This document shows positions 1-64,000 of a stretch of 64,000 nt of DNA, one piece after another (within the stretch, counting starts at the first letter, position 1; each line of letters opens with the position of its first letter). This stretch comes from Rhizaria sp. SCN 62-66. Its lineage: Eukaryota. The notes beneath the pieces were generated by a model. It was not told where the DNA came from, ran no database searches, and saw nothing but the letters and a program-made list of their open reading frames with translations. The position numbers and the translations under genes were made by a program. The DNA lies in NCBI GenBank assembly GCA_001724265.1, contig MEDY01000184.1, positions 1-64,000 of the forward strand. The letters run 5' to 3'.

Positions 1-83
<83 letters not shown>

Positions 84-85
84 AG

Positions 86-116
<31 letters not shown>

Positions 117-135
117 AGACTGCTGGGGCTGCTGT
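1..135. repeat. (CTG/CAG)n microsatellite encoding polyQ on the minus strand
   Basis: Directly visible trinucleotide run with two AGA interruptions (Ser codons on the coding strand). Confidence 0.95.
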
Positions 136-1244
136 TGGGGCTTGACTGGGGAGACAGTGAGCAGCGAAGCAAAGGCGGCCACAATAGACGAGTCGAGCGT
201 GTTCATCGACAGCGGCGGCTCGTCCCGCGGCCCCGCAGCGCCCGCGGCGGCAGAGCGCGCGTTGACGCCGGAGCGCGGGGCCGTCCCTGGCCGCGGCGGC
301 GTCGCCAACGCGCCAGTAGCGCCAGCGGCACCGGTGCTGGAGGCGGGGGCCGCGGTGGCGGCGACAGCGATCGAGGCGAACGACGACGCCGGCTGCGTGT
401 CGCGCCTGTGGCCGTGGGCAGCCTGGCCGTGACCGTGGGCAGTCTGACTGGCGCCAATGCCAGTGTTGTTGGCCGTGGCGCTGACGGCGGCGCGGCGGGC
501 CTGGGGCGAGCCCAGCTTGCTGGCTGCGGCAGCGGGCGCGGGCGCGACGCTCGCAGGCGCGGCGGAGTCGACGGTGCCTGTGTTTGTGTTGGAGTTAGAG
601 CTGATGTTGTTGCTGTTGTTGTTGTTGGCCGCCGTGGCGGTAGGGTGACGTGCGTGCAGCGAAGCGAGCTGCGTCGCGACGGGAGTGCTGCCGCTCCCAA
701 CGCCAGATGCGCTGGCGCCAGGCAGCGGCGAGTGCTCGCGGCTGCCGTTCTGACTGTGGGCGTGACCGTGAGCCGAGGCGGGGCCACGGGCCGAGCTCAG
801 CGGCGCGAGGCCGGGGAAGAGCGTGCTGCCCTGCTGTTGTTGCTGCTGCTGTGCGCTGTCGGGCGCCGCGGCACCCGCGGGGGTGACGAAGGAGCCGTTG
901 GGCTCTGGGGCGCGGAAGAACAAAGGGAGAACACAATATTGAGTTAAAACAGCAAAAAATAGCGAGAATATAATATTCACTAAAAGAAAGTGTGTACAAA
1001 GAAAGCGTGAATGACGCACCTGACTGGCGCTGGCGGATGCGCGTCTTAAGCAGCTTCAGCGACCCCATCGGCGGGCCCGACGCGGACGTTGACGCGGACG
1101 CCGCGTGGGCACTGTGGACCGAGGCGGTGTCGGCGGCGTTTGTGTTGTTCATGTCGTCCATGTCCGTGGCGGCGGGAGCGGCGCGCGGGCGCGGCGGCAG
1201 CACAACGGGCGGAAGTGGGGGCGGGGGCGGGAGAGGCTTGCTCA

Positions 1245-1286
<42 letters not shown>

Positions 1287-1650
1287 GCTGCGGGGACGCA
1301 GAAAGCAGAGGCGGCGGCGGCGAGAGCGAGCGCGAGCGCGAGGGCGACCGGGACCGGGACCGGGCGCGAGTGCTAGAGCGGGCGCTGGCGCGGGCGCTGT
1401 TGCTGGAGTTGGCCGGGGGCTGAGCCTGGGGCGGGGGAGGCTTGTGTCTCGGCAGCCGCGGAGGGGAGACCGAGAGAGGGCCGGTGGCGGCAGCAGGGAC
1501 GGTGAGCGAGGCGGAGACTGCAGAGGCCGAGGCCGAGGCCGAGGCGGAGGTTGAGGCGGAGGAGGCGGAGGGAAGGGGCTGCGACCAGCGCGACAGCGAC
1601 TGGCTGGGGCGCGAAGGGGAGAGCGCGGGAAGCGTGGTCGGAAAGCGAAT
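1..1650 (-). CDS. Low-complexity Ser/Ala/Pro/Gln-rich protein, partial (runs off left edge; start not resolved); exons ~1650-1020 and 904-<1
   Basis: Intron 1019-905 (GTGCGT...CCCCAG, phase 1) joins ...KTRIRQRQS to EPNGSFVTP...; the frame stays open to the window edge and ends in polyQ. The 5' boundary is probably the acceptor CTAG near 1651-1654. Confidence 0.7.
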
Positions 1651-2400
1651 CTAGTCGACAGAAACCGACAAGATTCTGCGTCCGTCGAGGCAATGAAAGC
1701 AAGGAATGGATGAGACAGGGACAGAGAAAAGGCAGAGGAAGTGTTCAAAATGTGTCCGTTAGCAAATAGCATTGGGAAAGCAGGGATTAGCAGTGAAGTG
1801 TGACGTCCAGAGAAAAAATGATGGAGCGCAGGAATTAAACAAGATGCAAAGGTTGTTGCAGCGCCAAGAATAAGCAAAAACAAATGAGTGCATATTGCGC
1901 ATCAGAGTGGGGCAGAGTGGCACGAGCGTGAACAATAACGTCTGGAACAGCTCAAAAAAATCATGGCAAATGAGCGTCAATACAACAGCCTGCGGACAAA
2001 AGGAAAATACATAGCTTATATCACATCAAAGAAATGTCACACCTTAAATTTCACGGCAAAATTATGTCGGTGGGAAGTAGTACAACCCGGGAAAGTGGCA
2101 ACCGCCCTGTCCTCCCACAGTCGCTGTGGCAAGTTGTGGTGCTCTACTGTGCTCACAGTCACAGCCCCGCCACTTGACTTTCAACATTGCATAGACTGAC
2201 TATTCAATCGTCACTTAAAAACTGCGTTGTTCGACGCATTTTAGAGCTTCTAATTAACCTTTTTTTCTTTTTATTCACCGCGTGCTTGTTGTTCAGCCCG
2301 TTTCCCAGCCACCTGCCGTACCGGTCCGCACCCTTGCCCTCCGACACCACCACCGTCCCCGCGTTCCCGCGCCCGTCCCCGCGGCTTCCTCCCAGCGCTC

Positions 2401-5400
2401 ATGGGTGTCCCCTCCTTCTACCGCTGGCTATGCAAGAAGTACCCGCGCGTCCCCATCGACGCTAAAGAGGTTGTCCCGCTCGTCGTCGACGGGCTGGAGC
2501 ACCCCGTCGACCTGACCGCGCCCAACCCCAACGGGTTCGAAATCGATAACCTGTACCTCGACATGAACGGCATCATCCACCCCTGCTGCCACCCCGAGGG
2601 CTCGGAGGCGCCCCCGACCGAGGAGGCCATGATCACCAAGATCTTCGCGTACATCGACCGCATCTTCGCCATCGTGCGCCCGCGCAAGGTGCTCTACATG
2701 GCCATCGACGGCGTCGCGCCGCGCGCCAAGATGAACCAGCAACGCCAGCGCCGTTTCCGCGCCGCGCAGGAGCGCATGGAGCAGGAGGAGGTTGAGCGGA
2801 CGCTGCGCGAGAAGTTCATTGCTGCCGGCAAGCCCGTCCCGCCGCCGAAGCCGCCGGTGTGGGACTCGAACGTCATCACGCCCGGCACGCCCTTCATGGC
2901 CAAGCTCTCGCGCGCTCTTCACCACTACGTCGCCGACCGCATCGCGCACGTGCCCGCCTGGCAGGGGCTCAAGGTCATCTTCTCGGACGCGCGCGTGCCC
3001 GGTGAAGGCGAGCACAAGATCATGGCCTTCGTGCGGAACCAGCGCTCGCAGCCCGGGTACAACCCCAACACGCGTCACTGCCTCTACGGCATGGACGCCG
3101 ACCTGATCATGCTCGCCCTGTCGTCGCACGACCCGTACTTCTACATCATCCGCGAGGTTGTGCTCGAACAGCACGAGCGTAAGTGCTTCATTTGCGGCCA
3201 GACGGGGCACACGGCCGGCGAGTGCCGTGGCCGCACAGACGCCAACGGCGCCGCGCTGGCCGACGCCTACGCCACGCACGGGCCCGACGCCGCGGCCGCA
3301 ACCGAGGCCGTGACCGAGGCCATCAACGCCGCGCGCGCGGCGAACCCCCAGCAGCAGACTGGGGGCGTGACGGTCGCGATCAAGAAGGACGGCAACCAGC
3401 GGCCGTACCAGTTCCTGCAGATCGCGATTCTGCGCGAATACCTGGAATTTGACCTCCGCGTCCCCGGGTTGCCGTGGTGGTCGCTCGAGCGCGCCATCGA
3501 CGACTGGATCTTCCTCTGTTTCTTCGTCGGCAACGACTTCCTCCCGCACATGCCGTCGCTAGAGATCCGCGAGGGCGCCGTGGACATCCTGGTCCAGCTC
3601 CACCGCCGCCTGCTGCCCTCACTGGGCGACTTCCTGACGCACCGCGGCAAGGTCGACTTCACGCGCGTCGACGTGGTGCTCTCGCAGCTGGGCGCGTACG
3701 AGGACGCCATCCTCCAGCGCCGCCGCCGCATGGAGATGTCGCAGGAGGCGGCCCGCAAGCGCCGCGAGGCCGACGCGGGCGTCGCGGGCGTCGACCGGCG
3801 CAGCCTCACCTTCGCAGCCCCGGGCGCGGGCGGCAGCGCGCACAGCGAGAGCGGCGAGGGCGGCGTCAACCGCGAGGCGTCGCTGCGCGCGCAGGCCGAG
3901 GGCCGGCTCGGCAACGCGCTGGCGGCGCAGCAGGCGGGCGGCACAGGCGGCGCCGCGGTGCGCGCGGAGGGCAACGATCTCGCACTGCGGGCCCGCGCCG
4001 GCGGCGACGACGCGCTGCTCAGCTTCAACAAGAAGCCCGCCACCGCCGCGGCCGCCGCCACTAGTTGCAACCCCGCGTCGAGCAACAGTGTGGACGCGGC
4101 GGCGGCCAATGCGGCGGCGGCCAAGGCGCTGCGCAAGAGCCTCAAGAAGGGCTCCGCTGCGACTGCGAAGACTGAGGACGACGCTCCTGCCAACGAGGTC
4201 CCTGCCACTGATGAGACTAAGGCTGAGGCTGAGGCTGAGGAAGCCGTCGGTCAGAGAAAGCGCACCCGCACGGACGTTGCCGACGTCGACGCGGGCGCGG
4301 GCGCGGGCGCGGGCGCGGACGAGGAGGTGAGTCTGCTGGACGTGGACGCTGTGGCCGCGCTCGACGACAGCGACGACGCCGACAGCACCACGAGCGTGAC
4401 CCACGGCGCGGATATCGCGGCCGCGGCCGCGGGTGACTCTGACCTCGACGACGAAGAGGAAGAGGAGAAGGAGAAGGACACCGAGGACGCCGCCGCTGTC
4501 AAGGGCAAGGAGAAGAAGAAGCCTAAGAAGGCCAAGAAGCCCAAGGCCGGTTCTGCCGCCGCGCCTGCCGTCGCTGGTGCGGGCAAGGAGGCGGACAAGG
4601 AGAGCGCGCCGCAGTTCGCGAAGACGCTCGCGGCGCTAGTCAAGGACATGGGCCTGGGCGATGGCAGCGCCGACACGACGCAGCTGGGCGTGGCGGGTTA
4701 CCGCGACCGGTACTACCGGCAGAAGATGGGGCTTGACCGCAACAACGCCAAGCACGCGGGCTCGCTCGCCACCATGTTCCACTCCTACGCAGAGGGACTC
4801 GCCTGGGTCTTCGAGTACTACTTCGAGGTACGACGACATATCTCTTGTAAAACAAAATGAAATTATCGTATTTATTTGAATAATTTGTATTTGTATTTGT
4901 TTTCAAATTTTTATTGTTATGCTCACAAATCTGATTCCCAAATCTATCTTTTCGCAAACATCGCTATCGCACCCTCCCTCAGGGCTGCGCGTCGTGGTCG
5001 TGGTACTACCCCTACCACTACGCGCCGCTCGCGGGCGACCTGCGCGACCTGGACTCGAAGCCCGTGGCGCTTGACCGCGCCTCGACCCCATTCCGCCCCT
5101 TCGAGCAGCTGCTGTCTGTCTTCCCAGCGGCCTCGGCGCACGCGCTGCCCAGCGCGATGGCCAAGCTCATGGTCGAGCCTGACTCGCCGCTCGCCGATTT
5201 CTACCCCCAATCTTTCGGGCTCGACCTCAACGGCAAGCGCTATCTGTGGCAGGGCGTGGTGCTGCTGCCATTCATCGACGAGCACCGCCTGCTCCGGTGC
5301 GCGAAGCAGACCGAGTCCACGCTCACCGACGAGGAGAAGGAGCGCAACTCGCACGGTTGCGAATACGTCTTCTTCTCCGCGCGCCACCCCATGCGCAACG

Positions 5401-6997
5401 CCGCCGCCAAGCTTGACTCGCGGCTCGTTGCAAACAACGTAGCCGCGCCAGTCACCGCCGCGCAGGTACGCACGAGTTCTCACCGATATCTGCATTTTGT
5501 GTGATTTGTTTGAATGTTTCCAGTTTTCTTATTTTACGTTATATCCGTGTTTTCTCAACACTCACATCTATGCTCTCAAATCTCTGTTTTGTACATCACC
5601 TCACTCAACAGGAGCGCGAGCTGTCCCACGACAAGCGCGCGTGCGCGGAGCTGAACCCCGTCGACTCTGACGGGCTCTTCGGCTCCATCTCCCCAATGAT
5701 CGACGCCCTCACGCCGGGCGTGCCGCGCGCGCCGCCGGCGCCCTTCGCGGATCTGCTGGAACCCGTGGCGGACCCGGTGGCGTACTCGGCCGTGTATACG
5801 ATGCCGCCGTCGCGCCCGCACGTTTCGGAGCTGCTTGAGGGGCTGGTGCCGCCGGAGCCGGTGTTGTCGGAGCTCGACTTCGCAGAGAACGACCGCCGCC
5901 GGAAGGACTTCCGCGAGGTCTCGCTGCAGCAGCTAGACAACATGCTCGCCGACGCCGGCGCGCGCCACGACCGCAACGGCGGCGGCCACGGCCGCTTCAA
6001 CGGGAACAATAGCAGCAGCAACGGCGGCGGCGGCGGCAACGGTGGCCCGCAGTACCCGCGGCCGCCGGTGTCCGGGACGGCCGCGTGGGCCGCCGCCTCG
6101 GCTGAGTTCGGCTCGTCGTACCACGTGCAGGCGCAGCTCTTCGCGGAGAACCGCGAGCGCGAGCTCCTGGCCGGCGGGCGCAAGACCACGTTCGACCACC
6201 TGGGCCGCCCGCTGCCACCCCACCAGCACCCAGGCCAAGGCCAGCCCGGCGGCGGCCAGTACCAGGGACAGGGCTACGGCCAGCAGGGCCAGGGAGGGCA
6301 GTTTGTGCACGGCCGGCCCCCTACCAGCGGCGGCGGCGGCGGCGGCTACCCTGGTCCGCAGCAGGGCCAAGGCGCCGGCGGCCGCATTCAGGCCGCTCTG
6401 CAGCAGCAGCAGCAGCAGCAGCAGATGCAGCAGCAGCGCTACCCCAGTCAGGGCGGCGGCTACGGCGGCCGTGGCCAGGGTCAGGGCCAGGGCTATCCTA
6501 GTCAGCAGGGTAGCTATGTCAGCCACCCCTTCAACGGCCACAGCCTCGGGCAACAGCAGCAGCAGCAGTACGGCCGCCCCCCTCAGGGCTACGGCCAGCA
6601 GCAAGGCTACCCCCCGTCTCAGCAGCAGCAGCAGCCTCAGGGCCAGGGTCAGTATCAGCGCCCGCCCGGCCCCGCCCAGGGCTATCCTCCGCAGCAACAG
6701 CACTACGGCGCCGCTCCGGGCGGCTACGCGCCCCCGCCCAGCGCTGCCCACGGTCACCCCCCTGCCCACGGTCACTACGGCGGCTACGGGCAGCCGCCGC
6801 ACGGCCAGGGCTACGGCTTCCAGCCCTCCGGCCGCGGCGGCTACAACAGCAACCAGCAGCAGCAGCAGCAGTACGGCCAGCAGCCGCAGCAGCAGCAGCA
6901 GCAGCAAGGAGGCTTTTTCGCGCCCCTTCCCGGCGGCCGCCCCGGCGGCGCCCCTGGCGGCGCGGGCGCGGGCGGCAACCGCTTCAGCTTCAAGTAA
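2401..6997 (+). CDS. XRN2: 5'-3' exoribonuclease 2 (Rat1/XRN2); exons 2401-4827, 4983-5465, 5612-6997
   Basis: MGVPSFYRWL, DNLYLDMNGIIH, AIDGVAPRAKMNQQR, PGEGEHKIM, GNDFLPH and a CCHC knuckle (CFICGQTGHTAGEC). Splicing restores GCASWSWYYPYHYAP and WQGVVLLPFID. Both GT-AG introns are phase 0; TAA stop. Confidence 0.95.
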
Positions 6998-7658
6998 GCG
7001 ACGCTGTTGTGCGGGCTCGAAGCACGCTTGGTGATCTTTGATACTCTTGCTCCTGTTACTGTTCTGCTTGTGCAGTTCTAGATCATTGGACTAAACTTGA
7101 CTTTCACGTTTTGTAAGTTAAACTGTAATTATTGCCTTTGCTTTTCTTTTGTATGTTTTTATATTAAACAAAATTCTGTTAGTTTCTTCCAATTTATTGA
7201 CATACCTTCCGCAATTGCATCAGCCATTTCATTGACCACTAATACAATATATGCATTTGCACAGATCCCCCGTCAATCTCCTGCTCGAGGCGGGCCTTTT
7301 CAGCGAAAAGAGCGGCGAGCTGTTCGTCGAAGCGCGCCTTTGCGGCACTTGCCAGGTCTCCGTCGACGCAGCTCCAATAGAATGCATGTAAAATTGTATG
7401 AGTATGTCAAAAAGAAAACAGGCACGGAAGCAAATGTGCTTGTGTAAGCCGAAAAATACCTCTTGAAAATCAGCGACATAATGGAAACAATCCTTCAAGT
7501 GAGTAAACATTATCATAATTCAACTTGGAAACAGTCACTCAATAGTTTGTATTGGCGATGGCCATCGAATGTAAATCTGTTTAAATAAAGCACTAACGAC
7601 GACCCACATGCAACGTCCTCACGTCGCCACAGCCCGCCCTTCGGCTCTTCGCAGCACT

Positions 7659-9521
7659 TCACTGCACCGCTGAAGCATCCGCGGCAGCGGCAGCGGCGGC
7701 GGCCTCGGTGGCCTCGGCGGCGGCTGCGGCGGCGGTAGCGGCGGTGCGGCTGCCGACGAACATGACCATGTTTGTGTAGTCCTCGAGCAGCGGGTTGAAG
7801 CCGTTGCGCGTCTCGGTCTTGCCCACCTCAGCAAAGCCCAGCATGAAGCGCGCGTTGCCGACCACGGCGGCCGTGTCCACCACAGCGCGCATCCCGCGCG
7901 TACTCGCGGGACCCGCGGTGGCGCCGCTCGACGTGACCGTGAGCGCGGGGTCGGCGGCGATGGCTGAGGGGTCGACCGAGGGCATCTTGGTCTGCCGCGC
8001 CCCAGCCACGACCTCCTCGTCCACGGTCAGTCCCGTCAGCGTCTCTGTTGGCAATGGCACCGTCCCAGCGGCGGCATCGGGGAACATGATTGACTTGTAG
8101 GCGAACTTCAAGAACTTGAAATCCGTGGGGAAGAAGATGTCGCAAGAGCCTGCCGTGGCGAGGTACGAGTCCTCGTCGACGGTTTCGCCGCGGTCCACCG
8201 CCGCGTCAGCCTTGCGCGCAACGACTGGCGCAAGCAGCCCGGGGCGGCGCTCGGTCGACGGCAGCTGGTCGAAGTCGGCCAGGATCAACGTGTGCGAGGG
8301 GAAGTTGGCGCGGACGGCGCGCAGCAGGCGCACGGCGTCGGTGGGCAGATACACGACGTCGCGCACCTGCCGCTTGCGCGCGCGTGCGAGTGACCACTTA
8401 ACGAAGATGCGTCCCCACCATGGCACGGAGCCGCCCGCCGTGGCGTCAGACTCGGTCGCCGCCGTCTCGCCCGCCGCCGCGCGCGCCGCCTGGTAGCGCT
8501 CCCACAGCCCGAGGGTGTCGCGCACGGCCGCGTCCGACACGGGGGCGGCCACCTCGACCCAGTCGCGTGGCTGTGCGCTCGTGTTGAGCAGCGGCTTGAC
8601 TTCGCGCGGGGTCGGGTCCGCGGCGGGATCGTAGAGCACGCGCGGCACGACCGTGACCTGGTGGCCCAGCGCAACCTTGTCGTGCGGCAGGTTGTCCAGC
8701 ACCTCGAGACCGATGACGAAGGTGTGCTCCCGCTCCCGCTGCGCGGCGGCCAGCTCGGCCGGCGGGCGGCGCCAGTCGATGGCGTTGGCGCGGTGGATCC
8801 TGACGTGGTCGCCGTGCACGGCCAGCAGGTCGCGCTGCTGCGCGCACAGCGACTCGCTGATCTCCAGTACCGTGTAGCGGCACGTCTTGTACACCGCGGG
8901 GTAGTAGGCCTGCAGGTGGTCGAGGATGTTGAGCGCGCAAGTGCCGTTGCCGGCGCCCATCTCGACGATGCGCAGCGGAAACAGCGGCTCCGCGCGATCG
9001 CGACGCAGCAGCGGCGTGCCCAGCCGCAGGTGGTGCGGCATCGGCGTGTCGAGCCCGTACGGCGCGGCCGAGGGCGCCTGCTGGAACTGCTTGGTGACGA
9101 AAGCGGCGTCGTTGACCGAGGGCGTGAGGTGGGACAGGATGAAGCGCAGGATGGCCTGCGCGTAGTAGGGCTGGAAGATCTCCACGGGCGTCGACCAGCC
9201 CTGCACGCCGGCGTAGTAGAGCTCCTGCAGCCGCGTCTCGTACTCGGCGCGGCCCAGCAGCGTCTTGAAGTTGATCACGCCGGGCGAGTTGATGACGCGC
9301 GACGAGTTGAAGTATCCCGTCTTGGGCGCGTACAGCGAGTCGCGGATCCAGTCACGCACCAGCTGGCCCTGCGCGCCAGACGTCGACGGCGTCGACGTAA
9401 TCGGGGACGCCGGTGCAGACGTTGAGGATGCAGACGCCAGGGGAAGCGAGGCGACTGCGGCCGACGTGACACGGCTGGCGCTCTTACTCAAGCCCGCGAG
9501 ACGCGACGCGCGAGAAAGCAT
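7659..9521 (-). CDS. NDUFAF7/MidA (DUF185)-like SAM-dependent methyltransferase, probably mitochondrial
   Basis: Arg/Ser/Ala-rich N-terminal presequence; VRDWIRDSLYAPKTGYF, IVEMGAGNGT (SAM motif I), LEVLDNLPHD, GSCDIFFPTDF; intronless; TGA stop. Confidence 0.85.
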   Translation of the reverse strand: MLSRASRLAGLSKSASRVTSAAVASLPLASASSTSAPASPITSTPSTSGAQGQLVRDWIRDSLYAPKTGYFNSSRVINSPGVINFKTLLGRAEYETRLQELYYAGVQGWSTPVEIFQPYYAQAILRFILSHLTPSVNDAAFVTKQFQQAPSAAPYGLDTPMPHHLRLGTPLLRRDRAEPLFPLRIVEMGAGNGTCALNILDHLQAYYPAVYKTCRYTVLEISESLCAQQRDLLAVHGDHVRIHRANAIDWRRPPAELAAAQREREHTFVIGLEVLDNLPHDKVALGHQVTVVPRVLYDPAADPTPREVKPLLNTSAQPRDWVEVAAPVSDAAVRDTLGLWERYQAARAAAGETAATESDATAGGSVPWWGRIFVKWSLARARKRQVRDVVYLPTDAVRLLRAVRANFPSHTLILADFDQLPSTERRPGLLAPVVARKADAAVDRGETVDEDSYLATAGSCDIFFPTDFKFLKFAYKSIMFPDAAAGTVPLPTETLTGLTVDEEVVAGARQTKMPSVDPSAIAADPALTVTSSGATAGPASTRGMRAVVDTAAVVGNARFMLGFAEVGKTETRNGFNPLLEDYTNMVMFVGSRTAATAAAAAAEATEAAAAAAAADASAVQ

Positions 9522-9926
9522 CCAAGGCCTTTCTTTAATAGCAAAATAATACAAATTATAGTACGTTTAGTCACTCTTATTTCATCCCAAGTTGCTCTTA
9601 TCTCTATCAACGGAAAATGGATTGAGTTATTCAACATTAAAATGTGTGCTCTTTGCCCATCTCGCTTGCCGTGGCTCGCAGCGTTCGCCCTCTCGCGCGC
9701 TCCTCGTGTTTGAAAAGTTGTCGTCAAAATCGACTGAATAGCAGCGTCCAACTTCCGTTAAATCAAATATCGCTGTTATATTGGCCTGCCAACTTACTTT
9801 TTTACTCCCTTTCAAATTATTGCTCTCTATAGACTTCACCTTCTTCTCCACAAAGACCTCGAATCTCGCCCCCTTCCATCCAGCTTCACAGCGCGTCGCG
9901 TCCCGCCCGCCCCGCTCCCCGGCCGC

Positions 9927-12900
9927 ATGGCGCACCCTTCCGCCGGCATCCCGGCGTTTCCCCCACGTACAGAACAGGGCCCGTACCCGTCAGGCTCTTT
10001 TGCGGGTCCCGCGCCCCCGCTCGGCTCCGTCCCCGGTTCCGCAGCAGCCGCGCCCACCTCATCCTCATCCTCCTCGTCGTCGTCGCACGCTGCGGCGATG
10101 CAGAACGCGGCCGACGCGGATCGCGAGCGGCAGCAGGCACTGGTGCAGTCGCTGTACGACGGCGGCGTGGCTGGCGGCGTGGACTCTGCGTTCAAGCGCG
10201 TGACCGAGGCGGAGCTGCTGGCGGCTGATGGCAACCGCAACCCAACGCCCGTGCTCTACTTCAGCGACGACGACATCGCGCGCCTCCGCATCAAGGTCAC
10301 GCTGCAGGAGCAGAACGAGGCAGACCTGATGGTGTCGAAGCCCAAGACGGCCAAGGCGGCGCTGCTGATGCTCAAGGAGCAGCGCGAGAAGGCGCGCGTG
10401 CTGGCCGAGCTCCAGGTCCTCCGCGCGGAGCAGGAGGCGCGCTTCCGCGAGCAGTCGGCGGCCAACCGCGCCGCGCTGGCCGCCGCCGCTGCGGGGGGCG
10501 ACCCGCACGCCGCGGGCGCGGGCGGCGGCGCGCACGGCCGCCTCGAGAGCGAGCTGCGGGCGCTCGAGGCGCGCAGCGCGGCGCTGGCCGCGGGGCTCCA
10601 CCAGACCTCTCCCACCTCCTCCTCTCTGCTGAGCAACAACGGGGGCGGGAACAGTATCGAGTCGCTACCGGGGCTGTCTCTGACGGAGGCGTCGGCGTTT
10701 CCGCTCTTCAGCGCGTCGGTGGGCTGGCAGGAGAAGGTCTACTCGCCGCGCGAGCTGCTCTACTACGCACTCACCGCCCGCGACCCCGCGGGTCCCACGG
10801 GCTCCAGGGAGGACGGTCTCGCCGCGCAGCAGGGGCAGGAAGTCCGCACGCTGCTCGCCGCCTTTGCCGCCGGCGCCGCGGCCGCCGCCTCGGCCTCCTC
10901 AGACCCTACCTCCTCCGCGGCAGCGGCAGCGGCTGCAGCGGCGGCGGCGGCGAGTGCGAGTGCTGTCAGTGGCGCAAGCCAGTTCAGCCACCCCGACGCG
11001 CTGGTGTCGGCCGCCAAGGCCGTCATCGCGGGCTTCGGCGGCGTGCGCATCTGCACGCGCGTTGACGCTGAGGGCTTCCAGGACTTCCGCGCGCTCCGGC
11101 CCCTCACAAACTCCTCCGACCAGGTGCGTCTTCAAGCCCAACCAGGATGATGCAAGCCAGCAGAACATTTAAACATTGCTGACGCTTCACAGTAGCGCTT
11201 GATTGATTTGAACGTTTGATTGTGACTTTATTAAATGTAACGCACACAGATATTACCCTTTTATAGAAAATCCCCCCTCATATATCACTATATCTTTTGT
11301 TCAACGTAAACTGTGTCCCACCTTCCTGCAGGCGCTCAACACGGTGGCCTCCCGCGTCGCGGGCGCGGCTGCGCGCTACGCGGGACCTGGCGACGCGCAC
11401 CCGAACTCAAACGCGGCGCACGCGGCGGCCAGCTCGAGCGCGCACGGCTCCGACGGGTTGACGGCCGACGTTGTCGTGGCCTCCGGCCGCGGCGAGCGCG
11501 GCGGCGCCGAGCCCTTCGTGCTGTTCCACGTCGTCGCGCACGTGGACAGCGACGCAGCTGCGGTCGCCGCGTGCGGGTCCTCGCAGGCGGCGGGGCAGCT
11601 GGGCCACGAGCACGTGCTGTGCCGCGTCCGCGCCTTCCGCAACGGCACCTTCGACCTGCTGCCGGGCTTCAGCGCGCCGCTCTCGGCCACGGGCCACTTC
11701 GACAGCGAGCAGTGGCACGTCTTCCGCTCGCCCGGGAACCGCTTCTACCGCTACCGCGTTGAGCTGGACTCGGTGCCCGCGTCGGCGCGCGCGCTGCGCG
11801 AGACTGAGGCGCGCCTCATGCAGCTGCTCGACGACGCGCGCCGCGCCGCGCTCCGCGGCGAGCGGCCCCCGCTCACCCTCGCCGCCGCCACGGCCGCCGG
11901 CCCCAACGGCGGCAGTGGGGCCGACACTGCGCGCTCGCAGCGCGGTAACGTTGCGGTGAGCGAGGAGGAGAAGGCTGTGCAGGCCGTGGTGGCGCGGCTG
12001 GCGTACCTCAAGGCGCAGCGCGCGGCGCAGGTGCGCGCGGCGCAGGCGCGGACCGCCGAGGCGCGGGCGCGCGTGCGACGCGCGGGCGAGGCAGGCGCGG
12101 GCGATGCGCCGCCGCCGGGCGTAGTGGGCTACACGCTGCTGGGCGAGATTGCCAGCGCGCGCGGCTTCGAGCAGGACAAGCTCTACATCGAGTACCACCT
12201 TGTGCTGCCCGAGCGCGCGTGGCGCTGGGCGCCCGGCGACACAATGCGGCGCGAGAGCGCGGTCACGCACACGGCGCGCGGATACTTTGGGCCCGCGCTG
12301 ACGACGGCTCCCGCGGCCGTGCAGAGCGACAGTAACCCGCGACCGGGTCACACCGCCGCCGCGGCCCCCGCGCGCTTCGCGACGGCCGAGTCCATCCCGG
12401 TCAACGCGGCGGGGCTGCTGCTGGATCCGGACTACGCGCCGGGCGCCGACGGCGAGGCGCCCGGTTACGATGTGGGCGCCGCCGAGGGTGACTACAGCGA
12501 CCAGCACCTGTGGCAGACGGGCTTCCTGTGCTGCAACGGGCGCCGCGAAAGCGTTAAGGTGCACCACTTCGGCCACCCCATCGAGGCTCAGCTCGCGCAC
12601 CGGTTTGCGCCCCGCCGCCCCCGCGGCAATAATCCCAACAACAACGGTCAGAACAGCAAGAGGGGCAGTGGCGTGACGGTGAGCTTCGCGCCGTTCGCGC
12701 TGACCGGCTCGCTGCCTCGGCTCATCGTGTCGGTGTACTCGGTGGACTGGATGCAGCGGCACGCGCTCGTCGGCCACGGCTTCGCGCACCTGCCCGCGCG
12801 CCCCGGCTCGCACAGCGTCACCATCTCCACCTGGCGGCCCGTCGGCACGCTCTGGGAGGAGGTTCGGCGCTTCTTCCTGGGCGGCGGCGCGCGGCTGTAC

Positions 12901-13671
12901 GACCCCGTGCTGGCCTCATACCCGGCGTGGGAGGACGCCGAGGCGTTGGGGATGACGCACCATGCGGGCGGCTGGCAGGATGGCCGCGAGGGCGCGCGCC
13001 CGCGGACCGCGCGCCACCACGGCTGGACTGACGACGCGGACTGGGACGTGGGCATCGTCGACGACGCCGGCTCCGACTCGGCCTCTGAGAGCGACGAGGA
13101 CGGGCCCGGCGGCGGCAGTGCGAGCGACCAGCAGACGCTGCGGCTGCGGCGGCGCGCGCTGGGCAAGGCCAAGGGCGAGACCGTCGTTACCGGCGCTGCG
13201 CACGACACTGGCGACGACATCGACGACAAGGACAGCAAGGACAACGACAAGGAGCCTCTGCTGGGCCGGCCCGACGCGCGGCACCGCCGCACGCGCGCGC
13301 CCACGGCGGCCCAGCGCGCGCGGCGCGCGGGCGAGGGCTTTGCGGCGCAGGGCGTACGGCCGGGCCACGGCGCAGGGCTCTTCTTCAACCGCTACGGGCT
13401 CTTCTCCGAGCCCGCGGGCGACGTGCAGCTGCGCCTTAACGTCGTGTGCGCACTGCCCGCGCCGCCCGCAGCACTGGCCGCCGCCGTGGCCGCCGGCGAG
13501 GACCCGCTCGGCGTGGGGCTCGGCGGCGCCGTGTCGGCCGCTGAGGCAGCGCTGGGGCTCGCCGCCGAGGACGTGCTGCCCGTCGGCACGCTCTTCGGCG
13601 GCGGGGACGTGCTCCGCGGCGAGGACCCGTATGCCGCCGCCTTTAGGCACGCCACCACCAAGTCGCTGTAA
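9927..13671 (+). CDS. MKS1: Meckel syndrome 1-like B9/C2-domain ciliary transition-zone protein; exons 9927-11123, 11332-13671
   Basis: N-terminal LRIKVTL and GWQEKVYS motifs; B9 domain GEIASARGFEQDKLYIEYHLVLP...VYSVDWMQRHALVGHGFAHLPARPGSHSVTISTWRP...RRFFLGG; phase-0 intron GTGCGT...CTGCAG; TAA stop. Confidence 0.85.
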
Positions 13672-14869
13672 GCGCACCAAGGCAGTCAAGAAAGTGCACA
13701 TCATCTTTACAATAGCAAACAAAGAGAGTTCTTGATTAATGCCAATAACAACAAAACTGAATACAATATGAAATATTTTACGGTGACTCAACATCAAGAT
13801 TGGAATGGATAAAGTGGAAGTTGGGGTTGATCATATGCGTTGAAAAGGGTTATGGAGAAGAGAAATTGATCTATTGGAGGTAGAGAATGTTGGGGACACT
13901 TTGTAGAGCCATATCACTTAGTAGTAATAGTAAATAACCAAAACAGCTGAGTTAATTCGTTTACAAAACACTCATCACTGGCATACTCTGCATCTACGTA
14001 GTGTCAGACAACACTGCGAGAGATTGCATTTGATCCCGTTATTAGGTTAGAAGCGCAACAAGAGGACATACTCGCTTAATTAATATATATAGATATAAAG
14101 TAAGTATGCCATGAAGCAAATAATAATAATAACGTTGACAACCTGAGACAGAGGTAGGATTATGTAGAAACAGGCAGCAAAGAGCGCGCGCGGGAAAGAA
14201 AAAAAAATAAAGAGAAAGAGTATATGAAATGCGGAAATATCAAAAAGCCATATAAAACTGCGTCGTTCGCGGTCACAGTCACAAACCCCCCACATACACA
14301 CGCTTTCTTGGAGTAATATAGAATATTAAGTAACACTAACACTAAAACACAAAAGAAAGCGCAGTGAGCACCGCTCGGGGAGGCAACTAAGGTGGAGGAG
14401 AGACTGGTATATCACGACCAGCGACGAGAAGCGACTAAGTAAGCAACAAAAAAAAGCAGAAACAAACACAGTGTGATTAAGCCGTAGTGGCGTACGCAAC
14501 CTAAATAACTGTACGTACGCACATCCTACTTGGCTATAAGCTAGTGTAAGCAAACAGCGGGAAGTCAACAAAAATCTCACATCTGAGTAACACGATCCAT
14601 TTAAATTATTTTGTCTCACAATAAAACACTATAAATTACACAAGTGTTAAGAATTTAAGTACGGACAAAAAATAATAGATCATGCGTGCTATAATCAATC
14701 AGAAGTTTTCACAGAGAGGATTATTGAGCAACCAACCAAAAGAAACGATCGATCAAACGAGCGGTCAGAACGAAAAACAAAACATGTTGTGTCAAAAAGT
14801 CAGAAGAATGTCAAGTACAACAACAACAACAAACACGCAATGCAACGCCCCAAGCAGACCGTAGAGTGC

Positions 14870-17800
14870 TTACTGCTGCGCGGTCACGGCCTGGTCCTCG
14901 GGCTGCTGCGCGCCAGCACCAGCCCCGGCGGCGCCAGTGCCCGCGCCGGCGCCGGTGGCGGACTGGACGTGGGCCGAGGGCTCGCAAGAGCGCACCACGG
15001 TCTCGAACAGACGCTCGATCTGCTGCGAGCACGTGGTGAAAGGTTGCTCGCGGAGCTGGTAGCGCGGGTTCTTGAGCAGCTCGACGAAGCACACAATGAG
15101 ACCCCAGGGCACGGGCCGGTGCGCGATGAGGCGCTCGAGCAGCACGCGCGTGATGCACTCGGTGATGCCCGAGTGCCCGCGCTGCAGCGAGATGTAGTAC
15201 ATGCCGTGCATGACGCACGTAAAGAAGAACGTGTGCAGGTTGGGGTACCGCAGCTGGTTGGCGATGAGGTTGATGAGCAGGAAGCGGCCCTCGGCGTCGA
15301 GGCTCTCGATCATGCGCTGGAGCACCTCGACGGCGGTGTTGTCCACAGCCAGCTGCAGCGTCGACACCATCGCCATCCAGGACCCCGGCGAGCGCGCGGC
15401 AACGTGGTCCACCGTGTGCAGCAGCCGCGCCGTGCCCGTACGCGCCAGGAAGAGCACCACAGCAAGCATCAGCGACGAGTTATACGCCGGCTTGCCGCCC
15501 GCGCTGGGGCCGTCGACCTTGGTGCCGTTGGCGGCGGCCGCGGCGAGCTGCTGTCCGTGGGGCGTGCGCAGCGCTGCCAGCACTTCGGCCGGGAACGGCG
15601 CCTTGTAGTCGATGTTGGAGCAGAGCGCGAGGTAGCGGTCCAGAGGCTCGAAGATGGCGCTGCGAGCCGTGGGCGAGCGCAACGAGAGCTGCACGTGGTC
15701 CATCGACGTGGGCGGCAGCACCGTGCACTCGGGCATGGTCGCCAGGTTGAGGTGCGACGAGAAGGGCGGAGGCGCGACGAGAGAGCGCGGCGCGGCCGAG
15801 AGGATAAGGTTGCGCAGCTGCACGCACGTGTCGGGCAGGTCCTTGGGGTCGACGAAGACGTTGGCCGTCTCGGCCAGGTACTCGGGGAAGTCGTTGAAGA
15901 TTACCAGGAAGAGGCGCAGCACGGCCGTGTAGAGCGCGCGCATCGTGTCCGAGAGTCGCGCGGCCTGGAGCGCGGGGTGCATGACGCCCAGCACGTCGAG
16001 CACGAGGCGCGTGAACCACATCCACGTCACCGACGACATCTGGTGGTGCTGCAGCATGCGCGGCAGGAACGCGCGGTGAGACAGCACTTCGACGAAGCCG
16101 AACACGAAGGCGCCGACGCGCGGCGGGCGCAGCAGGCGCAGGCAGTCGGAAAAGACGAGGATGACGTCGAAATTGCCCATGTCGAGCCCGAGCGCGGGCG
16201 CGTTGCCGGGCGCCGAGAGCGCCGTGAGCAGGTACGTGAGGAAGTGCGTGTACGCGCGCGACTGGAAGTGCGTCACGGGCGCCGCGGTGGTGCCCGCGAA
16301 GTGCTCGTAGTAAGCGTAGTTGGCGTCGTCGGCGTCGGAGCGCAGCCGCCACATGACGGCCACGACGGCCTCGCGCAGCAGCCGCACGCGGCCGGCGTGC
16401 AGCGTCGCCACGGTGTCCACACCGCTGCTGGCGCTGCCGCTGCCGGCCTCCGCGCCCTCGGCGGCGGGCTTCGCAGTTCCGTCAGCACCCGCAGCGGTCG
16501 CGCTGGCGCTGGCGCTGGCGTTGGCGGCGAGCGGCGCGGGCATGCCGCGCGCGTCGACAGCGCCGGGCCCGTGCGCGCGCGCGGCGTCGGCGGCCGAGGG
16601 CGCGCCGATGCCCGTGTACAGTGGGTCCGCCTCGGCCACCAGCGCCGACACCAGCGCGGGGTCGGCCTCCTGGATGAGGTAGATTACCATCGCGCCCAGT
16701 GCGTCCACGGGGGCAGACAGACGCGTCACCGCGCCCGCCACCACGGCCGCGCCCAGCGCAGATGCTGGCACCGCAGGCTCGGCGGCGGCGGCAGCGGCGG
16801 CGGCGGCGGCAGCGGCAGCAGCAGCAGCAGCAGCGGCGGCGGCGGCGGCGGCGGCGCCGCTCTTGTCCTTCTTGTCCTTCTTGCCGTGCGAGGCCGAGGC
16901 CGAGGCCGAGGCCGGGACCACCGCGGGGGCCGCGGGGGCGGCGGCGGCGGGGGCGGCGGTGGCCGCAGAGAGGTCGACGCCGCCCGCGGCAACGAGGCCC
17001 AAGCAGCGCGTGACGCAGGCGCGGAAGAAGGCCTGGAGCGCGGCGGGCGACGCCAGCACGCCCTTCTGCTGCAGCTGGGCGAGCCACGCTGCGCGCACCG
17101 CAGCGCCGGGAGTCGTCTGCACATGCGCTGCGACCCAGGCGGGGAAGAGCGCGGCGGCCGCAGCGTCCATGCTCTGGCGCAGTGCGGCCTCGGCCTCGGC
17201 GTCGGCGACCTGGCCGACGATGTTGTTGAGGTCCACGTCCAGCTCGTTGTTGAGCACGCTCAGCGCCGCGTCGTGCGCGTCGATGATGCTCTGCACGCGC
17301 GCCGCGCGGGCCTGCGTCATCGCAGCGGCCGCGGCAGGTAGCCCACCCGCGGATGCGACGCCACCGGGGCCGCCGCGCGCGCCGCCAGCCCCGCCAGCGC
17401 CGCCCGCGTTGGCGGACTCGTTGGCGGCGCGCAGCGCGGCGGCGACGACCTCGGCGTAGACAACGATCTCCTCTGCGTTGACGTCAAAGGCGACGCTCGC
17501 GACGCGCGGGTCGCCCGAGACATCGAGCGAGCGCATGACAAAGACGGCGAGGCGGCGCAGGTAGGCGACCCATTGCAGCGGCGGCGCCGTGGCGTGCGAC
17601 ACGAGGAACTGCACGCCGGGCTGCTGCTGGTGCATGACGCTGACGTGGGCGAGCGCGCGATGCATCTGCGCCTTGATGACGTCCATGGCGGCGATGAGCG
17701 TGTTGAGCGTGAGCGGCAGCTGGTGCTGGAAGTCGCCCACGATCGGCGGCCCGCCCTCGCTGGGCAGCACGCACGCCACGATGGCGTAGAGCGCCAGGTC

Positions 17801-20731
17801 GAGCAGCTCGTCTGACCGCGGCGGGCTCACCGGCGCGAAGCCGACGTTGCCCTCGCCAGCGGCGAAGATGAGGCGCGGCGAGTCGAGCGAGCGCTGCACG
17901 AGCGAGGCGAGGAACTGGTCAACCTGCGCCGTGAGCACCATGCCTTCGCGCATGTAGCGCAGCGCGAACTCGATCACGATCGACACGCGCTCCATCAGCG
18001 CGCGGTCCGACGCCGCGGCCGCGCCCGTGGTGAAGTTGGCTGGATCCAGCAGGCGCTTGCCCAGCTCACGCGGCAGCCGGTCGCGGTAGATGTTCGAGAC
18101 CTGGTTAAGGAGGTAGTTGTACACGTCCATGTGGAGCATCGAGCCCCGCGCCTCGGGCTCGAGCATGCGCGCGACGATGAGCGAGATGAGCACGGGGTAG
18201 TACGGCAGCTCCCACTCGGCGTCCGACGCGCGCAGCAGCGACGGCACGATGTGCAGCGCCATGTAGCGGATCGGCAGCCGGTCGTCCGTCAGCGACTTGA
18301 GCGGCGTGGTGCGGTAATGCGGCTGCGCGACGATGGTCACGTGCAGCGTCTGCACCACCGCGCACAGCGCCGCGAGCGACTGCTGCGTCTGCAGCGGCAG
18401 CTTCGCGGCGCGCGCGCGCAACTCCGGGTCGGGCAGCAGCTGCAGCGGGGAGAACTGCACATACAGCGACGCCGGACGCACGAGCCCGAAGTTGTGGTAC
18501 ACGTCGAGCTGCGCATTGCCGGGCGCGGGCCGCAGCTGCTGCGGCAGCGCCTGCAGCGTCAGCGCGATCTCGGGCGGCACAAACGCGGGGCCAAACTGGT
18601 CGCGGTTGCGCCGGCGCGAAGCGATGAAGGCGTCGCGGAACGAGGTGAAGATCCGGTCAACGAGGCTGGCCTCGACGTGCGAGTAGACGAGCGGCATGCA
18701 GTCGGCGACGTGCAGCGACACGATCGTGTCCATGTAGGGCGCCGCCTCCTGCTTCGCCTCGGGCGTCGCCAGCGGCGTCGTCTCAACGCCCTCGCGGATG
18801 TAGTAGTCGAGCCGGCTGCGCAGGAACGCGGGCGCGTAGATGAACATCGTCGACGACACGAGCTGCTTCGTGAGGTCGTGCAGCGCCTTAGCCGCGCGCG
18901 CGTCGTCGGGCTCGGTCGCAAAGTCGCGCTCAACGAGCGAGCTCATAATCACAGGCAGCCCGCGGCCGTGCTTCTCCATCATCGCGCGGTAGGTGTCGGT
19001 GCCAGCGCGCTCCATGGACCGGTGCAGCGCCTCGGGCGGCACGGGCAGCGAATGAAACAGTCCCATGTACGGGTTCGGCGGCATTGTCGACTGCGGCTCC
19101 AGTGCGCCGTTGTTGACGCCCGCCACGCCCGCAGCCGCGCCACCCTGCTGCTGCTGCTGTTGCTGCTGTTGCTGCTGCTGCTGTTGCTGCTGCTGGGCCG
19201 CGGCGGCCTGCGCAACGGCCTGCGCCGCAGCCTGCTGCGCCGCAGCCTGCGCCGCGGCCGCCTGCGCCGCGGCCTGGGCGGCGGCCTGCTGCGCGGCGGC
19301 GGCAGCGGCCGCCTGCGCGGCGCGGCGGGCGGCGCCGAGCAGCTGCGATGGTTCGGTGGCTTCCATCTTGACGTCAAAGATCTTGAAGATGTTCTCGATC
19401 TCGAAGATGACCTCGCGGCGCGTGCCGGGTTGCGCGTCGAGCTCGGTGCGCAGCTCCTTAAGCAGCGCGAGCAGCCCTGCCACCCAGGGATTCGGCACCT
19501 GGAACACCTCGGACTTGGCGCAGTGCTCAAGCAGCTTTGCCACGGCGGGCAGCACGAAGGCCAGCCGGTTGCGGTCGTACGCGTCGATCACCAGCTCCTT
19601 GACAGCTAGCTTATTCGCGCGCACGGGCCGGTTGCGCGCGAGAGTGAGCTGGCCGAGCCATGACATGACGTTCTTGAGCTGCGAGCGCAGAGTGGCTGGC
19701 GCGCGCTCGAGGTCGGCCTCGAGCATCACGCGCAGCGCGGCGTACGTCTCGTCGAGCACGAAGGCCTCCACCACGGGGCTCCGCATCTCCTCCACCAGCA
19801 CGCCGTAGTTGCGGTGGTGGTTTGCCTCCTTGGCCACGCGCTGGTTCACGAAGTAGTGCGCGAAGTAGTGCCGGTGGCGCGTCCCCAGCAGCGCCACCAT
19901 GTCGGCCGCCTTGGTCTTGACCGTCGCCGTCGTCGTGTCGTTGATCAGCCGCGCGATGCGCTCCATCGTCTGCTGCGGCGGCCGCGGCGCAAGCGACTCG
20001 GCGGCGCGCGCCCAGCGGTCCGGTGAGAGAGAGAGCCCGGTCTGGATGGCCTCGGGCATCGTCAGCGGGGGCGCGTTGAGCACCTCGAGCGCGCGCACCA
20101 AGTCGGGGTTCTTGTTGCGCACGTTGGGGATCGAGGCGACGATGCCGCAGAAGGCGGGCCAGTGCGACAGCCGGTCGCGGAAGGCCTGCAACGTCGACAT
20201 GCCGAACAAGTACATGTTGTCGTCAGTGGAGCGCAGCCCCTCGAGCAGGATGCGCAGCGCGAAGCCAATGGCGAAGGGCGTGATGAGCTCGTCGCCGATC
20301 ATGCGGCCCAGCACGCCCGCCGTCTGCCGCAGCCGCTCCTGCGAATGCGACTTGCGCAGCTCCTCCTTGCGAAGCTCCTCGAACAGCAGGTACACGAACG
20401 TCTCGTACGTCGCGCGCTTCGCCTCGGTGGGCTTGAGCGCGTGGTAGCGCCGCAGGACGGCGAGCACGTCGGTGTGCGAGATCGACTGGTTGTACATGTT
20501 GACGAAGAGCGCGTTGGCCTCGTCCTCGGCGCTGGGATCCGCCGACGCGGGCGGCACGCGCATGCGCGCGAACACCTGCGCAGGCGTCGGAGGCTCGGGC
20601 ACGGCGACCGCGGGCGCGGGCGGCTGCGCGACGCCACCCAGCCCGCCGGCCTGCTGCTGCACCTGCTGCTGCTGCTGGAGCTGCTGCTGCTGCTGCTGCT
20701 GGTTGACGAGGTGCTGGTGCTGCTGCTGTTG

Positions 20732-20784
<53 letters not shown>

Positions 20785-23674
20785 GCTGCATCTTCTGCAG
20801 GTGCTGCATGGCGAGGCGGCCCATCTCGCCGTGGAGCTCCGGCGGCGCGTTGACCAGCGCCGTGAGCAGCCGCGGGTTGATCGGCACCACCATCTCGGCC
20901 ACCTTGCGCACCTGCAGCAGCAGGTCCGCGGGCGACAGTGTCGACGGCAGGTTCGTCGCGGCCTCGGCGGCGCGCGCGAGCTGCGCGGGGTCCACCGAGG
21001 TGAGGACTTGCAGCAGCGTCGTCGCCAGCTCCAGCGTCAGCGGCGCGAAGGGGTACCGTGACGCCGCCGAGACGCCGGGTTCGGAGCCCGCGGCGGCGGC
21101 GGCGGCGGCCGAGGACGCGGCGGCGGCGGCCGCGGCGGGCGACTCGGCGATGACGCGCTGCGCGGCGGGCGACACGTGCGCGAAGGGCGCGAGCATGGTA
21201 CACGAAGGCGGCAGCGGCTTGTTGCTCGCCGTGTGGACCGCGTTGACGCGCAGATACTCAAGCGCCTGGATGAAGAAGTTGAGTCCCGTGGTGCCGTCCT
21301 TAAGGCGCGCGTGGAGCCAGGCGTCGAGCTTGACGAGCTTCTGGCGCGCCGTGAGCAGCGCGACGTCGATGCAGAACGGGTGCGGGTTGCAGTTGAAAAC
21401 GTGGCCGAGGAGATCGCGCACGCAGTCCTGCGTGATCTCGAGCACGCGCAGAGAGAACTTGTGGTCCAGCGTGTAGAGCCGGATGCAGTAGGTGAGGAAG
21501 GAGCGCGGTGCGACCTGCCAGAAGCGGCGCAGAAGCGGCGGCGACGAGGCGGCGAAGTGCGGCAGCGGGAGGAAGTAGGCCAGTCCGGGCAGCTCCATCA
21601 CGTCGTCGAGCACGAACACGCCCGCGGGCGTGAGGTGCGAGCCGTTGCTGGTGGCGTGCGGCAGCGCCGAGATGTCGGGCACGGCGCCCTTGACCTGGAC
21701 CAGCGCCACGAACAGCACCTCGGGGCACGCCGAGAGCGCGGCGTGCAGCACGGCCGGCACGCGCACGGCGCCGCAGCCGCGGAAGGGCAGCAGCGGCAGC
21801 GCGGGCGCCACCACGCCTGCCGTGGGCGACACGGGCGCGGGCGCGCACAACATGCCCGCCGCGGCGGCCGCGGCGGCGGGCGGAGGGCCAGGGTACGCCA
21901 GCTCCCACTCCGTGTCGGCGAGCGACAGCAGCGCCTCGACGACGTCGATCGAGTACCACGCATGGAACAGCGCGCGGTGCGCCGCTGCCGCCGCCGCGCA
22001 CTCGGGCGCCGCGCCCAGGCGCACCTGCGCATCCGCAGTCAGCACGCCGCTGCCGCCGCTGTTGCTGTTGCTGTTGCCCGCGGCGCCCGCGGCCGCGGCG
22101 GCGGCGGCGGCGACGCCGGGGACGGCGAGGGCCTCGGCGGAGGGCGTCCAGAAGGTATCGTCAACGGGCGCGACGACGCGCGCGCCGGGCACAGCGGCGA
22201 AGTCGACGACGGTGGCCGGTGCGGCGACGGCGAAGCGCAGCGCCGAGTACTGGCCGGGCCGGTTCGCCCACACACCCAGCAGGCCCTCGGCCGGGAAGCG
22301 CGGCGCCGCGGGCGCGGCCGGCGCGGGCGCGGCGGCGGAGCCGGCGGCGGCGGCAGAACTGGCGGGCGAGGCGGGCGCGTTGCAGAGTGCCCAGAGGCGG
22401 GTGAGGAGCGCGAAGGCGTGCTCGGTGGGGAGGTAGAACTCGGGCACGTCGAACAGGCGGAACACGGCCGTGTAGTTGAGCTTGTACATGGCCAGCGCGT
22501 CGACCCACAGCGCCAGCAGCCGCTCGCGCTCACGGTACGGCGCGGGCAGCGCGCCGCCGGCGACGCTCCCGGCGGCGGCGGCAGAGCCGGCGGCGGCGGC
22601 AGCGCCCGCGGCAGCCCCGGCGGCGGCACCAGCGGCGGCGGCAGGGCGCGCGCTGTTGGCTGCGGCGGCGGAGGCGGCGGCGGAGGGCGAGAGGCCGAAG
22701 ACGTTGGCGCCCAGCTGGACGCCGGTGGCCATGATCGAGGCGAGCGGAAGCACGAGACGCGTGCCCGGGTCCGCGACCGCGGGGTCTGCGGTGCGCACGA
22801 GCAGCGCAAATAGCACAGCGACGTCGTTCTCCTTGACCGAGCCGCCCATGCGCGCGAGCGTCGAGAGCAGCGCGCGGATCGAGTCTGGCGAGTCAAGGCT
22901 CGAGGGGCCGATGTCGTAGACCAGGTCCGCCAGCCGCGCGGGCCCGCCGTGGCCGTGGGGGCCCGCGTGCGGGATCTGCACGCGCGTCTGTGCCGTGGGG
23001 TCGTACAGCATTGCGGACAGCACGGGCAGCGCGGCCGTGCGGAACGGCTTGCGGTTGCGCTCCGCCTCAGCGCGGGCTTCGAGCGTGAGGTCGTGGATGA
23101 CTTTGTTGATCTCCTGCACGTCCACTTGCGACTCGACGGCGCGCGCAAAGGCCGAGAGCAGGTGGACCTTCTGCGGTGTGAGGAGGTAGAAGGGCGGGCA
23201 CGTGGCGATGAAGTTGGTCAGGTCTCGGATCGTCGGCGCGTCAAAGCGGTACTGCGCGAAGTGGTGCAGGCACGACGGGTGCAGCTTGAGCGCGAGGAAA
23301 GAAAACGACTCGCGCATCCACCGCGGGTCGCGCGTGCGCGGGACGGCCATGAGGATGAGGATCTGGTGTGTGAGGGGCAGGTTGAGGACGCGGGAGAGCG
23401 TGGCGAGGAGGTTGTCGGGCAACACGACGCAGTTCTCGTAGCGGTTGATGATCAGCGTCGCCAGGTCGCGCGTCGGGATCGTGAGACACATTTCCGACAG
23501 CGCCTTGAGCCGCGTCGCGTTGGGATGTGCCGCCAGCGCGGCGGGATCTGTAGGCAGGTCAAACACGTCGATCACGTCGAGGAGCATCCTGACAATGTTC
23601 TGTTGTTGGACGGGATCGTTCGAAGCCACTGGCCCGTTTGGAGGCCCAGCAGCTCCGCGATATCCTGTCGCCAT
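14870..23674 (-). CDS. CNOT1: CCR4-NOT scaffold subunit NOT1, single exon, 2934 aa
   Basis: C-terminal Not1 domain IANQLRYPNLHT...RVLLERLIAHRPVPWGL...ELLKNPRY; CAF1-binding region LKNVMSWLGQLTLARNRPV...SEVFQVPNPW; LVERDFATEPD; TAA stop. Confidence 0.93.
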
Positions 23675-24390
23675 GCGGAAGCGCTGCAGTGGGCAAAGTG
23701 CAAAAGGACGTGGAATATGTAGAAAAGAGTGTTAGATTTCAAATAGACTTTGTGCGCCGCCACGGCGCCTCTTGGAACGCTCAGGGTCGTTAACCTGATC
23801 CAGACAACACAAAGCACAATCATCTTCCTCAGAGGAGAATCCTCGTCAGCGTATGCTAGGACCCGCGCGAATAGAAATACCAAGCAGCGTAAGACCCTAC
23901 AATTTCATTCTTTCCACTCTCGGCCGCGTCTTCAGCCTCCCACACACTCCACTCGTATCGCCCCTAGGCTCATCACGGGGCGCCAGCCAGCCAGCCACAC
24001 TCTCACTCTCCGTCCGCTCATCTTCGATTGCAAGCCGCCTGGTGACTGGACTGACCGGCCGACCGACCGTGGGCTGGCCACTTGGCCCACCACAAAAAAC
24101 ATTTGGACCACAGAGCTATGGGGGCGAGTGCGAAAGGATTAGCTGACAGGCGTGGTCTCCGTTAATTGGAAATAAAAGTGAATTGAGGTTACTGGTCGTC
24201 ATATTTATACTTAGTGAATTATTTCATTCCGCTCCAATTGCATGTTTTGTGTCACAGGTCGTCCCCCCTTTGTTCGACTTGGGATCTCACTTTCTCTTTA
24301 TCCCTCCTCACCCTGTCTGTGTGTCTGCTCCCTCACAACAACCTTCTCCGCTGATCTATCATGTGTTGCGTTGCTTTGTACCTAATAGTC

Positions 24391-25177
24391 ATGTCGTCTG
24401 AAGCGCCGCACGACGAGGCCGACTTCGGCCTGAGTCCTGTCCCGGCTGCTGCTGAGGCGACAGACGCCTCCAAGCAGACAGACTCTGCTTCTGCCTCGAC
24501 GGCTGCAGTTGCTGTTGTGGCTGGTGACGAGGCTCCCGCGAAGCCGCTGTTTGAGATTCAGCAGTGGAACGCTGTTTGTCTCTGGGGCTGGAAGCTCTCT
24601 GCTGAGGTTTGCGCTATTTGTACGTCCCAAGAAATGTCGAGCAACAATTTGGAAGAACTCCTCATCGTTCAGCTCATTTGTTGGTCTACAGCTTCAACAC
24701 AAGTGCAAACCTGAAAGGTATCACGTCATATTTAGCTATCTTTTTTTATATCTTGTACTCATCTCTTTTCACTCTGTTTCTCTGTCATGGTTTGTGACCA
24801 TCTCTTCCTTGTAGGCCGTAACAACCTGATGAGTGCATGCATCGACTGTCAGCTCAGCACCACTCTGTCCAACAAGTACACGTGCACCGTTGCATGGGGC
24901 AAGTGCCAGCACGTGTTCCACCTCCATTGTATCTCCAAGTGGCTCCAGCGCCGCCATGTACGTCCTAGAAATACTGTGGTTCATATCCGTGTGCTCATCA
25001 AACGACACTCTCTTGCTCTGTGTGGATCTTGCCGATGTGTATTGCCTTTATCATTTTGAACTTGATTTCACTCATTTTGAATGTCTCTTTATGTTTTCGC
25101 CTTGTTTTGCGCTGTTTTAGACTTGCCCTATGGACAACCTGCCTTGGGAGAGTTACGCTAGTATGGTTGGCAAGTAA
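24391..25177 (+). CDS. RBX1: RING-box protein (cullin-RING ligase subunit); exons 24391-24619, 24815-24957, 25121-25177
   Basis: Spliced product WNAVCLWGW...CAICRNNLMSACIDCQ...[35 protein letters not shown]; two GTACGT...TAG introns; TAA stop. Confidence 0.9.
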
Positions 25178-26874
25178 ACAATTGCCTTTTTCGAGATCAA
25201 CTAAAACGTTATCACATCAACGTAATACCCACAGCAATGAACATCAACAATGTCAAACAGCAGCAACAACGAATATTTTTGAGAGCAGTAACGCTGCTCT
25301 TGTACACGCGTTAGTATGCTTTGTTTTCTGTAGATTTCAGCTCTGTTTGGATTTGTCTCTAGTTTTCTCTTCAGCCTTGTTTTTCCCATCTAGCCCGAGC
25401 TGTACCTTTGTCGTTACATAGCCGCAACATGTGTTGTAAACCAACAACAACATCACTAGTAATCTCACGTCTAGTCCTGAAGCACGTTCTACTCTTCTTC
25501 GAATGTTCTTATACGAGACCTCAACAAAAAGAGATGAAAAATAAACACATTATTGTGACAAACATCATCTTTGTCTTGAATGGTCTTCGTCGCGTTATAT
25601 AGCACTCATACAAAGATAAGTATCGTGCTTCGTAACCAAACCTGTTTCCTGTTGTGTGTATTGCACTTTGCACGCAGCTGTGTGTGTTAATGTGTGTGCC
25701 TTGCTTGCATGGCGGTGGCATGTAGTCTGGACCGCCACCACTGCCGCCTCCGCCGCTGCCGCTACTGCCACGGCTACGTACGCTAAGCGTTTGAATTTGC
25801 TATATCTTAGTGGCGGGCGGATGGCGCCTGAACACGGTTGCTGCCATATCCAGCGCAGACCTCTCGTAGTCCTGCCAGCTACACCTCGCACGCGGGTCTG
25901 GCGCCGGCCGAAAGCACAATTGCGGTATCTCAGCGCTAATACCAGCTATTTTATGCACGCTGCGCGCAATACACACTTGAAGCGCCGGCTTATTAGTGGA
26001 GCACGAGTCATTTGTGAAAACAATATTCTTCTCTCCGTTCCGGTCAGCGCGGCTCTAGCCAAATCTGCCTCTAAGCTCGATAGTAATAACACTCAACTGT
26101 CTTTTCAATTTAAGAATCGTTGGAATTTTTGTTTGTTTGAATGAGTAGAGTAAAATTGAGTTCTGACAAAAGTTGTGTGCAATTCTTTAGTTTCTTGCTT
26201 CGACAACTTCAAGAGCTCAGACACAGATCTCGGTATTCACTAGAGATATTCTGCTCTACGTCTGAGATATCACAGCATTTATGAATATAAACCAAAACCT
26301 CACATTGCTTACGTTTATTTTCGAAAACCCGCTTCTAAATACTTGTTTTCTTGTGCACAAAGCTTTCATCAACAGGGAACAGCGACAGAATGAAACTTCA
26401 GTGCTTCCATTTGCAGCTCTCTTACACTTCTCTTGTCGAACGCTTGCTGAGGCAAGCTAAAGTCTACTTGCCACTAAGTTATATTCTTATTGGTTTTTGC
26501 TCAAACTTGAGCTGTGATGCTGGTGCACTCTGTGTGTATCGCGTGATCTCCGAACTCACTTCAAGTTGCACAGCCACGACTTTGGCGACCACGGACATTC
26601 TGACATCACACACCCATGAGATTTGTGACTTTTTACTGATGTATGACGTCTAGTCCAATAACGTGTTTTGCCCCGCCCCAAGATGTTATTTCATAAATGT
26701 TGTTGCCATTGATTTTGAAAACTACGAGTGTCAGTTTTAAATCTTGCTATCTACCATTTGCAACATGGTCGTATTTTTTTAACACCTTTAGATGCTAACT
26801 TTGGCTACGAGACGAAGCAGATTAGTCTTTGTCGTATTATTGACGAAGGCTCTGGTTTTGATGTATTTGTGCAT

Positions 26875-26954
26875 GTCAACATCCTCTAGTGGTATGTGGC
26901 GTGCCTTGAAAGCTCGTGCCTTCGGGCTCGTGGGTTCGAATCCCACTGTTGACG
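26875..26954 (+). tRNA. tRNA-Ser(UGA), atypical D and anticodon stems
   Basis: Perfect 7-bp acceptor GTCAACA/TGTTGAC, G discriminator, T-arm GTGGG-TTCGAAT-CCCAC, long variable arm GCC-TTCG-GGC, anticodon loop CT-TGA-AA (anticodon 26907-26909). Confidence 0.8.
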
Positions 26955-26976
26955 TTTCTTTTTTTCTTTTTTTTTT
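26955..26976 (+). terminator. Oligo-T RNA polymerase III terminator
   Basis: Long T runs begin immediately after the tRNA discriminator base. Confidence 0.75.
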
Positions 26977-27230
26977 GTCTCGAGTCTAATTGCCGCGCTT
27001 GCTCATACCGCGGCCTGCGCCATATTTTTTTACTTCTTCCACCGTCTGGTCGCTTTTGCCAACGCGCCCCGCCCCTGACTACGAATACTGGATAGCATGA
27101 CTTTTTATTTTTGACTTGTCGTCTCTATATAACTTACAATAATCCTAGGTAACATCAATGAGCACAATATGAAATAATAAAGCTTAATCAAGCCAGCTTC
27201 CAACAAGCTTCTCAATGATCTGTTGTGCGC

Positions 27231-29309
27231 TCACCGACCGCGCCTGTTGCTTGAGGTGCTGTTGTTAGTGACCGTAGTGAGCGCAGGCGCCGTCATGAAG
27301 AGATCGATGCCACTCCCCCACCCCGCCTCAGCGCCCCCCGTCGGGTTGCTCCACCCACAGCCACTCGCACTTGCACTCACAGTGGCATCGAGGTGGTGCT
27401 TCTGTTGTTGCTTTTGCTGCTGCTTCTGCGCCGTGCTCACATCGCTGTTCTTGCCACCGCTACTGGAGCTGTTGCTGCTGTTCTCACTGCTGTGCTTCGC
27501 AGCGAGACTGAGGCTGGCAGCGGTCGGCGGACAGGCCACAGTGCCCACTCGCGTCCCAACCCACAGCGCCGACTCGACCGCCTCCACCACGACCACCGGC
27601 GGATCTGCCTTCTCCCCAGTCCCGCTCGCGGCGGTGGCGGCGTCGTCCGGGGGCACGAGCGCGACAAAGAGCGACGGCGCGGCCATCTGGCGCGTCGACA
27701 CGGCCACGCCGCGCAGCCAGAGCCGCTGCACGCCCTCGCTGGTGCACGCCTCGAGCCGCCCCACGGCGCCGCTGCAGCCGCGCACGTCGCAATCCAGCGC
27801 CGACTCGCCGTGGCCCGCGCCCGCGGTGATGGCGGTGTTGTTGTAGGAACAAGGGCCGGGCAGCGCGATGATCGCGGTCGTCATCGGCGCAGCGGCGCCC
27901 GCGGTCGCCGACCCGAACCTGAGCTGCCGCGCTTTGGGCCCCAGCAGGCGGCGGCACTGCGCGTCGAACGCTGCCATCGCGGCCGCCGCGGCGCTATCGA
28001 CGCTGCTGCTGATGCTAACGCTGCTCCCATTGCCGCTGCTGCGGGGACTGAGAGTGCTGTTGCGGCCGCCGCGGCTGGAAGGGCTGAGGCTGTCGTAGCC
28101 GTCGTCGTCATCGTAGTCGTTGACGTCGTCGTTGGCATTCACCGCCCGAACAGGAGACTTGCCCTTGCCCGCGTTGAGTGCGTTGGTCCGAGTTGCGCTG
28201 CTCGATATGAAGGCCGCCAGACCGATGCCCGCTTCGGGCCCGCGCGCACCTTTCCTCCCAGACCCAGCGCTCGCGCCAGAGCCAGAGCCAGAGCCAGCGC
28301 CGGTGAAGACGCCACGAGACGCGCTGCCGTGGCCGATGTTGTTGTTGACTTTGTCGGAGGGCGTGAACGCGTCGATGACTGCGAGGTCGACGCCGAGGGA
28401 GAGGCGGGCCGACATGGCGCGCAGACGCGACGCCAGGGGCGTGTTCAGCGACAGCGAGTCTTCCTCTTCCACGTCCTGGTTCCCTCCGCCCCCACCGCCG
28501 CCCCCACCGCTGCTGCTGCCTGCGCTGGTGCCTGCGCTGGTGCCGGTGTTGCTGTTGGGGTTGCTGCCGGGGCTGGAGCCGGAGATGGTGCCGGAGATGG
28601 TGGCGGGGTTGCTGCCGGGGCTGCGAGCGCTGCGGCCGCTGCGGACCACAGCGCCGGGGCTCGCCCGGGCCGGGACTGGGGTGCGGTTCGGGGCCGCAGG
28701 GGTCGCAACACGGTTCGGGGCCGCAGGAGTCGCAACAGGCCGGGTAAGAAGCTTGGAGCTCGCAGTACTATTGGCAACATTGGCGTTGACGAGGCGGTCA
28801 AACAGGTCGCCATCGTCGTCGCCGCGGCGGGCAAAGATGGAGCTGCTGCTACTGCTGGTGGCCGCGTTGGGTCTATCAAACACGGGAACAGGCAGCGCAG
28901 GGCTGAAGCCGCTGACTGCGGGGGACGTGTCTGTGACACCGACGCGGCGAGGAGATGCACGCCGAGGCGGCGACGCTGACGACGTTGACGCAGCAGAAGC
29001 AGCAGCAGCAGTTGTTGTGCGACAGATAATGTCGTTGTTTGCGACACTGGAGAGCTTTGGCGAGGCAGGCTTGCGAGCAGCTGATGCTGTGTGTGAAAAG
29101 TAACTCATGATTGAGCCAGAGCCGGCGCGCGCAGGAGGGACGATGGGCTTCGAGCTGGCGCTCGCGCTGGTGGAGGTGAGACGAGGGCGCTTCACGGCAA
29201 AGCCGTCGGAGCCCGCTTTGCAATCCGTGTGGCCAGTGTCCGAGTCAGAGCCGGACGAGACGTCGTCCAGGGCGCTCCGGGACACGGTGCTTTTGCGCGT
29301 GCCGCTCAT
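27231..29309 (-). CDS. Largely disordered protein with a C-terminal BIN4-like domain
   Basis: ~692-codon ORF from ATG 29309 with host-like codon usage; C-terminal DVRGCSGAVGRL...LWLRGV...LFVALV...VVEAV recalls the plant BIN4 domain; TGA stop. Confidence 0.6.
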   Translation of the reverse strand: MSGTRKSTVSRSALDDVSSGSDSDTGHTDCKAGSDGFAVKRPRLTSTSASASSKPIVPPARAGSGSIMSYFSHTASAARKPASPKLSSVANNDIICRTTTAAAASAASTSSASPPRRASPRRVGVTDTSPAVSGFSPALPVPVFDRPNAATSSSSSSIFARRGDDDGDLFDRLVNANVANSTASSKLLTRPVATPAAPNRVATPAAPNRTPVPARASPGAVVRSGRSARSPGSNPATISGTISGSSPGSNPNSNTGTSAGTSAGSSSGGGGGGGGGNQDVEEEDSLSLNTPLASRLRAMSARLSLGVDLAVIDAFTPSDKVNNNIGHGSASRGVFTGAGSGSGSGASAGSGRKGARGPEAGIGLAAFISSSATRTNALNAGKGKSPVRAVNANDDVNDYDDDDGYDSLSPSSRGGRNSTLSPRSSGNGSSVSISSSVDSAAAAAMAAFDAQCRRLLGPKARQLRFGSATAGAAAPMTTAIIALPGPCSYNNTAITAGAGHGESALDCDVRGCSGAVGRLEACTSEGVQRLWLRGVAVSTRQMAAPSLFVALVPPDDAATAASGTGEKADPPVVVVEAVESALWVGTRVGTVACPPTAASLSLAAKHSSENSSNSSSSGGKNSDVSTAQKQQQKQQQKHHLDATVSASASGCGWSNPTGGAEAGWGSGIDLFMTAPALTTVTNNSTSSNRRGR

Positions 29310-29600
29310 CAACCCTGTCCGCGCTGTCCAAATTTCAACAGGGCTCTGTGCGATACCGAGACAATAACAAAGCTAGAAGGACGAAAACCAAAAATATTGA
29401 AATAATTAAAACTGAGGTTACTGTTCCCAGAAAATTGTGCAAGTTGACGATTGTTTCATCGCACACGACGTCTTGCTCGGCCACTCAGACAGTGAATGAT
29501 GCGCTTGGCCAACCGACCAGCGAAACAAAGCCAGCCCGAAGATTTTTGTGGTGGAGGCGACGCTAGCTAAGGAGCTCAAGACGTCTGTGTGGGCGTATTT

Positions 29601-29781
29601 GTGAGTGTAACGCTATGTTGTTCTTTGATACTCACTTATCAGTACTGTTTGAGTTTGGGATTATATGTGTGCTTTTGTGGGAAGTACTTGGTGTTGCTGC
29701 CAAGGACTTTGTTTCCCATCGACTCACCAATCCCATCGACGGCCACTCACAAGATCCCTTTTATCGCCTTTGTTTTCGCAG
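29601..29781 (+). other. Probable 5'-UTR intron of the ankyrin gene
   Basis: GTGAGT donor at 29601 and pyrimidine tract TTTTCGCAG ending 3 nt before ATG 29785. Confidence 0.45.
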
Positions 29782-29784
29782 ACA

Positions 29785-30554
29785 ATGTCCTCCAAGATTG
29801 ATTATCGTATTGTCGGCGACCGCGGCCAGACCGCTCTCCACTATGCTCTTTTCGAGAAGGATGATGCCAAGGTCGCTGACCTTATCAAGACTTGGCCCGT
29901 CGCGAAGGACATCATTAAGGCCTACCCTAGCATGGAGCTCATCCGCCAGGTACGTCACATACTTTCTTTTATCTCGTTTGTTTTTATCATAAAATCGTAC
30001 TAACCCCTTTGTTCTTATTTTATATCTTCTATTTTCCCCTTGATCTTGACTATTTCCCGTCTATTTCCCTTCTTTTCTCACGACCTTATGATCACCTCGC
30101 CTCTCGCTCGCCTCTTATTCTTCCAACCCAGCCCCTTCCCCCGCTCCACTACGCGGCCAAGCACTCCAATGCCGAGTGCGCTAAGCTCCTCATTGCTGCT
30201 GGCGCCCCCGTCGACGAGTTCTGCGACATCACTAAGTCGACCCCGCTGACCGAGGCTGCCCGCTCCGGCAACGCCGAGGTGCTGGCCGTGCTCCTCGCCG
30301 CGGGCGCCGTCCCCACGCGCCGCGACGCCACGGGCCGCGTCCCCATCACCCACGCGCTGTGCTGGTCGCGTGAGAACACCACTGTTGCGCTGGCCTCGCT
30401 CGAGGACGCCGAGGCCGCGGCCAAGTCGATCGAGAACAAGGCCGACAACGACCTCTTCACCAGCCTCCACAACGGCATCATGTTTAACTCTACCTGCATC
30501 GCGGCCTTCCTCAAGGCCGCCAAGGCTACCTTTCAGCGCACTGAGACCGCGTAA
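29785..30554 (+). CDS. Small ankyrin-repeat protein; exons 29785-29949, 30132-30554
   Basis: GQTALHYA, PPLHYAA...AKLLIAAGA, TPLTEAARSG...LLAAGA; phase-0 GTACGT...CCAG intron; TAA stop. Confidence 0.88.
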
Positions 30555-32098
30555 GTGGCTCGTTGTGCAAGGATGATCTTTTCGATCGATCAGGATGGCG
30601 AGCACGGAAAGTTTTCTAGACTTGAATACTGATTGAATCATAGTCAGTGTTACATATCACGGGATTCTCGCGTTTGTTTTCGTAGTGTTGTGCTGTTTCC
30701 ATATATATATCATATTTTTTTGTCTGTATCTTTTTAACCTATACGGTTTTGGATGATGTTGTTGCTGTTGCTGTGTTGTTCGCTGTCAAGTCCGACTGCT
30801 GCTCCTGACAAAAGTGAAAATAGGATTGAAGTACTGTTGTCGCACTGTATATCGCCAGTACCACTTGTTGTCGCAAATTGGAGAATATATGCGCTCTATA
30901 TAGTATACACGTAATATTAATATCAAGATAATAGTCACATTTATATAAAATATTGTATGTACATGTACTATGCTTTCGACGCGTACACATGTTACGTGTG
31001 TTGCTAGGCTCAGTAGCATAGTACACGGCATTAGCTTAGTTAATTGCAAGCACACCAAAAGCAGGCGCGACAATAGCAGCTTGACTGTTTGTGGAACAAG
31101 AGCATGTTGATGTTTGTGCCAAGTTCGAGTATCGGCGCACTGTCCGGCCAGCAAAACGCGGTTATGATAAATCCTTCGCGTGCCATGGTGACCGCACCGC
31201 CGGGGTGATGCGCGCGCCAGTGATTGTGGTGTTGGCTACCACGGGCTCAGCTTGAAGATCGAGCGCGTTCAATAATGATACTTTCTTGATAATCTGCGAG
31301 GCGCGCGTCGGGGTCAGGCGCACGGAAGAGGCGTCAACACGAGTCGCTTGAATAGCATCCACTTGCTGGTAAGATCGCGGGTTAGTGTGTTTGTTACACT
31401 TCGCTATCATGTAATGCTCGTCATATCAAGGTGATTGATTGTGGTTCCAGAATTTAACAAGTTATGTCAAGTCGCAGAGTTGGAATTGTTACGTGGACAC
31501 CGACACCTGAGTTACGCCCTTTAGGCCAAGCTTGTTGTGTCAATTTTGTAAAGGTTGTTTTCATTACGTGGAGAGTATATTCATGCATAAATGCCCCAAT
31601 TAATGAATTTAGCTATTTTTATTTGATACGACTCGCATTTCTCACAGCAAGGTTTGTTTGTTTTGTAGGGTTGCTTGTTTTGAAAGGGTACAAGTCGGAC
31701 AGAACATTATTAATAAGTGGCGAAAGTCTATGTGGCGAAAGTCTTTGTTGCGTGTTTGCTGCGACACAGAGACACAGGAAACCAGTTGTCAGACCAGGCC
31801 CGGCCTTCCGTGGTTGTGCCTGACATCAAACAGCTGTCAAAAGTAACGTTGACAGATTGTAACTTTACGACGATGGTTGCACGTACATAATACTACGTTT
31901 GTTTGCAAGCATGGACAAAGCAAGATTCTCTACTTAAAGAAACTCATGCTTTGTCGCAAGACTTCACAGACACACTCGTAGGATTACCAACAAAAAACAC
32001 AAGCTAGGAGACGAGAGCTTCGTCAACCAGCACTCAGCACTCAGCACTCAGCAATCAGTGGTCGATAAAAGTCCTTCGTTAAGCTGCCCTCTGACTGC

Positions 32099-34366
32099 TC
32101 AGAAGCTGAAGGGCGCGCCGCCCGCGCTGGGGTCGGCCCCGCCGAAGGCAGCGCCGGCGCCCGCGCTGGGGTCGGCCCCGAAGGCGAAGGTGCCCTCAGC
32201 GGTGACCTGGGGCGCGTCGCCCATCTGCTGCGCGGCGTCCTCGTCGCAGAAGTAGCGCAGCGAGATCTCGTCGGCAAGCGCGGCGACCTTTGAGTTGTCG
32301 TGGTCGCGCAGCTTGAGCACGATGTCGACGAGCTCGCACTCCTCGGCCTTGTCGAGCACCTCGTTCGTGGCAGTCTCGCGCGACAGCAGCTCGTTCTCAG
32401 CGTCCTCGTGGCCCGCACGCAGCGCCGTATCCACCGACTCGAGCAGCGACACGATGAGCTTCGGGTCCGTGCCCGCGTAGTTGAGCATCAGCGCCATCGA
32501 CGGCAGGACCTCGAGCCGGTGAACGAGGTACCGTGTCACGTCGGGGATGTCGGCCGCGATCGCGTTGGTGATGCACCAAGTGGCTTCGCGCCGGATCTCG
32601 GCCTCCTTGGCGCTCATAAGCTCCACCACGCGCGGGAACACGTCCGCGTTGGCCACCGCGAGCACCTGCAGCGGCGAGAGATTGTAGACACACAAGATAG
32701 AGCTGAAATATGAGTTGTTGATTTTTTTTTGGTTGAAAAATAAAGTAAATTATCACTGTTTTCATGATATGCTCTTCTGTAAGCTCATACGAGTCAATTG
32801 TCACAGTAAAATCAGACATTTGGTAGAGAAAGTATAAATAAAGAAACACGCCGTACCTGGTCCTCGACGCCCGCGGTAATGTTAGAGAGGGTCCAGCAGG
32901 CCTCCTTGCGGAGCTGGCGACGCGAGGCGCCGAGCAGCGAGCGCAGCGGCGTAAGCACGTTGTTGTTAAGCAGCGCGTCCGTCGCGTCGGCGTCGCCGCT
33001 AGAGATGTTGCCAACCACGCGCAGCGCAGGCGTGCGCACCTAAGCAGAGAAGAAGCAGTGCATACAAGAGAGTTGTTTAAGAAACGTGAGATACAATGAT
33101 ATTGATTTTCATTAATAAACAATCAATGATAAAATACGTTTCGTTCCACTCTTCAGCTGCGGTTATATAACACAATTCGTACCTGGATGTTGGGGTGGGA
33201 GAGGAGGAGCACAAGGCGCTGGACGACGCCGGCCTCGATGATCTCGGCCAAGTGCTGGTCGATGACGTTGGGGTCGGTGCCCTCTGCGTCGGCGAGAGCG
33301 GTGAGCGACCACGCGGCGTCGGCGATGATCTCGTCGTCGTCGCACGACAGCATGCACGCAAGCGTGGGCAGCGTGCGGGACACCACGGCCCAGTCGGGCA
33401 GCGGGTACCCGCGGCAGAGATTCGAGATGGTCCACGTGATGTTGCGCAGCATCGCCACGCTGCCCTTGGCGTGCGCCAGCGCCAGCAGCGTGTCAAGCGC
33501 GCCGTACGATAGGATCGTGTCGCGGTAGGCCGGGCTGTCACCAGCGATGTTGCCTAGCGTCCACACGGCCTGCTCGCGCACCGCGCTCGACTCGGACGAC
33601 AGGAGCGCGATGATGTTCTGGATGCCGCCCGCCTGCACTACGGCGGCCGTGAGGCACGAGTCGCCCGCGGCGATGTTGGTCAGACTCCAGAGCGACTCGA
33701 CCTGGAGCTCCTCGTCGGGCACGCGCAGCACGGCCATGAGGCCCGGCACGACGCCCGCGTCGACGACTTGCTGCAGCGGCGCTACCTTCTCCAGCGTGAT
33801 GAGCGCGCGCACAAAGAGCAGAGCCTCGCGCAGCTGCTCCAGCGTCGGCGCCGCGCTCAGCAGCAGCTGCGCCACGGCGGGCAGCTGCGCCACCTTTTCG
33901 GCCAGCTCGGCCGGACTCATCGTCACCACCGCGGCCGCGGCCGAGCCGGCGTCGGCCTTGGCGGCCTCAGCGGCAGAGCCGGGGGGGCCGCGGCGCACGC
34001 GCTGCAGCATCTGGTCGCGCGCCTCTTTGCGGTCCTTGGAGGTCTTCTCCTGGCGCTTAGAACGGGAGTCTGTGTGGAGGGGTGTTTGTGGAGAGAAAAG
34101 TTAGGTGTTCGTTGTTGTTGTGTTGTGCAAGTGCAAAGTGACAAATGAGACAATCAACGTGAGCAAGAGTGTGTGTGTGTTTGTGTGCGTGCGTGAGAGA
34201 ATGAACAATGTACGAAAGCAATAAATACACAAAATAGTATTATTGGAGGCTGTTGTAGTTCGCTTGAATGTCGACAATGAGGAGAAGTGAGAGACGTACC
34301 CTTGGCGTCGAGGCCAGTCTTGACAACGCGAGCCTTCTGCTCCTTCTCGCGAAACAGCCCAGACAT
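32099..34366 (-). CDS. Importin subunit alpha; exons 34366-34300, 34069-33183, 33039-32857, 32665-32099
   Basis: ARM repeats with WxxxN motifs (WSLTN, WTLGNIAGDS, WTISN, WTLSN, WCITN), PALRVVGNI, basic IBB-like N-terminus; three GTACG introns give a continuous 567-aa frame; TGA stop. Confidence 0.92.
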
Positions 34367-35399
34367 CGAAACTGCGGCAGAGAAGTGGGTGGAAAAAAGG
34401 TCAAGAGAGTCAAAAAGAGAATGGGAAAGAAAGCCATGAGAGTGTGGGCGATGCTAAGGAGTGTTTAGGACGTTTTTGTCAGCGCGATATTCGAGAACAC
34501 GCCAGTGTAGCACGCCAGCCGTTAGGTCGTTTGTTGGCTGTCACCAGCACAAGCGAGTTATGGCGAATAGTGACAAAACCATAACCACCACGTATCATCA
34601 TTCAGTATCTCATCGTCAAGCTGTTTTTACGGGGTGAAACCCACGAATTGGTCCTACTGAGGCGAAAGCGCGCAGGTCGTCCCTCTCCAGGTGAGCCAAC
34701 GGCTCCCGCTTCATCGAGCGACGACTATGCAGCAAACAACACGGGGTCCACAAAATATATTACTAGATTACACTACTAGACTGCTATGTAATTCGCGGCA
34801 CGCCATCGGAAGATCTCTTGAAGGATCGGAAGACTGATATACGTCGGTCCAAAGTTGCTTGCCGCCGACCCGCCGTTGCGCTGGCTGGTTGGTCGGTCGG
34901 TCTGGCTGGCGCAATTCGCGACTAGTGGCAGCCAGTTCGCAAAAAAGTGCTCCCAGTCCAACGTAACGGCTCTATCCTTAAAACACGCCCCCTGAGCTAT
35001 AACAAACGATTTATAAAGTCTAATTACGAGTTAATACATTTTACAGTGCGATGTATCCAGAAACTTTGTATATCCATGTTCTGACGACCATGGCTCCCGA
35101 TTTTCGCGTTTTTATAGCCTCAGCTCACCCACTCTCTCTTGCTTCACCTTCACCTCAAGGCGTGTCCAGCGCGTCTCAGAGACCCGCACTTTTACCCTGA
35201 CTTGAAGGCAGGAGTGACTACTCTTGTTTTTACCCCCAGGGATCCTTTCGCGCAACTTTCCGCTGTTCCCGCCGCGCTGCGGCCGATCCCGCGCCCCCCG
35301 TCCCTGGCTCTCGCGGAGGTAGTGGCGTCGTCCTCTGTCTGCGAGCCAGCCAGTCGGCCAGGCTCTCTCATCGCGCCGCCTTCTTGCGCCCACGGCTCG

Positions 35400-38300
35400 A
35401 TGCACCGGTCGTCGTTTACTATGGCGTCGCTTGGTGGCACCGCAATCGGCCCCCGATGGTCCACAGCGACCCAAACCGCACGAAAACGTAAGCAGACTTT
35501 TCGCCATCCATCGTTTCACCCTCAGTTACTCTAGGTCTCATTCACCCGTACTCGGCTGCGCTCACCTCGCGATGTTTTCATATTTTTTATTCCTCTTTAG
35601 CGACCGTGTCGCCGTTTGCGGCGCCCATATCGGCACGCGACATGCTCCCCCGGCCCCCGCCGCAAGCGCGCAACGGCTCACTCTACGACGCCTACTGCGC
35701 TTCCAACGGCGCAGCGAGCGCCCGCGGCGGCCGGGCTGGCGGCGGGCCCCCATTCATACTGATTGACCTGCCACTCGACAGCAGCCCGGGCCAGCCCGGC
35801 GCGAGCAGCGACAGGAGCCGGAGCAAGCAGCGCCCGCCGCAGTCACAATTGCCGTCCTCGCGGCCCACAGCAGCGGACGTGTCCAAGTCAGCACAGCGAT
35901 CCGGCCGCCGCACTGGTGACGGCAACGGCGACGATGACGACGGTGGTGGTGACGGCAACGACTCTGGAGCTCCACGTCGCAAACGCTCGCGCTCTTAGTC
36001 GCGCTCTGAAGCCAAAGGCGGCAAGGGCGACGCATCTGCGAAGGCGACGCCGAAGACGCCAGAGACGCGCTCCCGCGCCCGCGCCCGCGCCCGCGCGAGA
36101 TCGCGCTTGCGCACCGGCCCCCGCGCCACCGGTCTTGCGTACGCTGAGTCACGCTCGCGCTCGCGCTCTCGGTCGCAGTCGCACGATCGGTCAAAGCAGC
36201 CTCAACAGCAGCAGCTGCAGCAGCAGCGGCTGCCGCGGCCGCACAGCGCGCCCGCGAGCGGTGCGCGGCTGGCGCACCAGGCGTACGTGCGCGTGCAGGC
36301 GCAGCAGCGGCACCGCGCCGTGCTGCGCCGCCTGCGCTCGGCCGCCCCGCGCGCCGCCGCAGACTCGGCCGCGGTCGGCGCGGGGAATGTCACCGCGCGG
36401 TCCGCCGTCGCGCCCGCCATGCGGCTCCACTTCCAGCACCAGCTGCTTGCCGCGCGCGCCGCGCGAGAGGCCGCCGTCGAGGTTGACAACGGCTGGATCC
36501 AGCGCAGGCTGCTCGCCATCGCGCGCAGGCCGTCCAACTACAGCTCAAATAATAACATCAACAACATCAGCTATGACAATGCTGCTGATGCTGCGCCTGC
36601 GTCGGCGCGCGAGTCGTGGCAGCGCGTGTGGGCCTCGGCGGCGGCCGCGGCGGCTGCGGCGGCATCGGCGCGCGCCTCGGCCCAGGCTGCCGCAGAGGCT
36701 GAGGCCGAGGTCCGGCGGGCTCGCGCCGCCGCGCCCCGGCCCAAGCCCAAGCCGCGGGCGGCGTCGGCCCCGCCGGGCGGCCGCGGGGGCAAGGGCAAGA
36801 AGGGCAAAAGGAGCAAAAAGGCGTGGAATTTTGCTGCGGGCGCGCCCCCGCCGTCTGCGCGCAAAGCCTCGGGCTCCAAGAACAACACAGCCTCGACAGA
36901 TGTAACCGGTGCTGAGGCTGATGGCGACGCTGACGGTGATGGCGATGACAAGCAAGACCAGGACCAAGAGAAGAAACGCTCTCGGTCGCGGTCGCAGTCA
37001 AAGGCCCTCCCGCGGCGGCCGCAGTCAGCTCCTCCAGGCTCGAAAAACCAGGACAGCAAGATCAAGTCCAGCGTCACGGAGAAGGACGATAAGTCGAGTG
37101 CTCGGGCCAGCGCCAGCGCCCGTGCGATAGCGGGCGGCAGTGCGAGCGTCCGCGGCCGCAGTCGCAGCGGCGGCGCGGGCGGTGGCGCTGCGCCGCTGCA
37201 ACGGCCGCCGTGGTCACTCAAGGGCGCGGTGCCGCTGACGCCCGCGACGGAGCGCCGCCGCCTGCGCTCAAAGTCGCGCTCTCAGTCGCGCTCACATTCG
37301 CGGCCACAGCCGCTGTCACGGCAGCAGTCCTGCGGCGGCGACCATGCCGCGCATGCGACCAGCGGCTCGGCAGTGACTATAAAGCGCGCGCCGTACCTCT
37401 GCCCCAACAGCGCGCGCCGTGCCGCGTTCGCCGAGTCGACGGCACGGCTGAACCTGGCGCTCGCGCAGCGCCTCGCCAAAGTCAAGGTGAGTCACAATAT
37501 AATCTTAATCTATTTGAGATATAGTCGTTCAACTCTGTTTCGGGTAAAATCTTTACGATCTCACATTCTATTCCTCTCTATTTTTTTTTATTTTTTTGCA
37601 CCACAGCCCTCATATTCTTTCTCTGCACGCTCGCCATCAGCCCACAGCCGCAACAACAACAACAACAACAGCGCATACGTCTCCAGCACGAACAACGCCG
37701 GTGTTAGCCACCCCGGTCGCGACGCGTCCTCCGCGGCCGCGCACCGCCGCGACCCCCACGCCAGCGGCGACGACGTGCCGGCGTCCGTGCGGCAGTACAG
37801 GCGCGCCAGCGTCACCGCGCTGGCCTCCGCGGCAGAGACGCACCGGCTGCGGCGCGCCACGCTCACGGGCACCAGCGCCACCGGCGGCGGCATGAGCGGT
37901 TCGAAGAGGAGCAGCTTGAGCACCGGCGTTGCGTTGACGGGCGATGCATTGTTCCCTAATTTCCCACAACCTCAGCAGCAGCAACAACAGCAAGAGCAGC
38001 AGCAGGGCCAGCAGCAGCAGCAACAGCAGCAGTCGCGGCGGCGCTCTCGATCGCGCACCCGGTCACGGCTCCAGCCGCAGCCTTAGTCCCGGTCCGCGTC
38101 GCCCGCGTCGCCGGCGCGCGCCCCCTCCCCGGCCGCCGTGGCCGCCGCGGCCGCCGCGCGCGCGCACGCCGCCGCCGCTCCCTACGCCGCCGCCGCCGCG
38201 CCCCGCGGCGCGCGCGCTCTGTTGCGGCAGGTTTCTGCCGCCCGTGCGCGCTGCAACGACGACACGCGCCGCAGCCGCAGCAGCAGCCGCAGTCAAAGCC

Positions 38301-38582
38301 ACAGTCCAAGTCGCGGCGGCCGCCCCGGCACGGCTTGTGGCGACACCGCTCTGAGCAAGGGCGACGACAAGCCCCCCGCCGGCAAGAGCAAGGGCCGGAG
38401 CCGGAGCAAGAACCGCGGCGCGAGTCGCAACGCAGGCGGAGGCAGAGCGGCTGTGGGCGGCGGGCGGGCGCGGTGCGCGGTCCTGGCCCCGGCGCCGCCG
38501 CCCGCGCCGCGGCCCAGCGCCAAGCCCGGGGTGCCCGTGCAGCGCGCGCACACGAGGCACGCCACACAGCGCTCGGCTCAAT

Positions 38583-38628
<46 letters not shown>

Positions 38629-39406
38629 GCAGGAGCAGAGCGGCGGTGCGCAGTATAACAAGTACATCGACGACGCAAGCCGCAGCCGCAGTTGCAGTCG
38701 CGCACGCGCGATTGCAGGTGCTGGGCCGGGTGCTGGAGCTGGGTTACGCCGAGGGCAGTCACGGGCGCGTGCGAATGCTCCAGGTCCCGTCGAGTCGCTG
38801 CTCGACTCTCTCACTCTCGCAGACGCGAGCAGCACGAAAAACAAGTCACGGCGGCCCCACGCTATGAGTCGCCTCGCATACCCCGCAACAGCTGCTGCTG
38901 CGAGTAGTAGCCGTCCTAACCCCGCACCTTCGCTTGTGTCCGGCTGGTCCCAAAGCTTTGATCACCGTTGTTCCGGCAACGATCAGGATGACCGTAACGG
39001 CGGCGGTGGCGGTGGCGGTGGCGGTGGCGGTGGCGGTGGCGGTGGCGGTGACGGCGACTCGTGGGGCGGCCCGCCGCTGCGCAGCGCGCGGCTCGGCGCG
39101 CTGCGGCCGACAGGAGCGGGGCAGGGCGGCCGGGTGGGCCGGCGGCCCAGCGCACGTGCTGACTCAATCAGCGCGACGCTGCCCGCCCCGCTCATCAGCA
39201 CCACTCCTGCTGGCAGCAATGTGGGCGGTGGTGCTGGGTGGGCTGACGAAGCCGGCGCGCTTGCGCGCGCGCTCAACGGCAACAACAACGCAGCCGGCGC
39301 GCAGCAGCGGCAACAACAACAACAGCAGCAGAGGCCTGCGTCGCGCGTGAGGTCGATGGCGACTGCGCGCAACGACCCGGGCACGTACAGTGTGTCCATG
39401 GGCTAA
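35400..39406 (+). CDS. CFAP97/KIAA1430-domain-like low-complexity protein with three in-frame TAG codons; exons ~35400-35487, 35601-37486, 37607-39406 (start uncertain)
   Basis: ORF-track pieces 35606, 36107, 38138 and 38864 share one frame and are separated only by TAG (35996, 38084, 38582). CFAP97-like motifs AREAAVEVDNGWIQRRLLAI and NSARR...RLNLALAQRLAKVK|PSYS; TAA stop. Confidence 0.72.
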
Positions 39407-39823
39407 TCGATGCTCATATACAATGTTTTAGGATCTATTTAGTTTAGTATTTGTCCTCAATTTTCCCAAGTTTATCATCGTTACATTAGCAGCCACGTAG
39501 TACGCACATGACAACAAGAGTGAGTAGTACGCGATCAATACATTATTCATAGCTTTTCCAATCAAAATAACAATCATAAATGTACCAAATCACACAAGTT
39601 CGTTAATATTTATTAATTGTTTGCATTGTTGTTATATTTGCTTTTGTAGTCCGTCATCGCCTTCACAGGAAGTTGGTGTTCATGCAAGGACATATGATAC
39701 TTCGCTCGCCACAAACTTCAAGTGCCTTGTTCATGTATGTATGTAAGCACCTCATTTTATGCGCCCTTCAAAGTACATTGCTCGAACATAAAAGCAATCG
39801 ATCGATCGCGCGCGCTTGCTTGC

Positions 39824-40810
39824 TTACTCATCGCGGAAGAAGGGCTTGCCGACCTCTCCGTCGAAGCTGTAGGGGTTGAGCGAACGGCGCTGGGGCGTAA
39901 CGGCGAGCAGGCTCTTCATGTCATCCTCGTCAAGCTTAAGCTTGAGCGCGTCGAGGTTCTGCTGCACGCGCACGGGGTTGCTGGTGCGCGGAATGACACC
40001 GCGGCCCAGCTCGATGTGGAAGCGGATCGCCACCTGCGCCGGCGTGCAGCCGTGCTTGGCGGCCACGGCCTGCACCGCAGCGTTGCCGAACAGGTCCAGC
40101 GGGGGCTGCCCGTCGTCGGACGGGTTGGCGTTGAAGGGGGAGTAGGCCGTTATGGCGACTTTGCCCTTGCCGTCGGCGTCGCGGCCGGTGACCTCGGCCA
40201 TCTCGGCCTCGAGAGCGACCTGGTTGAAGTACGGGTGCGACTCGACCTGGTTCATCACCGGGTAGTGCTTCTGCACAGAGTCCCAGACCTGCTTGAGCTG
40301 CGCGGCGGAGTAGTTCGAGACGCCGACGGCGCGCGCGAGCCCGGCCTCGACGACCTGCTCCATGCCGCTCCACGTCTCGGCGAGAGAGCAGGGGTACAGC
40401 GCAATCGCACCGGACTCCGTCTTGGCGGGCACCAGCGGCGTCGCGCTGGGCTGCCAGTTGGTGGGCCAGTGCACAAGGTAGAGGTCGACGTAGTCGAGAC
40501 CGAGGCGCTGGAGCGAGGCGCGGCACGCGGGCACCACGGCGTCGGGCGCGTGGTCGGTGTTCCAGACCTTGGTCGTCACGAACAGCTCCTCGCGCGTGCA
40601 CAGACCGTCCTTGATGGCGCGCGCAATCGCGCGGCCAACGGCCTCCTCGTTGCGGTAGATCGAGGCGGCGTCGATGTGGCGGCAGCCCTTGGCGATAGCG
40701 AGGTAGACCATCTCATCAGCCACATCGCCGGCGAGCTGCCAGGTGCCGAAACCGAAGCAAGGCATCTTCTGGCCGGTCGCAAGGGTCACAAACGGGGTTG
40801 CGGCGGACAT
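39824..40810 (-). CDS. Aldo-keto reductase
   Basis: GFGTW, RHIDAASIYRNE, REELFVTTKVW, DYVDLYLVHWP, AVGVSNY, NQVESHPY; catalytic D/Y/K/H present; TAA stop. Confidence 0.95.
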   Translation of the reverse strand: MSAATPFVTLATGQKMPCFGFGTWQLAGDVADEMVYLAIAKGCRHIDAASIYRNEEAVGRAIARAIKDGLCTREELFVTTKVWNTDHAPDAVVPACRASLQRLGLDYVDLYLVHWPTNWQPSATPLVPAKTESGAIALYPCSLAETWSGMEQVVEAGLARAVGVSNYSAAQLKQVWDSVQKHYPVMNQVESHPYFNQVALEAEMAEVTGRDADGKGKVAITAYSPFNANPSDDGQPPLDLFGNAAVQAVAAKHGCTPAQVAIRFHIELGRGVIPRTSNPVRVQQNLDALKLKLDEDDMKSLLAVTPQRRSLNPYSFDGEVGKPFFRDE

Positions 40811-41612
40811 ACAACAAAACTACCAAGATGGAATACATTGACAGGAGTGAGAGGTGAGAGATAGATCGACGGAGGGGGAAGTTCAGAAGCAAGTTCGCGA
40901 TGGTTTCGGTGTCATAGGAATTAAGATGAAGTGCCCTGTCGATATAACGAATGATCAAGACATATAATTTTATATAAATAATTAAATGTTAGTATTTTAT
41001 CAAAGCAAACGGGTTTCGAAACAAATGACGATCAAACACGCTCAGGTTATCGTTTTGTTTTGGATTGCACCAAAGATCTGCAAGATGTGCTCACGTCACT
41101 GTCACCCCGTCACCGTCACCGTCACCGTCACGTCGCCACTACCATCGACGAGTTTATAATGACTTACAGTGAGAGTAAACAGAAAAGAAACGAGATTTTA
41201 AGGTTGTTTGTGTTTTATTGATAAAGGGTTGTGGTGCATAAATACAAAAAAAAAAGACTGTACCGAGCCGTCCTTGTCCGTTCAAAACCGCCGGCGTCAA
41301 GGAAGCAGCCCGAGTGAAATACAGGGGAGAGCACCTCATACTAATTGTTGTTGCTAAAGTAGCGTCTTTGGAGTTTGGTTATCGAGTGTTTGTAAAGGGT
41401 GGAGTGACTGTTGCTGTCATAGTGTAGCTGCAGTCAATCTCACAGAGACGCGCGCGCGAGAGCGCACGCGAGAGCGAGTGTGGGCGAGAGCGAGTGTAAG
41501 CTCGAGCGTAAGCTCTTTGTTGTTCGCCATTATGTAACTGTTTCAGCTCCCGTCAAGCGCTCTCTTCCGCGGCGTCTCGCCGCCCCACCCGCCGCGCGAC
41601 CCACGGCCTCAC

Positions 41613-42658
41613 TCACATGGCGTAGTGGGCGATAGCCTCGAAGATGACGTAAGCGCTGACGCCGGCCGTGGCGAGCACGACGAGGCGCGCGGGCACCTCG
41701 CTGGGGCGCTGCACGGCGGGCAGCGCGGAGGAGTTGGCGACGTGGTGCAGCGTGAGGGCGTCCGTCTGCGTCAGCGTGCTGCGAGCGAAGCCGATGTCGG
41801 GCTTGGTCACGGCCGAGGCGGGGTAGGTGACCGACACCGTCACGTCGCGCGGGCTGTGGAAGAGCGCCGAGATGGGCGTGTCGGCGGCCAGAGGCACGTC
41901 GTTGACAGAGAACTTGACCACGGGCACCACGGGGTTGAAGAGCTGGAACGCGGCGTCGGGGATGCGCGAGTTGCCCGCGGCCTGCCACGAGGACTGCATC
42001 TCGCCGGCGAGAGCGGAGAAGGTGGTGTCGAGCGGCACGACGATGTCCTTGACGGTCAGCGAGTCAGACTTAGAGCCGGCAGGGGCTGTGTGTGTGTGAG
42101 AAGCGCGGGGTGTGGGAGCACATGGGGGAGGCAAGGGGGAAGGAGAAGAGGTCAAGGTGAGGTTACAGTGAGAAATGAAACGGTTCGAGACAGATAGCGA
42201 GTCACATGTGAAAGGGAGTTGAGGCTTCTTGTTTACGTACGCTTGAAGAACATGCGAAAGGTCAGGGCAACGACGGGGGCACTGCCGACAGCGTCAGCCT
42301 TGGTGGCGTAGTGGCGGAACATCATGATGTTCGCGAGGCGAGGGGTGGAGATGAGATTGCCATCGGACAGGATGGGAGTCTTGGTCACCTTGCCGCCCTC
42401 AGCAAGGAACTTCTCGCGGGCCTCCTGCACAGGCTTGATGTTCAGGCCGTAGCGCTCGTCCATGACAACGTCGTAGGTGCCAAAGACGTGGGCAATCGCA
42501 TCGTCGTGAGGCAGACGGGGCATGGTCGTCTGGAAGCTCGCGCGGGCGAGGGGCGCCTTGAGAACGGGAGAGACGACGCTGGTGGCAGAAGCAGTCATGC
42601 CAGACACCAGAGACTTGGCACCGCCAACGCGACTAAAACGCTGAATAGCAGAACGCAT
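41613..42658 (-). CDS. Unknown, probably mitochondrial membrane-anchored protein; exons 42658-42241, 42085-41613
   Basis: Presequence-like N-terminus (MRSAIQRFSR...LARASF), strong codon bias, phase-1 GTACGT...CACAG intron, C-terminal hydrophobic helix LVVLATAGVSAYVIFEAI; TGA stop. Confidence 0.75.
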
Positions 42659-43454
42659 TTCGCAAACGTTTGTTTTTTCAAACCTTAAAACACGCGACCT
42701 ACGTCTCGTCTTTTACTTTTTTCTGCCACCGTTGGGCCCGTTCCGCGGCTTACTTAGCCTCGGCCACAGGGCCGAAAAAAGGAAACCCAGAGTGACCGTG
42801 AGCAGAGCTTCATTCCGCCCAAGTTTCAACGTCATAAACGCTCTATTATAAATTGACAGTGTTGCATCCTGCTATAAACATGTCTTTGAAACCTGGTTGT
42901 TTAGTTGTGTCTTCTTGTTGCACATTACCTGGCGCGATATCTTTGGAAATAAGGGCGCCCACAGTCAAGCTTGACCACAGCTGAAAGAGGTCAGACTGGC
43001 AGAAAAGTGGAGTCGAGAAACGATTAAAGGAATCGACAATTATGACCGCAAAGCTCTTTGCAATTGATGCACCCTATGTGCAATGAGTTATTTGACGTAG
43101 TATTTAAATTGTTGCGCTTGAAGCCGTCTTCTATTTTGTGTTTGACTCTGTCGGAGGAGCGCCACGTGTGAGGGTCTATCTCACCCCTTCCCTCATCGCG
43201 TGCCACTGCTGCGCCTTTTCCATCTTTGCACATTCGCTGACGACTTTCTTCACCCTATTTCCTCGCCTTTGTAACACTCCGCATTCTCTCTCACGTGTGG
43301 CTCGGCCGACGTATACGCGTTCACAGGACCAACACTCCAGTCCCAGAGCTGGTAAGACAAGCACCTTTCGTATCTCCAGCATTCCCCGCCCCCTCGCCCC
43401 TCCGCGCAGCCCCCGCTCCCCGCCCGCCCACCCTCCTCCGGCCCTGGCCGCCGC

Positions 43455-46031
43455 ATGTCCTACTCCGGTGCCGCGCCCCCCGCGATGTCGCTGACGATGC
43501 CGCTGCCGCCCAAAGGGCTCGCGGCGCAGAAGAAGGTCACGGTCACGCTCGACCCGCTCCTCGTCGCCGGCGCCACGCTCCCCGGCGCGCCCGGCGCTTC
43601 CGCCTCCGCCTCAGGCGCGGGCGGCTACGGCAGCTACGGCCACGGCGCCGGCCACGGCTGCGGCCCGTCGTCGTCGTCGTCGTCGTTGATGACTGGCGCG
43701 CCGCTGCCGGTGCCCGCGCCGCTGCCGCCGTCCGCGTACGCCGTGGCGGGCCCGCATCCGGACCTGCCGTTCATCCTCACGCTGGCCTCGCAGGAGATCG
43801 CCACGGCCGTTGACGCGTACCTCGAGACCACCGTCACGCCGCTTGTCCGCAGCGCCGTCAACATCGCCGCGGGCTTCACCATGGCCGCCCATCAGCTGCA
43901 ATAGCAGACCTCCTCATCCTCCTCTTCCTCGGCCGTTGCCGCCGCCGCCGCCGCGGCCGCGCGGCCCGTGGACCCGGCGTTGGTGGCGCAGGTGCACGGC
44001 GCCGTGCGCTCGATGGTGGCCGCGTGCCGTGCCTCTGTCGTGCCGTGGTTGCGCGAGCAGCTCGCCGAGCAGGCCGCCGCCATCGCGCGTGCCTCGCTCG
44101 ACGCGCGGCCGCTCGACGCGCGCGCGCTCGCCGCCGTCGAGAGCAACCCGTTCATGGCCTACAGCACGCCCCACCAGTACGCATACGCCGCCTCCTCGTC
44201 ATCCGGCCATGGCAGTCAGTTCGCAGGCCCTATGGCGGTGGCAGGAGGCTCGGGCGCGTCGCCGACGCTGGCGGGCGCGCGCCACATGCGCAAGCGCTCC
44301 AGCGACATGCGCGACGCGCGCGTTGGCAGCGCCAACGCCAACTTGGCCTCCAGCTCCCACTACAACGGCGGCGGCGGCGGCAACAACCTGGCGATGCAGC
44401 GCAGCAGCACGGCCTCCCCCGGCCCCGGCGCGGGCCCCAACAGTAGCAACAGCGGCGGCGGCGGCAGCGACGCGTACCGCACACTGGAGCGGCTGTGCCG
44501 CGCGGGCGACACGCAGGCGCTGGCGGACGCGATCAACGAGGCGCTGGTGTCGGCGCCCGACGCGGCGGCGGCGTGGCTGGGCCCCCAGGGCCGCGCGCGC
44601 TCCTCGCTGCTGCACGTCGCGGCGTCGCTGCGGCGGCCCGACATGTGCGCCGTGCTGGTGAATCTGGGCGCGAACCCGAACCTGGTTAACGCGCGCGGCG
44701 TCACGCCCGTGCTGGTCGCGCTCGACGCCGGCGACGCGGGCTCCGCGCGGGCCATGGCCGAGCGCGGCGGGCGGCTGCCGCGCCAGGAGCTGGCGGCCGT
44801 CGAGGCGCGGCTGGGTCGCGCGCTGGACTCCGAGCTGACCGCCGATCTGCTGGCGCCGCCCGTGGACAACGCCGCGTGGGACGCCGAGAACGCGGCCAAC
44901 CCGCCGCTGTCCTTCTCTCGCCCGCCCACCTCGATGACCGGGGCCGCGGCCGGGGCCGGGGGCGTTGCGGGCAGCGCGTCCCCGCAGCTCGGCGCCAGCG
45001 CCAACAACACCGCTGGCACCAACAGTGCGGCCGCGGCTGCGGCTGCGGCGGCGGGCGGCGTGTCTGCCGAGTACGCGCGGTCCGTGCTGATGACCGTACC
45101 GCCGACCAAACCCGCGGACGCGACGGAGAAGCAGGTGGGCAAGATGCTCGACAAGCTCGTGCGCTTCGGCGACCAGGCCACGCTCAAGACCTTCCTGGAC
45201 TCGCTCAGCACGGGCGAGAGGCTGCTGCACACGGGCCCCACGGGCCACTCCAAGTCGACGCTGCTCTTCACGGCGGCGTGGAACAAGCGCAGTGACTTGT
45301 TCGATTTACTTATCGCGGGCGTGGGCGTGGACGTGAACCACCGGAACCTGCGGCGCAACACGGCGCTGCTCATGTCGGTGGAGCAGGGCGACATGGACGC
45401 TGTGGCGCTGCTGCTGCAGTACGGCGCCTACGCCACCGAGCGCGACCTTAAGGAGCTGGAGGCGCGGACCGGCCACGGCTGTGATCCCGCGATCGTGGCG
45501 CTGCTGATGGACAACTACAAGTCGCGCAAGGCCATGGGCGAGTTCGACAAGGTCAAGGACGAGAAGGCTACGGTGACGGCGTCCAACGTCAAGAAGGCGC
45601 TGGCGGCGCTGTCGCCCGAGAAGAGCGCGTTCCGGCAGGACATCCACAAGGAGCTGGAGCGGCACGTCAAGTTCGGCGACCCCGCCAAGGTGCGCGGCAT
45701 GCTCGAGGCGCTTCCGCAGGCCTCGCGCGACGCTCATCTGGGCCCCGTGGGGATGTCCAAGTCGACGCTGCTCTTCACGGCGGCCTGGCACCGACGCGCC
45801 GACATGTGTCGCGTGCTGGTCGAGTGCGGCGCCGACGTGACGCACCGCAACGTGCGGCAAAACAGCGCCGTGTCGATGGCCATCGAGCAGCACTCGCTCG
45901 AGACCGTCGAGGCATTGCTTGAGACCGGCGCCGACAGCTCGGCGCAGGAGGTGCGGGAGATTGAGAAGCGGACGAACAAGCCCGTGCCAGAGCAGATCAC
46001 CGACGCGATCTTCGACTGGTGCGGCAAGTAA
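43455..46031 (+). CDS. Ankyrin-repeat protein with three tandem modules and one in-frame TAG (43902-43904)
   Basis: ORFs 43455-43904 and 43968-46031 are in one frame, joined by CAA TAG CAG and 21 sense codons with no AT-rich intron; ankyrin motifs SLLHVAA/TLLFTAA...GADV..RN; TAA stop. Confidence 0.82.
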
Positions 46032-46575
46032 GGCGAGACTGACGCTGACGCTGATGCTTTTTGCGACTGAAATCGTCTTCTTGCAGTGGCCCAAGTCTAC
46101 AAGTCTTTCCTTGTGTCTGTCTTTTGTTTTTGTTGTGATTGTCGTTGCAATTGTGATTTCTCACCAGTGCTTTCGCTGTCCTTTTCTCATCCTTGTTTAT
46201 CGAGTTTGTTTTCCACGACGGAGTTGTGTCACGCTGCTGTTCCGTTGCGTTGTTTCTCTACAGCGCATCGACTGCAGTAACTCCCCCAACCCCACATTCC
46301 TTTTGTAAATGATAACTTTTTTTTTTCACACTGGTCATACTTTGACCACATATCAAGAGGTAGAGACGTTGCTGTTTACCATTGTTACAGTTTACAGTGG
46401 CGCTCTCTGCGTATCCACCCTTGCTCTGTCTTGTGGTCTTACTTGTTTGTTTACCGTAATCAATACAAACTCCGTCAATTGCACTCTGAGCGCCGATTTT
46501 GATTAATTCAACTTAATTTGTGCTCCTCTTCAATTTTGTTTTCACTATAGAAGTGGTCTTCGACCTCTATTCCCC

Positions 46576-48081
46576 ATGTCCCTGGTACGTACTTACTCTC
46601 ATCTTTCTATCCACTTACCTTCAGCTCTTGTTGCTTCATACTCACACCTATACACTCTTTTTTTGTTTGTGAGCAGAACTACTCTAAATGGGACGTTATT
46701 GAGGCTGCCGAGCGCGAGGATGAGGAGCGCGAAAAGGCCATTTTACGCGAAAAGACCCGTCTTAAGTACGTCTCACTCTCCAGCTCTCTCTTAAGAGCTT
46801 CTCCTTCTATTTAGACGCGCCTCTCTATAATCCTCACTATGAACCTGCTACGCTACTTTATCCATGCTCCTTCACTTGTATTGTTTGCTATCGCCATCTT
46901 TTCGGCCCGCCGCAGGTACATGTCTGAGCAGGCGGAGCGGCAGCGGCAGTGGCAGGAGCGCAACCCTGGCGCGGCGCCGCCAGCGCAGCACTCCGTGTGC
47001 GGCTGCAGCCCCGCCGCGTTCCAGCTCGCCGTAGAGGCGCAGTAGCAGGCCGCGAGCGCCGACACAGGCAGCGGTCACGGCCACGGTCACGGCCACGGTC
47101 ACGGCCACGGTCATGCCCACGGTCATGCCCACAACAGCCATGATCACGATCACGATCATGGTCACGGTCACGGTCACGGTCACGGTCATTCCCATGGCCC
47201 TGCGACCGCGCCCGCGCCTGCGCCTGCGCATCTTGCTGCGACTAAGGCCGAAGCTGCCACAGCCTCAACTGCTTCCAAGGCTCCTGTCCCTGCTCCTGCT
47301 GCTGCAGCTGCAACTGCTGCCTCAGCTGCTCCAGCTTCATCGCCCGCAGCGCGCAACGCCCCTGCAGCGAGCAACGGCACCAGCGCAGCGGCCGCCGCTT
47401 CGAACCCCCTGGGCTGCGGGTTTGCGGGCGTCGAGCAGCTGCAGGCGTTCATCGACGCCGCGAAAGCTGCGGCTGCGAACAACAACAGCAGCAAAACCAA
47501 GAGTAACAACAAGAATGCAGTTAGCAGCAGCAGCAGCACGGCTGTAGCAGCAACTGCGACAAATGCGGCTACCACTACTGCTCCCGCCGCCGCGCCTGCA
47601 GCTGCGCCTGCGGCCAACAGCAACAGCAGCGGCAGCGGCAGCGGCAGCGGCAGCGGCAGCAGTAGCAGTAGCAGCGCGGCACAGCCTGCGTTTTCGTCGC
47701 TGCCGCTGAGCGAGAAGAACCTCCGCAAGCGTGTGGGACTAGCGGCCGCGCTCGCCGACGCGCGGGACCACCTGGCCGCCGCCGCGCTGCACCCGCAGCT
47801 GCAGCTGCGCGCTGAGACAGCAGCAACAACAGCAGGCACAACCGCGACCGCGACTTCTGCGACAGCAGTTGCTGAGAGCGAGACAGTGAGGCCTCTGTGG
47901 CTGCCGCGGCCTCTCTGGGCCGCCCTTGCCCCTTCGCTCTCATCATCCTCAACATCATCAACTGCAACAACAACTGCAACAGCTGCAACAGAAACAGACT
48001 CGGCGGCAAAGCTAACGCCAGCGCCCGCGTCGCCGTCAGCGCCCGCGCCCGTCAAGCCCGTCAAGCCCTCCGTCTCTGCCT

Positions 48082-48125
<44 letters not shown>

Positions 48126-48848
48126 TCAGTGCTGGCCCTGGCGCGCTCGCCGCACCCGCCCGCGGCGTTGCGGCGCGCGGCGGGCAGCATCCTCTCGCGT
48201 GCCCAGCTCTTCGTCAACGACATCACGGGCGCGGGCGACGGCGAGGAGGGCTGGGCGCTGCAGCGGGCTGAGGCGCGGGCGTTCGCGCTCACGGCCGTTG
48301 CCGAGGCCGCGGCAGGGCAGGCGCAGGCCGCCGAGCGCGCCGCCGCCACCGCGCTGGCCATCGACGTCGACTCGGCGCGCGCGCTGGCACTTTGGGCGGA
48401 CCAGGGACGTCTGCCAGGAAGTGACTGTGAGCAGCAGCAGAGTGACCGTGAGCCGCAGCGGCAGACACAGCAGGGACCTGAGAGTGGTGATTCGTCGCCG
48501 CTCGTGCTGCTGTTCAGCCGGTCTGCGGCGCGGGGCGAGCCCCTCTGCGCGCGCGCCTTCGCCCGCCACCTCAAAGCCGCCGCCGCAGCCTCCGCAGCAG
48601 TTCCACAGAGCGGTCCGGAGGGCCCTACCACCAGCGAAAGCGACGGCGAGTCCGAGACCGAGGAGGGCGCGGCAGTGGGCGGTATGGGCCGCCCCTCGGC
48701 CCACTGGGTGCCCGTGGCGGCCGCCGACGTGCTGGGCTCCGCGGCGACGGCGCTGCTGGCGCGGGCCGAGGCGCTGCGGTCGCGCGGGTAGCCCGCCAAG
48801 GCGAGGGCCGCGCTGGCAGAGGTGCTTGCGCTGGCCCAGGCCGGCGTT

Positions 48849-48885
<37 letters not shown>

Positions 48886-49410
48886 GCAGTAATAATACTG
48901 GTGATGCAAGCAGTACGAGTGCGTTGGCGGAGACGGGGGAGCTGGTGCGACTGTGGGTCTGGGTGGACGGTGCAGAGGCTGCGCTGCTGCGCAAAGAGAG
49001 TACGTCCATCGAACAATCTATATCTTGGTGATTTACGTTATGATCTGTATCGTGCAATGTGGAGGGATGTGAAATTTCTCATCAAATGTGATGATGAATG
49101 ACACTATTAGTTGACATGAGGATTGACTAGGGATTTCGATTGTTTGATGGAATTATCCACATATTTCTCACTTTGTATTGCCTTTTTGTATCATTGCGCA
49201 TTCTCCCTTTCACTCACACCAACTGCTCAATTCACCGCTCACTGCTCACCGCTCACTGCACACACCGCACTGACAGTGGCCGCTAGCGCGCGCGCCCAGT
49301 CCCGGCGGCTCGAGAGGGAGGCCAGTACCGCCGCCAAGCGCGAGGGCGCCATGGCCCGCCGTATGGCCGCCGCGCTCAGGGCCGCCGCCGCAGCGGACGA
49401 CAAGAGCTGA
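46576..49410 (+). CDS. YSKWD-motif, His-rich, TPR-like protein with two in-frame TAG codons; exons 46576-46584, 46677-46765, 46916-48999, 49277-49410
   Basis: Three GTACGT introns with consistent phases (0, 2, 1) give MSLNYSKWDVIE...; exon 3 is open except TAG at 47043 and 48789; TPR-like LLARAEALRSRG*PAKARAALAEVLALA; TGA stop. Confidence 0.75.
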
Positions 49411-49501
49411 GCTGGGCAGCTGCTGACAACATGAGCTAACTTGCTCGCTCAAGCGAAGGTGAGATTCGTGCTCACTGAAAGCTGCAAGCTTCTTTGCGCA
49501 T

Positions 49502-49933
49502 TCACTCGCTGCTGGCAGCGGGCTTCTCGTCACCGCCTTCCTTCGCAGGGGCAGCGGTGGCAGCAGCGGGCGCGGCAGCGGGAGCAGCAGCGGGAGCAGC
49601 AGCGGCAGCGGGCGCCGGGGCGGGGGCGTCGCGCTGCTGGTAGTAACCGAGCACTTTGAAAACGAATGCAGAGAGTTGGGATAACGAAGGCGTGAGAAGA
49701 GATAAGTGGGATATGTTATGAATAAGGAGTGTGGAATTGCAGTTAGCGTCGCGAAAGTGCGTCGTACCTTTGCTGGCGAGCAGGGCGAGGGCGTCCTTCT
49801 GGTCCTTGTCGAGGCTCTCCATGGGGATGGGCTCGATGATTTGAATGTCCATATCGTCGTCATCGGAGTCAGAGTCGCCAATCAAGCGCTTGGGTTGAGG
49901 CTTCTCCTCGACGTTCTCCTGTGGGGTAGACAT
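49502..49933 (-). CDS. Small acidic protein of unknown function; exons 49933-49768, 49653-49502
   Basis: 114-nt frame-preserving intron GTACGA...CAAAG; biased codons; Ala/Pro-rich tail; TGA stop. Confidence 0.7.
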   Translation of the reverse strand: MSTPQENVEEKPQPKRLIGDSDSDDDDMDIQIIEPIPMESLDKDQKDALALLASKGTTHFRDANCNSTLLIHNISHLSLLTPSLSQLSAFVFKVLGYYQQRDAPAPAPAAAAAPAAAPAAAPAAATAAPAKEGGDEKPAASSE

Positions 49934-50274
49934 ATTTTCTTACTTAACGGATGTTAACACATCGATGTTCACTCTCCGAATCTTTGATCACTTCGAGCCC
50001 AGTTTGCGCCCCAAGCTGCGCAAGCGTGCAATCGCTGCATTTGTGGTAATCGCAGTATTTTTCAAATTACACTCATTTACAAAATTATTATTAGATTTCA
50101 ACTACGTTTTTGGATTATAAAGACTTAAATACACACCATACACAACTGTTATATGTATTGGCCTTCAAACAAGCCTTCTATATAAACTGGGAATTCCTTC
50201 CTTCATTTCCACTTGAACATGCAGTGCACGTGTCTCACAAACGTCGCTCAGACTCAATCCAACCGGTCGTCCGT

Positions 50275-51130
50275 TCACTCGGCGTAGAGCTCCGCGACCC
50301 CGGCGACCTCCGCCTTGGCCTTGGCGCCAATGAGCGCGGCGGCGACCGCTGCGAGTACCCTGGCGACGGCGTCCTTGTCCCCGCGCCCCAGCAGCGCCAG
50401 CGCGAGAGCAAAGCGCTCTACGGCCGCCAGCCCGGTCAGCACGGCCAGCGCCGCCTCCGCCACCGCGGCCACCGCCGCCGAGGCCGCCGCGGCGCTGCCT
50501 GACTCCTGTTGTGTGATAGAGGCCGTCTCTGTCTCTGTCCCTACTGCTGCTGTTGCTGTTGCAGTTGTTGCAGTCGCGATGGCGCGGCGCAGCAGCGCGT
50601 CGAGCCCGCGCACGCAGGCGGCGAGCACGTCGGCGCCCATAACCGAAGGCAAAAGCTTCGGCAGCCGCTTGCGCGGGCTGGGGGTCGACACCAGCCACGC
50701 GCCCCACGCCGCCCACCGCTCCACTAAGGGGCCGTCGTCTAAGGGGCCGCCGGCTAAGGGATCCTTAGACGAGGAGGACGTCACATCGGTTGCGACAGCC
50801 GCGGGGGGCATTTCTGTGAAGCGGGCGGGCCCCAGGAGCGCGTCGAGCGTGGCCATGAAAGCGGCGGCAGACTTAGCAGGGGGCGGCAATGTAGACGCCG
50901 ACGCCGACGCCGACGCTGACGCTGACGCTGACGCAGCAGTTGCAGACATAATAGTTGCAGTGTCAGGCACAACAGCAGGAGCAGCGGTGTTCTTGGACTC
51001 GGTCAGGATTGACAACAGCGTCGACGTCGCACTTGCACTGGAAGCACTCGCATTCGCACTGGCATTGACAGGAGCAGACTGAGCCTTGGCGTCAGACACA
51101 ACCTCACTGCCATCATTCTCCTGCTCCTGT

Positions 51131-51162
<32 letters not shown>

Positions 51163-52280
51163 GTCGTCGCTGTCGATGACGAAGTCGTCCTGGTAGACGA
51201 CCGCCGCCTCCTCCTCCTCCTCGACCACCTCCACGCCCACCACAAACGCGCCTTCCTCCAGCTTCATCCCCCCCGCCGCCCCGGCCGTTGCTGACGTCAG
51301 CAGGAGCCCCATGGCGCGCGCGCGGTCCGCCGCCTCCGCGGGCTCGACGCGCTCGGCGCCCAGCACGGCGGCCTTGCCCTTCGCGGCGGCCGCGGCCTCG
51401 GCGGCCCAGGCCTTGCGCTGCGCCTGGGCGGTCGCTACGGCGCGGCGCGCGTCCTGGGCCTCGCGGCTCTGCTGGTCCGCCCACACGACGACGTTGATGT
51501 CAGCCGCCGCGCCCGCCAGGTCGCCCGTGGCCCTGCGCGCGGCGGCGCGGCGGAACAGCAGCTTGTGCCGCAGCTTCGTTGTGACGGCAGCGGCCGCGGC
51601 GCCGGTCAGGCTCAGCGCGGCGGTGCAGTCGGCCGCGGCCAGCGAGGGCGCGTCCAGGCTCAACAGCGCCTGTGCGCGGTTCGACAGCGCCACGGGGTCC
51701 AGCGGGCGCGCGCGCAGGCAGTTGGAGTAGTGCGCGACGGCCGCGGCGAGGTCGCCGGCCTGGAACGCGGCGTTGCCCAGCGCCTTCTGCGCGTCGTAGT
51801 ATCCGGGCGGGAACGCAGCAGCAGACTCAGCCTCAGTCACCGCAGCAGCAGGGGCGGTGGTGGTGTCGGAGGAAGAGGAGGATGTTGTGGCGGCGGCGGC
51901 GGCGGGGGCGCGGCGCGGCGGGGCGGGTTCCGGGCCAGTCAGCTTAGAAGCACCAGAGGAGGAGGCTTTGCCGGCGGAGTTGCGGGCGCGCTCCTGGGCG
52001 ATGCGCTTCTCCAGGAGGTCTTTCTCGGACTGCGCCACGTCGGAGCGCCACGTCTGTAGGTAGGCAGAACGAGAGTGAAGGAGATAAATCAAGTTAGAAG
52101 GTGAGCTGATTGTGTGAACGAAGGATCGCTCGATTCGAGCTTGCATGAGAGCTCAGGCAAGAGGAATGAGTGAAAAAGAATACTACGTACGTTGAGCTCG
52201 TTCATAAAGGTGCTAACCTCGTCGGCATTGCGCTTAATCTGCACTTGCGTGCGGAAAAGAGCAGACTGAGAGTCGGCCAT
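50275..52280 (-). CDS. RPAP3: RNA polymerase II-associated protein 3-like TPR co-chaperone (R2TP); exons 52280-52191, 52053-50275
   Basis: N-terminal QVQIKRNADEVSTFMNELN|TW; carboxylate-clamp TPR KALGNAAFQAG...SNRAQA...KLLFRRA; RPAP3_C-like PPAKSAAAF...RFALALALLG; TGA stop. Confidence 0.82.
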
Positions 52281-52744
52281 CTGTGTTGGCGAGCACAACA
52301 AGAGCAGTTGTGAGGGACGAAGAAGTAGGAGCGAGAGAGAAGTGATTGTGAGAAGATATAGAAAATCAGAATAAAATAATAAGTTTAAAAGCCAATAAAA
52401 TCTCCAAGGACGCTGAACAAGCTTCATAGACGATGAATATCCATCAATAGATCGATCCGTTATTCCGCGACGTTTGAACCTCGAGTGAGGCAACGAGAAT
52501 CATCGCGGCAGTGTAACGGCGCTGCAACTACTGCATAACAGTTCACTAAAGACCTTATCAAAGTCAATCGAAGCTATAACTGCAAACACAAAAACATAAG
52601 CACATAAAATATACAATTATTGTATTCATTCACTCTATTAACCCGAAAAAGCCAAAGAATATAGTACCAGTACTTAACCTCGCAGACGCACCATCATCAG
52701 GGTGGGTTACACTGCCTGAAGATCGTCATGGATCGCCGCGCCGC

Positions 52745-54514
52745 TTAGTCGGCCTTCTTGGGGATGAGGCCGAACTTGGTGGGCTGGATGAAGTTGTCGA
52801 CGAGCGCCTGCGTCATCTCGGCCAGCAGCGCCTCGGCCGCCGCGGGCGACTCCTTGGACGACACCTCGACGTAGTACTTGAGCTTGGGCTCGGTACCCGA
52901 GTTGCGGAGCGTCGCCGTAGCGCCGTTCTCGAACGTAAAAGTGACCATGTACGAGTCGGTCATATGCGGCAGCACGAGCTTGCCGTCGGGCTGCGCCGTG
53001 TCGATGCCGCGCTTGACGTCGCGGACGGACTTGATGGCGAACTTGCCGCACGCCGTCGGGTACGCAGGCTCGCACAGCTCGGCGAACACAGCGTCAAGCT
53101 TGGACGCGGCATCGCAGAAGACGTACGAGTTGACCATCTTGAAGTGACCGTACTTGTTGTAGAAGCCCGCGACGCGGTCGAGCAGGCTCTGGCCCTGCAG
53201 CGCCCAGTGGTTGGCCAGCTCGTACATAACAGCGGCGGTGCGCACACCGTCCTTGTCGAACGACACGTCGCCGACCAGGAAGCCGATCTCAACCTCGTAG
53301 GCGAAGAGCGTCGTGAAGCCCTGCGCCTGCGCCTTAATGGCCTCGTTACCGATCCACTTGAAGCCGGTCAGCGTGTCGCGGAACGTGAAGCCCTCGGCCT
53401 CGGCCATCGCGCGGAGGTGCTTGGACGACACCGTGGACGCGATCATGACGCACTTGCCGGCGTCGGCGTCGGGGTTGGCCGCGCGCCACTGCAGCCACTC
53501 CCACTCGGCGAAGACGGCGGCGATCTCGTTGCCCGTGAGCATGACCCACTCGTTCGTCTTGGTGTTCTTGACGGCCACGGCGAGGCGGTCCGCGTCGGGG
53601 TCGTTGGCCAGGATCACGGTCGAGCCGGCGGCATCGGCGGCCTTAATCGCCAGCGCGAGCGCGCCCTTGCCCTCCTCGGGGTTGGGGAAAGCCACGGTCG
53701 AGAACTCCGGGTCCGGCTCCACCTGCTCCGGAGTGGGGATGTACGGCGGCAGGTCGAACGCGGCGAGCGCGCGCGTGACGTACCGCGCGCCGACGCCGTG
53801 CATGGCCGTGTAGGTAACCTTGAGCGCGGCGGCCTTGTTCTGCTCGCGCAGGCGGCAGTAGCGCGCGCTGATCTGGCCGAAGTACGAGTCCATGATCTCG
53901 GCCGACGCGTCCACGAAAAGCGGGTTCGTCGTGTCGAGCTTGTAGTCGGTGTGCCAGGGCTTCAGATTGGCCTGAATAGCCTCCGCAATGCCAACGTCGT
54001 TGGGCGGGATGATCTGCGCGCCGTTGGACCAGTAGACCTTGAAGCCGTTGTCGTCCTTGGGGTTGTGCGAGGCCGTCACCATGACGCCCGCGGCGGCCTT
54101 CTTGAGCAGCACGCCGTAGGGCACGAGCGGGGTGCACACCAGCTGGTCGAAGAAGTACACGCGCACGCCCTGCGACAGCAGGACCGCCGCGGTGAGCTCG
54201 GCGTAAGTCTTGGAGTTGTGGCGGCCGTCGTAGCCGATGACGACGCCGCGCTCGGCGGCGGAGGGCACCTCCTGCTGCATCCAGGTGCACAGGCCCTGCG
54301 TCGCCTGCAGCACCACCAGCTCGTTCATGTTCTTGTAGCCGGCATCCATGCGCGAGCGCAGCCCCGCGGTGCCGAAGGCGATGCGCGGGACGAAGAGCTT
54401 CTCCAGCTCGTCGAACTTCTCCGCCTCGAGCAGCGCCGCCACGCGGGCGCGGGAGACGGGGTTCGGGTCGTACTCGATCCACTGCGCCACGGAGGCGCGC
54501 AGAGACTCACTCAT
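52745..54514 (-). CDS. PGM2: Phosphoglucomutase/phosphopentomutase, PGM2 family
   Basis: FGTAGLR, TASHNPKDDNG (catalytic Ser), DPDADR (metal loop), TGFKW, RNSGTEPKLKYY; TAA stop. Confidence 0.93.
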   Translation of the reverse strand: MSESLRASVAQWIEYDPNPVSRARVAALLEAEKFDELEKLFVPRIAFGTAGLRSRMDAGYKNMNELVVLQATQGLCTWMQQEVPSAAERGVVIGYDGRHNSKTYAELTAAVLLSQGVRVYFFDQLVCTPLVPYGVLLKKAAAGVMVTASHNPKDDNGFKVYWSNGAQIIPPNDVGIAEAIQANLKPWHTDYKLDTTNPLFVDASAEIMDSYFGQISARYCRLREQNKAAALKVTYTAMHGVGARYVTRALAAFDLPPYIPTPEQVEPDPEFSTVAFPNPEEGKGALALAIKAADAAGSTVILANDPDADRLAVAVKNTKTNEWVMLTGNEIAAVFAEWEWLQWRAANPDADAGKCVMIASTVSSKHLRAMAEAEGFTFRDTLTGFKWIGNEAIKAQAQGFTTLFAYEVEIGFLVGDVSFDKDGVRTAAVMYELANHWALQGQSLLDRVAGFYNKYGHFKMVNSYVFCDAASKLDAVFAELCEPAYPTACGKFAIKSVRDVKRGIDTAQPDGKLVLPHMTDSYMVTFTFENGATATLRNSGTEPKLKYYVEVSSKESPAAAEALLAEMTQALVDNFIQPTKFGLIPKKAD

Positions 54515-55068
54515 CGCTGCGGAACAGCGGAGATAACAGCAGTGCAATGACGCACAAAGTGACGGGCAGGCGTTCACAAGCAGCCGAGAGGTGGGCAGGG
54601 CAGAGAGAGAAGAGATGGGGGGATATTGAGGTGCGATACAGGAATGCGATACAGGAATGCAAAGATTTGACCAGTCAAAGTGACTATAATCAGTAGCGCT
54701 ATAAACAAAAAATAGAGAAAACACTTCATTAAAGTTGTTTTTACACGGCTTCGATGCAGTGACGGTCGTTTTGCCCCGTATATATGTCTTTCAAGGTCGG
54801 CGATACGACGTCAACGAGTCGACGAGCCGTTTGGATCTCACACCGGCGCTATCCAAACCAACAGATATCTCGATATCTCCGTGCTCTCAGGACTACTTTC
54901 ACGCGAACTATGTATTTTTGACTTGACTAGTGTTCGAATATTAAACTAATTTCCGCTACCAACCCCATGATTCTCTCCGCAGCCCGCTCCACCCTCTCGC
55001 CTCTGGTGTCTTGACTAACCTAGACCCGGCCTCGTTCACTGCGCGCCCGCCCCTGACGCCGCCCCGCG

Positions 55069-56847
55069 ATGGCTCCCCGGCGTCCCAACGCGCCACACAC
55101 GATCCACGACGGCCCCAGCCGCTCGTCGGGCGGCTTATATCCGTCCTCCGGCGCCTCTGCCGGCGGCGGCAGCGCGTCCTACGGCGCCGAGCCGCAGCCC
55201 TCGTGCGGCGCCCGCGTCAAGGAGTGGCTGCGCACCGTGCCGCCGGTCACCGCGCTGATTGTCGCCACGAGCCTCTGCGTGTACGTTGCGTCGTTTTTTG
55301 CGCCGGACCTGCAGGCGCGCATGCAGCTGTGCCCCGCGTCCATCTCGGTCGACTGGCAGGTCTGGCGGCTCTTCACCTCGCCTTTCTACCACCTCGGCCT
55401 CTTGCACATCCTCTTCAACGCGCTCGCGACCTGGGGCCTTAGCGCCGGGCTTGAGCGCGCGCTGGGCTCGCTCCCCACGCTCGGCTTGCACGCCGTGCTC
55501 CTCGTCCTCTCGCAACTGCTCTATCTGGCCGCGAAGTTCCTCATCGCCGCCGTGCTCCAGGACCCTTCCCAGCTGCAGTCGTGCGTCGCGGGGTACTCGG
55601 GCGTCATTTTCGGGCTAATCGATGTCGCCATCGCCGTCGCGGGCGTCGCCGTCATCCCTTGGTGCGGACTCTGCGAAATCCCCGCCAAGCTCTATCCTCT
55701 GTTCCTGCTTTTGCTCACCAGTCTCTTCCCCGGCGTGAGCATCGTCGGCCACGCGATGGGGCTGCTGACCGGCCGCCTATACTCCCTGGGCCTGCTCGCC
55801 CCGCTCGCGCTGCCCCGCTCCGTCATTATGCGTTTCGAGGCCTCCCCGCCCGGCCGCTTCCTGCTCCGGCCCCCCGGCGCCGTGCCCACCCCGGCCGCGC
55901 CCCCCGCCTCGTTACTTTCGGGCCGCCTCGACTGCGTGCGCGACCCCCAGTGCCCGCGCGCGATCGCCGACTGCGGCGCCGCCGCCGCGGCCTGCGTCCC
56001 CACCGCCGTCGCGCATTGCAGCTGCTGCCTCACCGCTGACGGCCACTGCACGCTGCCCTGCTGCGCTCTCTGCTCCCGCTGCAACTGTGGCGGCTGCAGC
56101 AACTGCACTGGCTGCAGCGGCTGCTGCGACGATTCGGCTACCGGCAACAGTGGCGGCGACAGCGACGGCGAGTACGTTGGCAACAACTTCGCCGGCGCTG
56201 GCGCTGGCTACGTCCTGGGCGGCGCCGCCGTCTCCCCGCCGCTCGCCCCCGCCCCGTCAGCCTCAGCCTCAGCCTCAGTCTCTGGCTCAGCCTATGGCTC
56301 TAGTTCTAGTGCTGGTGCGACGGCGGAGGGCGGTGACCGTGAGGCGCGCGGGCTGGGAGGGCTGTGGGCGCGGCTGACGGCGCGGGACACAGCGCGCGCG
56401 CTCCAGTCTGAGCGTCTGCCCGACCACGACGACGGCGACGGCGACGGCAACGTCAATGACAACGGCAACGGCCAAGGGGGCTATGATGAGGAGGCCCGTG
56501 CTCATCGAAGCGCGACCGCTGCTTCGGCTGCTGCTGGCGCTGGCCCTGGTGCTGTGATGAATAGGAATGGGTACGCACGCTTTGCGGACACCAACGACGA
56601 CGCCGAGGTCGACGCCGAGACCGGCCCTGTGAGCGGCAGTGCCAGGAGCAGCAATCTCACTGCATCTGCGCCAGCTGGTGCTGTTGTCGGCGCTAGCGCC
56701 AACAATGCTATCAATGCAGGTGCAAGTGCAAGTGCTCATGGCGCTGAGGGCCGGCGGCCGCCGCCGCCGTCACGGCTGCTGGCCGAGCACGCGCAGCGCA
56801 TGCAGCGGCTGCAGGCGCAGAAGCAGGCGCGCGAGGACAATAAGTGA
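55069..56847 (+). CDS. Rhomboid intramembrane serine protease, RHBDD1/RHBDL4-like
   Basis: WRLFTSPFYHLGLLHILFN, catalytic GYSG, GHAMG; several TM helices; TGA stop. Confidence 0.88.
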   Translation: MAPRRPNAPHTIHDGPSRSSGGLYPSSGASAGGGSASYGAEPQPSCGARVKEWLRTVPPVTALIVATSLCVYVASFFAPDLQARMQLCPASISVDWQVWRLFTSPFYHLGLLHILFNALATWGLSAGLERALGSLPTLGLHAVLLVLSQLLYLAAKFLIAAVLQDPSQLQSCVAGYSGVIFGLIDVAIAVAGVAVIPWCGLCEIPAKLYPLFLLLLTSLFPGVSIVGHAMGLLTGRLYSLGLLAPLALPRSVIMRFEASPPGRFLLRPPGAVPTPAAPPASLLSGRLDCVRDPQCPRAIADCGAAAAACVPTAVAHCSCCLTADGHCTLPCCALCSRCNCGGCSNCTGCSGCCDDSATGNSGGDSDGEYVGNNFAGAGAGYVLGGAAVSPPLAPAPSASASASVSGSAYGSSSSAGATAEGGDREARGLGGLWARLTARDTARALQSERLPDHDDGDGDGNVNDNGNGQGGYDEEARAHRSATAASAAAGAGPGAVMNRNGYARFADTNDDAEVDAETGPVSGSARSSNLTASAPAGAVVGASANNAINAGASASAHGAEGRRPPPPSRLLAEHAQRMQRLQAQKQAREDNK

Positions 56848-57594
56848 GATGGTGAGGGAGTGACCGTGAGTAGGGTGACCTTGGGCAGAGTGACTATGGG
56901 CAATGCACGGGAGTTGTGCAGCGTCGCACGGATGAGTACATTTGAGTATAAGAGAATGAGATGTGTGAACCGGCGCATATTCAGATTGATTATGAGTTTA
57001 TATGGCCACGTATTGTTGTTAATCGATAAAGTAACGTTATTTATAGAATCCCTTTGATAAAATGCTTTCTCTTGGTATGTTTCGTCGTCGGTAAAGCAGT
57101 GGTAAGGTCCCCATGTTAACGACCCATTGATCGTTGTTGGTAATATTCGTTGTATTCATAATATTCATAATATTGGACAATGTATCTGTATTAAAAGTGG
57201 CCATCACCACTGCTTGGGTCAGTATCTGTCGCAGTGACTAATACAGTCACATTCGCACAGTTGTGACCCAAACGATATGCGATAAGGGCAAAGCTATTGT
57301 AGGATTAACTTGGGACTAAGTAGGTAGGCTAATGTAACAAAGAAGGGAAGTAAAGTGACTCTCTCCCCCAAAGCGCAAAAGCAGGCGCAAACGAATACTT
57401 GTAAACACAGCAAGACAAAGCAAACAGCGATGCAACTGGGACCAAAACTGGACAGCGACTGCCTCAGTTGTTATCTATGCGCAGCCATGACATGTTATGT
57501 TATGTTATGCTATGATCTGTGTTTCGCTGTGAAGATATGCTCTTATCTGTTTCATTGAATGTTCTGGTAGACTCACTGGGTTTCTGGATTACAC

Positions 57595-58312
57595 TCACTG
57601 AATGTGTTCGACGACGCCTTGGCGCACGAGCAGCTCGGCGTCGGCCCGGCGCAGCACGTGGCGCGCGCCCTTCTCGAGCCGCAGCGGGCCATAGTGCGTG
57701 ATGACCTCGCCCGCGTCGCGCAGCACAACCACGCGCGTAAGCAGTGTCGTCGGCGGCTGCAGGTCCGTGAGCACGGAGACGCCCAGCTCGTCCTGGTACG
57801 CGCGCAGGGCGGAGCCGTAGCTGTCGAGCGCCTCCTGCTCCTCCTGCGCCAGCGCGCCGCGGACAGACTCGGGCACCGCGCCCGCCGTGTCCCACCACAC
57901 GCCGCGCACGAAGTCGAAGCGCGCCTGCATGTAGGCCAGCAGACAGCGCTTGTTGCGGCGGATCGCGGACTCGCGGATGACGAGCGCGGGGAGATACTCG
58001 AGCAGCGTGTCGGCGTTGGAGCGGTCCATCGTGTTGACCTCGGCCATCATGTCCAGACGCTTCGCAGCGAGGTCGTTGATCTCCGCCAACACGGCCTGGA
58101 CGCCGGAGCGCTGGAGCAAAGTGACGAAAGAGGGACGGAAACGGTGGCACGGCAGTGGGAGGGCAGTGAGTTGAGGCGCGAGAGGTGCAGCGAAGTGAAG
58201 GACAAGAGGGGTGATCTTTGAGGGGAATAATAACACGTACGTTGTAGTTGGGGATACCCTGGCTTCGGCGCAACTCGCGCAAAAGCTCCTCACCTTTGTC
58301 ACAGAAACTCAT
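57595..58312 (-). CDS. GINS1: GINS complex subunit Psf1; exons 58312-58241, 58110-57595
   Basis: RNKRCLLAY motif and C-terminal DLQPP...VVVLRDAGEVIT...ELLVRQG; phase-0 GTACGT intron; TGA stop. Confidence 0.93.
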
Positions 58313-58403
58313 ATTTCCTGTTTGACGGAGCGTATCTGTTCGAAATTCAAACACTACTTTTGGCGCGATCTCACTCTTCCAATGGGGCCAGCCAGTCCAA
58401 TGA

Positions 58404-58445
58404 TCGGTCGGTCGTCAGTCGGTCGGTCGGTCGGTCGGTCGGTCT
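58404..58445. repeat. (GGTC)n tetranucleotide repeat in the PSF1/SEC61G divergent promoter
   Basis: TCGGTCGGTCGTCAGTCGGTCGGTCGGTCGGTCGGTCGGTCTG is directly visible. Confidence 0.85.
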
Positions 58446-58623
58446 GAGGTGACTGTGGGACCGGCTTGATTTTAATCCGAGTGGACTGAACCAAACCGAC
58501 TGGGACTCTTTGTGGCTGGGCTGGACCGGGGAGGGCAAAGGCGAGGCCCGAGAGACGAGGAGCGCGATGGAGCCGGGCTCGCTTTGACAAGCTCGTAGTT
58601 CCTGACAACTTTCTTGTGAAAAA

Positions 58624-59151
58624 ATGTCGTCGGCCCCTATCGATGTTGTTGTTGCGCCCGTCAAGCGCTTCGCTAAGTCTTCCATTCAGCTCGTGAACCG
58701 CTGCACGAAGCCTGACGCCAAGGGTCCGTCTCTCTTTGTTTCGCCTTTCTTCGAACATCCTCCCACGCCTCGCCCCGGTCCTGTGTACAGATATGGTATA
58801 AGTATGATGTATTCCAGCTCATTTAGAACCTTCTTTGAACCATTTTGTTCCTATCTGACGAATTTACAGAGTTCAAGAAGTCCGTGACTGCCATCGCTGT
58901 TGGCTTTGTCATCATGGGCCTCGTTGGCTTCTTCGTCAAGCTTATCCACATCCCCAGTACGTTAACGCTCCACACCTTTTGCGACCGCATTGCACCCGCC
59001 TCTTGTCGCTTCTGACACACCACTCTCTGCTCTGCCCGCGCGTTTCGCCCCGTTCTATTCCGCCTGCTGACTCATCCTCGCCCGCCGATCCCCTCTTTCG
59101 CCTCTGTTCCCTCCCTTTCGCGCAGTCAACAACGCTCTCGTCGGCAACTAA
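58624..59151 (+). CDS. SEC61G: Protein translocon subunit Sec61 gamma; exons 58624-58723, 58870-58956, 59126-59151
   Basis: Spliced product [22 protein letters not shown]...[31 protein letters not shown] stop. Confidence 0.95.
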
Positions 59152-59733
59152 GCAGTGTTTCTTTGGCAGTGCCGCTTTGGTGGGAGGTAAGCCATGGTTT
59201 CCTTCCTCGTGTCGTGTGCGGGCACACTTTGCAGCCCCCCGTTTCGGGGGTGCTAGGCTCATTGTAGTATCAATTGATGGGTGGCCTACAAAACAGATCT
59301 CACAGCCACCTCTCCGTTTCTCCCTCGAGAGCGGGGTGTTATCCAGTAGTTTGACTTAATAAACCCGGTTCCCTTTTTTTAAACCCTCAGACACACTACG
59401 CCACCTTGGTCCTATCTTCATAACTGCTCATCTTGCCATCGATATCCGTGGTCAAAGTTCACCTTCCATGCACTCTCGGTTTGCTTACCTCGCGCTTTCT
59501 CTGCAGTCACGCAGCAAGCAAGCCGACCTCGGCCGTTCAGTCGAGATACTGCCCCATCCCTTCACTCAAACACGATGCTGTTAGTATTACGAATTTAACC
59601 TACACGTTTTGTATATTCTATCAATAATTTGCCTCCATTAACGTTCATCATAGCTCACCCTATCATCTTTTCAATTGCCTGAACTCCTCTGAAACTTGGT
59701 CTCTATTGTTCCACTGCCACAGCGTCTAGCTCG

Positions 59734-60429
59734 ATGCAGCACCCCTTCATGGCTGCCCAGGGCGCTCCGTACGGCGCCCCTGCCGCGGGCGCGCCCCACC
59801 AGTCCGCTGCCGCGTACGGCGGCGGCTACCCCGCGCAGCCGCAGCCGCAGCAGCAGCCCACGTACGGCCAGCCGCAGCAGCAGTACAATCCTGCTGCCGA
59901 CGCCGCGCGCTCCGTCGTGCAGTCGCCCCCGCACGCCTCCGCGCCGCAGCAGTACCAGCAGCAGTACCAGCAGCAGCAGCCGCAGCAGCAGCCGCAGTAC
60001 GGCGCTGTCCCCGCCGCCCCCGCCGCTGCCCCTGCGGCTGGTGGTTACGCCGCGTACGCTCAGGGCATGAGTGCAGTCGACGCCGCCACCGCGGCCGCGT
60101 ACCAACAGCAGCAGGCGCTCTACCACCAGCAGCAGCAACAGCAGCAGGCCGCGCAGCAGCAGTACCAGCAGCCCCAACAGCAACCGCAGCAGTACGCTCA
60201 GCCCCAGCCTCAGCAGCAGTATCAGCAGGCTCAGCAGTACCAGCAGCAGCAGCACCATGCGCCTACCAACTTCGCGGCCGCCGTGGTCGTCCGCCGCGGC
60301 GGCGGCGCGCGCGCCCAGGCCGCAGCCACGGCGTCGTTCGAGCCTCGTGCCGATTATAGCGACTTGGACCCGCTGTCGATGGACTTCGATTACGGCCGCC
60401 GCCGCGCCGCCGAGCAGGCCGCCGCCGCC

Positions 60430-60524
<95 letters not shown>

Positions 60525-60721
60525 CCTCACAGCCCGCGGGCTACGGTACCCCGGCGCAGGCCCCCGCCGCGCAGTACGGCGCCGCGCCCACCGGCTACGG
60601 CGCTGCGCCCGCCGCCGCGGGCTATGGCGTGCCTCAGCAGGCGCAGGCGCAGCAGGCGCCCGTGGCGGCCGCGGCGCCGGCGCAGGGCGCGTACAACCCC
60701 TTCGCGCCGCGCCCCTACTAA
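59734..60721 (+). CDS. Gln/Ala/Pro/Tyr-rich protein with C-terminal NPF; apparent +1 frame break near 60523
   Basis: The frame from ATG 59734 is Q/A/P/Y-rich up to a 31-Gln tract; the same composition continues only in the +1 frame (QPAGYGTP...GAYNPFAPRPY, TAA at 60719-60721). Confidence 0.7.
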
Positions 60722-61361
60722 GGCCCCTGGTGCTCTCTATCTAGACGCCGAGGTGCGAGGTCTGCAAATGGACTCTCCTCTCGCACTGTGATATGATCTG
60801 ATGATGATCAATTACGATGACTCGGCATAGTCTGCGTCGTTTTGTTCATGACTATGATTTAGTAATCAGTGTATTCTAATGGTAAATTAAAACAGTCATC
60901 ATCAATCAAGCCAATCGGCCCCGTACTATGCTGTAGAGCGTACGCATATGCGCTGTACAGTGTACCCTTATGCGCACGAACACACACTTAGGTGACCATC
61001 TTGGCAAGGCGTGCTGCTGCTGTTGCTGTCATTGCGAACTGTAGCTGTCGCCATGTCGCTGTTACTGTAGCTTTCACAACGCAGAGTGGCGCATCATCAA
61101 ATCCGTACTTACTTAGACAATGAAATAGAATCACACATAAAAACAAACAAACAAGTTCGCTTTGTGTCAACTCTGCGTTCTCCATGAGCACTAAGTTACA
61201 CACACGCAAGATTCGCTTCAAAGAAAGAAATCAGAAACGTAATACAAACAAACAACTCTTACACAAACAACATATTCAAGCCTGCTCAGGTGTTTTCATT
61301 GCCCGTTCGCGTAATGTTCGCATCACTTCATTTGTTTCGTGATGCACTGTGTTATGACAAC

Positions 61362-63503
61362 TCACTTCGCAGCCCCAGCGCTTGCGCCGGCGCCGCCCGC
61401 GGAGCCCGCGCCGAGGCCGAACTTGAACGTCCTGGCCCCGGGCTTGGCGCCGCTGCCCTCGACAGGCGGCGCCGGCTTGACGCCCGTCACGAGCGGCTTG
61501 CCCCCGCCGCCGCTGCTGCTCGAGGGCAGCGGGGAGCCCAGTCCGGTAATGCGCACGCTGCTCGCCGAGCCTGCGCTCGCGGCGGCGGGCTTGACGGGTG
61601 TCGCCGCCGCAGCAGGCTTGTCGCTGTCACCGGCGTCGCCGTCGTCGTCGTTGTCGGAGTCTGAGAGGGGCGCGAGCGTAACGGGCACGACCTCTGTGCC
61701 CAGCTCGACGCCGTCCGCGCCTACATCGGCCTCGACGTCGTCGCTCTGCGGCCACTCGTCGCCGTAGCCGCCGCTGCCGCTGTAGCCCGTGAAGCCGCCC
61801 AGCGCGCGGTCCGCGCCCGCGTCGCCGCGCGCGCGCTCGCGCGACGCCTCGAGCGCCTCACGCTCTGCTGCGCTCGCCGCCGACCGCATGCCGCTACCGC
61901 CCACCCCGCCAGCGCCGCCGCCGCCGGAGGACAGGAGCGTGGCGCTGGAGCGCGTGGTGGTGAGGCGCGAAAGCGTGACGTTGCGTGCGGCCGCCGCGGT
62001 CGCCGCCTCGGCGCCGGCGGCCTCGCGGCCCCGCGCGGCCGACTCGGGCCGGCGCGCGCCCTTGGCGGTCCCCGGCCGCCCCCCCGCGACCGACGCAGCG
62101 CCGCTGGCGCCCGCAGAAGCGGCGGAGGTGGCGGGCTCGGCCGGGAAGGGGTGCGCCTGGCGCGCGGCGGGCAGCTGGTCCAGCACGGCCCGCAGCGCCG
62201 CGGAAAGCGTCGCCGCCGTCAGCGCGCCGTTGGCGGGGCCCAGCTCGAGCAGGAACGCGCTCTCCGGCTCCTCGCTCGCACCCGCACTCGCACTCGCGCT
62301 GGCACCGGCACTGGCGCCAGTCTTGGCGGCCGCAGCAGCGGGGCTGGAGAGGACGGCGAGCGGGTAGCGCGCGCGGCGCTGCAGCGTGGCGAGCGCCTCG
62401 GCGCTGTAGTCGCCCGCGCGCGACACGCCCGCAATCGCGCCGAACAGCTGCGGCGTGCCCGCGCTCGCCGCGGCAGAAGCGGCGGCGGCGAGGCACTGCT
62501 GCGCGGAGCCGCGGAGGACGACGAGGACCTTGTTGGACTGCGGCAGCGCGGGGTGGAAGCGGACCGCGCGCGCGGGCACGCCGGCCGAGCCCAACGCAAC
62601 GGCCGTCTCGCTCAGCAGCGCGCGCAGCGAGGCGGCGCGGCCGGCCAGCGCGCCCGAGTCGCCGCGCGCGCGCCATGCCGCCGCGGCCGCAAGCGCGGGC
62701 GGCAGCGCCTGCGCGGGGGCGGGCGACGTGGCCGTGGCGGCCGCGATGGCGCGCGCGGTGGCGATGAAGTCGGCGTCGCCCAGCAGCAGCGCGCCGCCCA
62801 GCGGGCAGCCCAGCCCGTGCGCGAAGTCCACCACGGCCGAGTCAAAGGGCGCGAGCAGTTGCGCGGGCCCCGCAAAGCCGTAGCGGCCCAGCGCCTCGTG
62901 CGGACCCGTCGTGTCGAGGTGGAGGCGGATGCCGCTGTCAGAGCAGAACCCGCGGATGTCCTCGACGTCTTCCCACGGCACGCACTGCCCGCCCGCGCCC
63001 TGCAGCGGAATCTCGAGCGAAACCACGCCAGGGAGCTTCCAGTTGCTCTTGGCGGCGCCCACGACGTCCTTGTACGACGGGGGCGCGTCGAGGCGTGCGC
63101 CGGTAAAGACCTTGGAGAAGCCTAGCGTGGTGGAGAGCGCGTCGCCGTAGCCGGCCTCCATCAGCGACTGCTTGTGCAGCGCAACGACCTTGAAGCGATC
63201 GCGCGCGTTGACCGTCAGCGCGGTGATGTTGGCGGCCATGGCCGAGGTGAAGAAGAGCGCGCGCTCCTTGCCGCACGCCGTGGCGACCTCTTGCTCGAAC
63301 GATGCGATGAAGGCCGCCGCGTCATCGGTCCACGAGGGCGCGGCGGCGCCGCCGAACACGTTAACCAAAGGGGACGTGTGAAAAGAAGAGAACGAGGACG
63401 GGCAGGATGCCACGAGCGACTGCAGGACGGACTGAACGCTCATGGAAGCCTCAGGCTCGTTTAAAAACACCTGACCAGATCCGTTTGGCATTGCTCTGTG
63501 CAT
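61362..63503 (-). CDS. Low-specificity threonine aldolase-like fold-type I protein with a disordered C-terminal extension (start uncertain: 63503 or 63443)
   Basis: FEQEVATACGKERALFFTSAMAAN, VSLEIP..GAGG, IRLHLD, FDSAVVDFAHGLGCPLGGALLLGDADFIATAR; TGA stop. Confidence 0.78.
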   Translation of the reverse strand: MHRAMPNGSGQVFLNEPEASMSVQSVLQSLVASCPSSFSSFHTSPLVNVFGGAAAPSWTDDAAAFIASFEQEVATACGKERALFFTSAMAANITALTVNARDRFKVVALHKQSLMEAGYGDALSTTLGFSKVFTGARLDAPPSYKDVVGAAKSNWKLPGVVSLEIPLQGAGGQCVPWEDVEDIRGFCSDSGIRLHLDTTGPHEALGRYGFAGPAQLLAPFDSAVVDFAHGLGCPLGGALLLGDADFIATARAIAAATATSPAPAQALPPALAAAAAWRARGDSGALAGRAASLRALLSETAVALGSAGVPARAVRFHPALPQSNKVLVVLRGSAQQCLAAAASAAASAGTPQLFGAIAGVSRAGDYSAEALATLQRRARYPLAVLSSPAAAAAKTGASAGASASASAGASEEPESAFLLELGPANGALTAATLSAALRAVLDQLPAARQAHPFPAEPATSAASAGASGAASVAGGRPGTAKGARRPESAARGREAAGAEAATAAAARNVTLSRLTTTRSSATLLSSGGGGAGGVGGSGMRSAASAAEREALEASRERARGDAGADRALGGFTGYSGSGGYGDEWPQSDDVEADVGADGVELGTEVVPVTLAPLSDSDNDDDGDAGDSDKPAAAATPVKPAAASAGSASSVRITGLGSPLPSSSSGGGGKPLVTGVKPAPPVEGSGAKPGARTFKFGLGAGSAGGAGASAGAAK

Positions 63504-64000
63504 AGTGCGCGACAGACACGTTAAGGTAGAGATACAAAATCAATTTGAAATAGAAAAACAATGAGTTAGTTAGGACATTCTGGCATAGTCGAAAAGACGG
63601 TCGTTTCACGATGTCATTTAAGACTTTCGATGTCGTCAATCGCTCAACGGCAGCCCCAAGATCTTTACCACGAACTGCTGTCATAATCAAAATCTACAGT
63701 TTTCCGACGATAACTCGACATAACCACGTTATTATTCTGAATCTACACCTTAATGCAATAGTACATGTTAATTTTGAGCGTAAATTATTGTTTTTCACTT
63801 GAAATCCTTTTGTTATACTACGAATTTCTCTTTGTAAAGACTATCCGTCATGTCGTCATCGTCTGCACCTAGAGACAACAAGCGAGAGATATCAGTGTCC
63901 TTGCACCCAGAACACGAGTAAAACAACGATATAACATTGTTGATCACACAGGTGATATGTATTGGTTTACGTTTGAGGAGGAGCGCGATAAGGCTGACGA

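What the first reader, a model, noticed from the sequence alone, without database searches (positions are those of the whole stretch)
35996..48791. Variant nuclear genetic code: UAG appears to encode Gln while UAA and UGA remain stops
Seen: six in-frame TAGs interrupt three otherwise continuous, spliceable genes: 35996 (TCT TAG TCG), 38084 (CAG CCT TAG TCC), 38582 (CAA TAG + 16 Gln codons), 43902 (CAA TAG CAG), 47043 (CAG TAG CAG) and 48789 (GGG TAG CCC). These genes contain no internal TAA/TGA, and none of the six sites lies in AT-rich intron-like DNA. All 21 modelled gene ends are TAA (11) or TGA (10). Established: UAA and UAG are normally reassigned together; UAG-only reassignment to Gln (NCBI table 15 pattern) is known from very few lineages, such as the fornicate Iotanema and some ciliates. 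Inference: this GC-rich, intron-containing flagellate may be an independent case. Caveat: none of the six sites is in a strongly conserved domain, so Gln is inferred from local context.
Basis: partly seen in the sequence, partly recalled or inferred. Interest (0 to 1): 0.96.

Follow-up and report, generated by a model that had tools for sequence, protein, structure and literature searches.

The report
In-frame TAG codons, probably read as glutamine
Three neighbouring genes of an uncultured, GC-rich wastewater eukaryote carry six in-frame TAG "stop" codons that do not behave like gene ends, so this organism most likely reads TAG as an amino acid (probably glutamine), a rare change of the genetic code that 64 kb alone cannot prove.

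Summary
All six TAGs are at the stated coordinates. Each lies in 63-87% GC DNA, in the reading frame with the fewest stops, and those frames hold no TAA or TGA.

The strongest case is TAG 43902. Two orthologues from other metagenomes (71% and 40% identity) are collinear with the gene on both sides of it, down to a shared last residue before TAA.

None of 19 gene ends uses TAG: 9 are TAA and 10 TGA. At gene ends, 18 of 19 stops are followed by a purine, against 0 of 6 TAGs. The TAG at 43902 recurs in a DNA run from another study, and gene-caller products broken at 43902 and 38084 lie on six contigs.

Glutamine is inferred from context only: 3 of 6 TAGs have Gln codons on both sides, and one sits in a repeat whose second copy has CAG.

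Against a mature reassignment, ten conserved ORFs hold 0 TAG beside 414 Gln codons (p = 3.6e-4), and no tRNA or eRF1 gene could be examined. Verdict: probably a new member of the UAG-to-Gln code type (UAA and UGA remaining stops), perhaps recent or inefficient. Confidence about 0.6.

The parts
35642..37486 (+). Gene A exon 1 (first in-frame ATG at 35642). An RS- and Q-rich low-complexity protein with no Pfam family. Contains TAG 35996.
   Evidence: The frame is the best or joint-best of six in nearly all 150-nt windows, though scores are weak. It holds 1 TAG and no TAA or TGA in 615 codons; the other frames hold 7-18 stops. ATG; no Pfam family.
35996..35998 (+). In-frame TAG 1 (TCT TAG TCG).
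   Evidence: It lies in the 20-mer TCGCGCTCT-TAG-TCGCGCTC (35987-36006). The only other copy, at 37274-37293, has CAG at that codon in the same frame; 0 matches are expected by chance. GC of the next 150 nt is 0.75.
37487..37606 (+). AT-rich intron of gene A (GTGAGT...CAG, 120 nt), predicted.
   Evidence: Sequence read. A TT indel in its poly-T tract appears in one RNA-run contig (X7) and one contig of X4. Splicing itself was not seen.
37607..39406 (+). Gene A exon 2, ending at TAA 39404-39406. Contains TAG 38084 and TAG 38582.
   Evidence: 2 TAG and no TAA or TGA in 599 codons. GC falls from 0.69 to 0.35 only after the TAA. Gene-caller product P0006 (599 aa, on 6 contigs) ends exactly before TAG 38084.
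38084..38086 (+). In-frame TAG 2 (CAG CCT TAG TCC).
   Evidence: GC after it 0.87; the interrupted frame is the best of six on both sides.
38582..38584 (+). In-frame TAG 3 (CAA TAG, then a run of Gln codons).
   Evidence: Gln codons on both sides.
43455..46031 (+). Gene B: an 858-codon protein with three ankyrin-repeat modules, ending at TAA 46029. TAG 43902 is codon 150.
   Evidence: Pfam ankyrin families. Coding score is 0.35-0.6 on both sides of the TAG. Orthologues P0003 (BLASTP 2e-153, query residues 97-858) and P0007 (71% identity) span the site and end at the same residue. PolyA-RNA contigs lie at 43481-43917, 44257-44603, 44773-45058 and 45487-45816.
43902..43904 (+). In-frame TAG 4 (CAA TAG CAG), in a variable Q/S/A-rich linker.
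   Evidence: A DNA run from another study covers 42963-43919 with 0 differences. Gene callers split the gene here: P0002 and P0004 (148 and 149 aa) and P0001 (687 aa), with P0004 and P0001 on 6 contigs each.
46576..46584 (+). Gene C exon 1 (ATG TCC CTG), followed by a GTACGT donor.
   Evidence: Sequence read. Predicted, with no RNA proof.
46677..46765 (+). Gene C exon 2.
   Evidence: Sequence read. AT-rich introns at 46585-46676 and 46766-46915, with GTACGT donors and CAG acceptors.
46916..48999 (+). Gene C exon 3: a low-complexity protein with a His/Gly repeat. Contains TAG 47043 and TAG 48789.
   Evidence: 2 TAG and no TAA or TGA in 694 codons; the other frames hold 6-20 stops. The frame is best in most windows but scores are weak. 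No homologue found.
47043..47045 (+). In-frame TAG 5 (CAG TAG CAG).
   Evidence: Unchanged in DNA run X3 (46222-47568, 0 differences) and in the slightly divergent X4 contig (46093-47101, whose 3 differences lie elsewhere).
48789..48791 (+). In-frame TAG 6 (GGG TAG CCC).
   Evidence: A sub-threshold TPR match (TPR_2, E = 0.063) straddles it. It is followed by 69 more in-frame codons, a GTACGT donor at 49000, an AT-rich stretch and a GC-rich exon in the matching phase. PolyA-RNA contig 48447-48839 covers it.
49277..49410 (+). Predicted last exon of gene C, ending at TGA 49408-49410.
   Evidence: Sequence read. A coding-like ORF end is listed at 49408. Splicing not verified.
37274..37293 (+). 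Paralogous copy of the repeat unit around TAG 1, with CAG at the matching codon.

Best explanation
The window is a nuclear contig of an uncultured, GC-rich, intron-bearing, ciliated and probably aerobic eukaryote found in bioreactor and wastewater metagenomes. In this organism UAG most likely no longer works as a terminator. The ribosome reads it as an amino acid, most probably glutamine, while UAA and UGA (usually followed by a purine) end the genes. The six TAGs would have arisen as CAG-to-TAG transitions in Q-rich or disordered, weakly constrained parts of three genes. Shown here: the TAGs are real, they lie inside coding frames, they do not look like gene ends, and for gene B translation must pass the TAG to make the conserved protein. 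Inferred: the residue is Gln; the decoding agent is a tRNA-Gln(CUA) or a near-cognate tRNA-Gln together with an eRF1 that recognises UAG poorly; and, because TAG is missing from conserved genes, the change is recent or the decoding is inefficient.
For: (1) Gene B. In a HMMER search of 1.84 billion representative proteins, 3 proteins reached E <= 0.001: two self-pieces that break at the TAG, and orthologue P0003. P0003 aligns from query residue 97 to the last residue, 858, at E = 2e-153. A closer orthologue, P0007 (71% identity), is continuous across the site. All three proteins end at the same residue before the TAA.
(2) No frame over genes A and C is free of stops, and the claimed frames have the fewest, all TAG. 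Real genes here have one frame with 0 stops. So A and C are not antisense shadow frames.
(3) GC of the 150 nt after 21 TAA/TGA ORF ends is 0.35-0.50 in 20 of 21. After the six TAGs it is 0.65-0.87 (Mann-Whitney p = 1.3e-4).
(4) The base after the stop is a purine at 18 of 19 gene ends and at 0 of 6 TAGs (Fisher p = 4e-5). The TAG pattern matches ordinary Gln codons of these genes, where 68% of 146 are followed by C or T.
(5) 0 of 19 gene ends use TAG. Among 31 coding-like standard-code ORF ends, the only TAGs are 43902, 47043, 48789 and one in an intron.
(6) Of 77 isolated stops in GC-rich DNA (24 TAG, 7 TAA, 46 TGA), the interrupted frame is the best of six on both sides for only 3, all TAG (Fisher p = 0.028).
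(7) Persistence. A DNA run from another study shows 0 differences over 43902 and 47043, and a slightly divergent strain keeps 47043. Products that break at 43902 and at 38084 are on 6 contigs.
(8) Support for Gln. 3 of 6 TAGs have Gln codons on both sides, against 107 of 576 Gln codons and 9 of 502 Glu codons, the next highest. The TAG 1 repeat unit has CAG in its only other copy.
Against: TAG is not spread like a normal synonymous codon. There are 0 TAG beside 414 Gln codons in ten conserved ORFs, against 6 TAG beside 147 in genes A, B and C (Fisher p = 3.6e-4). The Q-rich gene at 59735-60721 also has none.
All six sites are in low-complexity or variable segments. At the only alignable site the orthologues show Phe or a gap, not Gln.
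'All six are TAG' is weak: 68-72% of random nonsense mutations would give TAG here.
No tRNA-Gln(CUA), eRF1 gene or whole genome could be examined; the only tRNA in the window is Ser(UGA).
RNA evidence consists of assembled contigs only. The positions of the 2 and 1 differing letters in the two RNA contigs that cover 43902 and 48789 were not shown, so CAG in the RNA is not excluded.
Genes A and C have no detectable homologues, and their coding scores near the TAGs are weak.
The relative's locus L001 shows no in-frame TAG, and its five Pfam-supported genes plus the gene B orthologue all end in TAA.
Confidence: 0.6

Rival explanations
1. The code is standard. The six TAGs are premature stop codons (CAG-to-TAG mutations) in weakly constrained, Q-rich or disordered parts of dispensable or decaying genes. 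They are tolerated partly through basal readthrough by near-cognate tRNA-Gln in Gln-stop-Gln contexts.
For: TAGs occur only in three low-complexity genes and not beside 414 Gln codons of conserved ORFs. Three of 6 sites have the Gln-stop-Gln context. In yeast, stops in such contexts within Q-rich mRNAs give about 5-7% full-length protein with Gln inserted, enough for normal growth of snf5 mutants (PMC13192750; abstract and sections 5 and 6 read). With this codon usage most nonsense mutations give TAG. One further gene, at 59735-60721, changes frame at a long CAG repeat, which could be decay.
Against: Three of about 20 genes would carry six stops with no frameshift and no TAA or TGA. Gene B keeps strong codon bias and orthologue-level conservation for 708 codons after a stop at codon 150. 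Three stops in gene A at a few per cent readthrough each would leave almost no full-length product. Three sites lack the Gln-stop-Gln context. It does not explain 0 of 19 gene ends using TAG. There is no RIP-like CpA-to-TpA signature in these genes. The TAG at 43902 is unchanged in a DNA run of another study and the one at 47043 also in a slightly divergent strain; these runs and the likely source run date from 2015 to 2025.
Confidence: 0.22
2. Gene-model artefact for genes A and C. Some TAGs are true terminators or lie in UTRs, unrecognised GC-rich introns or non-coding frames that stay open only because the DNA is GC-rich. Gene B would then be a lone exception.
For: GC-rich DNA here keeps many frames open. 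Antisense frames that share the third codon position with a real gene show TAG-dominated stops; for example the frame opposite CNOT1 has 34 TAG, 2 TGA and 2 TAA. Coding scores within 50 codons of 35996, 38084, 38582, and after 47043 and 48789, are near zero or negative. Genes A and C have no Pfam family or homologue. Four of six frames are open between TAG 2 and TAG 3.
Against: No frame over A or C is stop-free, so no real gene is being shadowed. UTRs, introns and spacers here are AT-rich, yet GC stays at 0.65-0.87 after every TAG. A true terminator would be expected to have a purine next (18 of 19), and the TAGs have T or C. All six keep the same frame on both sides, which six introns would do by chance only at about (1/3)^6. 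TAG 48789 is followed by a predicted intron and an in-phase exon.
Confidence: 0.08
3. UAG is read as sense, but as a residue other than Gln (for example Leu as in the rhizarian exLh, or Glu, Tyr or Lys).
For: No TAG aligns to a conserved column. At 43902 the closer orthologue has Phe. UAG-to-Leu and UAG-to-Glu nuclear codes exist (PMC5304391, passages read; PMC10553269, abstract seen in the listings).
Against: The neighbour context of TAG (3 of 6 flanked by Gln on both sides) is far nearer to that of Gln codons (107 of 576) than to any other residue (at most 9 of 502). The paralogous repeat has CAG. This context is equally expected if TAGs are simply recent CAG mutations, so it is indirect.
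Confidence: 0.06
4. The DNA has TAG, but the mRNA does not (U-to-C editing), or a co-existing CAG allele is the one expressed.
For: The positions of the differing letters in the two polyA-RNA contigs over 43902 (2 differences) and 48789 (1 difference) were not displayed. The RNA run X7 has 4 T>C differences in all, of which only one is listed.
Against: No difference row was listed at any of the six sites in any of four runs. The strain in that study differs from the window at a scattering of sites over the stretch, enough to account for those letters. Such editing of nuclear mRNA is, to my recollection, not known.
Confidence: 0.03

Closest known systems
Iotanema spirale (Fornicata): UAG = Gln, with UAA and UGA as stops (PMC5304391; abstract and passages read)
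   Same: Only UAG is read as sense, UAA stays a main terminator, and Gln is the proposed residue.
   Different: In Iotanema UAG makes up about 8% of Gln codons, and its meaning was inferred by a phylogeny-informed likelihood method on alignments with other organisms. Here TAG is 0 of 414 in conserved ORFs and its meaning rests on context. This organism has a homologue of the Methyltransf_28 family, which I recall as the NDUFAF7 complex I assembly factor, so it is probably aerobic; Iotanema is an anaerobic flagellate.
Phyllopharyngean ciliates Hartmannula sinica and Trochilia petrani: UAG = Gln, translation table 15 (PMC11687900; passages read)
   Same: UAG-only reassignment to Gln, and UAG almost never found at C-terminal alignment ends.
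   Different: There UAG is spread along gene bodies like the synonymous Gln codons. Here it is clumped in three genes. The window is a 64-kb, 60-72% GC contig with about 20 genes and introns of 92-277 nt, unlike ciliate macronuclear DNA as I recall it.
Rhizarian exLh: UAG = Leu (PMC5304391)
   Same: UAG is decoupled from UAA in a non-ciliate protist.
   Different: Leu rather than Gln. The TAG context here fits Gln far better than Leu (8 of 1054 Leu codons are flanked by Gln on both sides, against 3 of 6 TAGs).
UAR = Gln codes (Amoeboaphelidium protococcarum, hexamitid diplomonads, oxymonads, ulvophytes, many ciliates), as listed in PMC5304391 and PMC11687900
   Same: A stop codon is read as Gln.
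   Different: In those codes UAA is also sense. Here TAA ends 9 of 19 genes, including gene B at the orthologue-supported C-terminus.
Gln-codon-driven readthrough of premature stops in yeast (PMC13192750; abstract and sections 5 and 6 read)
   Same: A stop flanked by Gln codons in a Q-rich mRNA is read as Gln by tRNA-Gln competing with the release factor. Three of the six sites have this context.
   Different: Efficiency there is a few per cent, in a standard-code organism that still uses all three terminators. Here three sites lack the context, gene A has three TAGs in series, and no gene end uses TAG.
Ambiguous stop/sense codes (Condylostoma, Parduczia, karyorelict ciliates, Blastocrithidia), seen in the search listing and abstracts and in passages of PMC5304391
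   Same: One codon may both terminate and encode. This is a possible model if UAG decoding here is incomplete.
   Different: In those organisms the codons are abundant in coding sequence and still terminate at gene ends. Here TAG is rare and is not seen at gene ends.

Membership tests
Nuclear code of table 15 type (UAG = Gln; UAA, UGA = stop) | In-frame UAG inside genuine protein-coding genes | tested here: met
   Gene B is bridged by two collinear orthologues. Genes A and C are supported by stop counts per frame, GC content and the base after the stop, but have no homologues.
Nuclear code of table 15 type (UAG = Gln; UAA, UGA = stop) | UAG aligns with Gln at conserved columns of orthologues | tested here: inconclusive
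   Only 1 of 6 sites can be aligned. It falls in a variable Q-rich linker where P0007 has Phe and P0003 a gap. Support for Gln is contextual.
Nuclear code of table 15 type (UAG = Gln; UAA, UGA = stop) | UAG is not used as a terminator | tested here: met
   0 of 19 gene ends and 0 true gene ends among 31 coding-like ORF ends. The sample is small: chance is 0.15 to 0.002 for 18 ends if 10-30% of stops were TAG.
Nuclear code of table 15 type (UAG = Gln; UAA, UGA = stop) | UAA and UGA terminate | tested here: met
   9 TAA and 10 TGA gene ends; 18 of 19 are followed by a purine, and GC drops after them. The TAA of gene B is at the orthologue-supported C-terminus. There is no in-frame TAA or TGA in any modelled gene.
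Nuclear code of table 15 type (UAG = Gln; UAA, UGA = stop) | UAG is used across the genome, conserved genes included | tested here: not met
   0 TAG beside 414 Gln codons in ten conserved ORFs of the window, against 6 beside 147 in genes A, B and C. Only 64 kb could be tested.
Nuclear code of table 15 type (UAG = Gln; UAA, UGA = stop) | A cognate tRNA-Gln with anticodon CUA | not testable with these tools
   The only tRNA in the window is Ser(UGA). No genome is held.
Nuclear code of table 15 type (UAG = Gln; UAA, UGA = stop) | eRF1 altered in its stop-recognition motifs | not testable with these tools
   eRF1 is not among the genes of the window.
Nuclear code of table 15 type (UAG = Gln; UAA, UGA = stop) | UAG is present in mature mRNA | tested here: inconclusive
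   PolyA-RNA contigs cover 43902 and 48789 unspliced, and no difference was listed there. The positions of their 2 and 1 differing letters were not shown, and contigs cannot exclude DNA carry-over.
Context-dependent readthrough of premature stops (Gln-stop-Gln type) | The stop is flanked by Gln codons in a Gln-rich mRNA | tested here: inconclusive
   Met at 3 of 6 sites (38582, 43902, 47043) and not at 35996, 38084 and 48789.
Context-dependent readthrough of premature stops (Gln-stop-Gln type) | The same stop codon still terminates ordinary genes | tested here: not met
   0 of 19 gene ends use TAG; the sample is small.

The most novel reading that the evidence does not exclude
This organism is caught in the middle of a stop-codon reassignment. 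UAG has already been purged from gene ends but is still decoded inefficiently, either by a weak tRNA-Gln(CUA) or by near-cognate tRNA-Gln against an eRF1 that recognises UAG poorly. In-frame UAG therefore survives only in disordered, Q-rich, weakly selected segments and is kept out of conserved genes. That would be a natural example of the intermediate stage that theories of codon reassignment postulate, in a GC-rich non-ciliate lineage.
Probability: 0.25. Interest if true: 0.85.

Novelty: new member of a known kind. Interest (0 to 1): 0.63.

Why it matters
Nuclear codes in which UAG and UAA have different meanings are known from only a handful of lineages (PMC5304391, PMC10553269, PMC11687900). 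Another independent case would add a data point on how the usual coupling of UAA and UAG is broken, this time in a GC-rich, intron-bearing, ciliated, apparently aerobic eukaryote common enough to recur in wastewater metagenomes over a decade.

The skewed use of TAG (absent from conserved genes, absent from gene ends) could make it a test case for how reassignment proceeds. On the practical side, standard gene callers already split this organism's genes at TAG in public protein collections. An earlier finding of this scan reported a soil giant virus with TAG = Gln and TAA = stop and no known host. Protists of this kind are the sort of host that finding calls for.

Tried and rejected
- Whole-genome tests were not possible: no genome is held, and the relative's record cannot be searched.
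- Earlier notes of this scan held nothing on this genome or on look-alike stretches.
- Homologue searches for gene C and gene A returned only a His-rich chance hit and a self-piece, because low-complexity words filled the candidate lists.
- Pfam on ten TAG-delimited segments gave nothing above threshold. Only a sub-threshold TPR hit straddles 48789.
- The relative's locus L001 is not syntenic for genes A and C. It shows no in-frame TAG, and its five Pfam-supported genes plus the gene B orthologue end in TAA. This says little about TAG either way.
- The AlphaFold2 model of gene B from the three-sequence alignment has pLDDT 35-66 around the TAG (mean 56), so it cannot show whether the helices on the two sides pack together.
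- Peptides shared between the TAG-delimited segments of gene A number 10 five-mers in the claimed frame and 6-10 in the other frames, so this count does not discriminate. One motif, SRSQSH, is encoded with 11 of 15 differing bases and switched Ser codon families, but could be chance in an S/R-rich protein.
- A RIP-like hypermutation signature was looked for and not found.
- The antisense shadow-frame explanation was considered and rejected for A and C.
- The TAGs at 40822 and 29375 lie upstream of the first ATG of their ORFs, and the TAG at 60742 lies beyond the TAA that ends the better-scoring frame of its gene.
- A PDB sequence search with the Methyltransf_28 protein found nothing.
- Rfam found only the tRNA-Ser.
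- Four full-text searches found no report of such a code in a GC-rich wastewater eukaryote. Supplementary tables of the code papers were not seen.
- Read laying gave noisy joints caused by GC-rich repeats. No spliced contig was seen for genes A, B or C, so the absence of cover or joints there is not used as evidence.

Full report
**What the window is.** It is 60-72% GC in most 2-kb bins, with AT-richer stretches. It carries eukaryotic genes: XRN exonuclease, CNOT1 (a 2953-codon frame with no stop of any kind), a B9/MKS1-type ciliary protein, a Methyltransf_28 protein (which I recall as the NDUFAF7 family), phosphoglucomutase, rhomboid, a beta-eliminating lyase, TPR and ankyrin proteins, and an ORF at 39824-40810 that reads like an aldo-keto reductase (my reading of the sequence). 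Coding blocks are GC-rich; introns, UTRs and spacers are AT-rich. No whole genome is held. The stretch 38000-47999 is held by DNA runs labelled bioreactor and wastewater metagenome and, in part, by RNA runs labelled wastewater and activated sludge, 7 studies in all. The organism is therefore an uncultured eukaryote that I could not name.

**The observation.** All six TAGs are at the stated places with the stated neighbours. Over gene A (35642-39406, with one AT-rich 120-nt intron), gene B (43455-46031) and exon 3 of gene C (46916-48999), the claimed frames hold 3, 1 and 2 TAGs and no TAA or TGA. Every other frame has 4 to 24 stops. GC of the 150 nt on each side of every TAG is 0.63-0.87.

**A trap I checked.** In this genome the antisense frame that shares the third codon position with a real gene is almost free of TAA and TGA but dotted with TAG. 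Opposite CNOT1 it has 34 TAG, 2 TGA and 2 TAA. That is the same signature as the finding. A shadow frame, however, requires a stop-free real frame opposite it, as seen for CNOT1, PGM, XRN and B9. Over genes A and C no frame is stop-free and the claimed frames have the fewest stops. They are not shadows.

**The strongest single result: gene B.**
- A HMMER search of 1.84 billion representative proteins with residues 1-382 (TAG read as Q) found 3 proteins at E <= 0.001. Two are pieces of the same gene as called by standard gene callers, one ending at the TAG (P0002, 148 aa) and one starting after it (P0001, 687 aa). The third is an orthologue, P0003.
- P0003 (763 aa) aligns with gene B from residue 97 to the last residue, 858, at E = 2e-153. 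In the global alignment its N-terminus also aligns with that of gene B.
- A closer orthologue, P0007 (705 aa, N-terminally cut, 71% identical), is continuous across the site.
- All three proteins end at the same residue, so TAA 46029 is a true stop.
- The TAG (codon 150) lies in a variable Q/S/A-rich linker, where P0007 has Phe and P0003 a gap. The site therefore says nothing about the residue.
- No GT...AG pair that could remove the TAG without deleting conserved residues is present, and a polyA-RNA contig runs unspliced over 43481-43917.
- Coding score is 0.35-0.6 on both sides.

**The TAGs do not look like gene ends.**
- After 21 TAA/TGA ORF ends, GC of the next 150 nt is 0.35-0.50 in 20 of 21. 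After the six TAGs it is 0.65-0.87 (Mann-Whitney p = 1.3e-4).
- The base after the stop is a purine at 18 of 19 gene ends (15 G, 3 A). At the six TAGs it is T, T, C, C, C, C (Fisher p = 4e-5). This matches ordinary Gln codons of these genes, 68% of 146 of which are followed by C or T.
- Among 31 standard-code ORF ends whose last 50 codons look coding, 15 are TGA, 12 TAA and 4 TAG. The four TAGs are 43902, 47043, 48789 and one inside an intron of gene C.
- My census of 19 gene ends gives 9 TAA, 10 TGA and 0 TAG.
- Of 77 isolated stops in GC-rich DNA (24 TAG, 7 TAA, 46 TGA), the interrupted frame is the best of six on both sides for three only, all TAG: 35996, 38084 and 43902. Site 38582 is best on its upstream side only. 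Sites 47043 and 48789 were not eligible, because another stop lies within 80 codons.

**Site-specific support.**
- TAG 35996 lies in a 20-base unit whose only other copy in the window, at 37274 in the same frame, has CAG at that codon; 0 matches are expected by chance.
- TAG 48789 is straddled by a sub-threshold TPR match (E = 0.063). It is followed by 69 in-frame codons, a GTACGT donor like the two other donors of this gene, an AT-rich stretch and a GC-rich exon in the matching phase that ends at TGA 49408. This splicing is predicted, not seen.

**Reality of the bases.** A DNA run from another study covers 42963-43919 and 46222-47568 with 0 differences. A slightly divergent strain keeps TAG 47043. 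No difference row was listed at any of the six sites in the four runs. Gene-caller products that break at TAG 43902 (P0004 and P0001) and at TAG 38084 (P0006) each lie on 6 contigs of public assemblies.

A limit applies here. Only contigs could be laid, most rows were not displayed, and the positions of the 2 and 1 differing letters in the RNA contigs over 43902 and 48789 are unknown. CAG in the RNA is not excluded.

**Which residue.** Three of 6 TAGs have Gln codons on both sides. That holds for 107 of 576 Gln codons and at most 9 of 502 codons of any other residue. With the CAG paralogue and the single transition between CAG and TAG, Gln is the best guess. The same context is expected if the TAGs are merely recent CAG mutations, so this is inference.

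**What speaks against a settled reassignment.**
- Ten conserved ORFs (8900 codons) hold 382 CAG, 32 CAA and 0 TAG. Genes A, B and C hold 126, 21 and 6 (Fisher p = 3.6e-4).
- The very Q-rich gene at 59735-60721 has none.
- A neutral synonymous codon should not be so clumped.
- 'All six are TAG' is weak. With this codon usage 68-72% of random nonsense mutations give TAG, so P(6 of 6) is 0.10-0.13.
- A recent preprint shows that in standard-code yeast, stops flanked by Gln codons in Q-rich mRNAs are read as Gln at about 5-7%, enough for normal growth of snf5 mutants (PMC13192750; abstract and sections 5 and 6 read).

The main rival is therefore tolerated premature stops. I rate it lower for these reasons:
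- three of about 20 genes would carry six stops and no frameshift;
- gene B is conserved for 708 codons after its stop;
- three sites lack the Gln context;
- three serial stops in gene A would abolish the product;
- no gene end uses TAG;
- there is no hypermutation signature.

**Most likely mechanism.** UAG has lost its terminator role and is decoded, probably as Gln, while UAA and UGA followed by a purine terminate. Because TAG is kept out of conserved genes, the change is probably recent or the decoding inefficient. Whether a tRNA-Gln(CUA) exists, or near-cognate tRNA-Gln reads UAG against a weakened eRF1, cannot be told from 64 kb. The only tRNA in the window is Ser(UGA).

**Comparison with known cases.** UAG-only to Gln is described for Iotanema spirale (PMC5304391) and for Hartmannula sinica and Trochilia petrani (PMC11687900). 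UAG to Leu is described for a rhizarian. Both papers list Amoeboaphelidium under UAR = Gln, which does not fit here, since TAA ends 9 of 19 genes.

The contig's gene density, intron sizes, GC content and its Methyltransf_28 gene argue against a metamonad or a phyllopharyngean macronucleus. That comparison rests partly on my recollection of those lineages. Four full-text searches found no report of such a code in a comparable organism; supplementary files were not seen.

**Verdict.** If the reading is true, this is a new member of a known kind of code variant, possibly in a transitional state. The decisive tests are genome-wide codon inference, the tRNA set, eRF1, raw RNA reads and spanning peptides. 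All need sequence beyond this window.

Noticed in passing
window 59735-60721 (+), repeat at about 60430-60525: A Q/P/Y/G-rich gene changes reading frame inside or next to a run of more than 30 CAG repeats. The upstream frame runs on into Arg-rich sequence that does not look coding and reaches TAG 60742. The better-scoring downstream frame ends at TAA 60719. A miscount of whole CAG units would not shift the frame, so this is either a join error in the assembly or a real frameshift.
   Followed up: partly
window, e.g. 19056-23798 (+) opposite CNOT1: Antisense frames that share the third codon position with a real gene are nearly free of TAA and TGA but dotted with TAG (34 TAG, 2 TGA, 2 TAA opposite CNOT1). 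In GC3-rich genomes this mimics 'TAG-only interrupted genes' and needs to be excluded before a code change is claimed.
   Followed up: yes
19 gene ends across the window: The termination context is very uniform: TAA-G 8, TGA-G 7, TGA-A 3, TAA-T 1. That is a purine after the stop in 18 of 19, and TAA makes up about half of the stops despite GC3 near 0.9.
   Followed up: partly
window 37487-37606 and 46766-46915: Two predicted AT-rich introns are 120 and 150 nt long, both multiples of three. The first is free of stops in the exon frame; the second has one in-frame TAG (46812). Both can be mistaken for coding sequence in ORF lists.
   Followed up: partly
window 24000-27200, tRNA at 26874-26955 (+): An AT-richer (48-52% GC), gene-poor stretch holds the only tRNA of the window, tRNA-Ser(UGA).
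   Followed up: no
window 47070-47200 (+): Gene C encodes a long His-Gly / His-Asp dipeptide repeat that draws chance hits to zinc transporters.
   Followed up: no
window 49504-49933 (-): A small acidic protein gene with one AT-rich intron lies tail to tail with gene C. Its TGA stop is about 95 nt from the predicted TGA of gene C.
   Followed up: no
L001 1-22109: The contig of the distant relative that carries the gene B orthologue is 52% GC and shares no neighbouring genes with the window. Its five Pfam-supported genes (SURF2, ABC-type ATPase, enoyl-CoA hydratase, ribosomal S18 and the ankyrin gene) all end in TAA.
   Followed up: partly
window 42086-42240 (-): An RNA-derived contig joins 42085 to 42241, confirming a 155-nt intron in the gene at 41613-42660 and showing that this organism's spliced RNA is present in public runs.
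   Followed up: no

Follow-up and report, generated by a model that had tools for sequence, protein, structure and literature searches.

Among the closest described systems are Iotanema spirale, in which UAG specifies glutamine, and the rhizarian exLh, in which it specifies leucine; in both, according to Panek et al. 2017 (PMC5304391), UAG is a sense codon, UAA and UGA are the stops and a tRNA with a CUA anticodon is needed. The UAG-only reassignments described by McGowan et al. 2024 (PMC11687900) are to leucine or glutamine in phyllopharyngean ciliates, to glutamine in Protocruzia tuzeti and to serine in Scotinosphaera, and all of these keep UAA as a stop while none has glutamate. Glutamate is reported as the meaning of UAG in Oligohymenophorea sp. 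PL0344, where UAA is lysine and UGA the only stop (PMC10553269), and of both UAR codons in peritrich ciliates and Blastocrithidia (PMC11687900, PMC12153298). A report of UAG as glutamate with UAA kept as a stop was not found in the literature, the UAG-only cases found in print being leucine, glutamine and serine.

The reading favored here, at a probability of about 0.7, is that of a GC-rich flagellated protist in whose nuclear code UAG is an infrequent sense codon that mainly specifies glutamate, with UAA and UGA as stops. The source is an uncultured wastewater protist, probably a rhizarian. Single-gene trees gave a weak association with Plasmodiophora (the SUV3 tree, with a support of 87, being a quick one), phosphoglucomutase had no match in a PDB search, and small-share runs were excluded as habitat evidence. 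At ~63% GC, with long AT-rich introns, the genome is unlike the AT-rich genomes of the ciliate type.

The focal gene lies at positions 35400-39406 of the 64,000-nucleotide stretch of DNA analyzed, which is referred to as the window (Table 1). One plus-strand frame carries TAGs at 35996, 38084 and 38582 and then terminates at the TAA at 39404; the other two plus frames have 20 and 31 stops over 35400-39420. The fragments joined in the preliminary description are confirmed as a single gene with two predicted introns, the predicted spliced coding sequence being 1257 codons long and specifying a low-complexity protein, and the contexts it gave for the three TAGs are all as described. The ATG at 35400 is off-frame with respect to the long ORF, to which it is connected only via predicted intron 1, with an in-frame TAA at 35489 inside that intron. 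GC content is 0.61-0.92 on both flanks of the three TAGs, none of which is in AT-rich intron-like sequence, and mini-introns that would excise them are ruled out by GC content together with coding score.

Table 1. Features of the focal gene and neighboring genes (window positions), and the tRNA gene found elsewhere in the genome
Feature	Coordinates	Strand	Basis or score
Predicted exon 1, ATG at 35400	35400..35487	+	sequence-based prediction
Predicted intron 1, GT...AG, 113 nt, 46% GC, shifts frame into long ORF	35488..35600	+	
Predicted exon 2	35601..37486	+	
Predicted intron 2, GT...AG, 120 nt, 31% GC, in frame, stop-free	37487..37606	+	coding score -62
Predicted exon 3, TAA 39404-39406 at end, AT-rich sequence beyond	37607..39406	+	
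In-frame TAG, codon 162, KRSRS-x-SRS	35996..35998	+	coding score both sides
In-frame TAG, codon 818, QPQP-x-SRS	38084..38086	+	
In-frame TAG at codon 984, in second place in CAA-TAG-(CAR)16-GAG	38582..38584	+	
Segment resembling Hemingway/CFAP97 ciliary domain, lead only	36239..36568	+	ESM Atlas cosine 0.88
In-frame TAG upstream of ankyrin repeats, neighboring gene, frame 43356-46031	43902..43904	+	
In-frame TAG, gene on frame 46503-49031	47043..47045	+	
In-frame TAG in weak TPR-like stretch, frame 46503-49031	48789..48791	+	
tRNA-CUA gene	G000:C84 = L087:1489-1561	-	anticodon pattern search

A contig from a polyA library (run X5) spans the first TAG (35797-36061; one differing letter, its place not given), and contigs of run X6 cover exon 3 at 38303-38495 and 39181-39421; the second and third TAGs are spanned by none of the pieces listed and neither predicted intron is among the RNA joints displayed. 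An identical database protein, P0344, present on six Logan/ENA contigs that may come from non-independent samples, stops at the TAG at 38084. The homologue search for an orthologue comparison of the focal protein returned only the protein itself. The ESM Atlas line for a match is a cosine of 0.9, below which the CFAP97-like segment falls, and the focal gene has no match to Pfam Hmw_CFAP97 (PF13879) at E<=1.

The argument that three chance nonsense changes would hardly all be to TAG is weak, the probability calculated from this gene's own codons being 0.26-0.31. Nor is the claim that the repeats identify glutamine supported: the x of [RK]SRSxS in this protein is R four times, Q three times and S and C once each, the TAG site aside, and glutamate provides two of the five single interruptions of its glutamine runs. 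Repeat context reveals the source codon of a TAG, often CAG, and not its present meaning. That the TAGs are read through is upheld by genome-wide evidence, the focal gene by itself proving little.

Elsewhere in the window, the TAG at 43902 recurs in a DNA contig from a separate study (X3; no differences, 15 letters from the contig end), that at 47043 is spanned by an X3 contig (no differences) and by an X4 contig (three listed differences, all elsewhere), and that at 48789 by a contig of the polyA library X5 (48447-48839). In the wider genome in-frame TAG is present in conserved genes, namely the sole eRF1 gene found, SUV3 and five kinases, with no frameshift seen in the four of the five kinases that were checked. 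In-frame stops with coding sequence on both sides are TAG in 15 cases, TGA in one and TAA in none. UAG is almost certainly a sense codon. No other codon in the tally is as rare: TAG occurs 19 times among 136,575 (~1.4 per 10,000; GAA 626, CAA 565), even though G-ending codons are favored, and is far rarer than in exLh, for which 384 TAGs in 71 genes are reported (PMC5304391). By extrapolation of the sampled rate, the full 34.9-Mb assembly would contain roughly a thousand exonic TAGs. Such rarity means that routine annotation misses TAG as sense; database entries split SUV3 and eRF1 of this organism at the TAG.

Nine of 142 Pkinase matches are TAG-only, four of the nine being splice acceptors, and five have TAA or TGA, of which the three checked are all intronic and two, C520 and C178, are unchecked. 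Two of the three TAG-bearing Helicase_C matches (among 88) were rejected as intronic or acceptor, edge TAGs in C208 and C505 failed the exon test, the L053 TAG is inside an insertion and so uninformative, and none of 20 ABC_tran matches has a stop. Dynein heavy chains (10 loci fetched, with listed ORFs from nine) were discarded as a source of sites, as all the TAGs displayed sit in intron-like sequence at the margins of ORFs. The C148 kinase (L054), with three TAGs, is frameshifted and for that reason does not enter the final counts; it had been near neutral in earlier amino-acid sums that still included it, and its site 3131, at which the closest paralogue has GAA, was left out of the glutamate tally. 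A check for strain variation (four runs at 80% likeness, mostly repeat noise) revealed no TAG variant among the listed differences, a further 396 differences not being displayed.

UAA and UGA are retained as terminators. Terminal-like stops that lack a donor motif number 62 in a sample of <3% of the genome, with TAA 35, TGA 25 and TAG two, and both of these TAGs are plausibly read on, so that none is clearly terminal. Sequence after a coding-preceded TAA scores as in-frame coding in 0 of 85 cases and after TGA in 2 of 53. This differs from peritrichs and Blastocrithidia, with which UAG as glutamate would be shared and where UAA is reported to be glutamate also. The L056 TAG, 16 codons upstream of a TGA and an AT-rich tail, is the sole candidate for terminator use near a transcript 3′ end, as in context-dependent codes of the Condylostoma type.

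An anticodon pattern search, blind to CUA tRNAs that contain an intron or have a long arm, gave six matches, one of which is a tRNA, with a Glu-like body. Its gene, seen once, sits between ordinary genes and is followed by a T run, and its stems pair at all 17 positions checked. The best match among the organism's own tRNAs is Glu(CUC) (core 39/57, acceptor 11/14; 64% identity), with Glu(UUC) at 33/57 and 10/14 and Gln(CUG) at 25/57 and 2/14; pairs of different isotype have a mean core score of 27.8 +/- 4.6, and 39 is reached by five of 340, the comparison covering 27 own tRNA species with His, Phe, Pro, Leu(CAA) and Ser(CGA) left out. A metagenome scan for an orthologue gave nine hits, none from a close relative; eight are bacterial- or phage-like, three of the eight being Arg(UCU). 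For exLh and Iotanema the CUA tRNA is described as predicted only (PMC5304391), whereas here a gene was found, and it is Glu-type. On its sequence, a Glu-derived tRNA(CUA) appears to be present as in the UAR-glutamate codes, and PL0344 likewise is reported to decode UAG by a Glu-derived tRNA-Sup(CUA), though with 10 CUA genes of 69-93% identity to tRNA-Glu (PMC10553269), against a single gene here, whose 64% falls under that range and counts against glutamate.

The tRNA has C32-A38, whereas position 38 is C in the two Glu tRNAs of the organism. UAG suppression by tRNA-Glu(CUA) in human cells rose >20-fold with the change to A38, and an optimized variant of it installed ~95% glutamate (PMC12204705). 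The engineered human tRNA-GluV13(CUA) shares the Glu body, CUA anticodon and C32-A38, but is described as a laboratory construct for a standard-code cell (PMC12204705), and the natural tRNA has a wholly remodeled AU-rich anticodon stem.

The one eRF1 gene found is interrupted by TAG in its N domain, at G000:C63:103463-103465 and opposite human E107, and its stop codon pocket has T32S, G57S and T58K at positions that are otherwise near invariant (in an alignment of 119, T32 in 118 with one gap, G57 in 119 and T58 in 118). E55, S70, NIKS and YxCxxxF are kept. Thr32 is changed in Iotanema also, to glycine (PMC5304391); a literature search for eRF1 T58K found no paper. The eRF1 of a relative, P0002, also has T58K, with T32 and G57 unchanged. 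The three substitutions presumably weaken recognition of UAG.

Conserved sites also bear on which amino acid is inserted. The eRF1 column opposite the TAG has E106 D12 V1 (n=119), a kinase hinge column E37 D2 in 39 homologues (E26 D3 P1 H1 Q0 in 31 other kinases of the organism) and the SUV3 column D86 T13 A6 S4 E4 Q0 (n=118). Summed over six sites, Pfam bits are 379.8 for E, 375.8 for Q, 375.1 for K and 364.8 for L, leucine, the meaning in exLh, having the worst score but one. A tree-based posterior over the six sites gives E 0.81-0.995, driven by the one kinase-hinge site; with that site removed E is 0.18-0.76 and Q 0.01-0.50, with Ala ahead in one setting. Sequence comparison points to glutamate as most likely, rather than glutamine.

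Glutamine, as in Iotanema, is an unlikely meaning, and would entail an unseen Gln-type CUA tRNA, charging of the Glu-like tRNA by GlnRS, or first-position wobble by tRNA-Gln(CUG). It would suit kinase site L047, where all three closest homologues have Gln, and L048, where NEK1 and MST1 have it, as well as the repeated origin of UAG-only reassignment to glutamine. The neighbor context of TAG is also CAG-like: QxQ surrounds 2 of 19 TAGs, 9% of CAG and 0.5% of GAG, mean Gln neighbors are 1.26, 1.52 and 0.43 respectively, Gln flanks the TAGs at 38582, 43902, 47043 and L171, and none of the 19 adjoins Glu or Asp. However, none of the six informative sites is in a Gln-invariant column, two being in variable Gln-leaning columns and three in Glu/Asp columns without any Gln, at which a change from acid to Gln would be required; all five copies found by a DNA search with tRNA-Gln(CUG) have the anticodon CUG, and the sole CUA tRNA found is Glu-like.

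An ambiguous or unfinished reassignment is also improbable. UAG would then be glutamate with some glutamine and/or partial termination through residual eRF1 recognition, consistent with the rarity of TAG despite the favoring of G-ending codons, its absence from exons of the nine dynein heavy chain loci listed, the single tRNA gene, the division of conserved sites into Glu-like and Gln-like, and the eRF1 motifs retained. The lack of a clear TAG among the 62 terminal-like stops argues against it, as does TAG within eRF1 and SUV3, of which full-length products are required, and a young codon made only by mutation would be rare anyway. It is similarly doubtful, taking the two ideas jointly, that the change is in midcourse, with the single Glu-tRNA(CUA) competing with an eRF1 that still half-recognizes UAG, and that the UAG in the eRF1 N domain makes full-length eRF1 dependent on readthrough and so provides negative feedback. 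The internal stop of bacterial RF2 is a parallel for such feedback. The closest eRF1 relative has Val opposite the TAG; the lack of Glu there counts against glutamate, and the lack of a stop against an unfinished reassignment.

Very improbable, and largely refuted, is the standard code with the TAGs as pseudogene nonsense or assembly errors and the tRNA as a pseudogene, which would accommodate the chance figure and homologue-less protein of the focal gene and the frameshifted C148 kinase, with TAG where four of five paralogues have TGG, but not a TAG that interrupts the only eRF1 found and SUV3, gene ends without a clear TAG, the excess of TAG among coding-flanked stops, the reappearance of these TAGs in database entries and in contigs from other runs, or the intact pairing of the tRNA stems.

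With UAG as glutamate and both UAA and UGA still terminating, the CUA tRNA would descend from a duplicated tRNA-Glu(CUC) by a change of anticodon and the acquisition of A38, and would be charged with glutamate; it is proposed that the CUA anticodon and A38 cause it to pair with UAG and not UAA. The eRF1 substitutions would weaken UAG recognition, terminal TAGs, to go by the sampled genes, would have been purged, and new TAGs would have come by point mutation from GAG, synonymously, or from CAG, with change of Gln to Glu, the latter probably being tolerated in polyQ and at variable sites. TAG may be scarce because a single tRNA gene decodes UAG poorly. The focal gene product would be one protein of 1257 amino acids with glutamate at codons 162, 818 and 984.

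The meaning of a reassigned codon is poorly indicated by polyQ surroundings. Both halves of the proposed mechanism are in hand, a suppressor tRNA and an altered eRF1, and the T32S/G57S/T58K allele may ignore UAG only, in which case it would be useful for eukaryotic amber suppression. If glutamate is correct, the tRNA converged on the C32-A38 change that engineers found for therapeutic tRNA-Glu, the organism has a nuclear code variant not found in print, UAG as glutamate with UAA and UGA as stops, and glutamate would be the fourth amino acid able to capture UAG alone, here in a GC-rich non-ciliate genome.

The three TAG codons at 35996, 38084 and 38582 lie, as first described, in a single gene, in a common plus-strand frame closed by a TAA at 39404; between 35400 and 39420 the other two plus frames contain 20 and 31 stops. 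With two predicted introns removed the coding sequence has 1257 codons, of which the TAGs are numbers 162, 818 and 984, and since all three have GC-rich, coding-scoring flanks they are not hidden in introns. A contig from a polyA library bridges the TAG at 35996 with one mismatched letter (place not given); among the run contigs listed no piece bridges the TAGs at 38084 and 38582, and neither intron is among the joints shown. A database protein identical to the product, from six contigs, stops at the TAG at 38084. The protein has no Pfam match, its least repetitive part found no homologue except itself among 1.84 billion representatives, and the resemblance of segment 36239-36568 to Hemingway/CFAP97 is a lead only.

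This gene by itself proves little about reassignment. Three TAGs had been thought unlikely by chance, but given the codons it uses, 64-67% of random nonsense changes in it would be to TAG, and the probability of all three being TAG is 0.26-0.31. Nor do its repeats point specifically to glutamine: x in (R/K)SRSxS is R four times, Q three times and S and C once each (for SRSxS in the wider sample, P 5, R 4, G 2, Q 2 and three others), and Glu supplies two of the five single interruptions of its Gln runs.

Coordinates of features in the window and elsewhere in the assembly (G000); C, contig; L, analysed locus
Feature	Location	Strand	Remarks
Predicted intron 1	window 35488-35600	+	113 nt; sole route from ATG 35400 into the long frame
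Predicted intron 2	window 37487-37606	+	120 nt, in-frame, 31% GC
Ordinary eukaryotic neighbours	window 2254-63539		XRN exonuclease, NDUFAF7-like methyltransferase, B9-C2 ciliary protein, CNOT1, importin-alpha-like, aldo-keto reductase, ankyrin and TPR proteins, phosphoglucomutase, rhomboid, PSF1, beta-eliminating lyase
tRNA-Ser(UGA) gene	window 26874-26955	+	
In-frame TAG of eRF1	G000:C63:103463-103465 (L039:1594-1596, -)		
tRNA(CUA)	contig C84		between ordinary genes; T run after

The window, contig C184 of an assembly of 34.9 Mb in 714 contigs, is eukaryotic DNA, with GT-AG introns and XRN, CNOT1, importin-like and GINS genes; its CNOT1 has a 2953-codon frame without any TAG. A contig from sequencing run X6 skips 42086-42240, which fits a spliced intron of a minus-strand gene, so X6 holds cDNA from the organism. 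Runs that contain most of the window carry bioreactor or wastewater metagenome labels. The organism is probably flagellated, since it has about 11 loci for dynein heavy chains as well as a B9-C2 gene. There is a hint that it is rhizarian: the top named match of one kinase is Plasmodiophora brassicae (58%), in a 51-row family with support of 97/95, and a quick SUV3 tree places the organism weakly with Plasmodiophora.

Readthrough of TAG is well supported by in-frame TAGs across the genome. The sole eRF1 gene found carries one in the N domain, at the position aligned with human E107, and the database copy of the protein begins at the first Met past it; the two remaining PF03463 matches are, on our reading, one Pelota-like gene. 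SUV3 has one within Helicase_C, and the database holds that protein as two pieces, 100% identical, split at the TAG. Nine of 142 Pkinase matches were TAG-only (five exonic, four splice acceptors), and PK_Tyr matches (n=152) gave a sixth exonic TAG kinase. One of the six was dropped as a frameshifted pseudogene; four of the remaining five were checked, each a single frame across kinase domain or exon. That pseudogene (L054, G000:C148:55500-62492), which besides its three TAGs has frameshifts and one TGA in frame, is from an expanded lineage-specific Kinase-Sel1 family with paralogues on C42, C49, C9, C133, C134 and C424. The kinase with a TAG in its hinge (L153, G000:C18:46000-50500) has a domain of about 750 codons with long Ser/Ala-rich insertions and its motifs retained.

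Scored with a Markov coding model for which the loci retrieved served as training set, stops with coding on both sides number 15 TAG, 0 TAA and 1 TGA, and terminal-like stops (coding before, non-coding after, without a donor motif; sample below 3% of the genome) 35 TAA, 25 TGA and 2 TAG. One of these two TAGs continues for 219 codons; the other, at L056:7399 (-) in an LRR-like gene, has 16 GC-rich codons to a TGA and then an AT-rich tail, and is the only candidate terminal TAG in the sample. The codon is rare, 19 of 136,575 codons called coding (CAA 565, GAA 626, ATA 34), and none was seen in dynein heavy chain exons of the nine loci with listed ORFs. At L097:4330 (+) and L127:459 (+) a TGA precedes weakly coding-scoring sequence, probably GC-rich 3′ flank.

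UAG most probably encodes glutamate, a reading to which we assign a probability of about 0.7. Protein evidence on the residue is modest. The column opposite the eRF1 TAG is E106 D12 V1 (n=119), the closest relative having Val, and that of the kinase hinge E37 D2 in 39 homologues, with E26 D3 P1 H1 in 31 other kinases of the organism and GAG in the closest paralogues; that of SUV3 is D86 T13 A6 S4 E4 with no Q (n=118). Of the other kinase sites, L055 is variable. Over the six sites the Pfam bits add up to E 379.8, Q 375.8, K 375.1, S 372.4, Y 367.8, L 364.8 and W 363.2, the hinge supplying 2.4 of the 4.0-bit lead; our own profiles over seven sites, pseudogene included, give E 8.4 and Q 5.9 bits. 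A tree-based test after Panek et al. (17-30 homologues per site, kinase L048 without NEK homologues) gives E 0.81-0.995 for six sites, but leaving out the hinge lowers E to 0.18-0.76 with Q at 0.01-0.50, and Ala ranks highest in one setting.

The tRNA is a stronger and independent line. A CUA anticodon-loop pattern search, blind to intron-containing or long-arm tRNAs, gave six matches with a single tRNA among them, and tRNA-Gln(CUG) used as a DNA query brought up five copies, none CUA. In a structure-anchored comparison with 27 of the organism's tRNA species (His skipped; Phe, Pro, Leu-CAA and Ser-CGA unrecovered), core identity over 57 positions was 39 to Glu(CUC), equal to that between the genome's two Glu tRNAs, 25 to Gln(CUG) and 22 to Gln(UUG); the acceptor matches the Glu tRNAs at 11/14 and 10/14 and each Gln tRNA at 2/14. 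Different-isotype pairs (n=340) average 27.8 +/- 4.6, five reaching 39 and five an acceptor of 10/14. U11-A24, U13:G22 and a 4-base variable loop, described for E. coli as elements of Glu identity (PMC9976931), are retained, but do not discriminate because Gln(CUG) has them too. Position 38, a C in both Glu tRNAs, is an A in the tRNA(CUA), which gives it C32-A38; this change alone reportedly made tRNA-Glu(CUA) a more than 20-fold better suppressor in human cells, and an optimised version installed about 95% Glu (PMC12204705).

Glutamine, the residue proposed in the preliminary description, is an unlikely assignment, with Glu the likelier. In its favour, Q stands in the three nearest homologues of kinase L047 (column Q26 K24 A10 D7 R7 E6, n=100) and in NEK1 and MST1 at the L048 position, and TAG neighbours are CAG-like, not GAG-like (QxQ in 2/19, mean Gln neighbours 1.26 as compared with 1.52 for CAG and 0.43 for GAG, none adjoining Glu or Asp among 19). 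Such context may be a record of the codon's origin: TAG arises from CAG by a transition, and repeats and variable columns tolerate Glu in place of Gln, so a Glu code predicts mixed sites. A Gln code would place TAGs mainly at conserved Gln and seldom at invariant Glu, and the three constrained sites appear to do the opposite.

Mixed or leaky decoding is about as improbable as glutamine, perhaps slightly more so. Equally doubtful is the bolder idea that the reassignment is unfinished and that the UAG within the eRF1 gene would tune the level of eRF1. A standard code is very improbable.

Like the tRNA, eRF1 is part of the decoding apparatus. It carries T32S, G57S and T58K where 119 homologues have T in 118, G in 119 and T in 118, together with L126M and K130Q, and retains E55, S70 and NIKS. 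Thr32 is described as closing the pocket for the third stop base and Thr58-Lys63 as lining the codon (PMC4605324); T32S, G57S and T58K presumably weaken UAG recognition. Iotanema has T32G (PMC5304391) in place of the T32S here, and we found no paper on T58K. T32A is reported to be lethal in yeast, and motif mutations to increase UAG suppression (PMC4381064, PMC12440015).

In the literature covered, nuclear reassignments of UAG only are to Leu in rhizarian exLh (PMC5304391) and TARA phyllopharyngeans, to Gln in Iotanema (PMC5304391), Hartmannula, Trochilia and Protocruzia, and to Ser in Scotinosphaera (others, McGowan 2024, PMC11687900). UAG as Glu is reported there only alongside a reassigned UAA, in peritrichs and Blastocrithidia and in PL0344, the last with UAA as Lys (PMC10553269). 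Among metagenome contigs, L150 (11.8 kb, 39% GC), from a different eukaryote, probably a ciliate, has in-frame TAG and TAA in DCAF13/Sof1, with one of the four TAG sites that align to both human and yeast being Glu in both and the others varying, and a CUA tRNA with a Glu-like acceptor and Gln-like anticodon arm. Five bacterial or phage-like ones (L144, L146, L147, L148, L149) also have CUA-anticodon tRNAs, two in L144 and some in tRNA arrays. UAG as Glu with UAA kept as a stop was not found among the top-listed, mostly open-access papers covered, and an earlier report may exist. Were the residue Gln, a known code would have arisen independently once more, in a lineage new to it and with an unusual tRNA.
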